Virus record (IMG/VR): IMGVR_UViG_3300027815_000008
Length of the DNA stretch: 64,000 bases
DNA from: an uncultured virus (IMG/VR IMGVR_UViG_3300027815_000008)
Lineage: Duplodnaviria > Heunggongvirae > Uroviricota > Caudoviricetes
Direction: 5' to 3' (one strand)
Made by a program: the position numbers and the translations under genes. The notes under the pieces are model-generated. The model searched no databases. It was given only the letters and a program-made list of their open reading frames with translations, and was not told the DNA's origin. Positions 1 through 64,000 of this stretch are shown piece by piece. The stretch's first letter is position 1. Every line of letters begins with the position of its first letter.

Positions 1-1
1 T

Positions 2-1210
2 TACGTGGAGATCGAGAACGAAGGTGTGGAAACGCTGCCGTCGGTAAAGGCCACGCCGGATATGCTATTCGGCATACAGCTACGCGACAAGCAGATAGAG
101 GCTATCGACAAGCTGGTCGAGGTCAAGCGCTGCATATTCGACGGGATCACCTCCTCCGGCAAGACCGAGGTGATGGCGGGTGTTATCAAAGCGCTGGGCA
201 TGCCCAAGACGCTGGTACTGATCAAGGGCATCCAGCTGATGAGCCAGACCGCCGAGCGTTTATCTCTACGCCTGCAGGCAGAGGTTGGCCTCATTCATGA
301 GGGCACAGCTGAGTTCGACGCGCAGGTTGTAGTGTGCTCTATTGACACGCTTGCACGCAGACTCGAAGATCAGAAATTCGCACGGTGGCTCGAGACGGAG
401 GTGAAAGTCGTCTTTGCGGACGAATGTCACCTGGTACCCGGCAAGACGTTTTCAACGTGTCTGGAAGCCGTTGGAGCCGCATACCGCTACGGCCTTTCTG
501 CCACAGCGCTTGACGTGGATAACCAGCTTGCCAACCTGACGCTGATAGGGCAGACCGGTGAGATCGCGGCACGTATCACTTTTCAGGACCAGATCCAACG
601 CGGCCTGATCGATATCCCGAACATCTTCTTCAAGACGGTGGGGGGATTCAACGAGCTAAAGCACCATGACAAGAATGATGACTACCTCTCGGCCTACAAC
701 GAGGGGGCTATCGAGCTGGGGCAAAAGAATGCCAGCATAGTAGACGACTGTCTGTGGTTCGCCGCGCATAAGCTGCCGACCCTAATCCTTGTGGAGAAGC
801 GGCGGCACGGACGGCTTATCCAGAGCAACCTGCAGGCGGCTGGCTTGCGCTCACGGTACATGGACGGCAACACCAGCGTTGATGCGCGGCGCGGTGCCGT
901 CAGAGAGTTCGCACGGGGGGTTCTGCAGGTCATTGTTACGACGCGCATATTCAACGTCGGGGTGGATATCCCGGCAATCAAGGCCATTATCCTGGCAGAC
1001 GAGGGCGTCACGCCCCGTAAAACCATTCAGCAGGTAGGTCGTGGGATGCGTATTACGCCGGGCCTGCCCAAGGTGTTGTACGTGCGGGACTACGTAAACC
1101 AGACCTGCCAATACTTGCTGGAGCACAGTCTTGCTCGGGTACGTGTGTACAAGGGCACGAAGGCGTACGTGGTGCACAAACGGGATACGCCGCTAAAGTG
1201 GGTCGCGTAA
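2..1210 (+). CDS. SF2 DEAD/DEAH-box helicase (UvsW/ResIII-like), 5'-truncated by the window
   Basis: Motifs DGITSSGKT (I), FADECH (II), LSAT (III), IFNVGVDIP (V), QQVGRGMR (VI); frame open to the window start. Confidence 0.9.
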   Translation, partial: YVEIENEGVETLPSVKATPDMLFGIQLRDKQIEAIDKLVEVKRCIFDGITSSGKTEVMAGVIKALGMPKTLVLIKGIQLMSQTAERLSLRLQAEVGLIHEGTAEFDAQVVVCSIDTLARRLEDQKFARWLETEVKVVFADECHLVPGKTFSTCLEAVGAAYRYGLSATALDVDNQLANLTLIGQTGEIAARITFQDQIQRGLIDIPNIFFKTVGGFNELKHHDKNDDYLSAYNEGAIELGQKNASIVDDCLWFAAHKLPTLILVEKRRHGRLIQSNLQAAGLRSRYMDGNTSVDARRGAVREFARGVLQVIVTTRIFNVGVDIPAIKAIILADEGVTPRKTIQQVGRGMRITPGLPKVLYVRDYVNQTCQYLLEHSLARVRVYKGTKAYVVHKRDTPLKWVA

Positions 1211-1227
1211 CGCAGGGAGAGGCAGCT

Positions 1228-1884
1228 ATGACGCAAGACGAGAAGAACATCGTGGCCCTCTCGCGGGCGTACTCCACTATGGTAGCGCGGTGCATCGGGC
1301 GGGAGTACCCAGCACTGGCCATACGCAACCCACGGGGGGACAAGAACTGGCGCTACTTTGAAAGCTTCTACTGCATGTTGAAGTACAAGGGCATCTGGGA
1401 TGAGCACGAGATATTTCTTGCTGCGCAGTTCGATAGCCTGCCGAGTAAGTTTCGCTTTCCCTACCCCAACATGCTCTACGGGTACACGGCCTGGTCGAAG
1501 TACGACGCGTACAAGGCAAAGCGTAAGAGGCGCATACCGGAGTCCGACTACAAGTCCGTACGCGCCGTGGGATACAAAGAAATATTCCTCGCATTCAAAC
1601 AGTCTGCCTACAACTTCCGAAAGTACCGCAGCTTCGGGTTCTCGAACTTCGAGATGTACAAACTATTCCCGGATCAATTCACGGTGTATTTCATTGCCGT
1701 TGACCCGGACGTACGCCTTCGGCTTAGCGGGGATAGTGACACCGATCGCTTCAGTCCTGCGGTCAAGAAATTCTACAAGAGGCTCTGTAACATGAGGTCT
1801 TTACGCGGCAAGCTCGACGCTCTTTGGCAAGAGCTCGTCACCAATCAGGGCGCTAACACTGGGCAGAGGGGGTCTAATGTCTGA
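1228..1884 (+). CDS. Hypothetical replication-associated protein
   Basis: ATG 1228 after GGGAGAGG; lies between the two helicases and overlaps the next gene. Confidence 0.7.
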   Translation: MTQDEKNIVALSRAYSTMVARCIGREYPALAIRNPRGDKNWRYFESFYCMLKYKGIWDEHEIFLAAQFDSLPSKFRFPYPNMLYGYTAWSKYDAYKAKRKRRIPESDYKSVRAVGYKEIFLAFKQSAYNFRKYRSFGFSNFEMYKLFPDQFTVYFIAVDPDVRLRLSGDSDTDRFSPAVKKFYKRLCNMRSLRGKLDALWQELVTNQGANTGQRGSNV

Positions 1885-3493
1885 GTCCGGGGAAGAGAAG
1901 CCCGAGAGCGATACCACGGAAGAGAAAAAAGGGAACGCGCCGACACACGCAGTAGAAGACTACACCCCCGACACCTACACGTACTCAAAGCCCTTCGTCA
2001 AGCGCATCTTGGCGATAATGGTGCAGGACCCCACCCTCCTTGCCAGCCATCGCCGTATTTTGCGGGCCGAGTATTTCGAAGACGTGCACCAGAGGGTTCT
2101 GGCCAACCTGATCCTCTCTCACTTTGATGAGCACTCGAGCACACCCGATTGGGGTGTGCTCGACAACTACGTGAAGAGCCACATCGCAGAAAATCCCAAT
2201 TATGGTGGTTCTGCGATACTCGAGAAACTCGCACGTAATATCTTCGAGCTGGCTGTTCTGGGGCAAGTGGGGCACATCAAGGCAGAGATAGTCATATTCG
2301 GCCGGCATCAAGCACTCAAGCGCATGTACATCGAGGGCTATGCCCGCCTGGGTCAGCCGGATGCTTTCGATACCGCCCTGGAGCATGTATTACAGGCTGT
2401 TGCTGTCGGTCAAGATGCCGATAAGTGCGGCACTGTCGTCTTCACGCCCGATGCGATCAAAGCACGCAGTATATGGCGTAAAAACTTCAAGGTACGGCGC
2501 GTACCTACTGGGTTGGCCGAATTGGATGAGAGACTTGATGGCGGTGGTGGGGGCGGTGAGGTTCTGATGCTTGTTGCGCCTACCAACTCTGGGAAGAGCA
2601 CGCTTGCCGTGAACATAGCAGTGGGGGCCGTCGAAGCCCGACGAAAGGCGCTGTACTACACGTTCGAGCAGAGCGCGAATAAGATAGGCACGAAGATGGA
2701 CTGCAAGGTTACAGGCAAGAACACATCCTGGTTACGCGCGCATAACTTCGAGGACGTATCTGCAGTGCCCGCGATGGCCAGGTTCATTCAGAACTATGAA
2801 CACAACATGGTGGTGGAGTGGTTCGAGCCGGATACCCACACGATCAACGACATTCGAATGAACCTGTCGGTGTGGAAGTCCAAGGGCTTCATCCCAGATG
2901 TTATCATCATAGATTCGCCGGATTACATGGTGCCTGCCGTACCAATTCGCGATGAGTGGCAGGCTCTGGGAAACATTTACAACGCGATCTTTACCCTGGC
3001 GAGTGAGCTGGACATCCCAATCTGGGTGACCAGCGACACAAAGCAATCCGCCTACGGTAAGGCGCAGACCTCCGTCAAGGACATTGGAAACTCGTACAAG
3101 AAGGCACGTAAGGTGGATGTGATTATAGCTGTAGGCGCTACCGAGCAGGAACACGCGGCAGGGTTCATCCGACTTTACCTGGCCAAGGTTCGAGATGGTG
3201 GTTCAAAGGGTCATCCTATCCTGGTGAACATGAACTGGGCTACGTCGTCGTGGACCACGGCCGTTACTCCTGAGGAGATGCTCGACCGCGTAAAGGAGTT
3301 CAAGGAGGCGCAGGATAAGCTGGACGGCCTCAATCATGCCGATGAGGCCATTATTGGTGCTGGCTGGAAGAGCCCAACAGAAGAGGCCGAAGAGGACGCA
3401 AAGAAGGCTAAGGCAGCGGCAAAGGCCGCGAAGAGGTTGGAGAAGCAGGCGGCTAAACCCCCCAATAAAGAGGAGGAGGTGGGCACGAATTGA
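1877..3493 (+). CDS. Replicative DNA helicase, DnaB/T4 gp41-like
   Basis: Walker A APTNSGKST, YYTFEQ, IIIDSPDYM, LYLAKVRDG; directly upstream of the primase. Confidence 0.88.
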   Translation: MSESGEEKPESDTTEEKKGNAPTHAVEDYTPDTYTYSKPFVKRILAIMVQDPTLLASHRRILRAEYFEDVHQRVLANLILSHFDEHSSTPDWGVLDNYVKSHIAENPNYGGSAILEKLARNIFELAVLGQVGHIKAEIVIFGRHQALKRMYIEGYARLGQPDAFDTALEHVLQAVAVGQDADKCGTVVFTPDAIKARSIWRKNFKVRRVPTGLAELDERLDGGGGGGEVLMLVAPTNSGKSTLAVNIAVGAVEARRKALYYTFEQSANKIGTKMDCKVTGKNTSWLRAHNFEDVSAVPAMARFIQNYEHNMVVEWFEPDTHTINDIRMNLSVWKSKGFIPDVIIIDSPDYMVPAVPIRDEWQALGNIYNAIFTLASELDIPIWVTSDTKQSAYGKAQTSVKDIGNSYKKARKVDVIIAVGATEQEHAAGFIRLYLAKVRDGGSKGHPILVNMNWATSSWTTAVTPEEMLDRVKEFKEAQDKLDGLNHADEAIIGAGWKSPTEEAEEDAKKAKAAAKAAKRLEKQAAKPPNKEEEVGTN

Positions 3494-4527
3494 GAAACCT
3501 GGATAACCTGGAACATTACCTGGAGGATACATTCGGGGCACCACAAGTCTATGAGGGTGGGGATGAACATGTGTACGACTGCCCTTTCTGCGAGGGCTCG
3601 CGCAAGCTGTGTATCAACCTCAAGAAGAGCGTCGTTCACTGTTGGACATGCCCGTTCGGGTCGTCTCTGGCCTATTTCATTGCCCGCTGGGAGAATGTCC
3701 CTGTTGCCCAGATAAAGGCCGCTCTGCGGGGGCGCCAGTTACTGGCGTTTCGTTACAAGAACATCCTGAAGGATGACGAGGACGGCGATGAGGAGCTAAT
3801 CAAGCCAACTGCGGTTGACTTGAGCTGGTGGACGGACGAGTTCCAGGACCCTCTCGTGCCGAAGACGCCCATGGGGCGTAAGGCGCGGGCATACCTCCTT
3901 GGAGACGACCGCAAACTCACCGAGGAACAGATATTCAGTTACCGCATCAGGTATGCGGAGAATGGGCGTTACCGGGGCCGTATCATGGTTCCGGTAATCG
4001 AGAAGGACGAGGTGGTTTACTTCGTCGCTCGTGACTTCTTGGGACGCGACCCGAAGAGGAAGTACCTGAATCCGAAGAACAACGAGGTCGGTAAGACCGT
4101 GGGTCAGGTTCTATTCAACTTTGAGCGTGCCAGTCAACATGACGTTGTGATACTGGTGGAAGGCGCGTTCGATGCTATGGCCGTGGGGGCTGACGCAATG
4201 GGTATCCTGGGAAAGGTGGTGACGCCGTCAAAACGCAAGAAGCTACAGGATGCTGGCGTAAAACGCCTTGTGGTGATGCTGGATAAGGACGTGTCGGCCA
4301 AGGAAAAGCGGGAGCTGCGTGAGGGTCTTACTGGGTGTTTCGAAGACGTTCGATGGGTCCACATCACCGGGGATAAAGATCCCGGTGCGCGTAGCTACGC
4401 TCAGAACCGCGAACTCATCCGGAAGGCTACAAGAATGGGATTGCAGATCCCAGGTGAAATAACCTTCCGCGGGTCGGCGTCTGTACTTGCTATCGTCAAG
4501 GGGGGAAGGCGAGATCGTGTCTGGTAA
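3490..4527 (+). CDS. DNA primase (Zn finger + TOPRIM)
   Basis: CPFC...HCWTC Zn finger, GRIMVPV, KYLN, LVEGAFDAM, MLDKD, KDPG. Confidence 0.9.
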   Translation: MRNLDNLEHYLEDTFGAPQVYEGGDEHVYDCPFCEGSRKLCINLKKSVVHCWTCPFGSSLAYFIARWENVPVAQIKAALRGRQLLAFRYKNILKDDEDGDEELIKPTAVDLSWWTDEFQDPLVPKTPMGRKARAYLLGDDRKLTEEQIFSYRIRYAENGRYRGRIMVPVIEKDEVVYFVARDFLGRDPKRKYLNPKNNEVGKTVGQVLFNFERASQHDVVILVEGAFDAMAVGADAMGILGKVVTPSKRKKLQDAGVKRLVVMLDKDVSAKEKRELREGLTGCFEDVRWVHITGDKDPGARSYAQNRELIRKATRMGLQIPGEITFRGSASVLAIVKGGRRDRVW

Positions 4528-4867
4528 GCGGAAACGTCCACAAAGTGTCGATGTTGACTTTGATGATGGGCAAGACGACTTGGATACGTATGAGGACTTA
4601 CTCGAGCCGGACTTGGACGAATTCATTAATTTCGACACGCTCAACCGGTTCTTCAAGACCATGTTCAGTGCGGAGCACATAGAGCGTACGAAGCCGCTAC
4701 CCTGGGCTTCATTAGGCCTGTCGGGGCCAGTGGACAGGGCTACGGCCTGTGCGGCCTACCGGAAGGCCTCTGCCGCGGCACACCCGGATCTCGGGGGGAG
4801 CCACGAGAAGATGGTGCAGCTGAATCAAGCGTGGGAACAGATCCAGCTGGAGATGGGCTGGGAATAG
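4517..4867 (+). CDS. J-domain (DnaJ-like) protein with acidic N-terminus
   Basis: AYRKASAAAHPDLGGSHEKMVQLNQAWEQI contains the HPD motif; GTG 4517 is the probable start. Confidence 0.8.
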   Translation: MSGKRKRPQSVDVDFDDGQDDLDTYEDLLEPDLDEFINFDTLNRFFKTMFSAEHIERTKPLPWASLGLSGPVDRATACAAYRKASAAAHPDLGGSHEKMVQLNQAWEQIQLEMGWE

Positions 4868-4884
4868 GTACCTGGAGGGATATT

Positions 4885-5397
4885 GTGAAGGTGTCCGAAA
4901 TCATTCGAAGGGCCCGGTCCGCACTCAGTATGCCTATCAAGTACAAAATGGGCTCTGGAGGCATGGATCCGACTGCAGCTTCTCCTGCAGGGGTAGACGG
5001 GGCATGTGACTGTAGTGGTTTCATCAGTTGGGTACTTGGGGTCTCCCGAAAGACAAAAGATCCGCTGTACCTGCGCGTTACAGGCGGCTGGCGCAATACC
5101 GATGGGATGGCCATAGACGCCAAAGAACCCGGGGGCATGCTGACGGTCATCCCTGGGGCACGCGTGGGCTGCCTGATGGTTTACGGCAAGGGCTGGCGGG
5201 GCGCTTATGTGGGCCATGTTGGCCTTGTGACGGATATATGGCCCCCGCCAGAGAATATGCCAGCTAATGCTCGGAGAGTTATTCATTGCGCTAGTGGGCA
5301 CAGGATTATGGGCAACGCAGTGCAAGAGACTGCCCCCGCAGCCTTCTTCAAACGAAACGCCATTTATGCCTGGCCTGACTTCCTCATCGAGGGTTAA
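4885..5397 (+). CDS. NlpC/P60 (papain-like) cell-wall hydrolase
   Basis: DCSGFISWV catalytic Cys, GHVGLV His, VIHCA; GGAGGG upstream of GTG 4885. Confidence 0.75.
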   Translation: MKVSEIIRRARSALSMPIKYKMGSGGMDPTAASPAGVDGACDCSGFISWVLGVSRKTKDPLYLRVTGGWRNTDGMAIDAKEPGGMLTVIPGARVGCLMVYGKGWRGAYVGHVGLVTDIWPPPENMPANARRVIHCASGHRIMGNAVQETAPAAFFKRNAIYAWPDFLIEG

Positions 5398-5435
5398 TCA
5401 GCCTCTAAGTACTTCGAAGTAAACTGGAGACCCAA

Positions 5436-6359
5436 ATGAATATCACCCAACCGTTTCTTGCTGCCAAAGACCCCGCTGAATCGGATCTCAAGTTCCCGTT
5501 GGCTGTCTCCGACAAGCGCGACGGTCTGAGGTGCATAGTGGGGGACCTACCACAGTACGGCCCCTGCGGTCTGAGTCGGAACTTTACTCCCACCCGCAAT
5601 AAGTACGTGGCCAAGAGCGTCGGAGAGCTCTTCCCCACGGACTTCGATGGTGAACTCCAGGTCAAAACTGAACGGGGTAAGGAGGCGGCCTTCAGGGATA
5701 CCGCTAGCGGCATACAGGCCTTCGAGGGAGAGCCCAATTACATATTTTCGGTTTTTGACTGGGGCTATAGCTTGACGGAACCCTACGAGCGCCGCGTGGA
5801 GAAGATCAAGCGCTGGTTCGATACTGAGGCTGGTCCCGAAGCCAGGCTCCATGGGGCCGTCCTGGACTTTACGATCGTAAAGAACATGGCCCAGCTCCTG
5901 ACCGCGGAGAGGAAGGCACTGGCAGCAGGGTTTGAAGGGCTGATCTTACGGGACCTTACCGGGGTGTACAAGTGCGGGCGCTCAACACTGCGGGAGGGGG
6001 GAATGATTAAGTGGGTGCGAAAGCAACGTTTTGAGTGCGCGGTGGTCGGCTTTGTAGAGGAGATGGCCAACAACAACGAGGCCCAGAAGAATCCGTTTGG
6101 CCGTACTAAGCGCTCCAGCGCCAAAGAGAATAAGACCGCGAAGAATAGGCTGGGGGCCCTCAAGGTCAAGATGGTAGAGGCGCCCCACACCGAGTTCGAG
6201 GTGGGTACGGGCTTCGACGCGACACTCAGGCAGCAGATTTGGGACGATCAAGATAGTCACCGCGGTTCGATCTGCACCATCGAAAGTCGACCCTATGGAG
6301 GCTACGACTTGCCCCGGTTCCCCGTATTCATAGCGTTCCGAGACCCTAGCGACATGTGA
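5436..6359 (+). CDS. ATP-dependent DNA ligase
   Basis: KxDG adenylation motif DKRDGLRC, FDGEL, FEGLILR, FEVGTGF, PRFPVF. Confidence 0.92.
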   Translation: MNITQPFLAAKDPAESDLKFPLAVSDKRDGLRCIVGDLPQYGPCGLSRNFTPTRNKYVAKSVGELFPTDFDGELQVKTERGKEAAFRDTASGIQAFEGEPNYIFSVFDWGYSLTEPYERRVEKIKRWFDTEAGPEARLHGAVLDFTIVKNMAQLLTAERKALAAGFEGLILRDLTGVYKCGRSTLREGGMIKWVRKQRFECAVVGFVEEMANNNEAQKNPFGRTKRSSAKENKTAKNRLGALKVKMVEAPHTEFEVGTGFDATLRQQIWDDQDSHRGSICTIESRPYGGYDLPRFPVFIAFRDPSDM

Positions 6360-6368
6360 GGGCAGAGC

Positions 6369-6878
6369 ATGGAACATGAGCGGTCCAACTTCTTCTTGAA
6401 CCTCAAGGAGTACATCTGGCAGTTCTGGTGGTACTTCCGACAGTGGTGGCGCCGCGAGCCACATCTGATAGTCGGTAGCTTAGGAACTGTCTACCTGCAC
6501 CGTTGGTGGCTGATTCCTCGCAACCCTATCTTCAACGCGTACGCGCACCTCTTCATCAGCCCGGATGAGGATCGGGCGCTCCACGACCATTCTTGGGTGT
6601 CCCTCTCAATCGTATTGCGAGGGTCGTACATGGAGCTCACAGAAACCACCAAGCAGCACGTTATGCAGCGGAGGGCGTTTGGACCAGGCTCTATCATCTT
6701 TCGTTGGCCCACGTGCGCACACAGAATAGACCTCTATCCGGAGGAGGCGTCGGGGAAGTTCAAGCCGGTGTGGACACTGTTCTTGACAGGACCGAAGTGG
6801 CGAGAGTGGGGCTTCCTGTGTCCGCAGGGCTGGGTCCACTGGCGCAAATTCATGAGGCAGGACGGGTGCGGATCATGA
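6369..6878 (+). CDS. Cupin-like phage protein
   Basis: DEDRALHDHSW...SIVLRGSYME...HRI...WTLFLTGPKWREWGF pattern. Confidence 0.6.
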   Translation: MEHERSNFFLNLKEYIWQFWWYFRQWWRREPHLIVGSLGTVYLHRWWLIPRNPIFNAYAHLFISPDEDRALHDHSWVSLSIVLRGSYMELTETTKQHVMQRRAFGPGSIIFRWPTCAHRIDLYPEEASGKFKPVWTLFLTGPKWREWGFLCPQGWVHWRKFMRQDGCGS

Positions 6879-7525
6879 AAAAGAAACTCGGGTACGTGAT
6901 CATCTTTGAGGCGAGTAAGTTGGTGGAAGACCCAGGTCCGGTCGAGCCTTCGGTTGAGCGTCTGGGCCGCACGGGGCACGAGAAAGAACGCCTCAAGGCC
7001 ATCGAGGGTCAGATCGCCTTACGGGCCGAAACATATGGACCCGAACGTCGTCGTGGGGACCCAATCATTTCCTGGAGCAAAGAAGGCGCGGGTCCGCACC
7101 GTATTCAGGTCAAGGTGTTGGTACAGGTAGAGTTTCCTCCGCTCAAGGCCTAGGTGGGGAGCATGATCCTGCACTTCCAACCAGACTGGGGCCTACAGGC
7201 TCATGGTGCTCAACCCGATGGTAACGCCGCTTGTGGCGTGTGGGGGACGGTCACACGAGAAACTAACGCGGTGAACTGCCGTAAATGCTTCAAGAGCCCC
7301 GACTTCAAACGGGCCCACCACGCTACGTTGGTCAAGATCGAGGCAGAGAATGCGCACTTGACCTTGTTGGTGTTCAGCGGCATTGATCCGAAGCTCTTCG
7401 ACAATAACATCGAAGAGATCAAAGCCGACCTGGAGAAGTCCGGGCTGTTGAAAGCCGCAGAGAGGCTGAAGTTCGAGGTTAGAGACAGGGTCAGCAAGCT
7501 CAAGAAACGGACAGGGCAAGTTTAG
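6875..7525 (+). CDS. Two hypothetical proteins (6875-7153 and about 7163-7525)
   Basis: ATGA overlap at 6875; contiguous with the operon. Confidence 0.55.
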
Positions 7526-7703
7526 GGGGCGTATCGATGTGGCGCTGCAAATGGTGTTCGTTGACAGATCTATGGGGACCAGACGAGACCGACGGGACAC
7601 ACGAGATGCATGAGGCCATTCATACCCTGGCGGAAAGTATTTTTAGTCATGGGACACATGAGAACCGTGACGAGATAAAGAAGCTCACGGAGGTGTCGGA
7701 GAA

Positions 7704-8576
7704 ATGAGCATCACTAGCAAAATTATCGCCGACTCAGTCAACCCCTGGGGTATACGGCTCACCAGTTTCATCCTAACGTACTCTCGGTACATTCATAGTG
7801 AAATTGGGACCCACAGGGTCTTCAGCCGTAGTTCTGCCAGCTCCCGGGCTATCCCCTTCAAGAAGTCCGTGGAGGCCGTGATGACAGATCCGGCAATCCC
7901 GGTCCAATGGGGGGTCACTGCTCGGGGCATGCAAAGCAAGACTTCTCTTGAAGGAGATGCTGCGGAACAAGCCCGGGCAGCTTGGCTTTCGGCCAGGGAT
8001 GACGCTGTAAAGAACGCTGAAGCTATCTTCGAGAAGCACAAGCTTCACAAGCAGCTGATCAACCGCTTGTTAGAGCCGTGGGCACACATGACCACACTAC
8101 TCACAGGGACGGAGTTTCATAACTTCTTCGCGCTGAGAGCTAGCCCGGAAGCCCAACCTGAATTCGCAGCCCTGGCTTTCAAAATGCTTTCCAGATACCT
8201 GTCCTCCACTCCCAAGCAGCTGGCTTGGGGCGGATACCATGTACCTTTTGGGGATCGAACCGAAGGCTTGGATATGGGCATACAGCTCAAGGTGGCCACA
8301 GCCAGAGCTGCCCGGGTGTCGTATCTGACGTTCGAGGGTGATGCCTCCGTCGAGGATGACTGCCGGTTACATGACCAGCTCTTGGAGAGCGGGCACATGT
8401 CTCCATTTGAGCACGCAGCCCAAGCTAAGCAAGATGCCACACCATCCAACTTCGGGGCTCATTCGGGCTGGAATCAATATCGCAAGCAATTCCCATTAGA
8501 GACCAAGAGAGACGTGGACTTGAAAGCAATCCTGGCCACCAAACCCTCATGGATTGATCTCGAAGATGGAGAGTAG
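7704..8576 (+). CDS. thyX: Flavin-dependent thymidylate synthase
   Basis: HSEIGTHRVFSRSSASSRAIP, HKQLINRLLEP, NFFALR, ARVSY, HMSPFEH; phage-type ThyX. Confidence 0.9.
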   Translation: MSITSKIIADSVNPWGIRLTSFILTYSRYIHSEIGTHRVFSRSSASSRAIPFKKSVEAVMTDPAIPVQWGVTARGMQSKTSLEGDAAEQARAAWLSARDDAVKNAEAIFEKHKLHKQLINRLLEPWAHMTTLLTGTEFHNFFALRASPEAQPEFAALAFKMLSRYLSSTPKQLAWGGYHVPFGDRTEGLDMGIQLKVATARAARVSYLTFEGDASVEDDCRLHDQLLESGHMSPFEHAAQAKQDATPSNFGAHSGWNQYRKQFPLETKRDVDLKAILATKPSWIDLEDGE

Positions 8577-8733
8577 CCCCATCCCGGACCCCCTCACAAT
8601 GCACTGTGACACGTGTGGGGCAGTGCCTGGGGAGGCCTGTAAGAACCCCAGGAAGCCCTGGCTTGCGGCCAAGCCACATTGGGTTCGCTGCGACGCTGTC
8701 AAGAGATTGGCAAAGCGGCTAGAGCGGGAATGA
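8566..8733 (+). CDS. Small Zn-finger protein (55 aa, below the ORF-track cutoff)
   Basis: Translated by hand: ...HCDTCGAVPGEACKNP...PHWVR. Confidence 0.55.
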   Translation: MESSPIPDPLTMHCDTCGAVPGEACKNPRKPWLAAKPHWVRCDAVKRLAKRLERE

Positions 8734-8809
8734 CCTGTGGGTGAGTCTGGTATAAGCCCCCAGTGCTCGTACTTTCACTGTTCAAAAGGAGTTGCCTGAA
8801 AGGAGCCTC

Positions 8810-9439
8810 GTGCGAACGTATGTAAGCGATTTTCTAGCCCTGCGCTGTTCAGGCGACATCCTGAACACGGCACCGCGGCTACACAAACCGGAGAAAGAGA
8901 TCTCAGAGTCAATGACTCTGATCCAGAAGCTCCGGGGTATTGCCATGGACCGGCCCATGGTCCGGTCTTTGGTGGATGTCTGTGCTGGGAACAGCCTGAC
9001 GTCGATAACGTCAGCGTACTTGCTGCCCTATCTGTGGGCGTATGCGTTTGAGCTACGCCCCCGGAAACTACGTAAAGATGTCGCCCGCTTCTCATATGAG
9101 CAGGCTGATATCCATCGGGCTGCATTCGGGGATAAGCTCAAAGCCATCCCTGAAGAGTTTGCATTGACAGCCACCCACGCTTGTGGGGACCTGTCCAGGC
9201 GAATCGTGGATCTCTATCACGAAACACCCAACTGTAAATGGTTGGCAATAATGCCCTGCTGCGTAGGCAGTGCCAAACTGCCCAGGGCACCGGGGGAGCC
9301 TATGTGGCAAGTCAAGTTCGGGGGCTACGCCACCTGGGCGTATCGAATCGCACATTATGCCAAGGGGGATTTTTACCAGGACGAAAAGTGCCTGAGCCCG
9401 GCCAACGCCGTGGTTTGGGCTCGAAAAGAGGACAAGTAA
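8810..9439 (+). CDS. SAM-dependent methyltransferase (Methyltransf_32-like)
   Basis: VDVCAGNS motif I, THACGDLS, IMPCC; AAGGAG before GTG 8810. Confidence 0.7.
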   Translation: MRTYVSDFLALRCSGDILNTAPRLHKPEKEISESMTLIQKLRGIAMDRPMVRSLVDVCAGNSLTSITSAYLLPYLWAYAFELRPRKLRKDVARFSYEQADIHRAAFGDKLKAIPEEFALTATHACGDLSRRIVDLYHETPNCKWLAIMPCCVGSAKLPRAPGEPMWQVKFGGYATWAYRIAHYAKGDFYQDEKCLSPANAVVWARKEDK

Positions 9440-12400
9440 TGAGTGACCTAGAGCGGATGAAGGAAGTCTATGTCCAGTGTGAACTCTGCGGGACGCCAAA
9501 TAGTGAGAACCCTATGGGAGATGGGCGTAGCGCCCTAATGTGGCTCCCGGCAAAAGAAGCCAGGCCAGGGAACATAATCCGGCGTAAGAACGACGAGTGG
9601 TACATCTGTAACACTGGCCGCGTCCTGTCGTTGGGAGAGGTCCTGCGGCAGGACCCAGACTTCCAGTATTAAGCCATGGCCAACGCTGTGGTGTGGGCAC
9701 GGAAAGGAGAAGCGTGATGGCTGTTACTTGGCGGGAGGACGGAGGGGACTACTACACAGGGTGTCAGGCGACTACCCCTTCAGGGGCACCAAGGGGACCT
9801 GGAGGAATGGTGGCCTGGAGAGTGGACCCGTACAGATACACCGCCTCTGCCTGGGTGGGTGAGAAGTCCTGTGATAAGGACTTTAAGACGGTGGGGCGTG
9901 CCAAGGTGTGGGTTGAGCGGTGGCTTCTTGCTGCGACTACGAAGAGGGCCAAGTGATCACTGAACAGGTCCTGGAAGAGGCCCGGCGTCGCAAGGCGCTG
10001 GGCCACACCTTCGTCCAGCTCAAGGTGACCAAGCCACTACGGTATAAGCCCAGCGGTGCAAAAATGCGGATCCGGGGTATTGGTATGTGCAGGATCATCG
10101 GACAGGTTGGGGACAGCCTGTGGTGGTTGGTCGATGCCCCGATCAAGGCCGTGTTAGCTGCCGACGACGAGGAGGAAGTGTGAAGCCATTGGACCTGGAG
10201 GCGATAGAGGCCAAGGCTAAAGCCGGACCAATAACGGTCACGCAACAGGAAAATGTTGCTGCGTTGATCGGGGAAGTTCGAGAGCTTCGGAAGCTTCTGG
10301 GCCTGATGTATAAATACCTGGCACACGCTGATACCTGTCATCCCGAGGGTCCCTGTACCTGCGGGTTGCTGGAGTTACTGAGGGATATGGGAAGGAGGGA
10401 GAAGTCATGGAAGACGTGAGCTGGCAGACGGGACAGTCGTGTCCTCATTGCCAGAAGGCACTTCCTGGGGATTATTCGGCATGGCGGGCACATGTTGATG
10501 GCTGCCGGCCCAAGCTTCCGATGGCGCCTACGAAGGACGCCTCTGCCCAAGAAGAGATCCTGAGGCTGAAAGCCAGGATCTTTGAGCTGGAGGGCCTACT
10601 CAGAAAGAACACAGCACCTACGGAGTCCGGCCCAGACACGACGGTCATCGGTAGGAAGGAGGAGAAGCCGTGAAATCCTACGATTTTGACGCCGTGGCAT
10701 ACGACGCGGCGGTTTACTGTGTGTTGTGCCTGCCTCCTGGGGTGGACCTCGAAAATGAGGGCGTGCACCCCATCTTCGCTGACGCAGAAGTTGATGCGTA
10801 CCCCACCTGCGACGTCTGCGGCACCCTGCACGATTACGTAAGCCTCACCGAAGAGGGCCGACGCCAGCACCTGGGATGCATGACGGCAGAAGAGGCCAAA
10901 GCGTTCTTCCAGCCATATGCGTGGCCAGGCGGCTACACCGTCCTGTTCTATGTCATAGCCCCTAAGGAATCCTACGCAGCCAGCTGCGGGGATACCTACT
11001 GCTCAGGCTGTGCTCGTAAAGAGCACTACGCCTACGGGACCACGTTCGGTGCCAGTACCTACGACGAGGGGCCTCCGACGTACTGCGAGGAGTGCAACAC
11101 AGTGTTGTACTCCAGCTACGGGGACCCGGACTGCGAGGAGTGTAAAGGCGAGATCCAGTGGATCGTGGAAGGACCAGTCTGGCTACCACCTGTGACACCA
11201 GATGGCCCGGCCAGGGTCAACCTGGCGGAATGCGGCCAGTGTACGGAAGCAGGGGCCCAGCGCATATCACAGGACACTTCGAAAGGAGATTTGGCATGAC
11301 CCCCTACATCGTAGACGCGAGCATCGCCCCCCAGGTGTGGACCTGGATCACGACAAGGACCGGCGTTCAGGTCTGGTCCAACGAACTGGTAGGGAGTGCC
11401 ACAGGCCCTCGAATGACCCCGGTCTTGGACCCTGATGGCCAGCCCAACACCCAGAAACCGCATTGGAGCTGTGGGAAAATTGACCTCGTGCTCACTTCCT
11501 TGAATGAAGTCGAAGTGAGTAGTTCAAGAGAGCTAAAACGCTTGCGTGTAGCACTGCGACGCAGCGGAAACGGACTGAGCCTCAAGCTGACCGACGGGTC
11601 GGCTGCAAGGGCCCGCAAGGCCTGTCAGGACCTACGGCCATGGAGCTGCCCCTGCGGGTGGACCGGGTTCGCCAAGGGCCTGAAATACGTCCCAGTCCCC
11701 AACACGAGGGCAGAGGAGGCAGTCTGCCCCAAGTGTAAGAAGGGGGAAACCCTCGTCGAAGGGCCTGAACCCTGGTTCACTCCTGTGTACGACGGAGAAC
11801 ACCCGGAGGTGGCGGTTATGGTAGAGGACCGTTTGGTTCCCCTGGAAACGTGGATCAAGGAGAACAACCATGCCACCTGACAGAGCACGACAGATCTTGG
11901 CACAGCACTGGGGCACCGGCGTAACACTGCCTTGGGGGCTGTGGAGTGAGGTCACAGCCTTATCAAGGCCCGGAGAGCTTCCCCTGGACACCCTGCACCG
12001 ATTGGCGGGAATCACGGCGCTGCCCGTAGGTGCCCGACCATTCACCCTGGTAGCCCGCCAGTTCTACATGGAACTGGGGGCTCTTCGTCAGGATGATGAA
12101 GAACGTAGGCTGCCCGTATGACCACCCCACGATGAGACCCGAGACAGCCGACAACAGGAGGAGACAGTATGAACGAGGAGACCCGGATCCGCGTATGGTG
12201 GGACTGCCAGTCGGGGTGCCAGGAAGGCTGGTGCTCCGAGACCCAGGTATGGGGAGACGGATTTTGGGAAATCGTGGGGTCAGACACCCACGATGATTAT
12301 GCTCAGGACCGGGGCTCTGATCTGGCCGAGGACCTCCGGTCCCTGTACCCCGACGCGACAGTGGAGGTGGAGTGATGTGGGACGGATACATCAAAAAGGT

Positions 12401-15400
12401 CTTGGCCAGGTGCGCAGAGGCTACCGAAGGGCCGTGGAACTACAACACCTCCGGCAACGGCATCGCCCACACTGGAGGTCGATGGCTGGCTTGGGTGTCT
12501 CAGTCAATGAATCAGCAGCGCCCGTCTGCCATGGACAACCCGGGCGACCAGGCTTTCATCGCCCACGCCCGCACCGATTTGCCCAGGCTGGCGAATCTCG
12601 TATATTGCATAGCGGATAGCCCGTGTGAGCATCCTGACGCAGATCCTGGTCGAGACCAGGGGGATAGGTGCTGGCCATGCTGCGTGCGTGCGCAGATCGC
12701 CCAATGGGAGGAGAAATGACCGACGAGCGTTGCGTGAAGAAGAGAGAGGCCTGCACTAGATGCCACACTGGAAAAGCCGAGGATCAATGCGCCCGCTGTG
12801 AGTCGTGGATCTGCTTTGATCACGTCTACGTCCGTGGCGAGGGCGACAACATAAGCGAAGAACTGTACTGCATCGATTGCGTCAATGAACACGACGACCC
12901 CGAATAAATCGGGATGGATGGATGAAAGGCTTAAAGGAAAGCGATGCCCCACGACCCAGACAGGGAGGCCCGTATCAGGCGGATCGAGCGAGAGTTTGAT
13001 CCGTCGGCCGACCGCGACAGTTCGTACCTCCTCGCCATCATCGACGAGCTGCGCAACAAGACGGAGAGGCTTGAATCCGAGCAAAAGTGTCGCAACCGGC
13101 GGGCAGCACGTGTCGGCGAGCTGGAGATCGCACTCGACGACATGGTCAAGGAGGCCATCCGACTGCGACTAGAGCGTGAGGGGGAGAAGGCATGACCGAA
13201 CGCGAGGTGCACCTCCGCCAGAACGTAGGGCAAAACCGATACGTCGCTGGCATGTTGGACATGGACTACCTCCTCGCCATCATCGACGAGTTGCGGGCAG
13301 AGAACGAGGCGCTCCGGCACCGGCAGCCTGACGCATACGACCCAAACCTGACGCTATACGCCGCCCAGATGCACGCGCCGAAGAAGGAGGAGGCATGAAC
13401 CATCTTGAAGTACTTGATATATACATCCTAAGCGCTCCGACTGATACCCAGCGGTGGGAGAGGCGGCACGCCACGTTTGTGCGGGCGCGTCGAGCACTCG
13501 GGTGGACGTTCATGGGCCCCGCCGACACGATTCGCCACGCGTTACGCATCGCTTATGCGCTCGCGTACAAAGAGCCGGATCAGGACATCAGCCTAGAGAT
13601 GTACGATCGGGGGGTGTGAAGCCCATCAGACCCCTTGTAAGGGAAGGTGAAGACACCATGACCCACGACCAAAACTTTGACCCGTGCACATGGTGCACGC
13701 ACCCTCGAATGCGGCACATGCGCATCATGGGCTGCTACGGCTCGTCCTGGTGCATGGAGTGCCTATGCATGATGTTTGGGGAGGCAGAGATGCCTGAGAC
13801 CCAGACGGGAGATGAGAGATGACCCTCGACTGGCGCAGCGAGCCCCCAGAGAACGCCGGAGGCCAGCAGGCCGGCGTCCGTCCGATGCGCTACCGATGCC
13901 AGAGATGTGGCAGGCTCACGGACTACTGCCCACGCGACATGTCACAGAGGTCGTTCCTGGACGCTCAACTGCCGTGTTCCGGGGCGCCCAGCTGCCAGAT
14001 TACAGGGGAGGAGTTCTAATGGCGAGACCAACGAAACCAGGCCACGTGCGATACCGCGCCATGTATTCAGTTTGGGCCTCGTGCTGGGTTGAGTTCGACG
14101 CTCCGGTAGATGCCTCCGTCGAGGAGCTCAAGAGGGTCGCTGAGTCTCGCATTGATACGCCATCCGTGTGTCACGAGTGCAGCGGCGACGTTGAGATCGG
14201 AGAGCTCGACGAGATGCAGGAGATAGTGCGGTTACCGAATGGTCAATCGACCTGGGACAACACGCACGGGGAATACTGTGCGGTCTGTGGGGGGCAATTA
14301 GACGGCAAGGGCGTGTCAATGGGGAATCGCCGGGTGCACAAAAAATGCCAACCGTGACCGCCAAGACTGAGGAGGTATCCAATGAAGCGCCTACACTGGT
14401 GGGTCGTGATGAGCGGAGACCGCTTGGGGCTTCTCCTGGTGTGTGATACACCCTGGCCAAGCTATCGCACGGCCGATGTTTGTGTGCGGGACATCCAGAG
14501 TAAGGAGGAGTACAAGCATACGTTTTGGATCGTACAAGCTGCGACCAAGGAAAACGCCATAAAGCGGGTGTCCGATGGAGAACCTGCTGTGAGGTTGAGA
14601 TGATCCGCATAACGATGCGCTCCTGGTGGGAGTGTTGGGCCGTGCAGGTCTGGCTGTATCACGATGGGGCCGTGTTCTCACGATGTCGGCCTTGGTACTC
14701 GATAAAACCGTCGGGGTACGCCAAGAAGAGGGTACTTGGCCCTGTAACCACCACGGCGAAAAGAGAGGGTTGAGGTGTGTGAACCTGATTGTAAAGTGCT
14801 CGGAGCACGACAAGGCGCTGCAGATAGCAGACGAGAACGCAACGACCCACTACCGAGAAGTGGCCGTAACGCTGAGCGTCGTGCCCTGTTCAATGTGTAA
14901 GGACGAACACAAGGCAGCACTTCATGAGGCGGTTACTGACGCCGTCGAAGCCGAACGTGAGAAAGGAGCCCAGCTGTGAGTCAAGTAGCCCTTGCATACG
15001 AGAAGCACGGGCTTCGTGTGTTAACTGCGGGAGGCGGGAAGCCAACACTCCCTGTCATGATGAAGCTGATCCAGGAACGCCTGGATCAGGGCTGGTATGA
15101 GGACGAGGACGCTGAGAAGGCAAGAAAGCTTCTGGAGACTATTCCCAGAAACGAGTCTGCCCAGAAACTCGCAGAGCGGGCCTGGGCGTTTCTCAGGTCC
15201 CGCAACAGAGCAGAGTACGAACGCATTGAGATCGTGGAGGTCGAAGCGTAATGTCCAGGAAGCCTGGGGGGGTACACGCCTGGGGGAACGATTCCCCCAG
15301 GCCATTGAACTCCGATACGGCTGTCACAGCATGTGGCCTGAAGCCGGTTAGGCAGTTTACGTATAACAAGAAAAAGGTGAACTGCAAGTTATGCGCAGGT

Positions 15401-15595
15401 CGTAACGCAAAGGATGCTGTCTGGCCCCAGATATTGGTGTGGGATTGCTGCAAAGACGGCGGGGGAATGGTTCGATATCACATCAAGTACAAGATGTTTG
15501 TCCTGGCACACGGGATGTTTGTTGCAGTCAAACACTGCCCGTGGTGCGGAGTGAGGTTGGAACTTTCAAAGGAAATAAAACGGCTTTTGGCCTGA
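9439..15595 (+). other. Dense cluster of about 22 small overlapping hypothetical ORFs, many Cys-rich; includes Ead/Ea22-like genes at 10180-10419 and 12372-12719
   Basis: Tiled ORFs with RTGA overlaps and GGAG SD sequences (e.g. 9439, 9717, 10407, 10670, 11296, 11870, 12169, 12944, 13192, 13395, 13819, 14019, 14382, 14976, 15251); ATEGPW...AFIAHAR motif in 12372. Confidence 0.7.
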
Positions 15596-15702
15596 GGAGA
15601 GACAATGATCCTGTTCGTAACGTTTATCGGGGCGTTTATAGGTGCATTATTCGGGGCCTGGCTTTTCAGCAGATAGCCGGGCCAACTTGAAAAGGAGGAA
15701 CA

Positions 15703-16002
15703 ATGTTTCGTCAGGGAGATGTGTGGATAGTGCCGTGTGACGCTACGGAAATCCCAACGGACGCCGCGTTGGTGGGGCATTGCATCGTGGCTCGTGGTGA
15801 AGCCACCGGACACATGCACCGGATAGAAAAGGGGGCCAAGCAGTACGCTACCCCCTCCGGGCAGCAGTGGATCAAAGTGTTCCGTGCCAAGGTAGAGCTA
15901 CTGCACCAGGAACACTCGGCCGTTGTGCTGTTGAAAGGCACATACCGAGTGATTCATCAGAGGGAGTATTCGCCTGAGGGGCTGAAGGGTGTCATCGACT
16001 GA
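15703..16002 (+). CDS. RQGD-motif small protein, recalled as the usual neighbour of DUF6745 genes
   Basis: MFRQGDV...GEATGHMHR...LHQEH...GTYRVIHQREYSP; strong SD AAGGAGG. Confidence 0.8.
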   Translation: MFRQGDVWIVPCDATEIPTDAALVGHCIVARGEATGHMHRIEKGAKQYATPSGQQWIKVFRAKVELLHQEHSAVVLLKGTYRVIHQREYSPEGLKGVID

Positions 16003-16025
16003 CACGAGGACTGAAGCCTCTTCAA

Positions 16026-16055
16026 GGAGGGCGCCTTTTTGGTGCCCTCCTTTTT
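16026..16055 (+). terminator. Intrinsic terminator
   Basis: GGAGGGCGCC-TTTTT-GGTGCCCTCC stem followed by TTTTT. Confidence 0.75.
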
Positions 16056-16102
16056 CGTTCGCTGATCCAGTATCTGGGCAGGCTCTGCCCAGGAGGCCGC
16101 TA

Positions 16103-17138
16103 ATGAAGGTGGGGAATCAGGTCATGGACCAAGTCGGGAACCGGGTTAGGGTCCAGGTCAGGGTCCAGATCTGGGACCAGGTCAGGGACCAGGTCGGGGA
16201 CCAGGTCCGGGAGGACACTCGATGAAGATAGGGCGACAGGTCAGTGACCAGATAGAGGACCAGGTCTGGGTCCAGGTCAGGGTCCAGGTCTTGGGCCAGG
16301 TCTGGAACCAGGTCTGGCTCCAGGTCTTGGGCCAGGTCAGGGACCAGGTCGGGGACCAGGTCTGGAGCCAGGTCAGGAACCAGGTCAGTGCCCAGGTACA
16401 GGAGGACGTCCAATGAAAGTGGGGGACCAGGTCTGGGAACAGGTCAGGGACCAGATCAGGGGCCGGAGTAGGGACCAGGTATGGGGCCAGGTATGGGGCC
16501 AGGTCTGGGACCAGGTCTGGGACCAGGTCTGGGACCAGGTCAGGGACCAGGTCGGGGACCAGGTCTGGGGCCAGATCAGGGAGGATGCCGAATGAAGGTA
16601 GGGGATCAGGTGGGGGATCAGGCCAGGGACCAGATCAGGGACCAGATCAGGGGCCAGAGCAGGGACCAGGTGTGGGCCCAGGTCGGGGACCAGGTATGGG
16701 GCCAGGTATGGGGCCAGGTCAGGGTCCAGGTCGAGGGCCAGGTCTGGGACCCGGTCTGGAGCCAGGTCTGGGAACAGGTCAGTGCCCAGATCGAGGAGGA
16801 CACTGAATGAAGATTGAAAGAAAGGTGGGGCACCGGCTTGGGGCCCAGATCGGGGACCAGGTACGGGGCCAGGTCGGGGCCCAGGTCGAGGGCCAGATCT
16901 GGAACCAGGTCAATTCCCAGGTCTGGGAACAGGTCTGGGACCAGGTCGTGATCCATGTCTGGGACCAGGTCATCGACCAGGTCGGGGTCCAGGTCAGTGC
17001 CCAGGTACAGGAGGACGTCCAATGAAAGTGGGGGACCAGGTCAGTGCCCAGGTCAGGGTCCAGGTCGAGGGCCAGGTCAGGGACCAGGTCTGGAGCCAGG
17101 TCTGGGAACAGGTCAGGGAGGGCACAAAACGGGGATAA
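16103..17138 (+). repeat. Array 1: six coupled QVxx tetrapeptide-repeat mini-genes (16103-16225, 16222-16416, 16413-16595, 16592-16810, 16807-17025, 17022-17138)
   Basis: 12-nt unit CAGGTCnnnnnn; each ORF starts MK[VI], internal ORFs end [RQE]EDxx and overlap the next by ATGA. Confidence 0.9.
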
Positions 17139-17202
17139 GGTGCCAACGCTCTGAACATAGTCAAGCAGTGCGAGGGGCTCTACTGGCCCCGAAGGAGAGC
17201 AG

Positions 17203-18132
17203 ATGATCAACGAATTGACCAAAGAGCAAGAGGCCATGATCCCGATCATCCGGGACGAGTGGCTGGCACATGGGCTCAGCACATCTCCCGCAGACAGGGC
17301 CCAGGCCGAAACGGGCGTCAAGCTGGCCTACGAGGCGGCAGGCCTCAAGCCCCCCATGACCATCATCTGGGCTCAGAGCCCGGTGCATGGTGGTTACTTG
17401 AAGGCCGCCATAAACGACAGCGACATGGATGTGTCGGTGCCGCTGACCCCGGAACAGGTCGAAACCGCGCTCGACCTGGCCGCACGTGCAGTTCTGGGCG
17501 AGATCAAACTGCAGTACGACAGCTGCAGCGCATTCGGCGCCCACGACGCCGGGTACTCAAGCTTTTACGACTTTTGGGGTCGGGCTTGTGCGTTGGCCTG
17601 TGTGGACCGCCTGAAAGGGCTGTTGATGCTGAACAAAAGCGCAGGCTGGTGGTGGGCCTACGAGACCGTGTGTGTGATCTCGGAGCGGCACAACGTGCTG
17701 CACCGAGACGAACAGGGCCGGTTGCACTGCCCCGACGGACCAGCCGTTGCGTACCCGGACGGCTGGCCCGTCTACGCTTGGCATGGCGTGCGAGTACAGG
17801 CCAACGTGATCCTGAAGCCCCAGGAGCTCGAACCCATCAAAGTGCTCCAGGAGGTCAACGCTGAAGTCAGGCGTGTCATGATCGAACGCCTGGGGATGGA
17901 GCGGATCGCCAAGGAAACAGGAGCACAGGTGATCGCCAAGGACGAGAAGGGCGAGCTTCTGCGCATCGAGCTGACGGGTGATGAGCCGCTCTTGATGGTG
18001 CATGTCATATGCCCCTCCACCCAGCGGGAGTACTACCTGCGGGTGCCCCCCACCATGACCACGGCAAAAGAGGCCGTAGCGTGGACGTTCGGGCTGACGG
18101 CGGACCAGTACAACCCCCGTGTGGAAACCTAG
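17203..18132 (+). CDS. DUF6745-like protein
   Basis: LTKEQEA...W...GLSTSPADR...SP...GAHDAGY..FYDF...GWWW...SERH...DEQGRLHCPDGPAVAYPDGW.VYAWHGVRV...NAEVRRVMIE...CPSTQREYYLRVPP...EAVAWTFG. Confidence 0.82.
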   Translation: MINELTKEQEAMIPIIRDEWLAHGLSTSPADRAQAETGVKLAYEAAGLKPPMTIIWAQSPVHGGYLKAAINDSDMDVSVPLTPEQVETALDLAARAVLGEIKLQYDSCSAFGAHDAGYSSFYDFWGRACALACVDRLKGLLMLNKSAGWWWAYETVCVISERHNVLHRDEQGRLHCPDGPAVAYPDGWPVYAWHGVRVQANVILKPQELEPIKVLQEVNAEVRRVMIERLGMERIAKETGAQVIAKDEKGELLRIELTGDEPLLMVHVICPSTQREYYLRVPPTMTTAKEAVAWTFGLTADQYNPRVET

Positions 18133-18166
18133 GAGGCTTTTGGAGTTAGGGAATGGAGAAAACCCA

Positions 18167-19464
18167 ATGAAGATAGGGGGCCAGGTCAGGAACCAGGTCT
18201 GGGACCAGGTCTGGGACCAGGTCTGGAGCCAGGTCAGGGAGGACGCCAAATGAAGATAGGGGGCCAGGTCATGGTCCAGGTCGGGGGCCAGGTCAGTGCC
18301 CAGGTCTGGAACCAGGTCTGGGGCCAGGTCAGGGACCAGGTCAGGGACCAGGTCTGGGACCGGGTCGAGGACCAGGTCTGGGACCAGGTCTGGAACCAGG
18401 TCATGGACCCGGTCGAGGACCAGGTCAGGAGCCAGGTCAGGGAGAGCACGAAATGAAAATAGGGCGACGGGTCAGGGTCCAAGTCGGGGACCAGATCTGG
18501 GGCGAGATCAGTGGCCAAATCTGGGTCCAGGGCAGTGCCCAGGTCAGTGGCCAGGTCAGGGACCAGGTCTTGGCCCAGGTCATGGCCCAGATCTGGGGCC
18601 CGGTCAGGAACCAGATCTGGGACCAGGTCAGTAGCCAGGTCGAGGAGGACACGAGATGAAGATTGAGGAACAGGTCTGGGTCCAGGTCAGGGTCCAGGTC
18701 AGGGACCAGGGCTGGATTCAGGTCTGGGACCAGGTCAGGGGCCAGGTCTGGGACCAGGCCATGGACCAGGTCAGGGTCCAGGTCTTGGACCAGGTCAGGG
18801 GCCAGGTCGAGGAGGACACGATATGAAGGTTGAATACCAGGTCAGGGGCCAGGTATGGGTCCAGGCACGGGTCCAGGTCAGGGTCCAGGTCGGGGACCAG
18901 GTCTGGGAACAGGTCAGTGCCCAGGTCGGGGCCCAGGTCTGGCACCAGGTCATGGCCCAGGTCATGGCCCAGATCTTGGAGGACACGAGATGAAGGTCAG
19001 GGACCAGGTCTGGGAGGACGCCAAATGAAGGTCGGAGGCCAGATAACTAGACAGGTCATGGACCAAGTCGGGAACCGGGTTAGGGTCCAGGTCAGGGTCC
19101 AGATCTGGGACCAGGTCAAGAACCAGGTCAGTGCCCAGATCAGTACCCAGGTCATGGACCAGGTCTGGGACCAGGTCAGGAACCGGGTCAGGAACCAGAT
19201 CTGGGACCGGGCCGAGGACCAGGTCTGGGACCAGGTCAGGGAGGACGCCAAATGAAGGTAGGGGATCAGGTGTGGACCCAGGTCAGGGACCAGGTATGGG
19301 GCCAGGTCGAGAGCCAGGTCTTGAAGCAGGTCAGTGCCCAGGTCTGGAACCAGGTCAGGGACCCGGCCTGGATTCAGGTCAGCGTCCAGATCATTCCCCA
19401 GGTCAGGGGTCAGATCTGGAGCCAGGTCATGGGTCAGATCTGGGAGGACACCCGGGAAGGTTGA
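18167..19464 (+). repeat. Array 2: eight coupled QVxx mini-genes (18167-18253, 18250-18456, 18453-18659, 18656-18826, 18823-18993, 18990-19028, 19025-19255, 19252-19464)
   Basis: Same architecture as array 1; several members are missing from the ORF track and were translated by hand. Confidence 0.9.
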
Positions 19465-19497
19465 AAACCAGGCCCGCACTATGCCCACGGTAATGTG

Positions 19498-19505
19498 GGT
19501 ATAAG
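19498..19505 (+). promoter_or_regulatory. GGTATAAG putative phage promoter element
   Basis: Intergenic, about 40 nt before ATG 19547; the motif recurs before other + strand units. Confidence 0.55.
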
Positions 19506-19546
19506 CAAAAGCACAGTAAATTCAACTGACCTGAAAGGAGGCCCCT

Positions 19547-20375
19547 ATGGGGGTCACGTACAAGTACAGTATCCGAATCATGACTATGCCCAACCTGGGC
19601 GACGGCTACCGGGGGATCGTTCCGGAAGCCGTCAGGACAGCCTTGCGGTTCCGGGATGGGGACGACTACGAGGGGTGGTGGGAGTCCATGGACACCTATG
19701 TGTACGACGGGGAGAGCTGTGATACCCCCGAGGAGGTCCAGGCAAACATCCTGGAAAAACTCTGGGAGGCGTCGGCAGGTTTCGTCGCAGTCACCGTTAC
19801 CTCCCATAGGGTCACCACCGAAGATGCCGTGGTGACCTCAATCCTCGACAACGACGTCGGGGCGTACGGGAAGGCCCTCGAAGAAGAGGCCGAACGGGCT
19901 ATCAACAAAGGAGAAGAAAATGCCCACCAGTGACTTGAAGAATGCCGTAGACGCCCTGATCGGGGTGGCCGAATGGGCCATCGATCAGGGAGGGGCCAAG
20001 GACTCCATCGGGGCCATCATACGCCTTGCCCGCAAGCAGGTAGCGGCTGTGGACAAGGCAGCCCGGGGGGACGCCAGGCCCCCTCTCAAGACCTGCAAAG
20101 AGTACAAGGGCTGGACTGCCCTGTACTACACGCCTAGGGGTCTTCCCTACGAGGGGAGGGTCAGCACCCTCAGGGACGCCAGGAACGCCCACGCCATCTT
20201 CAAGGTTGGCAGGGCTACAGTGCTGTTCAAGAAGTCCCGGCTGGCGCACCCAAAGACCCTGACCATCGCAGCGGCCTATCAGCTGTACCGGTGGAACTTC
20301 AGGAAGGCCCCTGTAGCGGAAGAAAGTAGGCTGCCGTGGAGGACGACGCCAACCACTGGAAAGAAGGGGCGATAA
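19547..20375 (+). CDS. Two hypothetical proteins (19547-19933, 19920-20375)
   Basis: SD AAGGAGG and AAGGAG; overlapping ORFs. Confidence 0.65.
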
Positions 20376-20377
20376 CA

Positions 20378-20620
20378 GTGGCCTGGCTCGTGTATATCCT
20401 GTGCTGCGGGGACGGGACGCTCTACACCGGCATCACGGTCGATGTAGAGGCCCGTCTGGCGGCCCATAGACGGGGCAAGGGTGCCAGGTACACCCGGGGG
20501 CGGGGGCCGCTGCAGCTCGTCTACCTGCGGCGTGCCCGGGACTATTCGGATGCCCTCGGGTGGGAGGCCGACATCAAGCGGCTGTCTCGAGCGGCAAAAC
20601 TGGACTTGATCTCCAGTTAG
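20378..20620 (+). CDS. Small GIY-YIG nuclease (UPF0213-like)
   Basis: WLVYILCCGDGTLYTGIT...RLAAHRRGKGARYTRGRGP...E.DIKRLSR. Confidence 0.88.
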   Translation: MAWLVYILCCGDGTLYTGITVDVEARLAAHRRGKGARYTRGRGPLQLVYLRRARDYSDALGWEADIKRLSRAAKLDLISS

Positions 20621-20629
20621 GAGGGTGCC

Positions 20630-21187
20630 GTGAAAAACCGCCGTGTTTACGAGAACATGGTAACCGCCTTATTAAAGCGCCTCAAGGGCGTCGACCTGAA
20701 GGAAACCGTACACGGTACTTGGGTGGATGAGCAGACAGGGGAGTGCTGCCCTATTCTGGCTCCTATGAGGGACCTTATCAGGAGACTTCGGCTCAAAAGC
20801 CGGACCAAGCCCAAAGAGCCGGACATGCTCCCCCCTGTGACCAAGCAGATGATCCGATACGCCGTGGCGGCTCTGGGTTTACACTTCAGGACCGCAGAGA
20901 GGTTCGCACAGGAATTCGACTGTGCCGTAAATCTGGGGGAGCCTAAGGAGCAGGCAGTACTCTACGCTATTCGGGCCGCAGCCCTGTACGAAGAGAGGCA
21001 CTGGGGCACGGCTCATTTGATACCTCCTGTAGCCGTGTGTGCGCGCTGCGGCCTGATCATACGTATCGAGAACCGCAAACTTGTGTGGCACGTGGACCTC
21101 TTTGCTACGGGGCAGGTATGTCAGGCCAAGCCGGAGGAGTACAAGAAGCCGGAGCTTACCAGAGCGGACGACGATGCTGAGGACTAA
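20630..21187 (+). CDS. Hypothetical protein
   Basis: AGGAGG SD; 185 aa ORF in the operon. Confidence 0.6.
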   Translation: MKNRRVYENMVTALLKRLKGVDLKETVHGTWVDEQTGECCPILAPMRDLIRRLRLKSRTKPKEPDMLPPVTKQMIRYAVAALGLHFRTAERFAQEFDCAVNLGEPKEQAVLYAIRAAALYEERHWGTAHLIPPVAVCARCGLIIRIENRKLVWHVDLFATGQVCQAKPEEYKKPELTRADDDAED

Positions 21188-21192
21188 AGGTT

Positions 21193-21642
21193 ATGAAAGA
21201 TGACGGGCGGAAAAACGGAAATCCGAAGGACGCGATTGGCTCTGACAAGATTCCACTCCATCTGTGGCCCCAAACAGCTTCGGTGTTGGGTGCCTTGGCA
21301 ATGCTGGACGGCTGTTTGAAGTACGGCCGCGCGAACTACCGACCTGGTGGTGCGCGTGCATCGATCTACTACGATGCCGCCGTCCGGCACTTGACGGCCT
21401 GGTTCGAAGGCGAGGATGTAGACCCGGACAGCGGACTGCCGCATCTCGGGCATCTACTGGCTTGCGCAGCCATTCTGGTTGATGCGCAGGCCACCGGTAA
21501 CTTGACCGACGATAGGCAGTATCCAGGGGGGTACAGACAACTCGTCGAACAGATGACGCCACATGTCGCGCGTCTCAAGGCAAAGCACGCGGCACGAGAT
21601 CCGAAACACTACACCATCGAGGACGCACCAAAGGAGGCGTAG
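21193..21642 (+). CDS. dATP/dGTP diphosphohydrolase-like protein (DUF5664)
   Basis: NPKDAIGSDKIPLHLWP...GCLKYGRANYR...YYDAAVRHL.AWFEGEDVDPDSGLPHLGH. Confidence 0.85.
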   Translation: MKDDGRKNGNPKDAIGSDKIPLHLWPQTASVLGALAMLDGCLKYGRANYRPGGARASIYYDAAVRHLTAWFEGEDVDPDSGLPHLGHLLACAAILVDAQATGNLTDDRQYPGGYRQLVEQMTPHVARLKAKHAARDPKHYTIEDAPKEA

Positions 21643-21774
21643 GAGCTGACCCGGTACCCAAGACGCTTGATATCAAGCGTCTTGGGTACCGCATCAAGTC
21701 CCATTACGCCCGTTTTGATTTCGTGCAAGAACTTCCCGAATGGTATACTAGAGCTACCTTGAAGGAGGGGACCA

Positions 21775-22629
21775 ATGGCCACGCAACGCATATTCGTGAT
21801 ACAGGAGCCGTCCGGTGCGCACCCCAAGATGGAAACAACCGGAGAAGCCGGCCTGCCATCCAGTGGGATGTCGCTTTTCTACACCAGGAAGATACGCAAG
21901 CTCATGGCAACCCTTACCAACCCCAAGCTGCTCGCGGTCGTACCCAACTGGAACGTGGCGCGTGACTGCAACCAAATGTACCTACACATCGAGTCGGATG
22001 ACGTGTATACGGCCTCTGAGTTGCTCGATGCTGAGTTTGCGCCGTGAGTGTTCGCTGTTTCACGGACGGTAACAAAGGCATCTTGTGGGTCGAGGATGGC
22101 GTGTTTCACGCCCACAAACTCGACGACTTCTCGCCTAACGGTGACGAGTCCATTCTGATGCAGTGCCTGGCCCAGCTCTTTGCGCAGCACCCTACTTGGG
22201 AAGAAGCCTTCAACAACAAGGAGCTGGTCGACTGGTTCTGTGCTGTCGATGGGCACTACGAGTGGGATGTTCGTGACGGTCAGGTGGTGTGCGCGGAATG
22301 CGGCGAACCAGCTCAAGCCGAACTCGGTATCAGGCTTGTGCCCGTGAGTCTGCTTGATGCTGTACAAGCTGATCTGAGAGGTGTACTCGATGAACGACGT
22401 GCCGTGGAAGATAGTGCCCCTGGGCGGTCCCCTGGGGACCTTGGTGAGGCACAACCTGCACCTGTCGAACTACATGGTACTGACAACGCTGATTCGCACG
22501 CAGGGGGATCCAGGCAATATAAGCTTCTCGCTTGAAGCCGACCAATGCACGGTGTACAACACCGGCGTGACGACTGGCTATGCGATGCTCGCGTTCGTAT
22601 CGCTGGATATGAAGAAGCTCCTGCCATAG
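21775..22629 (+). CDS. Last + strand hypothetical ORFs (21775-22047, 22044-22535, 22381-22629; the last two overlap, boundaries uncertain)
   Basis: ORF track; AAGGAGG before 21775. Confidence 0.5.
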
Positions 22630-22640
22630 GGACAGGAGCT
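22616..22640. terminator. Hairpin at the convergence of the + and - gene blocks
   Basis: AGCTCCTG ... CAGGAGCT inverted repeat; no clear U tract. Confidence 0.4.
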
Positions 22641-22664
22641 CCCAACGCACCGAAACTAGCCGGG

Positions 22665-22835
22665 TCAGGCGCCCTTCGGAAAATACTTCTTCCGCCAGTC
22701 TCTCAGCGTGCTAATGCTCACCCCCAGCTCGTCGGATACCTGCTTGAGGCTACCCTTGACGGGCCTCTTCGGGAAGGCACGCTTGGTGGCGGCCTTACGT
22801 TTGGCTTCAGTGAGCTGGATTTTCTGGAATGCCAT
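22665..22835 (-). CDS. Small helix-turn-helix DNA-binding protein
   Basis: SLKQVSDELGVSISTLRDWRKKY; AAGGAGG before ATG 22835. Confidence 0.8.
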   Translation of the reverse strand: MAFQKIQLTEAKRKAATKRAFPKRPVKGSLKQVSDELGVSISTLRDWRKKYFPKGA

Positions 22836-22916
22836 TGTGTGATCCTCCTTGGAATACACGAAGCTCTGAAGCGTACAACGACAGGTAATGCGCGTCAAGC
22901 GCAACCTTCGGCTGGC

Positions 22917-23957
22917 CTAGTCCGTTTCGGAAAGACGCCTGCTGAGCCAGTCTCCGCCAGAAAAGAGTGCAGCACCGCCAAGAGCAGCTAGACCTGTACC
23001 CGGCCGAATACGTATCGGGCTCGAACCAAAGGTAGGTCCGTGGGGCGCAAAGCGCCTACCTGGGTTACGGCCTTTCAGTAGGTTCTTGAAAGTATTCATA
23101 GCGCCACTGCCCGCGTCACCCAAGGCGTTGCGTGTGGCGGCGCCGACACCGGCACCCAAGGCGGCCGTTGGAGCGTACCCAGGCTCTTCATTGTACTCGT
23201 CGGAGCGCTTGACCATTCTAGGGGGATCAAATGACAGCTCTGCGGCGTAGCGGTTGAGGGGCGCATTAGCGCCCTCTGGGGCTACTCCGGGAGAGGGAGC
23301 CATTTTGTGGCCTTCAAGCCTTCCGCCGTATAGCGGCACACGCTCTCCCCTACCCTGTGGGATAGTCGACTTCGGCGGCGCAGCGCCGGAGAATCCCATT
23401 GCGCGGGCTTGTTGAGCACCATGTCCTGCCTGTCCTTCTGCTGAGTACTGATTGACGTTGGCGGGGGCCGGTGAGGGGGAATACAACCGGGCCCGAGCGC
23501 CTGCTGCCGCCTGAGCAGTAGCAGTACCTGCCTCTTCTGCACGCACACCGGCTTGTACCTTCGAGTTCAACGCGTTGAAGCCGGAGTTGGTCATCTGTGC
23601 TAGTGGCGGGGCAGGTGTGGGGGTAAGTCCTATCCTCTGCGCGGCGCCACTGGCCCAGTTCTTGGCCTTGGCTAAGGCGCTCTGCATACCGGGTTGGGCC
23701 CGCTGCCACGCACCCTGCATAGCTGTGCCGGCCCGCTGGACCATCCCTGGGGCAGCCGCCATAGCCTTCTGGGCCATCGGCCTGAGTACATTAGCCGCCC
23801 CGGAGGCCAGAGCCTTGGCACCAGCACGTAGGGCCGGGTTGGACAGGGCAGCCGCCCCGGCCCCGGCCAGGCCCATTCCCAAGAGTTGCGGGATAAACGC
23901 CTGCTTGGTTATGGCGTCCCAGCCCTCCAGATCACATCTCAACTCCGGGGCGGCCAT
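22917..23957 (-). CDS. Ala/Gly-rich putative internal virion protein
   Basis: Low complexity, hydrophobic Gly segments, TKQAF motif. Confidence 0.6.
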   Translation of the reverse strand: MAAPELRCDLEGWDAITKQAFIPQLLGMGLAGAGAAALSNPALRAGAKALASGAANVLRPMAQKAMAAAPGMVQRAGTAMQGAWQRAQPGMQSALAKAKNWASGAAQRIGLTPTPAPPLAQMTNSGFNALNSKVQAGVRAEEAGTATAQAAAGARARLYSPSPAPANVNQYSAEGQAGHGAQQARAMGFSGAAPPKSTIPQGRGERVPLYGGRLEGHKMAPSPGVAPEGANAPLNRYAAELSFDPPRMVKRSDEYNEEPGYAPTAALGAGVGAATRNALGDAGSGAMNTFKNLLKGRNPGRRFAPHGPTFGSSPIRIRPGTGLAALGGAALFSGGDWLSRRLSETD

Positions 23958-25664
23958 CTACCCTCCCCCAAAGAAGCCAGAGAACATTCCCGGTTCCGGC
24001 GGCGGCGGGGCCGGGTTCAGGGACTGCGTAAGAGGACTAGCACCTCTTTGTATCTGCGTCTTACCTTCCCGTTGTATGCCTGCGTGTGGGGCCGCGTGCC
24101 TCTTGAAGAACTCAATACCGGTACGGTCACCGATAGCGCCGGAAGCGGCACCGACTCCCCGGTCGAACGAAGCCCGAGCCCTCGCCAGCATACCCGGGTC
24201 CTGTACACCGGTGATCTGGGGGACCGTGGAATGAATCATCTGCCCGACTTCTCTGTTCAGCCCATGTCCAGCAATCTGTGCAGCACCGCCAGCAGCGTCA
24301 CCGGCCAACCCGATTCCCTTACCAAGCATACGTGCGCCCGACCCTATGATACCCTGGCGGCCATGTCCCCAGTCCTGGAGGGCTTGACCCGCGCGCTGTC
24401 CAGCAGAACGGAGGCCGCCAGAGGCCATCCTGGTACCGCTAGCTATCCCGCCCGCAAGGGTTTGAAGCCCCCGTCGCATAATACCCTCACCCCCGGAGCC
24501 GCCCCAGTGCGAGATGGCCTGCATAGCGGGTACCGCCAGTGAGGAGAGCATGCCGGCGTCCTTCTCTATCTCGTCCGGTAAAGCGTAGAGCTGCCACCAG
24601 AGGGGCATCTCCGCCGCAGCCTTGGTGCGCGTCATCTTGCTGCCCTGGTCCATGTGGTCCTGCCGTTTACCTGCCCGGTAGCCTTCCAGGTCCTCTGACT
24701 CGAGGTCCGTGCGGCCTCGTTCCCGGTTGGTCAGCAGATGGCTTAGCCCGGAGAGGCCCAGACCCGCACCGCCACCCAGGAGAGCCCCAAGAAGGGCTCC
24801 CTTGCCACCACCGGCTGCAGCACCCCATCCGGCCCCGCCCAGGCCACCAAGCCCAGAGGAGAGCAGGTGGTTCAGGGGGTCATAAGTGGCCGGAACATCC
24901 GTGGACACGCTCATCGGGGACGTACCCGGTAGGTGCGCGGGCTTACCGCCCTTCAAGCGACCCGTATTCTGCGTCTCCTCAAGCTCGTCAACGCCACGAG
25001 AACGTGCCCTGGCGGTCAGGAGATCTGCTAGCCCCGCAATGCCAAGGCCCCCCAGACCTCCAATACCGCCACCCAGAAGCGCGCCACCGGGCCCACCAGC
25101 CATACCCCCGACACCGGCTCCGGCCAGGCCATACAGCCCACTGATACCCGGGTAGGCGAGCATACGATCCATTCGCTTGGGAACGATGACGGAATGGCCT
25201 CCCCCGGAGAGAGTAGTCTCGTTTATTTCCTGACCTTCTGGACCGAAACGCCGTGATTCCTTTATGAAGGGCACGACCAATGCCAGGTTTGCCTCGAACT
25301 CGGACGCGGTTTTAGCGTCATGATTTCGGTACTCGCTCCACGTCGGTGCGCGTACAGGCATAGGCACCGTACCTGCATCCACATCGAAGTGCGTAGAGTA
25401 CGCAAACTCCGCGGTCTTGCGCACGAGCGTGGTTTCATGAATCTCTGCGTTGGGATTTTTCATTGAAGGCGGAACCTTCTTCCGCGTGACTTGATGAAAG
25501 TGGGCTTCTCCAGGTTGCCCCAAAGGCTGCGGAGGCGGCTGTGCCGGGGCCTGGGGCTGTGCGGTGTTGGCTCCGGACATGTCTACGGCCCAAGGGTTCT
25601 CGCCTACACCGGACTGCATATCCTCACCGTAAGCCTGCTTTGCCAGTTCACGGATACCCATCAC
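23958..25664 (-). CDS. Gly-zipper-rich putative internal virion or ejection protein
   Basis: Two related GxxxG-rich hydrophobic tracts ending LLT.R.R.R; KQA, KTA, KAA and KDA motifs. Confidence 0.65.
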   Translation of the reverse strand: MMGIRELAKQAYGEDMQSGVGENPWAVDMSGANTAQPQAPAQPPPQPLGQPGEAHFHQVTRKKVPPSMKNPNAEIHETTLVRKTAEFAYSTHFDVDAGTVPMPVRAPTWSEYRNHDAKTASEFEANLALVVPFIKESRRFGPEGQEINETTLSGGGHSVIVPKRMDRMLAYPGISGLYGLAGAGVGGMAGGPGGALLGGGIGGLGGLGIAGLADLLTARARSRGVDELEETQNTGRLKGGKPAHLPGTSPMSVSTDVPATYDPLNHLLSSGLGGLGGAGWGAAAGGGKGALLGALLGGGAGLGLSGLSHLLTNRERGRTDLESEDLEGYRAGKRQDHMDQGSKMTRTKAAAEMPLWWQLYALPDEIEKDAGMLSSLAVPAMQAISHWGGSGGEGIMRRGLQTLAGGIASGTRMASGGLRSAGQRAGQALQDWGHGRQGIIGSGARMLGKGIGLAGDAAGGAAQIAGHGLNREVGQMIHSTVPQITGVQDPGMLARARASFDRGVGAASGAIGDRTGIEFFKRHAAPHAGIQREGKTQIQRGASPLTQSLNPAPPPPEPGMFSGFFGGG

Positions 25665-25746
25665 GCTCTCCTTTTCATTTCCTAACGCTTTTCCAGTGTA
25701 GCCCGGCAGCAGCCCTTCGGTCCATATAGTAGCTTGAACTACTGTT

Positions 25747-26527
25747 TCAATCGTCTCCGGCGTCCGTACTAGACTCGCTAGCTAGAATCTCCAGGTCGTG
25801 CGCGTCGTATGCCGGTGGGTCGTTAGGTACGAAATTATTCTCGATCTCATCGAGTTTATCGTCGTCAACGATCTCGTACTCGACCCACTCACAGAACAGC
25901 TGTACCGGTCCGGACTTGTTCTCTATGAACTGCTTCAACGTGAAGCCCAACAGCCCTCGGTGCTCCAGGGCACGTAACCGGTTGTACTCAACGTTGTCAG
26001 GTTCTCGAGAGAGCGTAAGAAGCTTTGACCCGAAGCCGTCCTTCTTTATGACCATCCGCGGTTCAGGCTTCTGAAACGGCTGTGCCATCGCTATCCACCT
26101 CCACGACCTTACCGGAAGTCCTACAAACCGGGCAGCGCTCGACCTCACACTTCACATTCTGCCGGGTGCCAGAGAGTTTGGCCCCAAGGTAGCCCATACC
26201 GTTACAACGAGGACAAACCATGGGGACAACATCCAGGTCCTCACCGGGACCCCAAGCGTCAAATGATACGTATCTCGGCATATCCCGCCACCCTGTTTGG
26301 TCTACTTACGTACGAGAAAACGAGCATGATTACTTCTTCGGCGCGCAGGCCGATTCAGAGACCGTGATTGTGCTATCCCCAGTATCGATCACGAGCTGTC
26401 CTTCGGCCGCTTTCTTCACGATGCCGAAGCGGCCCTTGAATGCGCCGGCTACGATCTCGACCTGTTCATCGACCTGTGGTAGGTCGGCATACTTGATCAT
26501 TCCGGTATCAGTATCGAACTTCGACAT
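25747..26527 (-). CDS. Three small genes: hypothetical (25747-about 26088), Zn-ribbon protein (26063-26281), KOW-motif protein (26330-26527)
   Basis: CPRCNGMG...CPVCRTSG; VEIVAGAFKGRFGIV. Confidence 0.65.
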
Positions 26528-27624
26528 CAGCGTTCTCCTCCCATTACACGGGCGGGGCGGTCTGTGACTGTACTATTCATTCTACCGCCCTCAAGCCGAT
26601 GAATGCCTTCCAAACCAAAGTGCGGCGCGAGAATGGTATGGGAGACCGGGTGTCCAGCACTGTAGTCAAGTTTCTGCCACTCTCGAAGGTCGGCAGGGCT
26701 TGGCTGCACAGCCTGGGTAGCATCCTGGGATATCTCTCGAAGTCTAATTGCTACGCGCTGCTTGACCTCTTCACGTGCCCCATCCAGGTTCCCAAGGTAG
26801 GGGTGCGTGTGGATATTCTTCGTGGTATTTGGCCTGCCTGTGGGCGTGTCGATGCCCCCCTTGTGTTTGGCTTTGGTGTACTCGGCATGGCCGGTAGCAT
26901 CTTCTGTCGCCCCCCGTTCGTAGCTATGGTCCGCGTCACGGCGGGCACCCTTTTCGGCTATAAGCTTCCGGAGGACCTCTCTATTGGGCCCTCCAGAGGC
27001 CTCTGCCTGCTCGTCAGAAAGGCGTTGAACACTGCGTAGCAACGCTTCCTTGACCATTACCTTGAAGACGAGCTCCGCAGCAGAAGATTGTTTCTTCGGG
27101 CCCAGAAGCCTATCTACACCACGACCTAGCGCCTCGCCTACGTGCTCGCCGCCTAATTCTAATGCACCAGCTGTGCCGAACCCTATTCTTGGATGATACC
27201 CGCCAGCCAGACCTGCAAGCTCGCCCGCAGTACCGAGAACCTTCTCCCCGGTCCCCTTGTTTGGGTCGTTGAGCCGCTGGTACGTCGAGTGCGCCGCGTA
27301 CGGTACGGTAAACCCGTACGCCAGTGTGGGAAGCATGTGCTCCCCGGAGAGTGGATTATACCCAGGTTGGAATGGGCGCTTGAATGTCTCGCCGACACCC
27401 TGTCCGAATTGCTTGAGTGCCCCGCCGACACCGTGTTGACGTACGGACTGGACGGCGTGTCGAACGTCGTCGGCAGTCTGCCCCATAGGGTTCAGCTCGT
27501 GTTTAGCCTGTTGCCAGGCCGCCGCGGGGTTGCCCTTACCGCGGGCCAGCACATGTGCTACGAACTCCCCGGCTGTGGGCAGGGCCGCCAACAGCCCGCC
27601 AAGCTTATGAAAGCTGTGCCTCAC
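26527..27624 (-). CDS. Putative virion protein with C-terminal JAB/MPN-like module
   Basis: E...NIHTHP...QPSPADL after a VMVKEAL junction. Confidence 0.55.
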   Translation of the reverse strand: MRHSFHKLGGLLAALPTAGEFVAHVLARGKGNPAAAWQQAKHELNPMGQTADDVRHAVQSVRQHGVGGALKQFGQGVGETFKRPFQPGYNPLSGEHMLPTLAYGFTVPYAAHSTYQRLNDPNKGTGEKVLGTAGELAGLAGGYHPRIGFGTAGALELGGEHVGEALGRGVDRLLGPKKQSSAAELVFKVMVKEALLRSVQRLSDEQAEASGGPNREVLRKLIAEKGARRDADHSYERGATEDATGHAEYTKAKHKGGIDTPTGRPNTTKNIHTHPYLGNLDGAREEVKQRVAIRLREISQDATQAVQPSPADLREWQKLDYSAGHPVSHTILAPHFGLEGIHRLEGGRMNSTVTDRPARVMGGER

Positions 27625-28925
27625 AGGCCACCTCCGAAGGCGTGTGGGCCGAACTCACTCACCGGAGGGGGCGTGAGTGAGGGCAGCTCACGCTTTTCAT
27701 ATTCCTGAGCCTTGGTAGCAGACCGCAATGTCTCCTCCTTGCGTTTCCGGCGCAACTCGAGCATCAACTGCGACATCCTGGATAGGTTCGGAGTGTCCAG
27801 GTGACGTTCCGTACGAAGCACATCCGGGAACTTGTTCAGCTCGTTCTCCGTCTCGTCGGTGAGGGATGCGTTGATGCGACCATTGTTAGGCATAGCGGAT
27901 TTTTTGAGGGCCTTTATCGCCGCCATTGCGAGCAGCGGCGGGAGTGTGCCCAGTGCACCCCACCCCAGGGAGCGTCCTGCATCCTTGAGTGCCGTCGGCG
28001 TATCGATATAGCCCTTGGCGCGGTTGTAGGCTGCCCCAGCGACACCACCAGCCGTCATCCCTGCGAGTGGGGCCAGTAACGCGGCAAGCGCTAACGAGGG
28101 CCTAGAGTTCTTAGCGCGCGCTGCCGCTGCCATCAAACCTACTCCACCAGCAGCTCCCAGATAACTACCGTAGGACGGGAAGAGCGTATCCCCGATACCG
28201 TGTTCTTCTCCCGGTTTAACGGCCTTGCTGGCGCCGATATTAGCCTGCCCTTCATCATGAAGGTTCACGAGGTGCCTCGCACCCGGACCAGCCATACCGG
28301 CCAACATGCGGATACCAGCTCGCGGTAAGCTTCCCTGTATATCAGACGCGTGTCCCAGTTCATGTAGCCCTATCGCAGGACTGTCCGTATACACGCGCAC
28401 GGAATGCGAGAAGGGATCGTAATGATCGGCGTAGCTCAACGCTGTCCCCGGTGTTTGCGGAGATTCAAGCACCGTACGCGTGAGCTTGCTAGGTAGGGAC
28501 GTCTCTTTGTTTCTCCACATGTTCCTGAATGACTCGAGCACGTTGTGCTGCCCAAGTTGAAGTGAGAGGCCCTTGAGTTCTGGTCGGCTCTTCATCTCCT
28601 CCACCAGCCGGGCCTTGGTCTCGTCGGAAATGGGATTCTTCTCCCCACCTTCACCACGCGGTATGATGCGCATGTGGGGCCGCGTTATATCTACCAAAGT
28701 GCGCAGGCCCGTGTTGAGTGCGTGCTCATCGGGGTGGTACACACGTTTATCTTCGGCATCACGACGAAGTGCTTCTTTCACAAGTACACCAAACATCGCC
28801 TTCTTCACGCGCTCGGGGATGTTCTTCGGGGTGTCCGACTCCCACTCGTCGATCGTGCTTTGGTCCATCTTTCCCTGCGCCTTGAGGCTATAGAACTTCC
28901 GCCTCTGGGCACGTGAACGAAACAT
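27621..28925 (-). CDS. Putative virion protein with zincin (YugP-like) metallopeptidase module
   Basis: DHYDP...AIGLHELGHASD...HDEGQAN; hydrophobic Gly/Ala helices follow. Confidence 0.7.
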   Translation of the reverse strand: MFRSRAQRRKFYSLKAQGKMDQSTIDEWESDTPKNIPERVKKAMFGVLVKEALRRDAEDKRVYHPDEHALNTGLRTLVDITRPHMRIIPRGEGGEKNPISDETKARLVEEMKSRPELKGLSLQLGQHNVLESFRNMWRNKETSLPSKLTRTVLESPQTPGTALSYADHYDPFSHSVRVYTDSPAIGLHELGHASDIQGSLPRAGIRMLAGMAGPGARHLVNLHDEGQANIGASKAVKPGEEHGIGDTLFPSYGSYLGAAGGVGLMAAAARAKNSRPSLALAALLAPLAGMTAGGVAGAAYNRAKGYIDTPTALKDAGRSLGWGALGTLPPLLAMAAIKALKKSAMPNNGRINASLTDETENELNKFPDVLRTERHLDTPNLSRMSQLMLELRRKRKEETLRSATKAQEYEKRELPSLTPPPVSEFGPHAFGGGL

Positions 28926-28961
28926 TAAGCCAGAACACCCCTCAGATAGTAGTTCGAACTA

Positions 28962-30506
28962 CTACGTCCGAACCGTGGTCTCTGTCCCGCAGATATCCTT
29001 CTCCATCTTCCCGTACTCCCGTTCAATCTTTTCCCGCAGCTTGCGGCCGGAGAGCTTGTCGTCGAGGAGCGTGCCATAGATCGCACACTCGGCGTGGTTC
29101 TGCGGCATCAAACACGGACCATCAGCCTGCCCGCACTTCGGTCCCTGGAGACCCGAGGCCTCTACGTGGGGGCAGTTATCCTCCTGCGCGACCTGGTTCA
29201 AGATCTGCCCGGACTCCGCGATCACATCCGCTAGTCGGTAGTGCTCAACCTTGTAGGGCTTGGCGAGGATCTTGGGTACCTGACAGGCCACAGCACCCGG
29301 TATCCACTCGTTGAACTGCCGACCGCAGACTACCAGACCGGTAGCAGCACGCTGCCCCTTGTCGTCCATATAAGCAACTGGCGCGTCGATCCCCATCAGG
29401 TTGCAGCGCTTCTCTTCGAGGTCAAAGTGCGTGCAGCACTTCGATTCTTTGGCCTTCACAGTTGGCTCTGACATTTACGTACCTACCCTTTGTCCGAGGG
29501 ACGGATTCGTCCCCACATTCGTGTTCTCATGCTCCCACAAGAATACGGCGCAGTGCTGCACCCTTCTCACGGTATCCCAAACGCTTCTTCAACGCATCCT
29601 CGCCGGCTTCATTCTTGACACCAATAGCTGCGTGTTCTTTCTCTTCGGCTTCTTCAAGCCGCTTGAGCTGCCGTGCTTCGACCTCTGGATCCATGCCCAG
29701 CTTCTCCAGCACGTGCCCAAGGAACAGCATTCCGACGTCCGAGCCAGTTTTCTCGTTGTTCTTGAGCTGGTCGTATTTCTGCGGGATGCCGTCCTCGTTG
29801 GCTTTGAGGCCCAGACCGGGTCTCTGCCTGTCCTTCCGGAGTGCGTTGAGGGTCAGCGCACCGGGACTCTTGACCGCCGGTACCTCCTGGTTCCGTCCCT
29901 TCAAGCCTTCGATAAGCTGCCCGATGGCGTTGCCTCCAAAGCCTTCGTGGGACATGTGTCCGTGCATCGTACGAGGGTACGGGTTGGGGTCCGATTCCCC
30001 AGGGTCGTGTACGACGGCACCATCTCCAACCTCACCGACCGCGGAGGCGAGCACCGTACGTAAGAGTGCACCTGTATGGGCTAACTTGTTCATCGCGTAG
30101 ACCCTCCTCTGGGTTTCATGACACCTGTACTCTGACTGCGTGCCGTGCCCCCAGGTGCCGTAACGGGTCTAGGTGCCATAGGCTTGGCGGTCATCGGTTT
30201 GGTTGACGGCGGCTTGTTAGCTTGAACACCGGGAAGCGGTGTCGCTTGAGCTCCGGACGGCGTACTTGCACCCAGTGGTGCTGGGGCGGGTGGGGCAGAC
30301 ATAGGTTGAGCCGGGGGAGGGGGTATAGGGGGCGGTGCCGGGGGAGCCGGCGCAATCAGTCCCCCATTCATAACCGTATTTGTCGGCGCCAGTCCGTTAT
30401 TCATCCGGTTCATGGAGGGGGTAGGTAAAGACATGAAAGCGCTCTTCTCGAAGTCCGAGAAAGCAGCCCGCATTCCCTCCAGGAAGTAGTCTGCAGCAGT
30501 TTTCAT
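28962..30506 (-). CDS. Three hypothetical genes: Cys-rich 28962-29474, 29527-30093, Pro-rich 30090-30506
   Basis: Co-oriented ORFs; MNKLA, MKTAA and EKSAF motifs. Confidence 0.6.
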
Positions 30507-33025
30507 TGCACCGACATACTAGCACGAACTGGTGTAAGCCCGAAATCCCTCGAGGCTAGCTCCGTACGGGGGAACTGCTCTTTTACGGCATGAATAGGCG
30601 CTCTGGGGTTGGCGGTAGGCTGCACGGGCACGTCGAGTTTGGCCATCAGGCTCTTCAGGTAATCGGCGCCCTTAATGAGAGCAGACACCTGAATGTGCTC
30701 CGCGTCCTCGCCGTACTTCATCGTCGGCGGGAAGAACATAGCCGTCGGGTCCGACTGCTGTATCTGATGTTCGAGGGGCGCATTACCGCTACGTGCCCGG
30801 ATCTCCTGCATAGACTTGAGCCGATAACGTGCTTCGACAGCACGCAGGTAGCCCTTCACGCCCGGGATCTTCTGTCCGACGTATGCCGCGGCCGGTATAA
30901 CCGCACCGGGCAAGGGACTCACGGCGGCTAGGCCCATACCGCCGAGCGTTACCGCCTTTTGTGTCGACATCGGCCTTCGCGCAAGCAACCTGGTCTTGCG
31001 GAGCGCGTTGGCTACCATTCCGGCGTCCTTGAGCATCTCCCCCACGGTGGTCATGCCAATAGGGCGTTCGGGCTCCTGCGGGAAGAAGATAGCAGCGGCT
31101 CGGTCGGCGCCGGCTTTCATCTGGTCGTCCGGGCCGGAGAAGGCTTGTGGGTTGGCTGCACTTGTTCCGGAAAGAGGGCCACCGTGCTCTGCGTGCCACT
31201 CCCCAGGTCTGTGGTACTTCCCACCAGGACCCTCCAGACCCACACCTGTGGAACGCCTACGCAGCTTCAATACCATGTCCATAGCCTTGGACTGCGCTGG
31301 ACCAGGTCGCATCAGCCAGTCCAGGTTTGAGCGGGGATTGGCAGCAGCACCCTGGGGAGGTCCTAGAGCGCCTACCTCGCCGATGTCCACCCCCATAGTC
31401 TTGAGGTAAGCCGTGAGCCCCCTGGCACGCTCCTCGAAGGCTTGGGCGTTGGGGTCAGAGCCGGAGAAGGGCATTGCCTGCTTAGGTAGGGCCTCGTCAG
31501 GGTCGAGGGCACGCCTGGGGGCGGCAGGGTCGGGGTTCTCCCACGGCTTGTACCCGTGCATGAACCAGTCCTGCATCGGCGCCTTCTTGAGGTCCGCCAG
31601 CTCGTCCGCGCTGTGATGGAGCTGCGGCGGGAGTGCGGCGTACATCAGGTTGTTCAGGAGGCTCGGGATGCGGTGCTTCATCGAGTCGATGACACCGTCG
31701 GCCTGCGGATGGTTGCCCAGGTAGCGCACGTCGCGCGCCGCCTGCCCCAGGTTCAACGCGGTGTGCTTGGCGTACTCCTCGAAGAAGGCCGTCTTCTCGC
31801 GCTCCGGGTACGTCTTCCCGAGCCGCATGTACACGTTCTGGATGCCGGGGACCTCGATCCTCATCGGGCCCTTCCACACCGTGCGGGCGAGCTGGTAGCT
31901 TTGAAGTAGCTTCTCGTCTTTGTCGTTGAGGTCCCGCTGCTTCATCAGGCCCACGTACTTATGGTTTCCAGTATGATCCCAAAGTCTACCAACTACCGTC
32001 GCCCTGACTTTGTCCGCGGTATCTCTCTCTTTCTTGTCCAGAACCAACACGTCCCACGGATCCCCGTCTGCAGGGTTCTTGGTTCCGGGTTGAAAGCCCG
32101 TGGCAATTAAATTAATATTCCGGCCCTTCTCAAGCTGGACAGGTACACGTTCCCCAATCCTGGGAGGGCTTAACCGGGGCAGATCGGCGGCGACCTTTGC
32201 GTTCAGGAGGGCCGCCAGCTTCTTCCAGCCCTGCCCCTGGACCTTCTGCGTAATGTCGGTGTTGTACTCGGATCGGGTAACCACCGCAGGCTTGATCTTT
32301 ATGGCGGCGTAGAGCCTCCCACGCTCCTCGTCTGTCAGCCCCTTGGGGGTGTATGCCAACGTGGCGTGTCCCTTGAACTGAGGAAAGGTGAACTTTGCCC
32401 CGTAGGGCTTGAGTACGCCTCTAAGGTCTCTATGGAGCTGCGTGAGGTCCTTAGAGGAGGCCTTGAGCGCAATGACGCCCTGCCCACTCCGGTTGGTGAA
32501 GTCTATTACAGGGCCCAGGTTGAACCGTGTCGTGGCCCCCTTCAACTCTTCTCGAAGCTTGTTCCCTGCCTCCTGCATACGATCGGCATCTACCCGGTTC
32601 GCATAGGCCAACGTGACGTGGGGCTTGTTCCCGCGTGTTTCTGCTTCTGGGAGCACTCTTTTGACGGCACCCTGCAGGTGCTTGTGCCAGTCTTTCATGT
32701 CCGATAGATCCAGGATAACCGAGAGAGTCTTGCCCTGTTGGGCCTTGGATGTTTTCACTATCCAGCCGTTCGCGACCATCTCTCGCTCGATCTCGGCGAG
32801 TTTCTCTACCTCTCTGGGGACCGCTACACTATCAAGAAGCTCGCGAGCTTCCTTTATTGGAAGCCTCTCGTCGAGCCAGACCTCACCACTAGGTACCCAG
32901 GAGTGCGTCTCGTGGTCTGCTATATCCACGAACGCCGGATCAATGCCGTTGCGCACAGCGGTGCCACTCACGTAGAAGGCGTTCTTCTTGAGGCCCGACC
33001 TGCGCTTGTTCAACTTACCAGCCAT
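30503..33025 (-). CDS. Multidomain protein: 2H phosphoesterase + inorganic-pyrophosphatase-like + unknown modules
   Basis: PHVTLAY and GHATLAY (paired HxT motifs); DGDPWDVLVL...DHTGNHK. Confidence 0.75.
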   Translation of the reverse strand: MAGKLNKRRSGLKKNAFYVSGTAVRNGIDPAFVDIADHETHSWVPSGEVWLDERLPIKEARELLDSVAVPREVEKLAEIEREMVANGWIVKTSKAQQGKTLSVILDLSDMKDWHKHLQGAVKRVLPEAETRGNKPHVTLAYANRVDADRMQEAGNKLREELKGATTRFNLGPVIDFTNRSGQGVIALKASSKDLTQLHRDLRGVLKPYGAKFTFPQFKGHATLAYTPKGLTDEERGRLYAAIKIKPAVVTRSEYNTDITQKVQGQGWKKLAALLNAKVAADLPRLSPPRIGERVPVQLEKGRNINLIATGFQPGTKNPADGDPWDVLVLDKKERDTADKVRATVVGRLWDHTGNHKYVGLMKQRDLNDKDEKLLQSYQLARTVWKGPMRIEVPGIQNVYMRLGKTYPEREKTAFFEEYAKHTALNLGQAARDVRYLGNHPQADGVIDSMKHRIPSLLNNLMYAALPPQLHHSADELADLKKAPMQDWFMHGYKPWENPDPAAPRRALDPDEALPKQAMPFSGSDPNAQAFEERARGLTAYLKTMGVDIGEVGALGPPQGAAANPRSNLDWLMRPGPAQSKAMDMVLKLRRRSTGVGLEGPGGKYHRPGEWHAEHGGPLSGTSAANPQAFSGPDDQMKAGADRAAAIFFPQEPERPIGMTTVGEMLKDAGMVANALRKTRLLARRPMSTQKAVTLGGMGLAAVSPLPGAVIPAAAYVGQKIPGVKGYLRAVEARYRLKSMQEIRARSGNAPLEHQIQQSDPTAMFFPPTMKYGEDAEHIQVSALIKGADYLKSLMAKLDVPVQPTANPRAPIHAVKEQFPRTELASRDFGLTPVRASMSVQ

Positions 33026-33377
33026 CCACGATCTCCCAGTCCAGGATCACGAACTCCGCCGGACAACAGCGCTCGGCACAGTTGATCACCCGCTCGCCTG
33101 CAAGGGCTTTGGCATCCACCCGTATAGGCCGCGTGCACTGTGGACAGCCCAGTACACACCACTCCTCGCTGTCCTGGATAAGAATGAGCTCTCCAGGCTT
33201 GAGCGGGGGCGGTATGAAGACGCCCGAGTCTTCTACAGCTACTCGAGTGAAAGTCACGCGCACGCCCAAGGATACCACCTGGAAGGCCGTTGGGTCGACC
33301 GCAAGTCCGTTGGAGGATTCAGGTATAAGACTTTTGGTGTGGCAGTCTCCTTCCTGACCTAAAAAGCGCTGCCACAC
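33015..33377 (-). CDS. Small Zn-ribbon protein (start uncertain)
   Basis: CPQC...CAERCC; overlaps the start of the 840-aa gene. Confidence 0.45.
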   Translation of the reverse strand: MWQRFLGQEGDCHTKSLIPESSNGLAVDPTAFQVVSLGVRVTFTRVAVEDSGVFIPPPLKPGELILIQDSEEWCVLGCPQCTRPIRVDAKALAGERVINCAERCCPAEFVILDWEIVDGW

Positions 33378-33397
33378 CGAACCGTATAGGAGGAAAT

Positions 33398-33724
33398 ATG
33401 GCTATGACCTGTTCTTTGAGGCTGGCGCTCCGGCCGCCCTGCGCGGCGACAATATTCCCCCGGACCGAGGAGCTGTGCAATCGGCTCCAGGTCCAGACGC
33501 CAAAGGGCTTTCGAAGCCCGGGGGACGCAATCGTCTGCTGGCTCTACCCGCCGATTATTACGGAAGTGCGGGCCTTTTACAAGGACAAGGCGCCCCCACT
33601 TCGGGACTGGGTCTGCCCGGCAATGGCCTCTCGGCTGGACGAGGACATGGTGCGCGCATTGCGGGGGCTGGCCCTTCGGGGCCGGACCCACAGCCGTGCG
33701 CAACTTACCGGGGAGGCGAGATGA
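33398..33724 (+). CDS. Hypothetical cargo gene of + strand cassette 1
   Basis: GGTATAAG 33322, leader hairpin, AGGAGG SD, ATG 33398. Confidence 0.65.
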   Translation: MAMTCSLRLALRPPCAATIFPRTEELCNRLQVQTPKGFRSPGDAIVCWLYPPIITEVRAFYKDKAPPLRDWVCPAMASRLDEDMVRALRGLALRGRTHSRAQLTGEAR

Positions 33725-33932
33725 TGACACAGTGTCCGGTGCGGTTTCTGGTCGAGACCTCCGGGCCTATCGACGTCCTCCGCACGGTGCTCCTGCCAGA
33801 GATGGCAGGCCCGCGCGGATAGGATGTCCCCGGAGACAGAGCCGACTTGCGGCGGCTCTGTCAGGTGCATATCGATCTGCCGGTCGGCGGGTCGATTTGA
33901 ACAAGGGAGGATATATGAGTAGGTAGGTGCGC

Positions 33933-33982
33933 GAACAACCTAAGTGGACAGCTTCGGCTACCCCACAAGGCTCTGTTCTTTT
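33933..33982 (+). terminator. cUUCGg-capped 47-nt hairpin, copy 1
   Basis: GAACA/TGTTC, CCT/AGG, GTGG/CCAC, AGC-TTCG-GCT then T run; near-identical copy at 49355. Confidence 0.7.
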
Positions 33983-34034
33983 GCTCTGGAAACCGCAGCA
34001 ATCGAAGTAGTCGCGGATTTCTGGTACAAGTTAT

Positions 34035-34276
34035 TTAGGATGAACCACCACCATCCTTCTGGCTACAAGCCCTTAGGGCACTAGAACCCAAGGTGACTTT
34101 TACGGTGCGTGAGCGGGCTCGGCCAGGGCTCCTCGACGAAAGGTGGCTGCCCCCCTCCTGGGGGCAGAAGCTTGTAGCGCCCCTTGACAGGGGTCTGCAG
34201 GTAGTCGGCGGCGTAAATAATACGCCACCGATTAGATCCGTCAGGCTTAGTCAGCCTGGCGGGTCGTGTTCTTTTT
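34035..34276 (+). ncRNA. Candidate structured non-coding RNA
   Basis: GGTACAAG upstream, six compatible helices, ends TGTTCTTTTT; no convincing ORF. Confidence 0.45.
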
Positions 34277-34293
34277 GCTAGTAGTTTAACCTA

Positions 34294-35111
34294 CTACACA
34301 CCGACGGTTGGCTTCCGGCTCACGAATTCTTCTTTGTACTTACCTTGGTTGCCATGCTCGACGTAGCCGCAGCACATCGTTATCTCCTGCGGGATGTTCC
34401 GGTAGCCATACCAGATGCGCACGATCTCGTGGCCCCGCGGGATCTTGAAGCGCTTCTTGAACTGCACAAAACTCATGATGCCGGGTTTGAGTCTGTACTT
34501 CTTGCCGTTGACGTAGAACAGTCTGGCGCCAACGCCCACTGGTAGCACAGCCATACGGTCCGCTAGAAAGCCAAACAAGCCCGTGCCCCAATTCATACGG
34601 CCTCCTTGAGTTCCTTGGGGACTCGGACGCGCCTCATGTCCTTCAAAGAACTCTTCCGACAGCGTAGGTACCCAACCGTATCTTCGACGTCAACGTAGCA
34701 CTCACCCTCGAATAGTCCCCCACGCATTTCCATCCACACTTTGGGCTCAGCAAGTAGGGTAATCGTCATCCCCGGCATGAAACCTCGGGAACATAGTCTG
34801 TCCAAAAAGTGATCTATGGACATACGAATTACCTCGTCGAGGTGGGCCAGACCAAGTCCGAATTCGGCTCTAGTCTGCCGCCACTGTGGGCTGGCCACCG
34901 TGAGGTACTCGTTCCCGGTTTTTGGATTTATCAGCGTATTATGCTCAGGAAGCAGCTCCAGTTCACTCCGGTGGGCCGCCTGTACGATGTACTGCCGGCT
35001 CAGCTCTTCGGAGAGTTTCAGCTGATAGCGCTGGCTCAGCATTATGATGTCCCAGCCCGGGGGGAACCCATCTTCTGCGGTCACGGTAGGGGGTGCACTC
35101 AACTTGGCCAT
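34294..35111 (-). CDS. Two hypothetical proteins (34294-34596, 34593-35111)
   Basis: ATGA-coupled ORFs. Confidence 0.6.
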
Positions 35112-35195
35112 TTACGTACGTTCCTTTCCTAACTCTGCGAGCTATTCTGGACAGGGCTTGGGGGCTAGGCGCCGTACGCGCCAGCCCCCTGCCCA

Positions 35196-35471
35196 TCAGG
35201 CAACGATGACACTCGCAGCGGTGACCCAGGCTGTCCCGTTCCACCAGAGCGGCGTGCCGTTGGCGCCTTCGTTGGTCGCGAAGTACATGTAGCCCGCACT
35301 CGCTGCAGTCAGGGTAGGTCGTGCAGCTTTGGTGCCCGAGATGCGGAGCACCTTACCTGCAATAGCCACGTCCTGAGCCGCGTCGTTTGCGACATCGTCC
35401 GCCCTGAGCGGGATGTGACCGGTCGAGAGCAACACACCCACACCGGGCGTGTACTGAGGATTTGCTGGCAT
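35196..35471 (-). CDS. Small fibre or decoration-like virion protein
   Basis: SGTKAARPT...GYMYFAT...PLWWNGTAWV fibre-type motif; AAGGAGG SD. Confidence 0.6.
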   Translation of the reverse strand: MPANPQYTPGVGVLLSTGHIPLRADDVANDAAQDVAIAGKVLRISGTKAARPTLTAASAGYMYFATNEGANGTPLWWNGTAWVTAASVIVA

Positions 35472-35517
35472 CTTACGCCTCCTTGGCGAAGTAGTAGTTC
35501 AAACTACTGTTTCGGTC

Positions 35518-37413
35518 CTACGGAGAGTCGGTCCTACGTGGAGGTAACTGCTCCGGCAAGGGACGCGTATCCGCTTGATTCAGCGTCCCCTGCGCACCCA
35601 ACATCTTACGCACCTCGTTAGCTGTACTTGGCATGGTCTGCTGCATCTGCGCTAGCGTATGCTGCCGCTGAGTCGGGTCCATCTGCGAGAGCTGCTGAGC
35701 GTGTGCGTTGAGCATCTTCTGGATAGGAACGACCTGACCCCCGCCCCCATACTGAAGATCCCCTTCCATAGCTTCCTGGTCGGTTGGTTCGTTGGTGATT
35801 CCCGGCGCAAGCTGACCTTGATTGATCTGCTTCATGGCCTCCGGGTCCGTAGTAATGAGCTTGTTGTACTCCTTCTGTATCTCCTGCTGTGCAACTTGAG
35901 CCTCAACCTGGTACTTGCTCTGGATCACCATCATCTTACCCTGGAGCTCAGCGTTGGCTAGCTGTGTGTACTCGTTCATCTCACGCTCGTACTCCATTTC
36001 TTCCCGGCGCTTCTTGCGCTGCTGGGAGGCATCGAACCCGAGCTCTTGCATCCAGTCGTCATCAGACAGCTTGCCGGCAGCATTAGCGTTGGCCAAGAAC
36101 TGCTTGAGCTGCACGTCGTCGGCCATCCGGAGGTTCGCCAGCTTGTAGGTCGCCTCCGGCCAGTCCAGATAGGTCTGCGCGCGCTGTCGAACGAACCCAT
36201 CATTGAACTCATTGATGAAGGCGCGGTAACCCATCATCTCATTCTCAATCATCCTTATACTTATGCTGCTGCCGCTGTATGAAAGACCTCCGAACACAAA
36301 TTCTCGAGGAACGCCCATCCCAGAGACGATCAACTCAGCTGCGGCCCGGATCTCGTTATTCAACAGCATTGGGCGAGCGTCGGCCCCGACGGTATTGGAG
36401 CCTATCTGACTCGGTGCGATAGCAATGTAGTTCGGGTCCCGGATCCATTTCTTGACCTCGGCCTCTATGCGAGAGCGCACCAGACCCAGGTTGTGCCCGG
36501 AGAACTGCGCCTGGTTCTGCTCCGTAGGAAATATCCAACGAAGCGGCAAGATGCGGTTCATAGCCGAAGCTTCTTCGGCTTTTCGCAGTATCTGCATCCA
36601 GTAGGCGTCTTTGATAACCGGCAGGATCAAAGGCAAACCCCACGGCGAGAACGAGAGCCGGCTGTCGGAGATCGACGGCCTCTTCATGTGGAAGAAGTTA
36701 TCCCTCTCGAGCCGGATGCGCTTGCCAAGCTTCGCCGCTGTTATGAACTCTTTCGGAAGTGTAGCGGCAAGCAGCTTCGAGCCGGCAGCCAGCTTGTCTC
36801 GAACCATCCGAGGAATCCGGTGGTAATACTCCGTATCTTCGGTATAGGGGTTGTAATCGATATCGATGGACAGCGGCGGCCATCGAATCAGCTTCAACCT
36901 GTTGTACGCGTGCTTGACCTCCCGGTCTTCAGCAATGAAAGCCTGCGCCTTCTTGCAAGCCGGGCACACACCCCTAAAGTCCCACTGCCCGGTCGCGTTA
37001 AACTTGTAGGTAGCGCCTCTTGCACGCTGTTCAAAGTTACACTCCGGGCATATCAGGTACTTGTCGAATGGGAAGACCATGGAGGCCATCGCGTTCCCAT
37101 AGGCGAAGTAGTCCAGACCCAGAAGCATGTCGAAGTACTTTAGCTTCAGGACCTTCTCGGAGAGCACGGTCCAGTCGTTCTTGATGTTGTCCGTGGCCGC
37201 CTCGACCCGGATATCCGTGATGGGGTAGGAGGAGTACTTCCATATGGTAGGGTATACAGTGGAGTGGGTGAGGAAGATCCGCCTGCAGAGGATCATCAGA
37301 GACTTGATAGACGGCGGGATGTTGAACGTCGCGATGTCGACGTAAGGGTCCGGGTAGGGAACCGCCTGACGCGACGATGCGCCCTTGAAAAACCTACGGA
37401 ACGACGAGCCCAT
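35518..37413 (-). CDS. Portal protein (probable)
   Basis: 631 aa; DYFAYGNA, FHMKRP...PWGLPLILPVIKD, IVSGMGVPREF, helical Q-rich C-terminus; head-module position. Confidence 0.7.
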   Translation of the reverse strand: MGSSFRRFFKGASSRQAVPYPDPYVDIATFNIPPSIKSLMILCRRIFLTHSTVYPTIWKYSSYPITDIRVEAATDNIKNDWTVLSEKVLKLKYFDMLLGLDYFAYGNAMASMVFPFDKYLICPECNFEQRARGATYKFNATGQWDFRGVCPACKKAQAFIAEDREVKHAYNRLKLIRWPPLSIDIDYNPYTEDTEYYHRIPRMVRDKLAAGSKLLAATLPKEFITAAKLGKRIRLERDNFFHMKRPSISDSRLSFSPWGLPLILPVIKDAYWMQILRKAEEASAMNRILPLRWIFPTEQNQAQFSGHNLGLVRSRIEAEVKKWIRDPNYIAIAPSQIGSNTVGADARPMLLNNEIRAAAELIVSGMGVPREFVFGGLSYSGSSISIRMIENEMMGYRAFINEFNDGFVRQRAQTYLDWPEATYKLANLRMADDVQLKQFLANANAAGKLSDDDWMQELGFDASQQRKKRREEMEYEREMNEYTQLANAELQGKMMVIQSKYQVEAQVAQQEIQKEYNKLITTDPEAMKQINQGQLAPGITNEPTDQEAMEGDLQYGGGGQVVPIQKMLNAHAQQLSQMDPTQRQHTLAQMQQTMPSTANEVRKMLGAQGTLNQADTRPLPEQLPPRRTDSP

Positions 37414-37433
37414 CTACGCCACCACTCAAGTCA

Positions 37434-37466
37434 AAGGGGCAGGAGGCTTGTCGTCCCCTGCCCCTT
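37434..37466. terminator. Intergenic hairpin upstream of the portal gene
   Basis: AAGGGGCAGG ... CCTGCCCCTT. Confidence 0.45.
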
Positions 37467-37493
37467 GATTCAGGACCTTTCGTACTAACCTAC

Positions 37494-37883
37494 TCAGGCT
37501 GCAGCGAGTGCGGCCTTCGCAGCTTTCGCTGCCTTCATGCGCCTGTAGAGTGCCCTGCCGCCCCTATAGGCGCCATATAACGCGCCCGCCGCGAGAGCCT
37601 TGCCCTTATGCTTGCCGGCGAAGCGCTGAGCCCTGTCCATGTTCTTCCCGAAACTGGACTTCGGCGCACGTCTGGCGGGGTGTACGACCTTACCCTTGGC
37701 ATGGAGAGTACCGCCCTCCGGAGCGGCCGTCGGGTTGACCTTCGCCTCATGCGCCTTGCGTGCGTTGCGATACTTCTCCCGCTCATTAGCCTGTCGCTTG
37801 GAGGCTGCGCTGCCTTCCTTGATCGTCTGCCGGCTCATCGCTTCCTTGACAAGGACAGCGAATACCAGCTCCTGATTCGTCAT
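37494..37883 (-). CDS. Basic putative internal virion protein
   Basis: ELVFAVLVKEAM N-terminus; K/R/A-rich. Confidence 0.65.
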   Translation of the reverse strand: MTNQELVFAVLVKEAMSRQTIKEGSAASKRQANEREKYRNARKAHEAKVNPTAAPEGGTLHAKGKVVHPARRAPKSSFGKNMDRAQRFAGKHKGKALAAGALYGAYRGGRALYRRMKAAKAAKAALAAA

Positions 37884-37898
37884 CTTAGATCCTCCTAT

Positions 37899-39539
37899 TC
37901 ACTGCCCCAGAGCGGAACTCTGGCGTTGATACTGTTCGTCTCTGAGCGAGAGGTACTGGTACATAGCCAAGATCTGGCTAACCTGCTGGTCGACCGGGTT
38001 ATTATCCGAGTCAAGGGTAGCGGTCCCCTGGGATTCGATCGCTTCCATCAACTTTGACTGTACCATATCTGGGGTAACCGATACATCTTGAAACTGCCCC
38101 GATAAGGCCTGCTGTGCTGCCTCGAAAGGCGGTGCAGCTAAAACCATACCGTGCTCGTGGAGACGCACTGCAATGTACATTACCACGTCCGAGCTGAAAG
38201 GTGCTACGTCGCCCTGCACGAATGGTGAGATCTGCTTCGCGATGGAGACGGCAAAGGCCATCTGCGCAGGGCTGATGTACTCCTCCTGCTCGCGCACGTC
38301 CGGGATCATCCCGTTCAAGGCCAGTGATATCTTCTCGAAAGCCATGGGCATGGTCCAGTAGGCCGGCGATACGATGAGCGCTCTGATGCCCATCAAGAGG
38401 TTCTGGTCCTTCTCCTCCGGGTACTGGCCCAGGGCACGCTTGAACATCTCAAAGGTGGTCTCTGGCTCCCAACCAGGCCATTCCTGGCCCAGTAGCTTGT
38501 CCGCGACATCCTTTACCTTCATGGGATGCAGGTCGGTCATCTCCTCGAAGGTCTCGAGCTCCGGTGCGGCCGGGGATAGAGTAGGCTGGGTCCCAGCATC
38601 GGCCTGCTTGAACTGGCCCATCTTCATGGTAGCTGGGCCTGCCACGGGACCAGAGTCTCCCATAGTACCTGGGGGCAAGAACGACGCGTTGGGGTCTGGT
38701 GGAGGCAGGGGGGGAGGGCCCTGCTCCTGCCCCCCGCCAGCGCCCTGGGGAGGGGCATCAGGCGGGGGAGCAGCCTGTTCTGGGGGCGGAGGGCCTGGAG
38801 GCTGTGGGGCTGCCTGTGGAGGTCCGCCCTGCTCACCCGGCTGGGGAGGCAACATGGCCTGCATCTGTTGGTTAGCCTGCTCGACCTGCTGCATCAGCTG
38901 GGCAACCTGAGCCTTGGTATTGGCGTCCAGAGCCTGGTTCTGTGCGGCCATCTGCTGGATAGCCTGCTGGAACCCGGTCATTCCTTGTTGAACCTGCTGG
39001 AACAGCTGCATAAGCTGTCCCATCTGCTGGCTGATCTGGGCGTTGGTCTGGTTGATCTGGGCCTGGTTCTGCTGTAGCTGGGCCAGGGGAGCCTGAGTCT
39101 TGTCCCCACCGTACGTCCTATTCGGGTCAAAGCCGGAGAGGTCTATCGTACTGCCGGCCTCATTGACGCCCTCGGTGTCCCCGGGCTCGGGTGTCCCCGG
39201 ATCAACTGGAGTAGAACTCTGCGGCACATTCCCGTCAGCGAGCTTCTCAAGCCTCCGGATCTCGACGTCATCTGGGTCTTCTCCAACTACCCGCTGGTAG
39301 TCAGCGGGTACCTCGCCTATTTTAGCGGGTGTAGAGATCGTACGCCGGCCTTCTTTAGCGGCCTGCTTGGCCATTTCCAGCACACTGGGCTCACGCTGAC
39401 GGCCCCCTACGTCTCGTCGCTTGTCGCCCCCTAATCGGCCTCCCGGGTTGACCGACATAGCCGCTTTCAAGAAGCGTTGTTCGGCTACCTGGGTCGCACT
39501 CAAGGTATCTGACTGATCCTTGCTCTTGTCCCTGATCAT
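37899..39539 (-). CDS. Q/P-rich head-associated protein (start probably MIRDK at 39539)
   Basis: Q-rich coiled coil, poly-Pro linker, globular C-terminal domain; KxA motifs. Confidence 0.65.
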   Translation of the reverse strand: MIRDKSKDQSDTLSATQVAEQRFLKAAMSVNPGGRLGGDKRRDVGGRQREPSVLEMAKQAAKEGRRTISTPAKIGEVPADYQRVVGEDPDDVEIRRLEKLADGNVPQSSTPVDPGTPEPGDTEGVNEAGSTIDLSGFDPNRTYGGDKTQAPLAQLQQNQAQINQTNAQISQQMGQLMQLFQQVQQGMTGFQQAIQQMAAQNQALDANTKAQVAQLMQQVEQANQQMQAMLPPQPGEQGGPPQAAPQPPGPPPPEQAAPPPDAPPQGAGGGQEQGPPPLPPPDPNASFLPPGTMGDSGPVAGPATMKMGQFKQADAGTQPTLSPAAPELETFEEMTDLHPMKVKDVADKLLGQEWPGWEPETTFEMFKRALGQYPEEKDQNLLMGIRALIVSPAYWTMPMAFEKISLALNGMIPDVREQEEYISPAQMAFAVSIAKQISPFVQGDVAPFSSDVVMYIAVRLHEHGMVLAAPPFEAAQQALSGQFQDVSVTPDMVQSKLMEAIESQGTATLDSDNNPVDQQVSQILAMYQYLSLRDEQYQRQSSALGQ

Positions 39540-39564
39540 GACGCCTCGCTTTTTACGTACTCGG

Positions 39565-40707
39565 CTAGAGTGCTTTCCCAGCAGAGAGCGTGCCCCCGTA
39601 GGTGTGCGCCTCGGTATTCTGCGCCCCCCGCACTGCCAGTTCCGCAATCTTCTGCTTGTCTGGGCTGGGTAGCGCCAAGAAGCTGTTGACCGGGTCCCGA
39701 CAGAACTGGTCCACAAAGTCCTTCTCGTACTGCGTCGAGAGGGCATCCGGGTTCATTGCCAGCTTACGCACCATCGTGCCGGTAACTGACATCCCGTTAT
39801 CTGCGTATATGGACTCGTCCATCGAGGTCTTCTCGAACGTGGCTACCGTAACCCACGGGTCCGGAATCTTCGAGTCCCAGAGCCTGTCGAAGCCGCAGTT
39901 ACGGTCCAGGTTCTCGAGTGCCTGCGCCATCTTCGTGAGCGTGAAACTGCCCCGATTTTCCCAGAGAAGATCAAATGCGGCGTACTTCTCGCTGTTAGGC
40001 TCTAGCCGCTCCATACGGGCCTTGAAGCCGAACGGCAGCATCTCCGAGACCGCCTCACCGGCGTAACGCGCCACGAGGTCAGGAATCTCGAAGGAGTCCT
40101 TGATGCTCGCTTCCTTCACCAGGGTGCCCGCCCGCTCAACGATCTTCTGCGCCATCTCGCGTCGAAGTGACGGTTCCATGAACCGATGGTTGTCCACGAA
40201 GTAGTCGCAAGCCAGCTTCACGTGTTCCCCGTTGAAGATGGGAAAGCGGGCCTCGACGCGACCGTCCTCGTGCTGCCGGTAGAAAGCGAACTTCTCCGGA
40301 GTCACCGGACCCAGACCGGAGACGCGCTCCGGCTCAAGTACCGTCTCGCCAGACGCTACCTTTACGAGCAGATTAGGCACGTCGACCTGGTAGGCCAGGC
40401 TTGCGAGTTTGATCTTGTGTGCTACGGTCTGCTGCACGCGGGCAGGCAGCACGTGCGCGTGTTTGAGGAAGTACGCCCCCGAAAGCCACGTTGCCGCGCG
40501 GGAGTCCAGCGCGTACTTCCGGATCGGACGCCCTTCGACGTCGGAGTCGACGTATGCGTACAAGCTGTCCGGGATGACGTGGGCACTTGTCGGGGCGTGG
40601 GCAGTACGCACCCAGTCAGGTAGCACGCCCTCGTAGGCAGCCTGCTTGACCAGGTCGCCGTCACTGTCGTCCAAGAGGTCCAAGATGCGGCCCGCAATGT
40701 TGGGCAT
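39565..40707 (-). CDS. Putative head or virion protein
   Basis: 380 aa; AAGGAGG SD; many KxA/S motifs. Confidence 0.65.
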   Translation of the reverse strand: MPNIAGRILDLLDDSDGDLVKQAAYEGVLPDWVRTAHAPTSAHVIPDSLYAYVDSDVEGRPIRKYALDSRAATWLSGAYFLKHAHVLPARVQQTVAHKIKLASLAYQVDVPNLLVKVASGETVLEPERVSGLGPVTPEKFAFYRQHEDGRVEARFPIFNGEHVKLACDYFVDNHRFMEPSLRREMAQKIVERAGTLVKEASIKDSFEIPDLVARYAGEAVSEMLPFGFKARMERLEPNSEKYAAFDLLWENRGSFTLTKMAQALENLDRNCGFDRLWDSKIPDPWVTVATFEKTSMDESIYADNGMSVTGTMVRKLAMNPDALSTQYEKDFVDQFCRDPVNSFLALPSPDKQKIAELAVRGAQNTEAHTYGGTLSAGKAL

Positions 40708-40927
40708 GTGCCCTCCTTTACGTATCCTTCAGAATCCAATGGTAATACCCCACCTGGGGTAGCGTCAACAAGCCCAGCCAGGCCGCAAGGCAAAGAAGGG
40801 CCCAGAAACGGGTATAAGCATTATAGTAGAAAGGATTAGCTCCATCCTCGCTACTGCTGTCGGCGTACGACGACAGCTCCCGACCGGCCTCACGGCTGGA
40901 TTACAGGGATCCGGAGCAGGTGAAACC

Positions 40928-41224
40928 ATGTTCGGATTCAGCAAGTCTTCGGTTCCCGCGGTCGTTGTCGTCGCCCCCGCCCCCGTCGCCCCCAGCTTCG
41001 GGGGAAGGGTCGGCGAGAAGGCCACGGATATGGTCGCGGATATACTCGCCCGGACGATAGTGGTCAGCGCGGCGGCGCTGGTCACCGGCCTCGCCACCGG
41101 CGTCATCGTCGGCATCGGCGAGGTCATCTCCCGCCGCGCCGAGGCGAAGGTCAAGTCCGACGCCAAGGAGCAGCTCCTCGAGGAGCTGCTCCGCGAACGC
41201 GCTGCTTACCAGTCCGCGGCCTAA
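40928..41224 (+). CDS. Small membrane protein
   Basis: Hydrophobic TIVVSAAALVTGLATGVIVGIG followed by a charged helix; GGTATAAG at 40811. Confidence 0.65.
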   Translation: MFGFSKSSVPAVVVVAPAPVAPSFGGRVGEKATDMVADILARTIVVSAAALVTGLATGVIVGIGEVISRRAEAKVKSDAKEQLLEELLRERAAYQSAA

Positions 41225-41225
41225 T

Positions 41226-41296
41226 AACAGGGTGCGGATTAGGTAGCTCTGGAGATCGCTCCAGAGCTACCTAATCCGCACCGCCCTGTTCTTTTT
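41226..41296 (+). terminator. Long hairpin terminator containing a 24-bp perfect inverted repeat
   Basis: 41231-41254 pairs with 41259-41282, loop ATCG, then CCCTGTTCTTTTT. Confidence 0.75.
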
Positions 41297-41371
41297 GCTA
41301 TACGCATTTCCTGGTATAAGTACAACAGTTGGCCCTGATATTCATCGGGACCTATACAAGGGAGGCGGAGT

Positions 41372-41773
41372 ATGGGGATCCTACGGATGCCCAATAAGGC
41401 AAAGCCGAAGGCGACAGTGACGGAGGCTTTGATGGAACGCCTGGGACAGGTAGGTGCGATGGGCGACGTCGCCAGTTCTATAAAAGCGGTAGCAGATACC
41501 GTGCGTGGGGAAGGCACGCAGACGTGGGCAAAGGTATTGGGCGGTCTCGCACTCACGGTCATATGTACCCCGCCACAGCTTCTACCGCTCAAGCTGCAAG
41601 CCGACGCAGTCAAAGCACTTGCCACAGCGGTGTTCGCGGCCAGCCAAGTCTTTGGTAAAAAGGTGGCGGTGAAGAGCTTCGACTTTATCGAGACGGCCAG
41701 CGAGGTTGTCGCTCGGGCGCAGAAGATCAAGAGGGCGCTCGAACCGGTACCGGAGGAGGGAGAAGCCGAATAG
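41372..41773 (+). CDS. Hypothetical protein
   Basis: GGTATAAG 41313; GGGAGG SD. Confidence 0.65.
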   Translation: MGILRMPNKAKPKATVTEALMERLGQVGAMGDVASSIKAVADTVRGEGTQTWAKVLGGLALTVICTPPQLLPLKLQADAVKALATAVFAASQVFGKKVAVKSFDFIETASEVVARAQKIKRALEPVPEEGEAE

Positions 41774-41888
41774 TAGTTTGAACTACTGTTTGCCGGGGAC
41801 GCCCAGAAAGGGTGTCCCCGTATGCTAGACTGCCCCCTGACTTTGGCTTGGATAAGCCAACAAACGTAAGTAGCTGGAGGGAAGAGTT

Positions 41889-42389
41889 ATGGGCGCCACG
41901 TACGCATCGGGCAGTAGACGCAACGAACCGTGCCATTGCGGTAGCGGAAAGAAATACAAGAAGTGCTGCCTCCTGAAAGTACAGGAAGATATCCGGCAGA
42001 ACGCGCACACGCACATGCTGCCTGGAACCGTCTCGTTGAAACTGATGTATCGTCGTTGGCCTCGTTTCACGTGGTTCATAGCAAAATTCTTGCTGGCCGC
42101 CAATCCCCACCCAGACGACGCACAGGATATGGGGCACAAAACCGTCTGGAGTATGGTCGAGCGGATTTTCTACGACCTGCGTGGAATGGGTTCTGCACGA
42201 GAGACGGCCGACGCGAAGGAACAGTGCAGACGCACGCTTCAAATACGGCACAAGATACTCGGGATGGACCTTATCGCGCAGCCGTCTGGACTGCGTCTGG
42301 ATCGTACGTGGTTCGCGCGTCGTATGAGCATGGGGGATCGGACGTCACATACGCCCTCCAACTCGACAATGAGAAAAGGTGGCAGGTAA
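41889..42389 (+). CDS. SEC-C Zn-binding motif protein
   Basis: RNEPCHCGSGKKYKKCC. Confidence 0.8.
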   Translation: MGATYASGSRRNEPCHCGSGKKYKKCCLLKVQEDIRQNAHTHMLPGTVSLKLMYRRWPRFTWFIAKFLLAANPHPDDAQDMGHKTVWSMVERIFYDLRGMGSARETADAKEQCRRTLQIRHKILGMDLIAQPSGLRLDRTWFARRMSMGDRTSHTPSNSTMRKGGR

Positions 42390-43403
42390 TGAAAATAAAA
42401 GAGCCGTCGCTCATAGTGCTTACGACACCAAAGTTGATGATCATCGAACAGATCAATGAGTCGTTGGCGCTCTACCAGCGTACGAGTGGGGACCTGTTCA
42501 CCTACTTCGTACGGCCTATCCACACCGTCAACGACCCCAGCAACCGAGAGAGTATTGGCTGTCGTGTCGACACCGAAGGCGAAGCGGACGTCAACGCAAT
42601 GGCTGCGGCGATTGCGGATCAACTACGCAACCTGTCTATTTACAGCTTCTCGATCTTGAAAATGGGGTCGTTGGTAGCTGGTGAGGAGTACGAAAGACTC
42701 GAGTGTGGCGGAACCTATGCAACGCGCCACGAGGCGTTGAAAGCTCTACTTTTCAAAGAATATGGCGGTGGACGACAAACTGAAGCGGATACTGATTGAT
42801 GTCAGGAGAAGCAAGATGACCTCCGCAAAGCACCTCTCGTACAAGGGCGCTATGGATATGGCGCGGATCATGACACACGCGCTGGCAGAACTCTTCGGGC
42901 ACTACGACATCTCTATCGTGGACAGCCAGAGTGACTTGGCGCAGGCACTGGGCTTGACGCCAGAAGAGGCGGGCATCGCGCTGATTGTTTCTGCGGCGCA
43001 CGGTGCCGACAACGCCTTTGACGAAAGGGATATGGCGCTCTCCTCCCTCTACCAACTCATGCACATGGCATACGTGAAGAGTATGCCTTGTACGATACAC
43101 AAGACGCACACGCAGGCGCAGACGATGTACATCCTCGCCAGCCTTGCCGCGGATATCATACTTGATACTAAAAGCAACCAGGACAAAGATCCTGGTGTTG
43201 TCATACAGGAGTACGTGCGGCAGCTCAGCGTAACCGACGCGTGCATGAAAGACATATACAAAAGCTTTGATGGAGCGCCGGACTGGTCGGCCCTCCTGGC
43301 TCGGGTACTCATGATCGGTCTGGCAAAGGCTGGTAACGCGTACGTGCAGTACATCGCCGAACGGGACCTGCACGAGTCCGTCAAGCCCGCTGACTTGAAC
43401 TAA
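42389..43403 (+). CDS. Two hypothetical proteins (42389-42799, 42762-43403)
   Basis: TAATG coupling at 42387-42391; contiguous ORFs. Confidence 0.6.
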
Positions 43404-43463
43404 CGCATTCCGGTATAAGAATAGTGTCAGAGAAATACTCTCTGGCATTAACAAGGAGGTCCC

Positions 43464-43967
43464 ATGATACCCCTTATACTAGGGGCCTGTGGGGCGGGCA
43501 TATCCGCCCTGATAGGCCTCGATATGTTGGGCGATCGCGGTCGAAGGATCGCCCAAGAGCACGAAAACTCCGCAGTGCGGGATGCGGAGACCGCGGCGAG
43601 TCGGCTTGCGGCCGACACGGCAGTGCGGGTCGAGGGGATCAAGGCGGCCAACGCCTTGGCCCTCAAGAAGCTCGAGTGCGAGCACGCCATCGAGCTTGAG
43701 ACGCTCAAGCTCGATGGCGTGCGCGGTGGGCACGTGGCCACCGCAGACCTCGAGAAGGCCAAGGCAGCAACCGCGGCCCGACTCGAGGCCGCTAAGATCA
43801 AGGCCACGGCCGTGATCGAGGCGGCAAAGATCGATGTCGCACACGCCAAGTGCGCTGTCGACACAGCCCGAGACAACCGGGCTGAGACACTGCTCACACG
43901 AGCTCTAGCAGAGCTCGAGGCGGGCAACATTGACGCCGTCCGGCTACTCCTCGGCTTCAAGCCGTAG
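43464..43967 (+). CDS. N-terminally anchored Ala-rich coiled-coil protein
   Basis: MIPLILGACGAGISALIGL followed by an Ala/Glu/Lys-rich helix; GGTATAAG 43412, leader hairpin, AAGGAGG. Confidence 0.7.
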   Translation: MIPLILGACGAGISALIGLDMLGDRGRRIAQEHENSAVRDAETAASRLAADTAVRVEGIKAANALALKKLECEHAIELETLKLDGVRGGHVATADLEKAKAATAARLEAAKIKATAVIEAAKIDVAHAKCAVDTARDNRAETLLTRALAELEAGNIDAVRLLLGFKP

Positions 43968-43982
43968 GAGTAGGAGGCAGTC

Positions 43983-44405
43983 ATGAAACTCGTTGTCTTG
44001 TCTCGGGAAAAGATCGAGTTCGAGCCCCCACCCAGGGCTCCATACGCCGTGGTCTCGATGCACGGCGGGGGCGACCCACCGACAAAGGTGGTGCCTGGCA
44101 CCCAGTGCAAGGGAATCCTGTTCATGGAGTTCAATGATGTCGAGGACCCGCGGGTCCGCGGATCGATCACCAACGCACAGGCCAGGGAGATCTGGAAGTT
44201 CGTGAAGGGAGTCTGGTCGGAGATCAAGATCCTGGTCTGCCAATGCAACCGGGGGATCAGTCGAAGCTCGGCGGTGGCCGCTGCCGCGTCCAAGATCTAC
44301 TTGGGCACGGACGAGTACTTCTTCAACCACCCGAAGTACGACCCCAACGTGCTCGTGCATTCCAGAATCCTGAAGGCGGCTGTGGAGGACGGGATGGAAT
44401 TCTAA
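43983..44405 (+). CDS. Protein-tyrosine/dual-specificity phosphatase-like protein
   Basis: CX5R loop QCNRGISRSSAVAAA, upstream FNDVED, downstream PNVLV. Confidence 0.8.
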   Translation: MKLVVLSREKIEFEPPPRAPYAVVSMHGGGDPPTKVVPGTQCKGILFMEFNDVEDPRVRGSITNAQAREIWKFVKGVWSEIKILVCQCNRGISRSSAVAAAASKIYLGTDEYFFNHPKYDPNVLVHSRILKAAVEDGMEF

Positions 44406-44411
44406 CGTTTC

Positions 44412-44446
44412 CAGAAGGGTACCCCACAGGGGGACCTTCTGTTTTT
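44412..44446 (+). terminator. Intrinsic terminator closing the + strand island
   Basis: CAGAAGG..CCCC-ACA-GGGG..CCTTCTG then TTTTT. Confidence 0.7.
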
Positions 44447-44448
44447 GC

Positions 44449-46272
44449 TTACGGAACGATGAGGTCCCGGAACTTCGCGGTAAGCGCCACGGGCACAACG
44501 ATACGTCGGGTGGGTTCGAGCCTCGGGATCACGACAGCATAGTCCGTGGTAGCTGGCGTGAGAATCGAGTTCGGGAACAGGTCTACAAACCAGAAACCGC
44601 GGGCATCCGTAGTGCGCCGGATACTCTCCGGGACGATGACACCGTTGAAGAAGGCCACGTCGGAGATCCTGACCTCGATCGGGATGTTCGCAAGACCCGT
44701 CCCAGAGCCGTCAAGTATCAGGTCCCACACACGAGTCCGGGATAGCCCAGACTCCGTTTGAAACGGGTTGGTGGCTATCGACGGGATTCCGTCGGTGTTT
44801 ACCGCTTCGACTTTGTAGTGGTCTGCAACGCCCCCCGTCGTATCGACGAAGACAATAGCTGCGGGGCCTGCAACGTGTACTTGCGTCCCTGCCAGGGTGT
44901 ACGTCCCACCAAGCGTTGTAGACCGATAATACCGGTAGAAGCTCACGTTCGCTTCCAGGTTTGCGGCGTGGGTCACTCTGTTCGACATCGAAGGTCTCCT
45001 AGAACATCAAGAGGACGTCTTCCAGATCACTCTGGAGGATGCCGCCTGTCGCTCCCAGGGGGGCCGTGGGGAACGCAATAGCCTTGATTCGGATGGATCC
45101 CCCCGACGTCCCAGTGACGGTAAATGGCACAGTATAGAGCGGCTTGAGCAATGTCGGCAGGGTGCCATCGATGGTGTAGTGGATTTCGAACGCACCGGCG
45201 ATATCGGACAGGATCGCAATGACACGCGTGAGAGCGGCGGTACCTACGGACACGTCAAAGGTCAGGTCCGGCTGCTGGGGTATCTGCAACGCGACGGTCG
45301 AGACAACCGAGTTCGCAAAGCCTGATCCGTCGAGCGCGATAGCAATGTACTTGAGGGTAAACGACTGCCCAGGCGCACCTGTAACCCGTATCGGGGTAAG
45401 GTACCTGGGCTTGGTTGCGCTTGGTGTCGAGTTATCCAGTGTGTAGTAGATGGGAGCGATGTTGTTGACCAGTGCGAGCGTAATCGTGTGCCCCAACGTG
45501 TCCGTAACGCGCGTAAAAGACACCTCCAAGACAGGGGGCAACGGCGGTGGGGCTGGTTGAGCGCGGTAGCCCGTAGGAGGCAGCAGGGTTGTGATGGCAG
45601 CACGGGGGTCTGCAACCGAAGCAGGTCTCCCTATACCGCTAGCAGCCGGGAGGGACACGTTGAGGGATAGGAGTACAGTTACGCCTATTTGACCTGACGC
45701 GGTGAGAGTCATCAGAGATCAATCATCGTGTTGTTTACAACCGTGCTGGACCCATCCGGTACCATAAGCAGTGTAACCTCCGCGAAGTACGTTCTGCCCT
45801 TTACTATCGATATGGGTAGCGACTCGAACTTGAATACGCCCAGCGCATCTCGCAGGTTGGTTGACGGATAGCTCATGATAACTACCCCATCCAGAAGCAG
45901 TCTGAGCGTTGCTTGATACGTGTCCGGGACACGTGCGCCGTTCTTCTCCGCCCACGTAAAGATTTCGAGCCTTCGAGATATTGGCTCGTACTGGCCTGTA
46001 AGACGCGCGGTGAGAAACGGTGCCATACTGGACATAACGATTGTCTCCCCGATATCTAGGGTGCGCGTGAACTTCAAGTCACCGGAACTCGGGTTCGTCC
46101 CAGGGTATACATCAGCCTCAAGGTCCGCCGCCGACATGCCCTTGAGCTGATATATGCCGACGAAGACCTCGATCTGCTCCGACATGAAGTCGAACAGACT
46201 ATACGGGACCAGGCCTGTGACGTTCGTACCGGCAGGTATAGCCGTGATGACCTTCAGGGTTTGAACAGGCAT
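44449..46272 (-). CDS. Three beta-rich virion proteins (44449-44988; 44999-45712 with two Fn3-associated/chitobiase-like repeats; 45712-46272)
   Basis: IYYTLDNSTP and IHYTIDGTLP motifs; composition typical of structural proteins. Confidence 0.65.
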
Positions 46273-46284
46273 TACGGCCTCCGA

Positions 46285-48474
46285 TCAAGGCAAGAATAGC
46301 AGCTGAAGAGCCATGATAGCGTTAAGGTCTCCGATCCGTAATCCTGCAGGAACTCGCCCCAGCTTGAAGATCCGTGGGGTAAACACAGTAAGCATGGTGT
46401 TATCTGTGGCCATAGAGTACACGACCTCCGTCGAGCCATCGAAGCTGAAATAATCGACGAAACGGGAAGAGCCAGCAGCACGGAACTTCCCGTAGACCAA
46501 GTCACCTGCCCCAGAGAGTATAGGCTTACCTGTTGTCGCTTGCAGGAGGATGGCCAAGTTCGCCGAGCCCTCTGTAAAGGTTACCAGACCTTCACGGTCT
46601 GCACGATCCGAAATAGGAATACCAGAGACGAAACTGGTGATGTCCGTACTCGTGGTAGAGGCCCCTACCGTCTGGTAGGACACCGCATGATACGCCCTGT
46701 TAAAGAAGCCTGGAGCGTCTGCGGCATCTAGCGGACTCGGACTCCAGGACCCGATGATCACGCCCTCTCTGAGGTGTACGGTGTCAAACGAGGCCGCAAG
46801 CGACCCCCCAGCGTCTGGAATGAGTTCTATGGAGAGTAGCGTGACCCCCGCCGGTACGGCCAGCGTAAAGGTCCGGGTATAGGTACCGGCAGCACCGGCG
46901 ATAAGCTCTTGCCGGATGACGCCCAGACCGGAGTCTCGGAAGATCAACTTGGCTTCCGGGGAGCTGATCAGAGTGACCGTAACGCCTACTACGATGCTCT
47001 TGCTGCGTAAGAACCGACTGGTCGACGCGGACAGGACTTGCTTGAGTGCGCCATTAGCTGCCGTAGCAGTCAGCCTGGCGGCATAAAGACCGGGGTCAGC
47101 GTTGGAGCCTGTCTCCGGGATTGCGGTCACACCGGACAACTCCCAGTGGAACGGGCGGCCATCTATCCAACGCTCAAACGAGGAGTTCAGGAGCAGGTTA
47201 TCGGCTTGACCTGCACCTGCTTGTGCTGCCAGCGCGTAACGAAGGTCGCCAGCAGCTTGATGGATAACCGGGTTGGTCCCGGAGTAGGCGGTGGTATTGC
47301 TCCCAGCCGTAAGTGCCAGACGCTCTGCAGCAGTCAGGTGTATGTTGACAGCAGCATGTGTGGTGATAAGGTCTTGCCCAGCTGTCAAAGTCAGGAACGG
47401 GTTAGCCGTAGCTGGGGCAGCTGCCGCATCCAGTGCGGCCCGCTGCGCTGCAGTAACGTGCGTGGTATTGCCTACATGAGATAGAAGCGCGTAGTTCGCG
47501 TCTGCGTAACTCTTCCCAACCACGAAATTCGATACGGTAAGTACCGGACTCGCCGCGTTGAGCGCGTCTTTTAGTGCCTGCGTAATGTGAATCGAGACGT
47601 CTTGCGAGTGCGTGAGCGCTGCATAACGCCCGTCACCCTGACTTACGGTGACCGGCGGGTTGGTCGCCGTGATCGCAGGACTTGCAGCAGCCAGACCAGC
47701 ACCAATCGCAGCTGTGACATGAATACTCCCGTTGGTGACGTGCGCGAACACACCATTGGCACCAGACCTGGTGATATCACGAGTTGCCATAAGGTCAAGG
47801 GAGGTATCCAGCACCCCGGTCCTGGCCGTGCCATTGAGCGCGATAATACGAGAGCCGTCCGGCCCGTACTCGAGGTTGGAGTTCGCCGTCTTACCTAAAG
47901 TGGTCGTACCCCCAGTCTCGAAGGCGTTGTTCACTTTCGCACCGCTAGTAGAGCTGATTATCACCTGACCGCTGGCCGTATTGGTGATACCGCCCTTGGC
48001 GTCTAACAGGGAAGACACCGAAAGACCACCTGCGATCGTGGTCGTATCCGACGCAGAGTCGCCCAGCGTGGTGTTCCCGTTAACCGTCAGGCTTCCTGTA
48101 ACAACCAGGTCGGCCAACGTCGTGGTTCCGGACTGGCCGGTACCTGCGACCGTTACCTTCTGGGCAACGATATTGCCCTTGGAGTCGACGGTAGCCAGCG
48201 TGGTCCCAATCGAAGAGAGAATCTTGAGTTTGAAGATACTACCCTCTGCCGCTGAGTCCTCGGCGAGCGTAGCGTTCTTGAGCGTGACGTTGGTACCGGC
48301 CCCATTCACCGTAATAGAGTTCGGAATGATGTTGAGCAGGGCGCTGAGAGAGGAATGGTGTGCGTTGCTGTCGGCACTGTGGGGTGCCAACGCTACCGCA
48401 AGGACGGTGTTGGTAGGGCTGATAACAGCCGCAAGAACGTCCAGGATCGCCTGGTAGTCAGCGGTGATGGCCAT
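46285..48474 (-). CDS. Tail-fibre-like protein with CBM-like domain
   Basis: LTVNGNTTLGD and H[VIL]T.A..AAL.A repeats, NLLLNSSFE; start probably MAITAD at 48474. Confidence 0.7.
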   Translation of the reverse strand: MAITADYQAILDVLAAVISPTNTVLAVALAPHSADSNAHHSSLSALLNIIPNSITVNGAGTNVTLKNATLAEDSAAEGSIFKLKILSSIGTTLATVDSKGNIVAQKVTVAGTGQSGTTTLADLVVTGSLTVNGNTTLGDSASDTTTIAGGLSVSSLLDAKGGITNTASGQVIISSTSGAKVNNAFETGGTTTLGKTANSNLEYGPDGSRIIALNGTARTGVLDTSLDLMATRDITRSGANGVFAHVTNGSIHVTAAIGAGLAAASPAITATNPPVTVSQGDGRYAALTHSQDVSIHITQALKDALNAASPVLTVSNFVVGKSYADANYALLSHVGNTTHVTAAQRAALDAAAAPATANPFLTLTAGQDLITTHAAVNIHLTAAERLALTAGSNTTAYSGTNPVIHQAAGDLRYALAAQAGAGQADNLLLNSSFERWIDGRPFHWELSGVTAIPETGSNADPGLYAARLTATAANGALKQVLSASTSRFLRSKSIVVGVTVTLISSPEAKLIFRDSGLGVIRQELIAGAAGTYTRTFTLAVPAGVTLLSIELIPDAGGSLAASFDTVHLREGVIIGSWSPSPLDAADAPGFFNRAYHAVSYQTVGASTTSTDITSFVSGIPISDRADREGLVTFTEGSANLAILLQATTGKPILSGAGDLVYGKFRAAGSSRFVDYFSFDGSTEVVYSMATDNTMLTVFTPRIFKLGRVPAGLRIGDLNAIMALQLLFLP

Positions 48475-48643
48475 GGGCTTGGGAATGGGGTCAAAGCTGC
48501 GTTCTACTTGGTGAGCCCAAGTATACGGTGAACGGCCTGCCGATCTCAAGTTCCCAGGTTAAACCTGGTACAAGACTATGGGAGCAGCATACCCAGGTCA
48601 TCCGACCGAAGAGCTGCAGGAGCCGTATAGGAGGGCTTCTACC

Positions 48644-49141
48644 ATGGAGAACATCATCGGTATCGTGCTGTGTCTGGCCCCGCAACTTGCGGAGACTGTC
48701 GGGATTCTGCGGTGGGTCATCACCCACGCGCACCCCGATGACGGCCAGTTGGTTTTCCTGATGCCGATCGATCGGGCTCTGGACGGCGTGCCGGCGCCGG
48801 CCAGGCACGACGTCGAGGTCGAGGCGCTAGGGCTAGTTCGAACGGGGGCGGGGATCTGGGCACTGCTCCCAACCCTCCTGGGGGTGGCATACATGGAGTG
48901 CAAACTCTACCCCGAGGAGCGGGAAGAAATCCACGCGAGGTTCAACGCCATGTTGGGCCTGGGGGGTCGCCTCCCCTCAGATCGGGAATATGCAGCTCCC
49001 GGGGCGGATCTGCAGCTCACGGCTGAGGAGCTGGCGTTCATGGTAGATATGGACGAGGAGGCGGCAGAGGCCGCCTACCTCCCAATTCTCCAGGCGGCCA
49101 ACCGCCTGGACGAAGCCCTGGAGGTGCTAGAAGATGCGTAA
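48644..49141 (+). CDS. Hypothetical cargo gene of + strand cassette 2
   Basis: GGTACAAG 48567, CCGTATAGGAGG SD, ATG 48644. Confidence 0.65.
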   Translation: MENIIGIVLCLAPQLAETVGILRWVITHAHPDDGQLVFLMPIDRALDGVPAPARHDVEVEALGLVRTGAGIWALLPTLLGVAYMECKLYPEEREEIHARFNAMLGLGGRLPSDREYAAPGADLQLTAEELAFMVDMDEEAAEAAYLPILQAANRLDEALEVLEDA

Positions 49142-49354
49142 CGGATATGTGATTCTCCCCTCCTACGGGAGGGGGTGCCGGTTCGCCACCAAAGCGTGGA
49201 ACCGCCGGAACAGGGCGTCCATGAAAACGGCCGCCAAGCGGGGCGCGCCGCGCTCTCCGCCAGGGACGGGAGGACTTAACCAAGTTCTTTCTGGACGTGC
49301 GGGTGGCGTAATTGCCGCCAAGGAGGAGATAGGTGCTGAAGTACATAATCGAGA

Positions 49355-49405
49355 GAACAACCTAAGTGGAAGGCTTCGGCTACCCCACAAGGCTCTGTTC
49401 TCTTT
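49355..49405 (+). terminator. cUUCGg-capped 47-nt hairpin, copy 2
   Basis: 45 of 47 nt identical to 33933-33979. Confidence 0.7.
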
Positions 49406-49458
49406 ACTACCAAAAGAAGAACCCGCCTCCTACGAAGCGGGCCAGAGCAAGAACCGGA

Positions 49459-49731
49459 CTAGTTGACAGCGTTCTTGAGGGCGCTACCGGCGGTGAACTT
49501 GATCGCCTTGCGTGCGGCGATCTGTATTGCTACGCCGGTCTGGGGGTTGATGCCCTTGCGCGCGGCTCGCTTGGACACACTGAACTTCCCGAAACCGATG
49601 AGGTTGACCTCGCCACCCTTCTTCAAGGTCTTGCGGGTGACGGCCTGGAACCCATCGAGGATGGCTTCCACAACGGTCTTGGGCTGCTTGGTCTCTTCGG
49701 ACAGGGCACTCACGAGCTCACTCTTGTTCAT
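49459..49731 (-). CDS. hup: Histone-like DNA-binding protein HU
   Basis: MNKSELV...VNLIGFGKFSVSKRAARKGINPQTG...IKFTAGSALKNAVN. Confidence 0.95.
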   Translation of the reverse strand: MNKSELVSALSEETKQPKTVVEAILDGFQAVTRKTLKKGGEVNLIGFGKFSVSKRAARKGINPQTGVAIQIAARKAIKFTAGSALKNAVN

Positions 49732-49828
49732 TATCTGCCGGACTCCTTCAATATGATTGGGGTAAATCCCTGATGGGGACTGGGAAATGTATCAGCGGGC
49801 CCCAAAGAAGTCAAGCTGGCAGCGAAGT

Positions 49829-51052
49829 CTATGGAGTACGACGGTTATCCTTCTTGACCCGGCGTAACTTTCCAGCCGAGAAGAACTTGCCGTGCCGCAT
49901 CCTACCTAGCGTCTGCGAGGGGTCCGTAGGGCCCAGGGGCTGGTCCGGGGCGACATGCGTGATACGGGGGTCATCCACGGTGATCGAGAGCTCGCTTAAG
50001 AGTATGGGTGGCGGGACGTCCGTCACTTGAACAGTCATACCGACGTCCCGGAGCAGCACGGGCGGGACAAGATCGGTTCCAGCCTGTGCTGTAAGCATGG
50101 TCTCTCGAGACATTACCGCCGGTGGAGTCTCTTGTGCGTTAAGGCCTGCTATGGCTACTTCGCGGATCATACCCGCGGGCGGGGGTAGGTCACCGCGACC
50201 CTCCCCCGTAACTACGACCTCGCGTAGGGAAACCTTAGGGGGGCTGTCGTTGCCCAGGGCGGTTAGAACTACTTCTCGAGGCCTCGGTCTTTGCTGCGTG
50301 GTGGTAATGATGCGCCCATAGGGGGTAGTAGGGTTCAATCGCGGCGCGAAGTCGGGCTGTCTGTAGATAGAATTCAGCTCTATGGGGGGTTTAGGCGTCT
50401 CCCCTCCCACCTCGGCATAACTGTTCCAATCAGAATCTACAAAAGAGACCGTGCCGGGGCTAAAGCCGTTACCCTCGTCCCTAAAGCGTATGGCAGCCGA
50501 GGCGTACAGGACCTGTCGCGCGACCCGGATGAACAGGAGGGATCCCGTACCCATTGAGGTTACAAAGGGCCTTTCGTACCCGAGTACAGTACAACGAATC
50601 AGACTAGCGTTAAGCGTGCAGTTGGATGCACTGAATACCGCGGATTTACTGCGGAGCCCCCCGGTCATGGCACAATCCTCTAACAGAACCTCACCCGTCT
50701 CCCCCGGGATGCCGACCGCATAGAAAACCTGAGCGTACTCCTGTAGCAACAAGTTACGGAATGTGACTTTACTCCCCTGAGTGAGCCTAAAACCCAGGTT
50801 CCCACTAACATCAGAGGGCCCCGCCCTGAAGTAAATGGTTCCTGCGGCCCCCTCTCCTTGAATCAGTAGGCCGTTGTCGGACAGGTTCGCCCCAGATCCG
50901 TTGGGCACCGTATGCTGCCCCGGCAACAGGTGCAGGGTACCCCCAAAAACGGCGCCGAGACCCGCCATGAACGTACGCTTCGCGAATGCTGGCGAGCCCC
51001 CGGAGTTAGCGTCGTTTCCCGCCTGCGGGTCGACCCAGATGTCGAGTGGCAT
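49829..51052 (-). CDS. Beta-helix (pectate-lyase-like) tail spike paralogue with C-terminal repeats
   Basis: DIWVDPQAGNDANSG...AKRT...LHLLPG; six RE[VT]-type repeats. Confidence 0.65.
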   Translation of the reverse strand: MPLDIWVDPQAGNDANSGGSPAFAKRTFMAGLGAVFGGTLHLLPGQHTVPNGSGANLSDNGLLIQGEGAAGTIYFRAGPSDVSGNLGFRLTQGSKVTFRNLLLQEYAQVFYAVGIPGETGEVLLEDCAMTGGLRSKSAVFSASNCTLNASLIRCTVLGYERPFVTSMGTGSLLFIRVARQVLYASAAIRFRDEGNGFSPGTVSFVDSDWNSYAEVGGETPKPPIELNSIYRQPDFAPRLNPTTPYGRIITTTQQRPRPREVVLTALGNDSPPKVSLREVVVTGEGRGDLPPPAGMIREVAIAGLNAQETPPAVMSRETMLTAQAGTDLVPPVLLRDVGMTVQVTDVPPPILLSELSITVDDPRITHVAPDQPLGPTDPSQTLGRMRHGKFFSAGKLRRVKKDNRRTP

Positions 51053-51064
51053 GCAGCAGTCCGA

Positions 51065-52387
51065 TCAGCCGTTGGTGCGTAGAACCAACCGCTGCTGAAA
51101 ATACCGACCCGTAGAACCTACCGGGGCAATAGACTGCACCTTGATCACGTCTACCCAGTTCGTAGGGTTGGTATCGGTACGCGCAAACGCGGTATCCGAG
51201 AAGCGGACCTCTGTAATGCGGTTGTTCACGGCAACGCTACCGGTTGTGCGGCCCACCACCTGAGTGTTACCTACCTCTTCAGCGCGCCAGTTGATCGCCT
51301 TGAAGGTCACTACCTTCCCGAAATCGAGTACAGGCCCAAGCATTCGCCCAGCAACCTGACCACCCCGTGTAGGGTCTAGCGCCCACAGCCTGGGTTCCGC
51401 GGCCAGCAAGATCAGGGGAGATGCCCCCGTTACCCCTTGTACCCCTACGGCGTTGAGTGCGGTGTCGTAATAAAGCTCGTCGTTGGACCAGTTGGTCCAG
51501 TCCGTGGGGCGTAGGGGGTCGCCTACTTGGGAAAACCGCGTGGGGTAAAAGAACGCTCCGAGCTGCCCGCCAAACTCCCCGGAGTACCTCAGGACAGATG
51601 CGGGGATCAAATGCAGGTCGGGGGGATCTGCCGCGACATCTGTGTAGGAGGGCGTGTGACTAAAGATAGAGCCCACCTCCGTAGATGCCGGGGCACCCGC
51701 AGCTCCTGCAGCCCCCGTATAGGCGTTGAAGCGAGTGTTATTGTAGGCAATAGCCCCCTGCCCCTCCAGGCTACTGAAGGTCGTGTAGTCAAACAAACAA
51801 TTACGTACCCAATCAAGGTTGATTAGGCCCTCCTGCCCAACCCCAGCTGTATTCCTATCACTCGCCCTACAAATGATGGGGTACCTGAACGTGCACGCGT
51901 CCATGTATAGCCGCAATATTGCGTTAACAGCCACTTGGGGTATGAAGTCCCCGATAGCATGAAAGACCCGCCCCCCGGACGGACCCTTCGAGGCCGTAAC
52001 ATTCTTCAGGATAAGGGAGGCTATTTGCGGGCTGGAGATGAATGGGGGCGTCTGCGCATCAAACTGAAATAGGGTGGCGTAGTCCTCGAACCGAACACCG
52101 ATAAATGTCGTGGTGATACCGGCGCGCAAACTAAACGCGGTGGTGACACCGCTACCCGCCGTCAAGTTGAACCGCACCACACCCTCAGCTTGGATCACCG
52201 CCCCATTCTTGTCCGGCGTGAAGTTGTTGAGCTGGTCCCTGTAAATCCCCGGCAGCAGGTGCAACACCGCGCCACCCGAAGGGCTGTAGGTAGAGTAACC
52301 CACGGCGAACGAGGCTTTGGCAGCAACGGCCGAGAGCCCAGTATTCGTATTGTTCCCGAAGACGGGATCCACCCATATATCTGGCAT
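51065..52387 (-). CDS. Beta-helix tail spike paralogue
   Basis: DIWVDPVFGNNTNTG...LHLLPGIY...DLHLIPASVLRYSGEFGGQLGAF. Confidence 0.65.
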   Translation of the reverse strand: MPDIWVDPVFGNNTNTGLSAVAAKASFAVGYSTYSPSGGAVLHLLPGIYRDQLNNFTPDKNGAVIQAEGVVRFNLTAGSGVTTAFSLRAGITTTFIGVRFEDYATLFQFDAQTPPFISSPQIASLILKNVTASKGPSGGRVFHAIGDFIPQVAVNAILRLYMDACTFRYPIICRASDRNTAGVGQEGLINLDWVRNCLFDYTTFSSLEGQGAIAYNNTRFNAYTGAAGAAGAPASTEVGSIFSHTPSYTDVAADPPDLHLIPASVLRYSGEFGGQLGAFFYPTRFSQVGDPLRPTDWTNWSNDELYYDTALNAVGVQGVTGASPLILLAAEPRLWALDPTRGGQVAGRMLGPVLDFGKVVTFKAINWRAEEVGNTQVVGRTTGSVAVNNRITEVRFSDTAFARTDTNPTNWVDVIKVQSIAPVGSTGRYFQQRLVLRTNG

Positions 52388-52397
52388 GACTGATCTC

Positions 52398-53390
52398 CTA
52401 GGCGGTTACCGTCAGGTCTTCGCCGATCTCGACAGCGGAAACATCAAACAGACTCTTGAGCGTGTCATTCTTTCCCACAAGTAACACGGCCTTACGCCAG
52501 ACCCCTGTGGGCTGTGCTGCAGAGAACAAGAGCGTGCCCACAAAGACTTCTGGCCCACCCACGTGCCGAACAGGGATAAGCCCCCCAGACGCGTGCATGT
52601 AGACCGTGTAGGTCACGTGCCAGTTAGCCGGATTCGAGAAGTAAGCGTCCGCGACCACCCTGGGTTTGTTCTTGATATTCTTGGCTGTGAGCACTGAGGT
52701 CAAGGGTACATCAGCGTAGGCCGCCTTGGAAAGTGCGGAGGTCGTGATGTTCCCCACGGCGTCTACCAAGAACGAGCCCAGGTTGCCCGGATGACCCTGG
52801 TACTCGGCCTCCATACGTCGCAAGATGGGGCGTATAGCAACGCTACCACCTTGGAGCTCTACCTTAAACAGCCGGGGGCGAGGCTTGATATTGGAGAATA
52901 CGACCTCACCTTTGAACTCCAGGTTGAGACGCATGATCTGTGGGGGACTGCCCCCCGCAACTATACTGCTCCCGCCGAACTCCACCTCCAGTCCCCGCAA
53001 GCCCGGAATACTGAGCCCCCCAGCAACAACGTCGCCGGAGAACTCCACTTCCAAGGAGAGGAGCTTAGGAGGAGCCCCCTCACCACCTAGCGTAGGAGCC
53101 CCTTTATACTCCATGACCAGCCGAAGGGGGGATGCCGACCCAGTAACGCTGGCTACAGGGTTCCCTTGGAACTCCAGCTCCAACCCCTGGATCTTGAACA
53201 GCCCAGTGGGGAACGGGGCAGGGTTCCCGTGAATCTCTATGGCCAACTCCCGCGGGGTCGGCCCCGCAGAGATCATGGCAATAGGCAACCCCTGAATCTC
53301 GATCTCGAGGCGATACGGGTTTGGGTCTGCCCCCAGAAAGGGCAGGCCTTGCAGCTCGACCTCAAAGCCGCGGGGGTTTGGCAGGGCCAT
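52398..53390 (-). CDS. Virion protein with about 10 LEVEFxG-type repeats
   Basis: PRGFEVELQG, PYRLEIEIQG, PRELAIEIHG ... LRRMEAEYQG. Confidence 0.65.
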   Translation of the reverse strand: MALPNPRGFEVELQGLPFLGADPNPYRLEIEIQGLPIAMISAGPTPRELAIEIHGNPAPFPTGLFKIQGLELEFQGNPVASVTGSASPLRLVMEYKGAPTLGGEGAPPKLLSLEVEFSGDVVAGGLSIPGLRGLEVEFGGSSIVAGGSPPQIMRLNLEFKGEVVFSNIKPRPRLFKVELQGGSVAIRPILRRMEAEYQGHPGNLGSFLVDAVGNITTSALSKAAYADVPLTSVLTAKNIKNKPRVVADAYFSNPANWHVTYTVYMHASGGLIPVRHVGGPEVFVGTLLFSAAQPTGVWRKAVLLVGKNDTLKSLFDVSAVEIGEDLTVTA

Positions 53391-53393
53391 GCG

Positions 53394-54620
53394 TTACACA
53401 CCCACGGTCGTCATGAGCATTCTGGCTTGGAAGTACAGGGCCGTGATGTTGAGGGAGGTGCTCTTTGCCGCGAGGTTCCAGGTGGGCGAAGCATCCCCAA
53501 ACAAAAACGATACGGTAGATGTGCGATACCCAATCTCTCGCGCAGCCGTCCCCAAGGAGTTGTCGATAACCAGCTTGGAGCCGGACGCAGGAGTCGTGTC
53601 CTCATCAGCCACCCAACCGAGGGCCTTGATGGTCACGGTCGTGGGGAATAGATAGACCTTGGAACGAATACGTGCACTGGACGCTGTGGGTGCAGTACCC
53701 GTATCTATTTGCCAAGCACCCCCCTGGAAGAGGCCCGGGCCTGGGGTGGCCCCGGCGGCGATAGCATCGGTCCCCGCGCCCCCTGTACCGCCATTCAAAG
53801 CCGGATCCCACCAGAGTGCATCGTTCTCCCAACCGGGCGGGGCAAAGGTGTTGAACAGGCCCGTACCAACCCGCAGAGCCGGCTGGAACGTGGCGCCAAT
53901 GTTGGACCCCTTCTCCCCCACGCCACGAAGCGCACTGGCTGCGGTAAGGGCGAAGTTCCCCCCAGCAGCATTCACAAAGCCGGGGCTAGTTGTGGAGGAA
54001 TCGAGGTTGCCCGCGGCTGCAGTGGCGCCAGGGTAGGCAGTGAAGGTGACCGCAGCGGCCCCATTGAGCGTCAGCCCCAGGGCATCGTTGTCATGAATGA
54101 TGCAGTTCTTGATCTTGCCCGAAGCCCCGAAGCTCGAGAAGTTCTCGAACGCCGCCCCATGCCCAACGATCGTGCAGTCATGTAGCTTGACCACAAACTG
54201 AGAATTTGCCGTAGAGGCCCGGATAGCTACCGTACCGGTCTTCGACGCTGCCCGGAAGAAACAGTTGTCAAAGATGCAGTCCGTCGAGGGGTCCTCGAAG
54301 GGTCGGCTGGTGTAGTTGGTGAACTTGATGCCCTGCAGGAAGATCATCCCGGCAGTGAAAGGTGAGGGGAGATTGAACAATTTGAGCTGAGTACCCTGCC
54401 CGTCGATGTTCACGTCCTCATCGAAGGCCAGGAGGGGTGACCCTATGTTCACGCTCTCCAGAAGGGGCTCCTGATACAAGCCCTTGCGAATGATGATGCG
54501 ATCCCCCGAGAAGCCGCTGGCTATCTCATTGGCCTTCTTGATGGTCTTGAACGGCGCCGCCAGCGACCCAGCACTGGCGTCACTGCCAGTATTCACATCC
54601 ACGTAGAAATCAGTTGCCAC
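53394..54620 (-). CDS. Beta-helix tail spike paralogue
   Basis: FYVDVNTGSDASAGSLAAPFKTIKKA...IIIRKGLY...NFALTAASALRGVGEKGSNIGA. Confidence 0.7.
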   Translation of the reverse strand: MATDFYVDVNTGSDASAGSLAAPFKTIKKANEIASGFSGDRIIIRKGLYQEPLLESVNIGSPLLAFDEDVNIDGQGTQLKLFNLPSPFTAGMIFLQGIKFTNYTSRPFEDPSTDCIFDNCFFRAASKTGTVAIRASTANSQFVVKLHDCTIVGHGAAFENFSSFGASGKIKNCIIHDNDALGLTLNGAAAVTFTAYPGATAAAGNLDSSTTSPGFVNAAGGNFALTAASALRGVGEKGSNIGATFQPALRVGTGLFNTFAPPGWENDALWWDPALNGGTGGAGTDAIAAGATPGPGLFQGGAWQIDTGTAPTASSARIRSKVYLFPTTVTIKALGWVADEDTTPASGSKLVIDNSLGTAAREIGYRTSTVSFLFGDASPTWNLAAKSTSLNITALYFQARMLMTTVGV

Positions 54621-54635
54621 GATAATCCTCCCAGG

Positions 54636-57600
54636 CTAGTTGAAGTCCAAGCGTAGTTCCCCGATGCGCGCCTTATCAAGCTGCCCGGCGTAAAGTGTGA
54701 GTCGAAGCGTGACGTAGCCCCCCGCGGTGAAGGCCCCGGCCCCCACAGTGATGGCGGATTCCGTCCAGGTCGTATTCTGTAACGCTCCCCCGTTGGTGAG
54801 CGTCACTTCCGCGTTGTTGGTTCCCCACATACGGGCCTCTACCTTCGCCATACCCCCCAACCCCTGGATCACCTGGTTGAAAAGCCGTAGCGCGTTCCAC
54901 GACACGAAGTTCGCCGGCAACCGAAACCTCACGACAACCGATACGTCGTTGGTGCCGGTTGCGTCGGTTGTCCACTCATAGAAGTTGTGGAAGTTCGTCG
55001 GGTCAAAGCCAGTTGTCAGGCCCAGGGCACCCGCCTCGTTGAGTGTCCCATCAAAGAAGACAACAGCCCCCATGTACTCCGGCACCAGCGTGTCTATGAA
55101 GTTGGATGGGGCAGCCGCAACCGCTTCCCCGACATCCTTCCATACCGTACCGTCATTGGTGAACTGGACCTTATTGGTCGTGTCCTCGAACCTCAACCCA
55201 GGCTTGTTGACGTCAGCATTGTTGAAGAGCACGCTCTTGTTGCCTGCCCCACCGTTACCCAGGGAGAAGGTATTCGCATTGGTCCCCGTATCGGTGTTCG
55301 GACTATGCAGTCTGGCATCTTGCGTGGTGACGTAGGGGTTGCCCGAACCCGGCGTCCCCGCAGTGCCGGTCATTGCATCGTTCTCGTTCTGTGCGGGTAG
55401 CCGAGTGTCTTGATGGGTTACAAATCTGTTGGTGTTGGAGGGGGCCGGCTGCCCAGAGATGATCTGGGCGGCATCCCGGTTCGCCTGGGTTAGCATACGC
55501 AGGTCTGTGTCCGTCACAAACCGGTTGAAGGTGGAGGGGGCTGCCTGGCCTGTGATGGTCTGCAGGGCATCGTTCTCGGACTGGGTAGGGACACGGCCAT
55601 CAGTATCTGCCACCGCAGCGGGAAGCGCCGGGTTGGCGGGGTCATTGGTGAGTACAACTACCCCCAGAACACCCGCCCCGGCCTTGGGTATCGAGGCGGA
55701 GGTTACGGTAAGGCGAGCCTCTCCTGAAACTATGTCAATAGAAGCGAGATCCCCCAGGACCTTCAACCGAGAAGTCAGGCCTTTATCCACCGATTCGTCA
55801 AAGATCGATATGTTCTGAGCATCAGCTGCACGGCCAGAGAGGCCTGTGAGCACGATCTCGTCGGCGCCCCCATCCTCATGGGACGCCTTGTGGCTGGCTG
55901 CCGGGCGGGCGTCGCTCAGCCGGGTATCAGCATTGGTGACGTACTTGTTCGTGCCAGAAGGGATACCCGATGTCCCCGCCAACGCCAACTTCTGGGCTGC
56001 TGTAGGTAACGACGGGATTGCGTCTGCGCCCGTCGTCTCATGATCCGCCCCGTGACCAAAATCCGAGATCGTGGCCTTGAGCTGCGTGCCGGAATGGTTA
56101 GCCCGCGCCCGGTCCGCCACATGGTAATGCGCAGAGGAGTCCCCGCCATCGATCAGGTCGGTTGCCTGTGCCCCCGTGAGATTATTCACCTGCGCGCCCG
56201 ACTCAATCGTGTCGAGCTTCAGTTTCTGCGCAGAAGCGAAGAGCCCCATCTGAGCGTCCGTGGTAGCGAGCATCCGGGGGTCGTTGTCCCCCACAGCCTT
56301 TGGGTTGGTCGCAGTAGCCGCGGCTACAGAAAGCTTGGTGACACCCTTGATAGTATCGGAGGCGTCCACGGGCGCTGCTGCGCTGACCGTAACCGTAAGT
56401 CGGTTGGCGGAGACCGCGGCAGAGACCATGGCCCCTGCAAAGTCGATCTCCGTCACTGGACCCAGAGAACCCCCCTCGTCGAAGGCCTTCAACGTACCGG
56501 ACGCCCTGATCCAGTAACCCGTCGTGGGGTTATCGTCTGGACGCTCGTCCCCGGCAGTAGCTTGAGCGTCGTATCGATAGAACGCGCCAGCGTCCTCAAT
56601 CAACCGGACCTGCTTGTCCTGCCGGTTGGCTGCCACGATCGCCCGGAGGTCTATAAGGGCCTGTACCGGGGCGGCGTAGAAGCCCCCCACAGAGGCCACC
56701 TGGGCCTTCACTGTGGCCAGGGTGGCCAACTGGGTGTCCAAGGTAGGGTCGACCCCAACGATGGCCGCTGTGAAGGCCCTGGAGCCGTCTGCCTTGATCC
56801 AGGCGGTGTCGGTCACGCTGACCGCTATAGGCCCAGGTCCGGAAGCCGGTGCGGAAGAGAGTTTGGCAATGCCTTTGACCGTCACAGCGGCATCAGGGGT
56901 AAAACCCAGTTCAACGTAGGCAACACCGTCGTGGGAAAATTCCCACTTCCCGGTCACCTGGTTCCAGCGCTGTCTTGGTGGGTTGGTTTGCCCGGTAGCA
57001 GCCTCCAACACCTTGTCGGACACGGCAGAGCCGTCTCCGATCGAGAAGATGTTCGAGCTGGTCCCAAGGTCGGCATTCCGGGCGTGCATCCGCGAGTCGT
57101 TGGTGCCCACTGCAATAGGTTGGGTCGCGTTGGCGGGAGCCGTCGTGAGTAACACAACCCCTTTGAAGCTGGTTGAGGCGTCCGTGATGCCCACACCCTG
57201 GCTGATATTGATATTCACGCCGCCGGTACCGTCATCAGTGACGTTGACCCCAGACCCTGCCCAGCTAAACGTCGTAGCACCCGCCAAGACCAATGCAGCG
57301 CCCAACTTGGCGTTAACCCCACCCGCGGGCGTCTGGAAAGCCGACCCGGTCCAGGTGCGGTAAGCGGACAGGTCAGATCGGTAGATCGTCAACCCGGCGT
57401 CAGCGGACACCAGACCTGTTGTTGACGGATCAGCTGTGGCCGCGGGTATCCGCACGCCTTTGGTGCCCAGGCCCAGGTCCACACGCCCATCAGAGCGCAC
57501 CTTGAAGAGCGCAGTACCGGCCAGGTTGGATACCAGGAGGTCGGAGGCACCGGCGCTATCTGGGAGGCGAATGCGTAAGTTCCGACTGGCGGCGGGCTGG

Positions 57601-58181
57601 ATCTGGATATCCCCTACGGAGTCGGTCAGAACCTGACCAACCAGGTCCCCTACGAAGTCCGCATACCGCCAAGCTGCCCCGGTATAGAAACGCGGTCTGG
57701 CGGTGCCGCTCTCCACGTAAATATCGCCGACTTGAAGCCCTTGAGTAGGGTCTGTGGTAGCTACGGGGAGGCGGGCGGCGAACCCAGCAGCAGGCACGAG
57801 ACGTACCTTGCCGGCCGAGCCTACCGTGATGTCCCCCACGGTGTTGGCTACCGACGGTGAAGTACCCGTAAGAGTCAGGTTACCGGATTGGGTAACCACA
57901 CCGGCCGTAGAGACTTGAAACTGATTACCGGACCCAGGATTGATTGCGAACGCGCCGGTAATAGTAAGAGCGCCCAGACCGGTAAGCACTGGAGCGCTGA
58001 TGCTTGCCGCCGTCAGCACGCCGGCTGTAGTGACCGAGAAGACTTCACCGGTGCCCGGATCCAACGAGATGCGGCCCGTAGCTTTGAACGTCGTCACCCA
58101 GCTGGGTTTGGTACCGGAATTCAGCTCCGCCTCGGTCAGGAAGGCGCCTTCAGCACCGGCTACGTGCGTCTTGGTTCCCAT
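54636..58181 (-). CDS. Long tail fibre protein
   Basis: 1181 aa; DASxxxKG[VI]xxL repeats, HKASHEDGGADEI, N[RK][FY]VTxxDxR repeats. Confidence 0.8.
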   Translation of the reverse strand: MGTKTHVAGAEGAFLTEAELNSGTKPSWVTTFKATGRISLDPGTGEVFSVTTAGVLTAASISAPVLTGLGALTITGAFAINPGSGNQFQVSTAGVVTQSGNLTLTGTSPSVANTVGDITVGSAGKVRLVPAAGFAARLPVATTDPTQGLQVGDIYVESGTARPRFYTGAAWRYADFVGDLVGQVLTDSVGDIQIQPAASRNLRIRLPDSAGASDLLVSNLAGTALFKVRSDGRVDLGLGTKGVRIPAATADPSTTGLVSADAGLTIYRSDLSAYRTWTGSAFQTPAGGVNAKLGAALVLAGATTFSWAGSGVNVTDDGTGGVNINISQGVGITDASTSFKGVVLLTTAPANATQPIAVGTNDSRMHARNADLGTSSNIFSIGDGSAVSDKVLEAATGQTNPPRQRWNQVTGKWEFSHDGVAYVELGFTPDAAVTVKGIAKLSSAPASGPGPIAVSVTDTAWIKADGSRAFTAAIVGVDPTLDTQLATLATVKAQVASVGGFYAAPVQALIDLRAIVAANRQDKQVRLIEDAGAFYRYDAQATAGDERPDDNPTTGYWIRASGTLKAFDEGGSLGPVTEIDFAGAMVSAAVSANRLTVTVSAAAPVDASDTIKGVTKLSVAAATATNPKAVGDNDPRMLATTDAQMGLFASAQKLKLDTIESGAQVNNLTGAQATDLIDGGDSSAHYHVADRARANHSGTQLKATISDFGHGADHETTGADAIPSLPTAAQKLALAGTSGIPSGTNKYVTNADTRLSDARPAASHKASHEDGGADEIVLTGLSGRAADAQNISIFDESVDKGLTSRLKVLGDLASIDIVSGEARLTVTSASIPKAGAGVLGVVVLTNDPANPALPAAVADTDGRVPTQSENDALQTITGQAAPSTFNRFVTDTDLRMLTQANRDAAQIISGQPAPSNTNRFVTHQDTRLPAQNENDAMTGTAGTPGSGNPYVTTQDARLHSPNTDTGTNANTFSLGNGGAGNKSVLFNNADVNKPGLRFEDTTNKVQFTNDGTVWKDVGEAVAAAPSNFIDTLVPEYMGAVVFFDGTLNEAGALGLTTGFDPTNFHNFYEWTTDATGTNDVSVVVRFRLPANFVSWNALRLFNQVIQGLGGMAKVEARMWGTNNAEVTLTNGGALQNTTWTESAITVGAGAFTAGGYVTLRLTLYAGQLDKARIGELRLDFN

Positions 58182-58190
58182 GGTCTCCCT

Positions 58191-60617
58191 CTACAAGCCA
58201 AACAAAGCCCACATGAACTGGGTCGTGGCATCCGTGCCGGTGTTCTTGACCTCGAACGTGTTCAAGAGCTTGTTCTGTGTCCCGTATGCCCCAACGGCTG
58301 CCAGCCCGCTGCCGACCAGCGGCGTAATGGCCACATGATACGCTGTGAAGTTCATATTATGAGTAATGGTTCTTGTGCCGGCACTCCCCGCAAAGGTTGC
58401 CGTGCCCGTAGCGAGTAACTTACCGCGCGCCACAACCGCGTACGTCTTGATTGCATCCGTGAACGCCGCACCCCCCTCAATAGGAGTAGCGGAGTAGACC
58501 TGAACCTGAAAGCTGGAGATCACCTTCGAGATAACCAGGTGCTTGAGCGTGCCGTCGGTGTACTCCCAATAATCACCGGATACGACACGCTCGGCGTTGA
58601 AACTAGCCGACGGTGCCGAGATCGTCTTCGTACCGTCAACGTACGCAAGCGCAGCATCGGTACGACTAGCAACCCGGGTAAGGCTGACAGGTACGGTCGA
58701 TGTATCGAAGATAGACCAGCGGAACTGTGCCGTCGCGCTCGAACCCGTGTGCTTTACCTCAAACGTGTTAGGCGTGATACTGCGTACCCCAACCACGCCC
58801 ACAGCAGCGACCGTTCCAGAGCCCATCAGGTCGATAAGGATAAAGTAACTCGCGAGGTTCTTGTTATGCGCTATCGACTTGACCAGCGTGCCGAGCACGA
58901 AGTTATCGATACCAGAGGCCACGAGGGGCGACCGGACTACGGGCGGGATCGCGTATATCATGTAGTTACCGGTTACCAGGTTCAGGTTGCCCGTATTCTT
59001 TATCTGGAACTGGTCCGCCAAGTGCTGCACAGGCACTTCCCCGAAGTTACCGACCGTAGCGAGCGATGCGTTGAAGTTCGGCGTGACCGTGACTGCATAG
59101 GACTGAAGCGAGAGGCTGTGCGTGACGGTGACGCCCACCACACCCTGGAACGTGAACGCACCAAACTGCACTGTCAGGAACTGCGCTGTATTGGCGCCAA
59201 GTTGCGTCGGAACGTTACCGCCGCCTCCACCACCGGTCCCTGTAGCAATCAAGTGGAAGAACCGGGCGATCGTGTTCAAGTTGTCGATCGGGAACTCTTG
59301 TAGGTTAAACCTACGGGGGATCAGAACATCGATATCCCGCCCGTCCGTATCGAAATCAAGAAAGTTCCCGTCGATATTCCTGATCTTGAACTCAAGCAAG
59401 AAAGGCTGATTCGGGTTGTCCGTGACCAGAGACAGGAGAACAACGGGCTCCCCCGGTGTATGGGAACTCGAAAGAGTCGTAGTACACCGCAAGGTACCGC
59501 GGTTCCCGTTCGACGGCTCAATATTGCTTGTAAACAAGGTATCGACCGTACGCAGCTCTTCGTTCAGGCCGCCAGGATTGATAACAATAGCTGTACCGGG
59601 CGGCATCAAACTCTCGAAGATGCTTGTCGACTTTACGACAACCTCACCACCGAAACTACCCACACTCCAATTCCCAGAACCGGTAGCCACGTTTGAGTGG
59701 ATCAACGCCTCACCAGCAAGGGGCGCATAGATCTTTGTGCCCGTAAGTAGATTCGTCACAATGCCTGGAGGGTTGATTTGAATGGCCGTACCGCCGGCAA
59801 ATATCACGATACCTATGAAGACCGCGTTGTTGACAACCACGAAGAACTTACCGAGATTAGCCAGAACCCCGACACGGTCCACGATGAATGTACGGTCTAG
59901 GGCTATGTAGTCCTTGGCTAGCGTGACGACATTGTTTGTCGGCGGCTGTCGACGCGATATAAGAGAGAGCGGCACCGCCAGAGCATGGACAGCGTACCCG
60001 TTGACCGTGACTGGGAACCAACTCAGGCTGTCCCGTACGAATGCCGACTCGTTGGGGATAATCCCTCTATCCGTAGGGGCAAACGCCACGGTTTCGTTAC
60101 CTATAATAGCCCGCAGATCAACGGAGTTTGTGAACCCGGTCTTGATGCCGCCGTAGTACGTGTAGCCATGAAGCAACTTCGCAAGCAGAGGGTTAGCCCC
60201 TATAAGGTCCTGCGAGGAAAGCACACGGTTCGTTGCGGACAGGCCCCCAGTAGCTGCCTTGATCGCCGCCTGCTCGGCGACCGTCAAAAGTCCTGGATGT
60301 ATGTGCTTCTTGAAGGCGTACCGAGCGTCCCCGGCACCTACAGAAAGCAGGTCAACATTCACGACACCCACGTTGGCGTCCTGGGCATCTTGTGCCGCCT
60401 GTACCGGGTCAGGGTTAATGGGCGTCTCGTTCCGTACCAGGGTCGGTAACCGGGTCGGATCAAACGTAGCGACCGACGTCCCACCAGATGCGCCCAGAGC
60501 CGCAGCTTTAGCCTGCCCCGCCTTGAGCTTGTCTATCTGGTCCTGAAGGCTATCGATGCTCGAGGCAACGTCCTTACCCGCTACTCTCGATTCACCTGGT
60601 GAGATGACCTTGGACAT
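58191..60617 (-). CDS. Tail or baseplate-associated fibre protein
   Basis: 808 aa beta-rich; three related C-terminal [VI][TA]H...NTFEVK.TG modules. Confidence 0.7.
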   Translation of the reverse strand: MSKVISPGESRVAGKDVASSIDSLQDQIDKLKAGQAKAAALGASGGTSVATFDPTRLPTLVRNETPINPDPVQAAQDAQDANVGVVNVDLLSVGAGDARYAFKKHIHPGLLTVAEQAAIKAATGGLSATNRVLSSQDLIGANPLLAKLLHGYTYYGGIKTGFTNSVDLRAIIGNETVAFAPTDRGIIPNESAFVRDSLSWFPVTVNGYAVHALAVPLSLISRRQPPTNNVVTLAKDYIALDRTFIVDRVGVLANLGKFFVVVNNAVFIGIVIFAGGTAIQINPPGIVTNLLTGTKIYAPLAGEALIHSNVATGSGNWSVGSFGGEVVVKSTSIFESLMPPGTAIVINPGGLNEELRTVDTLFTSNIEPSNGNRGTLRCTTTLSSSHTPGEPVVLLSLVTDNPNQPFLLEFKIRNIDGNFLDFDTDGRDIDVLIPRRFNLQEFPIDNLNTIARFFHLIATGTGGGGGGNVPTQLGANTAQFLTVQFGAFTFQGVVGVTVTHSLSLQSYAVTVTPNFNASLATVGNFGEVPVQHLADQFQIKNTGNLNLVTGNYMIYAIPPVVRSPLVASGIDNFVLGTLVKSIAHNKNLASYFILIDLMGSGTVAAVGVVGVRSITPNTFEVKHTGSSATAQFRWSIFDTSTVPVSLTRVASRTDAALAYVDGTKTISAPSASFNAERVVSGDYWEYTDGTLKHLVISKVISSFQVQVYSATPIEGGAAFTDAIKTYAVVARGKLLATGTATFAGSAGTRTITHNMNFTAYHVAITPLVGSGLAAVGAYGTQNKLLNTFEVKNTGTDATTQFMWALFGL

Positions 60618-60670
60618 CCACGCCTCAAACAGTAGTTTGAACTACTATATGAATCCCCTAGGAGGAGCAA

Positions 60671-61184
60671 TCAGGTCTTGGGTGTAACCCGTACGAGGCT
60701 GGGCTGCATATCGGCCTGCTCAGCCAGCTCTCCAGGGATCTCGAAGGTCCCGTCGGAGGCTCGGATGAACTCCTGCCGCCCGATCTGGATCTTGTAGATC
60801 ATAAGGTCCTTGCCCCGGTACGTAACCGGCTCAAGAGGGTTGTCCGCCACGGTCCACCTCCATCAGTGTCCTGTCTGCCGGGTACGGCATCTGCGATAAC
60901 TCGATCTGCAATGCCTGAACAAGTTTCTGCAAGACCTCCAGTACCAGCCCGTAGTGAACCGGCCGGTTCGCGTGCTTGATCACCGGCAACTCCGCGTTAT
61001 TGTTCGTGATCTTGATGGTTACCTCGGCATCAAGTTTATCAGGCAACGCAGAAGCTAATGAGGCGGGGTCAGCAAGAAGGCGTTGAAGTGCCGTACGCTG
61101 CTCGGGGGTAAGGTTGTTGACCATCGTCATCACTTCAACGGGTGCCGGCCCGTTCGAGGGCTTGACCTTCGGGATCTTGTGCAT
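60671..61184 (-). CDS. Two small genes: 60831-61184 (117 aa) and 60671-60850 (59 aa, translated by hand, MADNPLEPVTYRG...)
   Basis: SD AAGGAG and GGAGG; position typical of fibre-assembly helpers. Confidence 0.5.
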
Positions 61185-61205
61185 CGAGTTCTCCTTTACG
61201 TACGG

Positions 61206-63314
61206 TTAAGTAGCCTTGGATTTGCGGTGATACCTATACCACAGCTTGAAATCTGGATCCAAGGCTTCGTGGAACTTGATTACGTTACGGGCGGTTGGCC
61301 GCGTACCAGGCAGGTCGGATACGATATCAAAGTCATCCCCCGTAGGGTTCGTATCCGTACCGTAGAGCAGCAACTGCCCGTCGCGTACCACGTCGATCAT
61401 CGGCTGCCCATCCGGACCGAATGCCACGTTGTATCCCAAGGGTGCCGTAGTAGTAACGAAGTTGATGTAGAACGCCGTACCTGCCGGGAACCCGGATACG
61501 GCGTGCAGCACACGATCCAGACGTACCGGCCCACGCAGATAGGGAGACAAGTTATCGAGCGCGTCCCCCATCGTTGCTACAGCAGTCGGCGCTTGCCCGG
61601 ACTGCGTACCGTCGAAAATACTGGGCCCGTTGTAGGTAACGAGCGGCTCGGCGCCTGCCGTGCCCTGGATGGTGCCAGAGGCGGTCAAGCTGGTAACGGT
61701 CGTTGCAGCTGCGGTAAGCGTGCCAGAGATAGCCGCAGAGCCCGCAGTGACCGCCCCGGAGACGTTGACGGCCGCAGTAAAGACGTTGGACCAGCGGTCG
61801 GCACTGGCTCCCAGCGTCCGTGTGCTGTCGACCGGAGACAAAGAACTGATCTTGCCCAGTACCGTGACGGTGTCGGTCGCGGCGTCCCCCAATGTAGTAT
61901 TCCCGTTGACGGTGAGGTCAGAGCCAACCTGTACTGAGCCGGTCGAGATGATCTGGGCACCGGTAATAGTGCCCCCGGCTGCGATGGCTCCCGTAACGTC
62001 TACCGTAACGCCGAAGAACGTGCCCCAACGGCTAGCACTCGCAGTGGCGCCCAGGTGCCGAGTACCCGTCGGGATCAAGTTCGAGGCAATCGAGGCGGTG
62101 ACGGTCAACGTGTCCGCTGCAGCGTCACCCAGTATGGTGTTGCCGTTGACCGTCAGGTCCGTACCGATGACCGCAGTAGCTGTCGTAACAAGCGTACCGG
62201 CAGCAACAGGGCCTGTGGTGGTGAACCCACTAGCAACGATCGGTCCCCCTGCATTGAATCCGGCAGTGATATCCATTGCGCCGGCATAGATAACGCCCCA
62301 ACGCAGTACGGCTGAGCCCACGTCTACGGTCGCAGTCGTGAGCGGCAAGAGAGTACTCGTGAACCGACCCGTCACCGCAATCTGGTCGGCGGTACCATCA
62401 CCCAGGTTGACGTTCCCGTTCAAGCTCGTAGCCCCGGTAACGGTGAGCGCACCTAGAGTGAAAGTACCCGTGCCGTCTACGTTGTTGGCTTGGAAGCTGA
62501 ACGGCTTGTTGACCTTGAGCTTCTGTGCGCCCGCAGCGTTGTCCCAGAAAAGGCTGGGGTCAACGGTTACACCCGCCGCCTTCAGCGTTACCGACGGGTT
62601 ACCTGCACCAGCCGCTGCGTTGACGGTGAAATCTAACGATGCGCTTCCCGGGATAGATGCGGTCGACAGGATTGATAGAGCATCGACCGTGGTCACCCAA
62701 AGCTTGTTCAATCTGGCGCCAGAAGTCCCGACCTCAGCAGTGGCGTCGTTGAACGTCAGCTTCTGCCCATTACCCAGCTTCACACCAAGGTTGGCCGTAA
62801 CAAGACCAGAGAAAGCCGCATCGACTAGCGTGGCTCCAGCACCTGCCACGTTCAGGACACCGTTCACCGTCAGCGTCTTACCGCTTGGAACGGTAGCGCC
62901 CCCATTGGCCGAGATAAGCCCTTCCACCGTAAGCGCGCCGGTAGAAGCGACGAACGACAGCTTGATGGGATCGGTACCCAGTACACCGGACCGCCAGGTC
63001 CAGTTCTGACCTCTGGCTTCAACCCCGGAGTAAACCGTCAGGCTACCAGGGGTCGTAGCGTCCCCGATCTGCGTATCGCCTTGGAATGAAGCGTTTTGTG
63101 CTTCCGAGACCGTGACCTGTTTGAAGACCGTAACACCTTGAACGGTCAGGTTCCCGCGGACGGTGGCGTTACCCCGCAGGTCAAGGTTGGCGTCATTGGT
63201 CACACTATCGGTGCCATGAAGCACGACGGAAATAGGTCCGCCGAAGCCGTGCGTGCTCCCACCGAGCTCGAGCAGGTTACCCTTGATTAGTAGCGGGTTT
63301 ACACTGGTTCCCAT
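61206..63314 (-). CDS. Tail-fibre-like protein with LTVNGNTxLGD repeats
   Basis: Repeats of GNxxLGDxxxD...LGxxxxRW; T/G/A-rich; start probably MGTSV at 63314. Confidence 0.75.
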   Translation of the reverse strand: MGTSVNPLLIKGNLLELGGSTHGFGGPISVVLHGTDSVTNDANLDLRGNATVRGNLTVQGVTVFKQVTVSEAQNASFQGDTQIGDATTPGSLTVYSGVEARGQNWTWRSGVLGTDPIKLSFVASTGALTVEGLISANGGATVPSGKTLTVNGVLNVAGAGATLVDAAFSGLVTANLGVKLGNGQKLTFNDATAEVGTSGARLNKLWVTTVDALSILSTASIPGSASLDFTVNAAAGAGNPSVTLKAAGVTVDPSLFWDNAAGAQKLKVNKPFSFQANNVDGTGTFTLGALTVTGATSLNGNVNLGDGTADQIAVTGRFTSTLLPLTTATVDVGSAVLRWGVIYAGAMDITAGFNAGGPIVASGFTTTGPVAAGTLVTTATAVIGTDLTVNGNTILGDAAADTLTVTASIASNLIPTGTRHLGATASASRWGTFFGVTVDVTGAIAAGGTITGAQIISTGSVQVGSDLTVNGNTTLGDAATDTVTVLGKISSLSPVDSTRTLGASADRWSNVFTAAVNVSGAVTAGSAAISGTLTAAATTVTSLTASGTIQGTAGAEPLVTYNGPSIFDGTQSGQAPTAVATMGDALDNLSPYLRGPVRLDRVLHAVSGFPAGTAFYINFVTTTAPLGYNVAFGPDGQPMIDVVRDGQLLLYGTDTNPTGDDFDIVSDLPGTRPTARNVIKFHEALDPDFKLWYRYHRKSKAT

Positions 63315-63556
63315 GCTGCGACTCCTCTTTAGGTTCACCCAAGCTTACCGCAAGCTTCAGCACCCAGTCCAGGGCCAAAACTGGAAACCAGGGCGCAGAA
63401 CCGCGCCTCCTTTCCGGTATAAGGACTATAGGAGAGAAATGCTCCTCCGGCACAGCTCCAGCCGGGCCAAAAAAGGAGCCCTGTGCGCTGCAACCCCAGC
63501 GCACAGGTCATAATCCCGGCGCCCACGACGCCTACAATATCGAGGGGAGAGTGACC

Positions 63557-64000
63557 ATGGCCACCACAACGACAGTAATAGAAACCAGGTTCTTGGTGCG
63601 AACCCTGGCCCAGGTGGGCCGGGTTTGTCAGTCCCTGGACCAGGCCCTGGGCCTGGTATGGAGGTGCCGTGAGGCGCAGGGGTCCACCTCCTGGCACCGG
63701 GCCAACAACCTCCTTCAGGAGGTGTTAGGAGCGGCGGCACTGAATGTGATCATGCAGGGGTTCAACCCCTGCACCCTCAGGGTAGGACCCGATGAGCTGG
63801 TCTATAAGACCGGGTCAGGCATAAGCCTGACCGTGTTGCGGGCGGATGTCCGCCCGGACCTGTGGAGGGTCGAGATCCACATACCAAGAACTAGAAACCG
63901 GAGCGTGAGCCTGGCCCTCTGCCGCTCCCCCGGCGGTTGGAAGGAGGTGTACCCCACGCCCGTGGCGTGGGGCACCTCCAGGAAAGAGTACCGGCAGGCA
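63557..64000 (+). CDS. Hypothetical protein, 3'-truncated (MATTTTVIETRF...)
   Basis: Frame open to the window end; GAGGGGAGA SD; GGTATAAG at 63416. Confidence 0.55.
   Translation, partial: MATTTTVIETRFLVRTLAQVGRVCQSLDQALGLVWRCREAQGSTSWHRANNLLQEVLGAAALNVIMQGFNPCTLRVGPDELVYKTGSGISLTVLRADVRPDLWRVEIHIPRTRNRSVSLALCRSPGGWKEVYPTPVAWGTSRKEYRQA

Follow-up and report, generated by a model that had tools for sequence, protein, structure and literature searches.

The window, by which we mean the whole 64-kb stretch of DNA that was analysed, carries on its + strand, in this order, a gene for a small protein termed RQGD, a terminator-like hairpin, six mini-ORFs, a DUF6745 gene and eight further mini-ORFs (Table 1), with gene order and coordinates as given in the first-pass annotation. 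The locus is carried by a groundwater phage. Its neighbourhood consists of early/replication genes, not structural genes, and no further array of the same kind was found elsewhere in the 64-kb window.

Table 1. Features of the locus, with positions counted from the first nucleotide of the window.
Feature	Position	Strand	Remarks
RQGD partner gene (99 aa)	15703..16002	+	phrog_27831, E 2.7e-12; alignment A2; AF2 model
Terminator-like hairpin, then T run	16024..16052	+	consensus scan: 12-bp stem, 8 G-C pairs; putative
Array 1, six mini-ORFs	16103-17138	+	40, 64, 60, 72, 72, 38 aa
Mini-ORF 1 (40 aa)	16103..16225	+	own AGGAGG, 6 nt 5' of ATG
Mini-ORF 2 (64 aa)	16222..16416	+	ATGA overlap
Mini-ORF 3 (60 aa)	16413..16595	+	ATGA overlap; peptide used in complex model with core
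Mini-ORF 4 (72 aa)	16592..16810	+	ATGA overlap
Mini-ORF 5 (72 aa)	16807..17025	+	ATGA overlap; most diverged head, MKIERKVGHRLG
Mini-ORF 6 (38 aa)	17022..17138	+	closes array 1; tail EGTKRG
DUF6745 core gene (309 aa), without internal tetrapeptide tract	17203..18132	+	PF20530; phrog_31813
Array 2, eight mini-ORFs	18167-19464	+	28, 68, 68, 56, 56, 12, 76, 70 aa
Mini-ORF 7 (28 aa)	18167..18253	+	opens array 2; GGAG 8 nt 5' of ATG
Mini-ORF 8 (68 aa)	18250..18456	+	
Mini-ORF 9 (68 aa)	18453..18659	+	sole junction with GGGAGAG in place of GGAGGA
Mini-ORF 10 (56 aa)	18656..18826	+	
Mini-ORF 11 (56 aa)	18823..18993	+	
Mini-ORF 12 (12 aa, only three units)	18990..19028	+	
Mini-ORF 13 (76 aa)	19025..19255	+	67-nt stretch (19052-19118) identical to part of mini-ORF 1 (16118-16184)
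Mini-ORF 14 (70 aa)	19252..19464	+	closes array 2; tail enters decayed junction, no ATG

All 14 mini-ORFs (780 aa in total) are made up of x-Q-[VI]-x units and start with MK[VI], and no two of the peptides are identical, as had been noticed at first pass; of the EDxx-like tail then ascribed to every one of them, ED itself is present in 12 of the 14 (one has ES, one EG), and the eight downstream mini-ORFs are indeed there, one of them encoding only 12 aa. Lengths are multiples of 4 aa in 12 of 14 cases, the exceptions being the final ORF of each array. Stop and start overlap as ATGA at all 12 internal junctions, which fixes the unit length at 12k-1 nt, and GGAGGA lies 6-7 nt 5' of the ATG at 11 of these 12, the tail of one unit holding the Shine-Dalgarno sequence of the following one. 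This layout is that of termination-reinitiation coupling and would be expected to yield roughly equal amounts of all peptides.

Tandem Repeats Finder reported a 12-nt period (83.9 and 99.5 copies) together with higher-order periods of 191, 203 and 167 nt, and the repeat bodies match at 66-70% only. Within the 12-mer, variation is concentrated at nt 2 (a second codon position; majority base 0.49) and nt 10 (a first codon position; 0.44), with third positions fixed to 88-97%. All junctions could descend from a single one that was duplicated along with the higher-order repeat, and given this possible single origin, the regularity of the junctions within the window does not count as independent evidence. 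The first-pass annotation had also read selection on the peptides from a lack of premature stops. In the QV frame, 0 stops are found over 166 body units where a simple null, in which positions vary independently, predicts 4.8 (P of zero = 0.006); the remaining two + frames hold 4 and 6, and one antisense frame also has 0. As the consensus 12-mer is free of stops in all six frames, the argument is weaker than claimed and amounts to modest evidence.

None of the 14 mini-ORFs is present in a collection of 5.8 billion proteins (a query with one of them hit P0123 alone), which implies that gene callers miss whole sets of small genes.

The DUF6745 core, its internal tract and its partner

The 309-aa protein matches PF20530 with an E value of 2.6e-59 and 200.4 bits, passing the gathering score (cut-off 27), and its residues 112-309 align to profile positions 11-206 of 206. 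In alignment A1 (32 sequences, the columns named here being invariant or at least 90% conserved in DUF6745), it keeps W20, G24, S59-P60, G112-x-HDA-x-W, GRLH and a C-terminal ET, with H114 and D115 representing the invariant His and Asp of DUF6745. Altogether, 1328 DUF6745 proteins were found at E up to 1e-10, and the best matches to the core of the window share 40-52% identity with it.

An internal tetrapeptide tract is present in 70 of 149 complete DUF6745 loci (58 of 122 proteins in a smaller set), where it follows the N-domain and always lies just before the YGQHDA motif. Its unit in these relatives, x-[Q/S/N]-[V/L/I]-[W/R/G], shares its reading frame with the arrays of the window, and the in-frame motif also occurs inside prophiGD102-1 gp38 and the MW202476 protein. 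The window protein itself has no period-4 run, and in alignment A1 the site of the tract is a non-repeat linker. The repeat is the DUF6745 family's own module, which makes the locus a split form. The earlier suggestion of a new system consequently stands in part: the literature searched yielded no published description of DUF6745/PF20530 proteins or of a split mini-gene design, but the repeat is the internal tract of a known family. In another 59 of the 149 complete loci, a tract is absent both inside the core and outside it, which implies that the core works without one.

The family name of the RQGD partner, PF31129, comes from ESM Atlas output only. Its invariant columns in alignment A2 (63 sequences) are G5, D6, G36, H37, H39, H68, H71 and D99; the resulting pattern, G-D...G-H-x-H...H-x-E-H...D, is present in the window protein, and the profile retrieves 9276 cluster representatives at E up to 0.001. 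An RQGD homologue lies on the same strand in 113 of 177 DUF6745 loci and on the opposite strand in none. Of these, 69 lie no more than 150 nt upstream or 400 nt downstream of the script-delimited DUF6745 ORF, and most of the other 44 overlap over-extended DUF6745 start calls. In the window, the gene shares the strand of DUF6745 and lies 1.2 kb upstream, with the hairpin and six mini-ORFs in between. The RQGD/DUF6745 cassette was also found in bacterial chromosomes. The AF2 model of the partner is a small all-beta protein (pLDDT 89.5) without a structural match among solved folds.

Split loci elsewhere and a modelled complex

Loci in which a repeat-less core has same-strand x-[QSN]-[VLI]-x ORFs beside it are here called split. 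A free-standing repeat of at least 100 aa occurs in 11 of them, the window included, and none of the 11 has an internal tract; an apparent exception to this complementary distribution, L177, turned out to be a second DUF6745 paralogue. The survey of DUF6745 neighbourhoods that the first-pass annotation had proposed produced large free-standing arrays beside repeat-less DUF6745 genes at ten other loci, and its view of the mini-ORFs as a diversified family linked to DUF6745 and RQGD is borne out by this recurrence. Unpublished split loci on IMG/VR contigs are L153, L154, L151, L156, L175/L176, L155, L132, L134 and L142.

As in the window, the core of these loci has no repeat of its own and is accompanied, on the same strand, by x-[QS]-[VIL]-x ORFs, here of ~50-90 aa and often chained by ATGA overlaps. 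The mini-ORFs of L153, L155 and L132 show x-Q-V-x or x-S-V-x units, ATGA overlaps and heads and tails of their own, and in L132 the tail LEEE bears the following Shine-Dalgarno sequence, as in the window. Unlike the window, however, heads and tails read MKLKSV...KTLHQ, MKSLR...NALI or MIDPGxCV...SLEEE, and L134 has long repeat ORFs (144-317 aa) instead of mini-ORFs. The residues most commonly following V in split loci are W and R, and the G+C content of independent split loci ranges from 0.34 to 0.71. On the core tree, the IMG/VR loci are not joined with the window: a single clade of split loci is rejected by the AU test (p 4.8e-07), the split state changes 8-9 times on the trees, and, as far as these phylogenies go, split loci come from more than one clade.

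Complex modelling of a peptide with DUF6745, likewise proposed at first pass, placed mini-protein 3 on the core with an ipSAE of 0.70 (runs 0.71, 0.63, 0.70), as compared to 0.03 for the best of three controls; by the tool's own statement, 116 of 157 solved complexes attain this mark, as do 2 of 215 mismatched pairs. The pLDDT of the docked partner is 72-77, and at least 80% of contacts agree between runs, those of lowest error joining V31, V35, V39 and V43 on the Val stripe of the peptide to W20, G24, L25, P60, H114-Y117 and R173-L174 of the core. This docking covers one of the 14 mini-proteins, with the docked partner folded without an alignment, and the pass may echo what the model has learnt of intra-chain packing in fused proteins. 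In a fused relative, AF2 predicts a helical tract, albeit at low confidence (pLDDT 47-56 for residues 81-130 and 72-79 for 131-160).

A candidate assembly and its rivals

In our judgement, the locus is probably a widespread accessory cassette of two genes (RQGD and DUF6745) that occurs here in split form, with trans-acting, exchangeable mini-protein inserts. The core of the window would have lost its tract, which would now exist as 14 free-standing mini-proteins of 12-76 aa, encoded in two arrays, one on either side of the core gene. The parts of this reading differ in strength: the mini-ORFs are very likely real translated genes that became detached from the tract, and docking of the mini-proteins on the core in trans is somewhat favoured. 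As the DUF6745 protein of the window has no repeat, one core may take many exchangeable inserts. According to the models, each mini-protein would be helical, with its invariant Q-V face sitting in a groove that the N-domain and the HDA helix form in the core, the predicted place that adjoins the internal tract in fused relatives; docked in this manner, one core could take any of the 14 inserts. The RQGD partner, with its four invariant His, may by analogy contribute a metal-dependent or other constant activity. The terminator-like hairpin that separates the RQGD gene from array 1 counts against this explanation.

The strongest rivals, both improbable, dispense either with a function of the peptides or with the core. 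Expansion of an unstable 12-nt repeat, broken by 1-nt deletions and drifting, would leave arrays that may or may not be transcribed and functionless peptides, and it would account for the unit length of 12k-1 nt (the outcome of a 1-nt deletion in a periodic tract), the consensus open in six frames, the ORFs missing from the protein collection and the ongoing recombination seen in the higher-order repeats and the 67-nt identity between the arrays. Such remains would hardly have all their breaks mended by an in-frame ATG, with 12/12 ATGA overlaps and 11/12 GGAGGA sequences between bodies that match at only 66-70%; moreover, the core gene is intact and flanked rather than interrupted by the arrays, 0 stops stand against 4.8 expected in the QV frame, and the same design appears in other lineages with different nucleotide sequences and junctions. 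Mini-proteins that work independently of the core, as a self-assembling Q/W-rich polymer or coat, as condensate formers or as free decoys for a host defence protein, are conceivable insofar as W/R-rich low-complexity helices could self-associate. Yet arrays of at least 100 aa occur only beside repeat-less cores (11/11 loci), and the modelled docking on the core lies far above controls. Of the decoys and the polymerising coat considered at first pass, the coat finds no support, since the locus belongs to an early/replication region rather than to structural genes and the cassette also resides in bacterial chromosomes.

Slightly less probable again is a RiPP-like system, in which the mini-proteins would be multi-core precursors modified by DUF6745 and RQGD, the fused relatives self-modifying enzymes and the present locus a split enzyme/precursor arrangement. 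Such a system would fit the abundance of short, variable, Trp-rich ORFs next to two conserved proteins that have invariant His/Asp, as well as the occurrence of both fused and split arrangements among DUF6745 loci; fused and split forms also exist among borosin RiPPs. Pfam, PHROG, NCBIfam and PADLOC scans of the locus, however, revealed no RiPP enzyme family, leader, protease or exporter, and no leader-like region, protease, transporter or RiPP enzyme was found in the window or 48 neighbour ORFs scanned (NCBIfam gave nothing for the locus, and the PADLOC defence models 0 families for 8 of its proteins). Furthermore, the tract of fused proteins lies mid-chain, not at a terminus, the complex model sets the constant face of the peptide rather than one residue against the core, and no solved enzyme fold is matched by the RQGD model or by the fused DUF6745 model, searched as a whole chain. 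A functional DNA or RNA repeat with incidental frames (protein-binding sites, a host-nuclease decoy or a structured RNA), to which the about 180 copies of the 12-mer containing GACCAGGTC, the high G+C and the strong GC skew might point, is very improbable, as relatives whose DNA is very dissimilar (G+C 0.34-0.71; e.g., CAAGTC vs CAGGTC, or AGC-CTC for S-L) keep x-[QSN]-[VLI]-x, which argues for conservation at the protein level. Each 12-mer unit contains the near-palindrome GACCWGGTC; ACCWGGT and CCWGG are presumably restriction or methylase sites.

The split cassette with exchangeable inserts may act in phage-host conflict, for example in counter-defence or in taking over the host, and the variable residues would then determine what is bound. 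By analogy with a studied phage protein (see below), the mini-proteins of the split form may act in such conflict; that they constitute a conflict or specificity library is a tentative suggestion. More tentative still is a trans-assembled combinatorial recognition, in which DUF6745 and a metal-binding partner would be equipped with any one of 14 helical, fast-evolving inserts that the coupled mini-gene array supplies in equal amounts. If true, this would represent a standing specificity library against host defence or target proteins, comparable at the protein level to shufflons or diversity-generating retroelements, and one that arose several times independently when a hypervariable repeat tract was split up.

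Among unstudied accessory cassettes in phages, prophages and bacteria, that of DUF6745 and its small partner is one of the larger. The split loci provide a natural dissection of this cassette, in which the variable tract is separable as a module and many versions of it are kept side by side, and the models lead us to expect tract-core contact via the constant Q-V face.

Comparison with known systems

The closest relatives are fused DUF6745 proteins such as prophiGD102-1 gp38 (Mycobacterium prophage), UOF77368 of Caudoviricetes sp. MW202476 and the metagenomic P0012 and P0013. They share with the window a homologous core, an adjoining RQGD partner and the same or a closely related motif, [DA]-[QS]-V-[WRG], in the same frame. 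Their tract, however, is inserted in frame as a single block of at most about 50 units, whereas the window has 14 separate genes, each with its own start, stop and ribosome-binding site. Pentapeptide-repeat proteins were rejected as candidates, the period being 4 aa (12 nt) throughout and the tract predicted helical, not beta-helical; a Pfam search with an E limit of 0.1 likewise returned no pentapeptide family.

Short tandem coding repeats in variable number are described for variable region 2 of bbp36 in the Bordetella phages BMP-1/BPP-1 (PMC2884959). Going by this description only, bbp36 resembles the window in carrying repeats in a phage accessory gene and differs in that a 24-bp element is repeated within one gene.

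The only studied analogue is Tweety gp54 (also Che8 gp57 and PMC gp51), for which a 12-bp coding repeat is described that specifies a tetrapeptide in which two positions are fixed and two vary, with G and W among the residues, and that varies at first and second codon positions with the third fixed; the number of repeats differs from phage to phage (PMC2884959). According to a review, gp54 serves in counter-defence against Phrann gp29/gp30, and its repeat number is altered in defence-escape mutants, which suggests that the tract tunes counter-defence (PMC9262239). Homology of gp54 to the DUF6745 flanks was rejected (hhalign probability 0.16% vs alignment A1); it has no Pfam family, and Tweety was not among the tblastn hits of the window DUF6745 protein or of gp38. 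As gp54 is not homologous, a conflict role for the split loci would be one by analogy only. The window arrays and gp54 have in common a 12-bp coding repeat with variable first and second and fixed third codon positions. Nevertheless, the motif of gp54 is A-A-[GWQ]-[SY] as compared to x-Q-V-x in the window, and gp54 is a single fused protein with neither an RQGD partner nor a mini-gene array. Should the analogy hold, the split loci would represent a new route for phages to diversify counter-defence.

Mini-gene arrays on both sides of the DUF6745 gene

The mini-ORFs that flank the core gene (the 309-aa DUF6745 ORF) form real, periodic arrays that are punctuated by start, stop and SD junctions. 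Tandem Repeats Finder detected a 12-nt period in 83.9 and 99.5 copies (70% and 66% matches) as well as higher-order periods of 191, 203 and 167 nt. All 14 mini-ORFs start with MK[VI] and are built wholly from four-residue x-Q-[VI]-x units, of which head (M-K-[VI]-x) and tail (E-D-x-x) are altered versions, and the length is divisible by 4 aa in 12 of them. At each of the 12 internal junctions stop and start overlap as ATGA, so that a single gene unit measures 12k-1 nt; GGAGGA lies 6-7 nt ahead of the ATG at 11 of these 12 and is encoded by the 'ED' tail of the preceding gene. No further array of the same type was found within the 64-kb window. A 67-nt stretch is 100% identical between mini-ORFs 1 and 13, in direct orientation and 2.9 kb apart on either side of the DUF6745 gene, a sign that sequence was recently exchanged or duplicated between the arrays.

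Features of the locus and its surroundings
Feature	Position	Strand	Match
Phage replication module (two helicases, DnaB-like helicase, primase, ATP-dependent DNA ligase, thymidylate synthase)	5-8576	+	PHROG matches
RQGD ORF, 99 aa, N-terminus MFRQGD	15703-16002	+	phrog_27831
Terminator-like hairpin, 12-bp stem and T run	16024-16052	+	
Six mini-ORFs (array 1)	16103-17138	+	
67-nt shared stretch, copy in mini-ORF 1	16118-16184		
DUF6745 core ORF, 309 aa	17203-18132	+	PF20530, E 2.6e-59; phrog_31813
Eight mini-ORFs (array 2)	18167-19464	+	
67-nt shared stretch, copy in mini-ORF 13	19052-19118		
ORF downstream of the locus, 94 aa	20336-20620		no PHROG match

The first-pass annotation had read the lack of premature stops as selection on the peptides. 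The QV frame is indeed stop-free, but so are all six frames of the consensus 12-mer, and the absence of stops alone is therefore little evidence. Across 166 body units of the QV frame, 0 stops compare with 4.8 expected (P of zero = 0.006) under a null in which the 12 unit positions vary independently; the other forward frames of the arrays hold 4 and 6 stops, the antisense frames 0, 8 and 68. Variation is focused on nt 2 and nt 10 of the 12-mer (majority base 0.49 and 0.44), that is, on a second and a first codon position, respectively, while third positions are 0.88-0.97 fixed. Accordingly varied residues follow Val (W 54, R 46, G 16, S 15, E 11, M 10) and precede Gln (D 58, G 28, V 19, A 17, N 14) in the array body units. 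Relatives of the locus, considered below, give stronger coding evidence than such stop counts.

None of the 14 mini-ORFs is present in the protein collection searched, which suggests that arrays of this kind are overlooked or put in a wrong frame by gene callers. Mini-ORF 5 as a protein query yielded a sole candidate, a free-standing Q-V repeat ORF of 87 aa (P0123), which comes from a JGI contig of 39.6 kb, and the DNA pattern of the mini-ORF junction had 0 matches in viral_contigs. Sub-threshold resemblance of the mini-ORFs to DUF4816 (16.8-25.8 bits, cut-off 29.4) was taken as low-complexity noise.

The window is phage DNA. Most large ORFs on the - strand beyond 22 kb have no PHROG match, the 94-aa ORF downstream of the locus carries what we take to be a GIY-YIG nuclease-like domain, and the core protein's entry in the protein collection lies on a contig of 195,674 bp. 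Scans revealed no sigma-70-like promoter in 15000-20000 and no tRNA genes. The stretch is present in two groundwater DNA runs (X1 and X2), possible sources that probably represent a single data set deposited twice, since contig pieces and depths are identical; their contigs showed no sequence variants, and their unitigs break inside the arrays. The sequencing-run search listed no RNA runs containing the stretch.

Fused and split forms in the DUF6745 family

Profile searches with the 309-aa and 99-aa proteins, as proposed at first pass, matched PF20530/phrog_31813 and phrog_27831, respectively. Within DUF6745 proteins, gp38 of the Mycobacterium prophage prophiGD102-1 contains ~50 Q-L-[WRG]-[GD] units and the protein of Caudoviricetes MW202476 29 S-S-L-[RGEW] units. 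A tetrapeptide run was found in 58 of 122 DUF6745 proteins compared; it begins near residue 70-90 and, in such fused proteins, ends directly before a conserved YGQHDAxW motif. The window's core has a non-repeat linker at this site. Matches in frame and motif show the window's repeat to be the family's own internal tract. Of the "candidate new system" initially proposed, the arrays beside a DUF6745 gene are confirmed, while the repeat itself is no new element but the internal tract of relatives.

The survey comprised 177 DUF6745-relative loci among those listed (each scan contributing 80 at most), to which the window was added; it includes near-duplicates (L175/L176, L059-L065) and relied on a simple in-house period-4 run finder and first-start ORF calls. 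Complete loci, defined by an ORF of at least 250 aa, numbered 149 including the window. Among these listed complete loci, 70 of 149 have an internal tract only, 59 of 149 no tract of either type, 14 of 149 same-strand external repeat ORFs without an internal tract, and 6 of 149 both. Because the core occurs without any tract in those 59 loci, the tract would modulate rather than create function. External runs in the last class are small except at L177, where the run belongs to a second DUF6745-like protein, a diverged paralogue of 462 aa that has an internal tract of its own (L177:1539-2927). On the same viral contig, the main copy follows 3 kb downstream.

At least 100 aa of external repeat without an internal tract was found at 11 listed loci, namely the window, L132, L134, L142, L151, L153-L156, L175 and L176. 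The proposed survey of DUF6745 neighbourhoods for short ORFs thereby yielded large free-standing arrays at 10 other loci, all with repeat-less cores. These split loci are on phage contigs with a G+C of 0.34 to 0.71, often show ATGA overlaps, and have W and R as the residues most common after Val. Their repeat ORFs have heads and tails of their own, such as MKLKSVxxQV...KTLHQ (L153), MKSLRxQV...NALI (L155) or MIDPGxCV...SLEEE (L132); the same pattern in differing DNA shows that it is kept at the protein level. L134 carries long (N-S-V-x)n ORFs of 144 to >317 aa instead of mini-genes (L134:5-958, 1638-2072 and 2935-3408), which overlap the core gene at either end through a stop or start, an arrangement that looks like an intermediate between the fused and mini-gene forms.

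Free-standing arrays accompany repeat-less cores in several lineages, as core phylogenies show. A FastTree phylogeny of 137 cores requires 9 changes of the split state, at least 6 of them forced by starred branches, and an IQ-TREE phylogeny of 51 cores requires 8. A single split clade was rejected by the AU test on these 51 cores (lnL difference 413, p 4.8e-07), for which the group was defined after inspection of the first tree. The window's core stands alone on a long branch, and its nearest tree rows are fused forms.

The RQGD partner and its cassette

Sequence comparison shows the RQGD gene to be a constant partner of DUF6745: a same-strand homologue occurs in 113 of 177 listed loci, and an opposite-strand one in 0 of 177. 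In 69 of the 113 it lies at most 150 nt upstream or 400 nt downstream of the script-delimited DUF6745 ORF; most of the other 44 overlap DUF6745 starts that the script set too far upstream, and a few are kilobases off. G5, D6, G36, H37, H39, H68, H71 and D99 are invariant in 63 RQGD sequences, which suggests a putative metal site. A cupin fold, conceived from the HxH...HxxH pattern, found no support, and a Foldseek search of the RQGD model against the PDB gave no match at E <=0.001.

The family (PF31129 in Atlas naming) is large, with 9276 cluster representatives at E <=0.001. In an Atlas entry for a viral cluster of 366 aa, DUF6745 is possibly fused to an RQGD-like part; a check for such fusions found no RQGD homologue of greater length at E <=1e-5 among 76 candidates, and the best 150 of the 9276 profile matches are all 98-183 aa long.

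PADLOC and NCBIfam scans produced no relevant match, and a Pfam scan of 48 of 86 listed ORFs from 11 bacterial loci revealed no conserved cassette neighbour besides RQGD. Surroundings of the bacterial cassettes are varied and some are prophage-like, a setting that fits mobile accessory genes. Among phages, Microcystis phage Ma-LMM01 also has homologues (gp174/gp175). Many near-identical copies of the RQGD and DUF6745 cassette occur in one Marinacidobacterales MAG (L059-L065 and L050), and one Dehalococcoidia MAG is likewise multi-copy (L045, L046, L055). Downstream of the L060 cassette come an HNH gene and a very long ORF whose domains include SpvB, TcdB-mid and RHS-repeat; the L045 cassette is set among primase-like, DUF5131 and DNA methylase genes. 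The multi-copy cassette may ride on a mobile element.

Predicted binding and comparison with a known phage system

The AF2 model of a fused relative (P0012) has a pLDDT of 88.1 overall and 97-98 in the core. Its tract is modelled as helices H79-99, H102-122 and H125-164; with a pLDDT of 47-56 in the first part and 72-79 in the last, this helicity is a prediction of low to middling confidence. Foldseek found no match of the fused model in the PDB at E <=0.001, and a single PDB sequence match of P0012 to a Plasmodium surface protein, confined to the repeat, was judged to be chance.

Of the complex models proposed at first pass, that of the core with mini-ORF 3, the one of 14 peptides tried, docked with an ipSAE of 0.70 (runs 0.71, 0.63 and 0.70), against 0.03 for the best of three controls. 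The tool's calibration, which is only rough with our own alignment, puts 116 of 157 solved complexes and 2 of 215 mismatched pairs at or above this mark. The docked partner has a pLDDT of 72-77, and at least 80% of contacts agree between runs. In the lowest-error contacts, V31, V35, V39 and V43, which are the invariant Val residues of four consecutive units, meet core residues W20, G24, L25, P60, H114-Y117, R173-L174 and A181-V182; contacts are also listed for the Q and W positions but not for the Asp position (33, 37, 41, 49). This model supports binding of the mini-protein to the core. The mini-proteins are probably translated by coupling and would fold as helices that fill a groove of the core via their constant face, with 14 versions competing for a single core.

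In the literature searched, no mention of DUF6745, PF20530, PF31129, phrog_31813 or phrog_27831 was found, and that on phage tetrapeptide repeats and counter-defence held only work on mycobacteriophage Tweety and nothing on the DUF6745 family. Tweety gp54 contains 48 A-A-[GWQ]-[SY] units and shares with the window's repeats the same codon-position pattern of variation (PMC2884959). However, gp54, which has no Pfam family, is unrelated to DUF6745 (hhalign probability 0.16%) and, as judged from these comparisons, is an analogue and no relative. As stated in a review, Tweety escapes the Phrann gp29/gp30 defence via an altered repeat number (PMC9262239); by analogy only, the DUF6745 system may likewise serve phage-host conflict.
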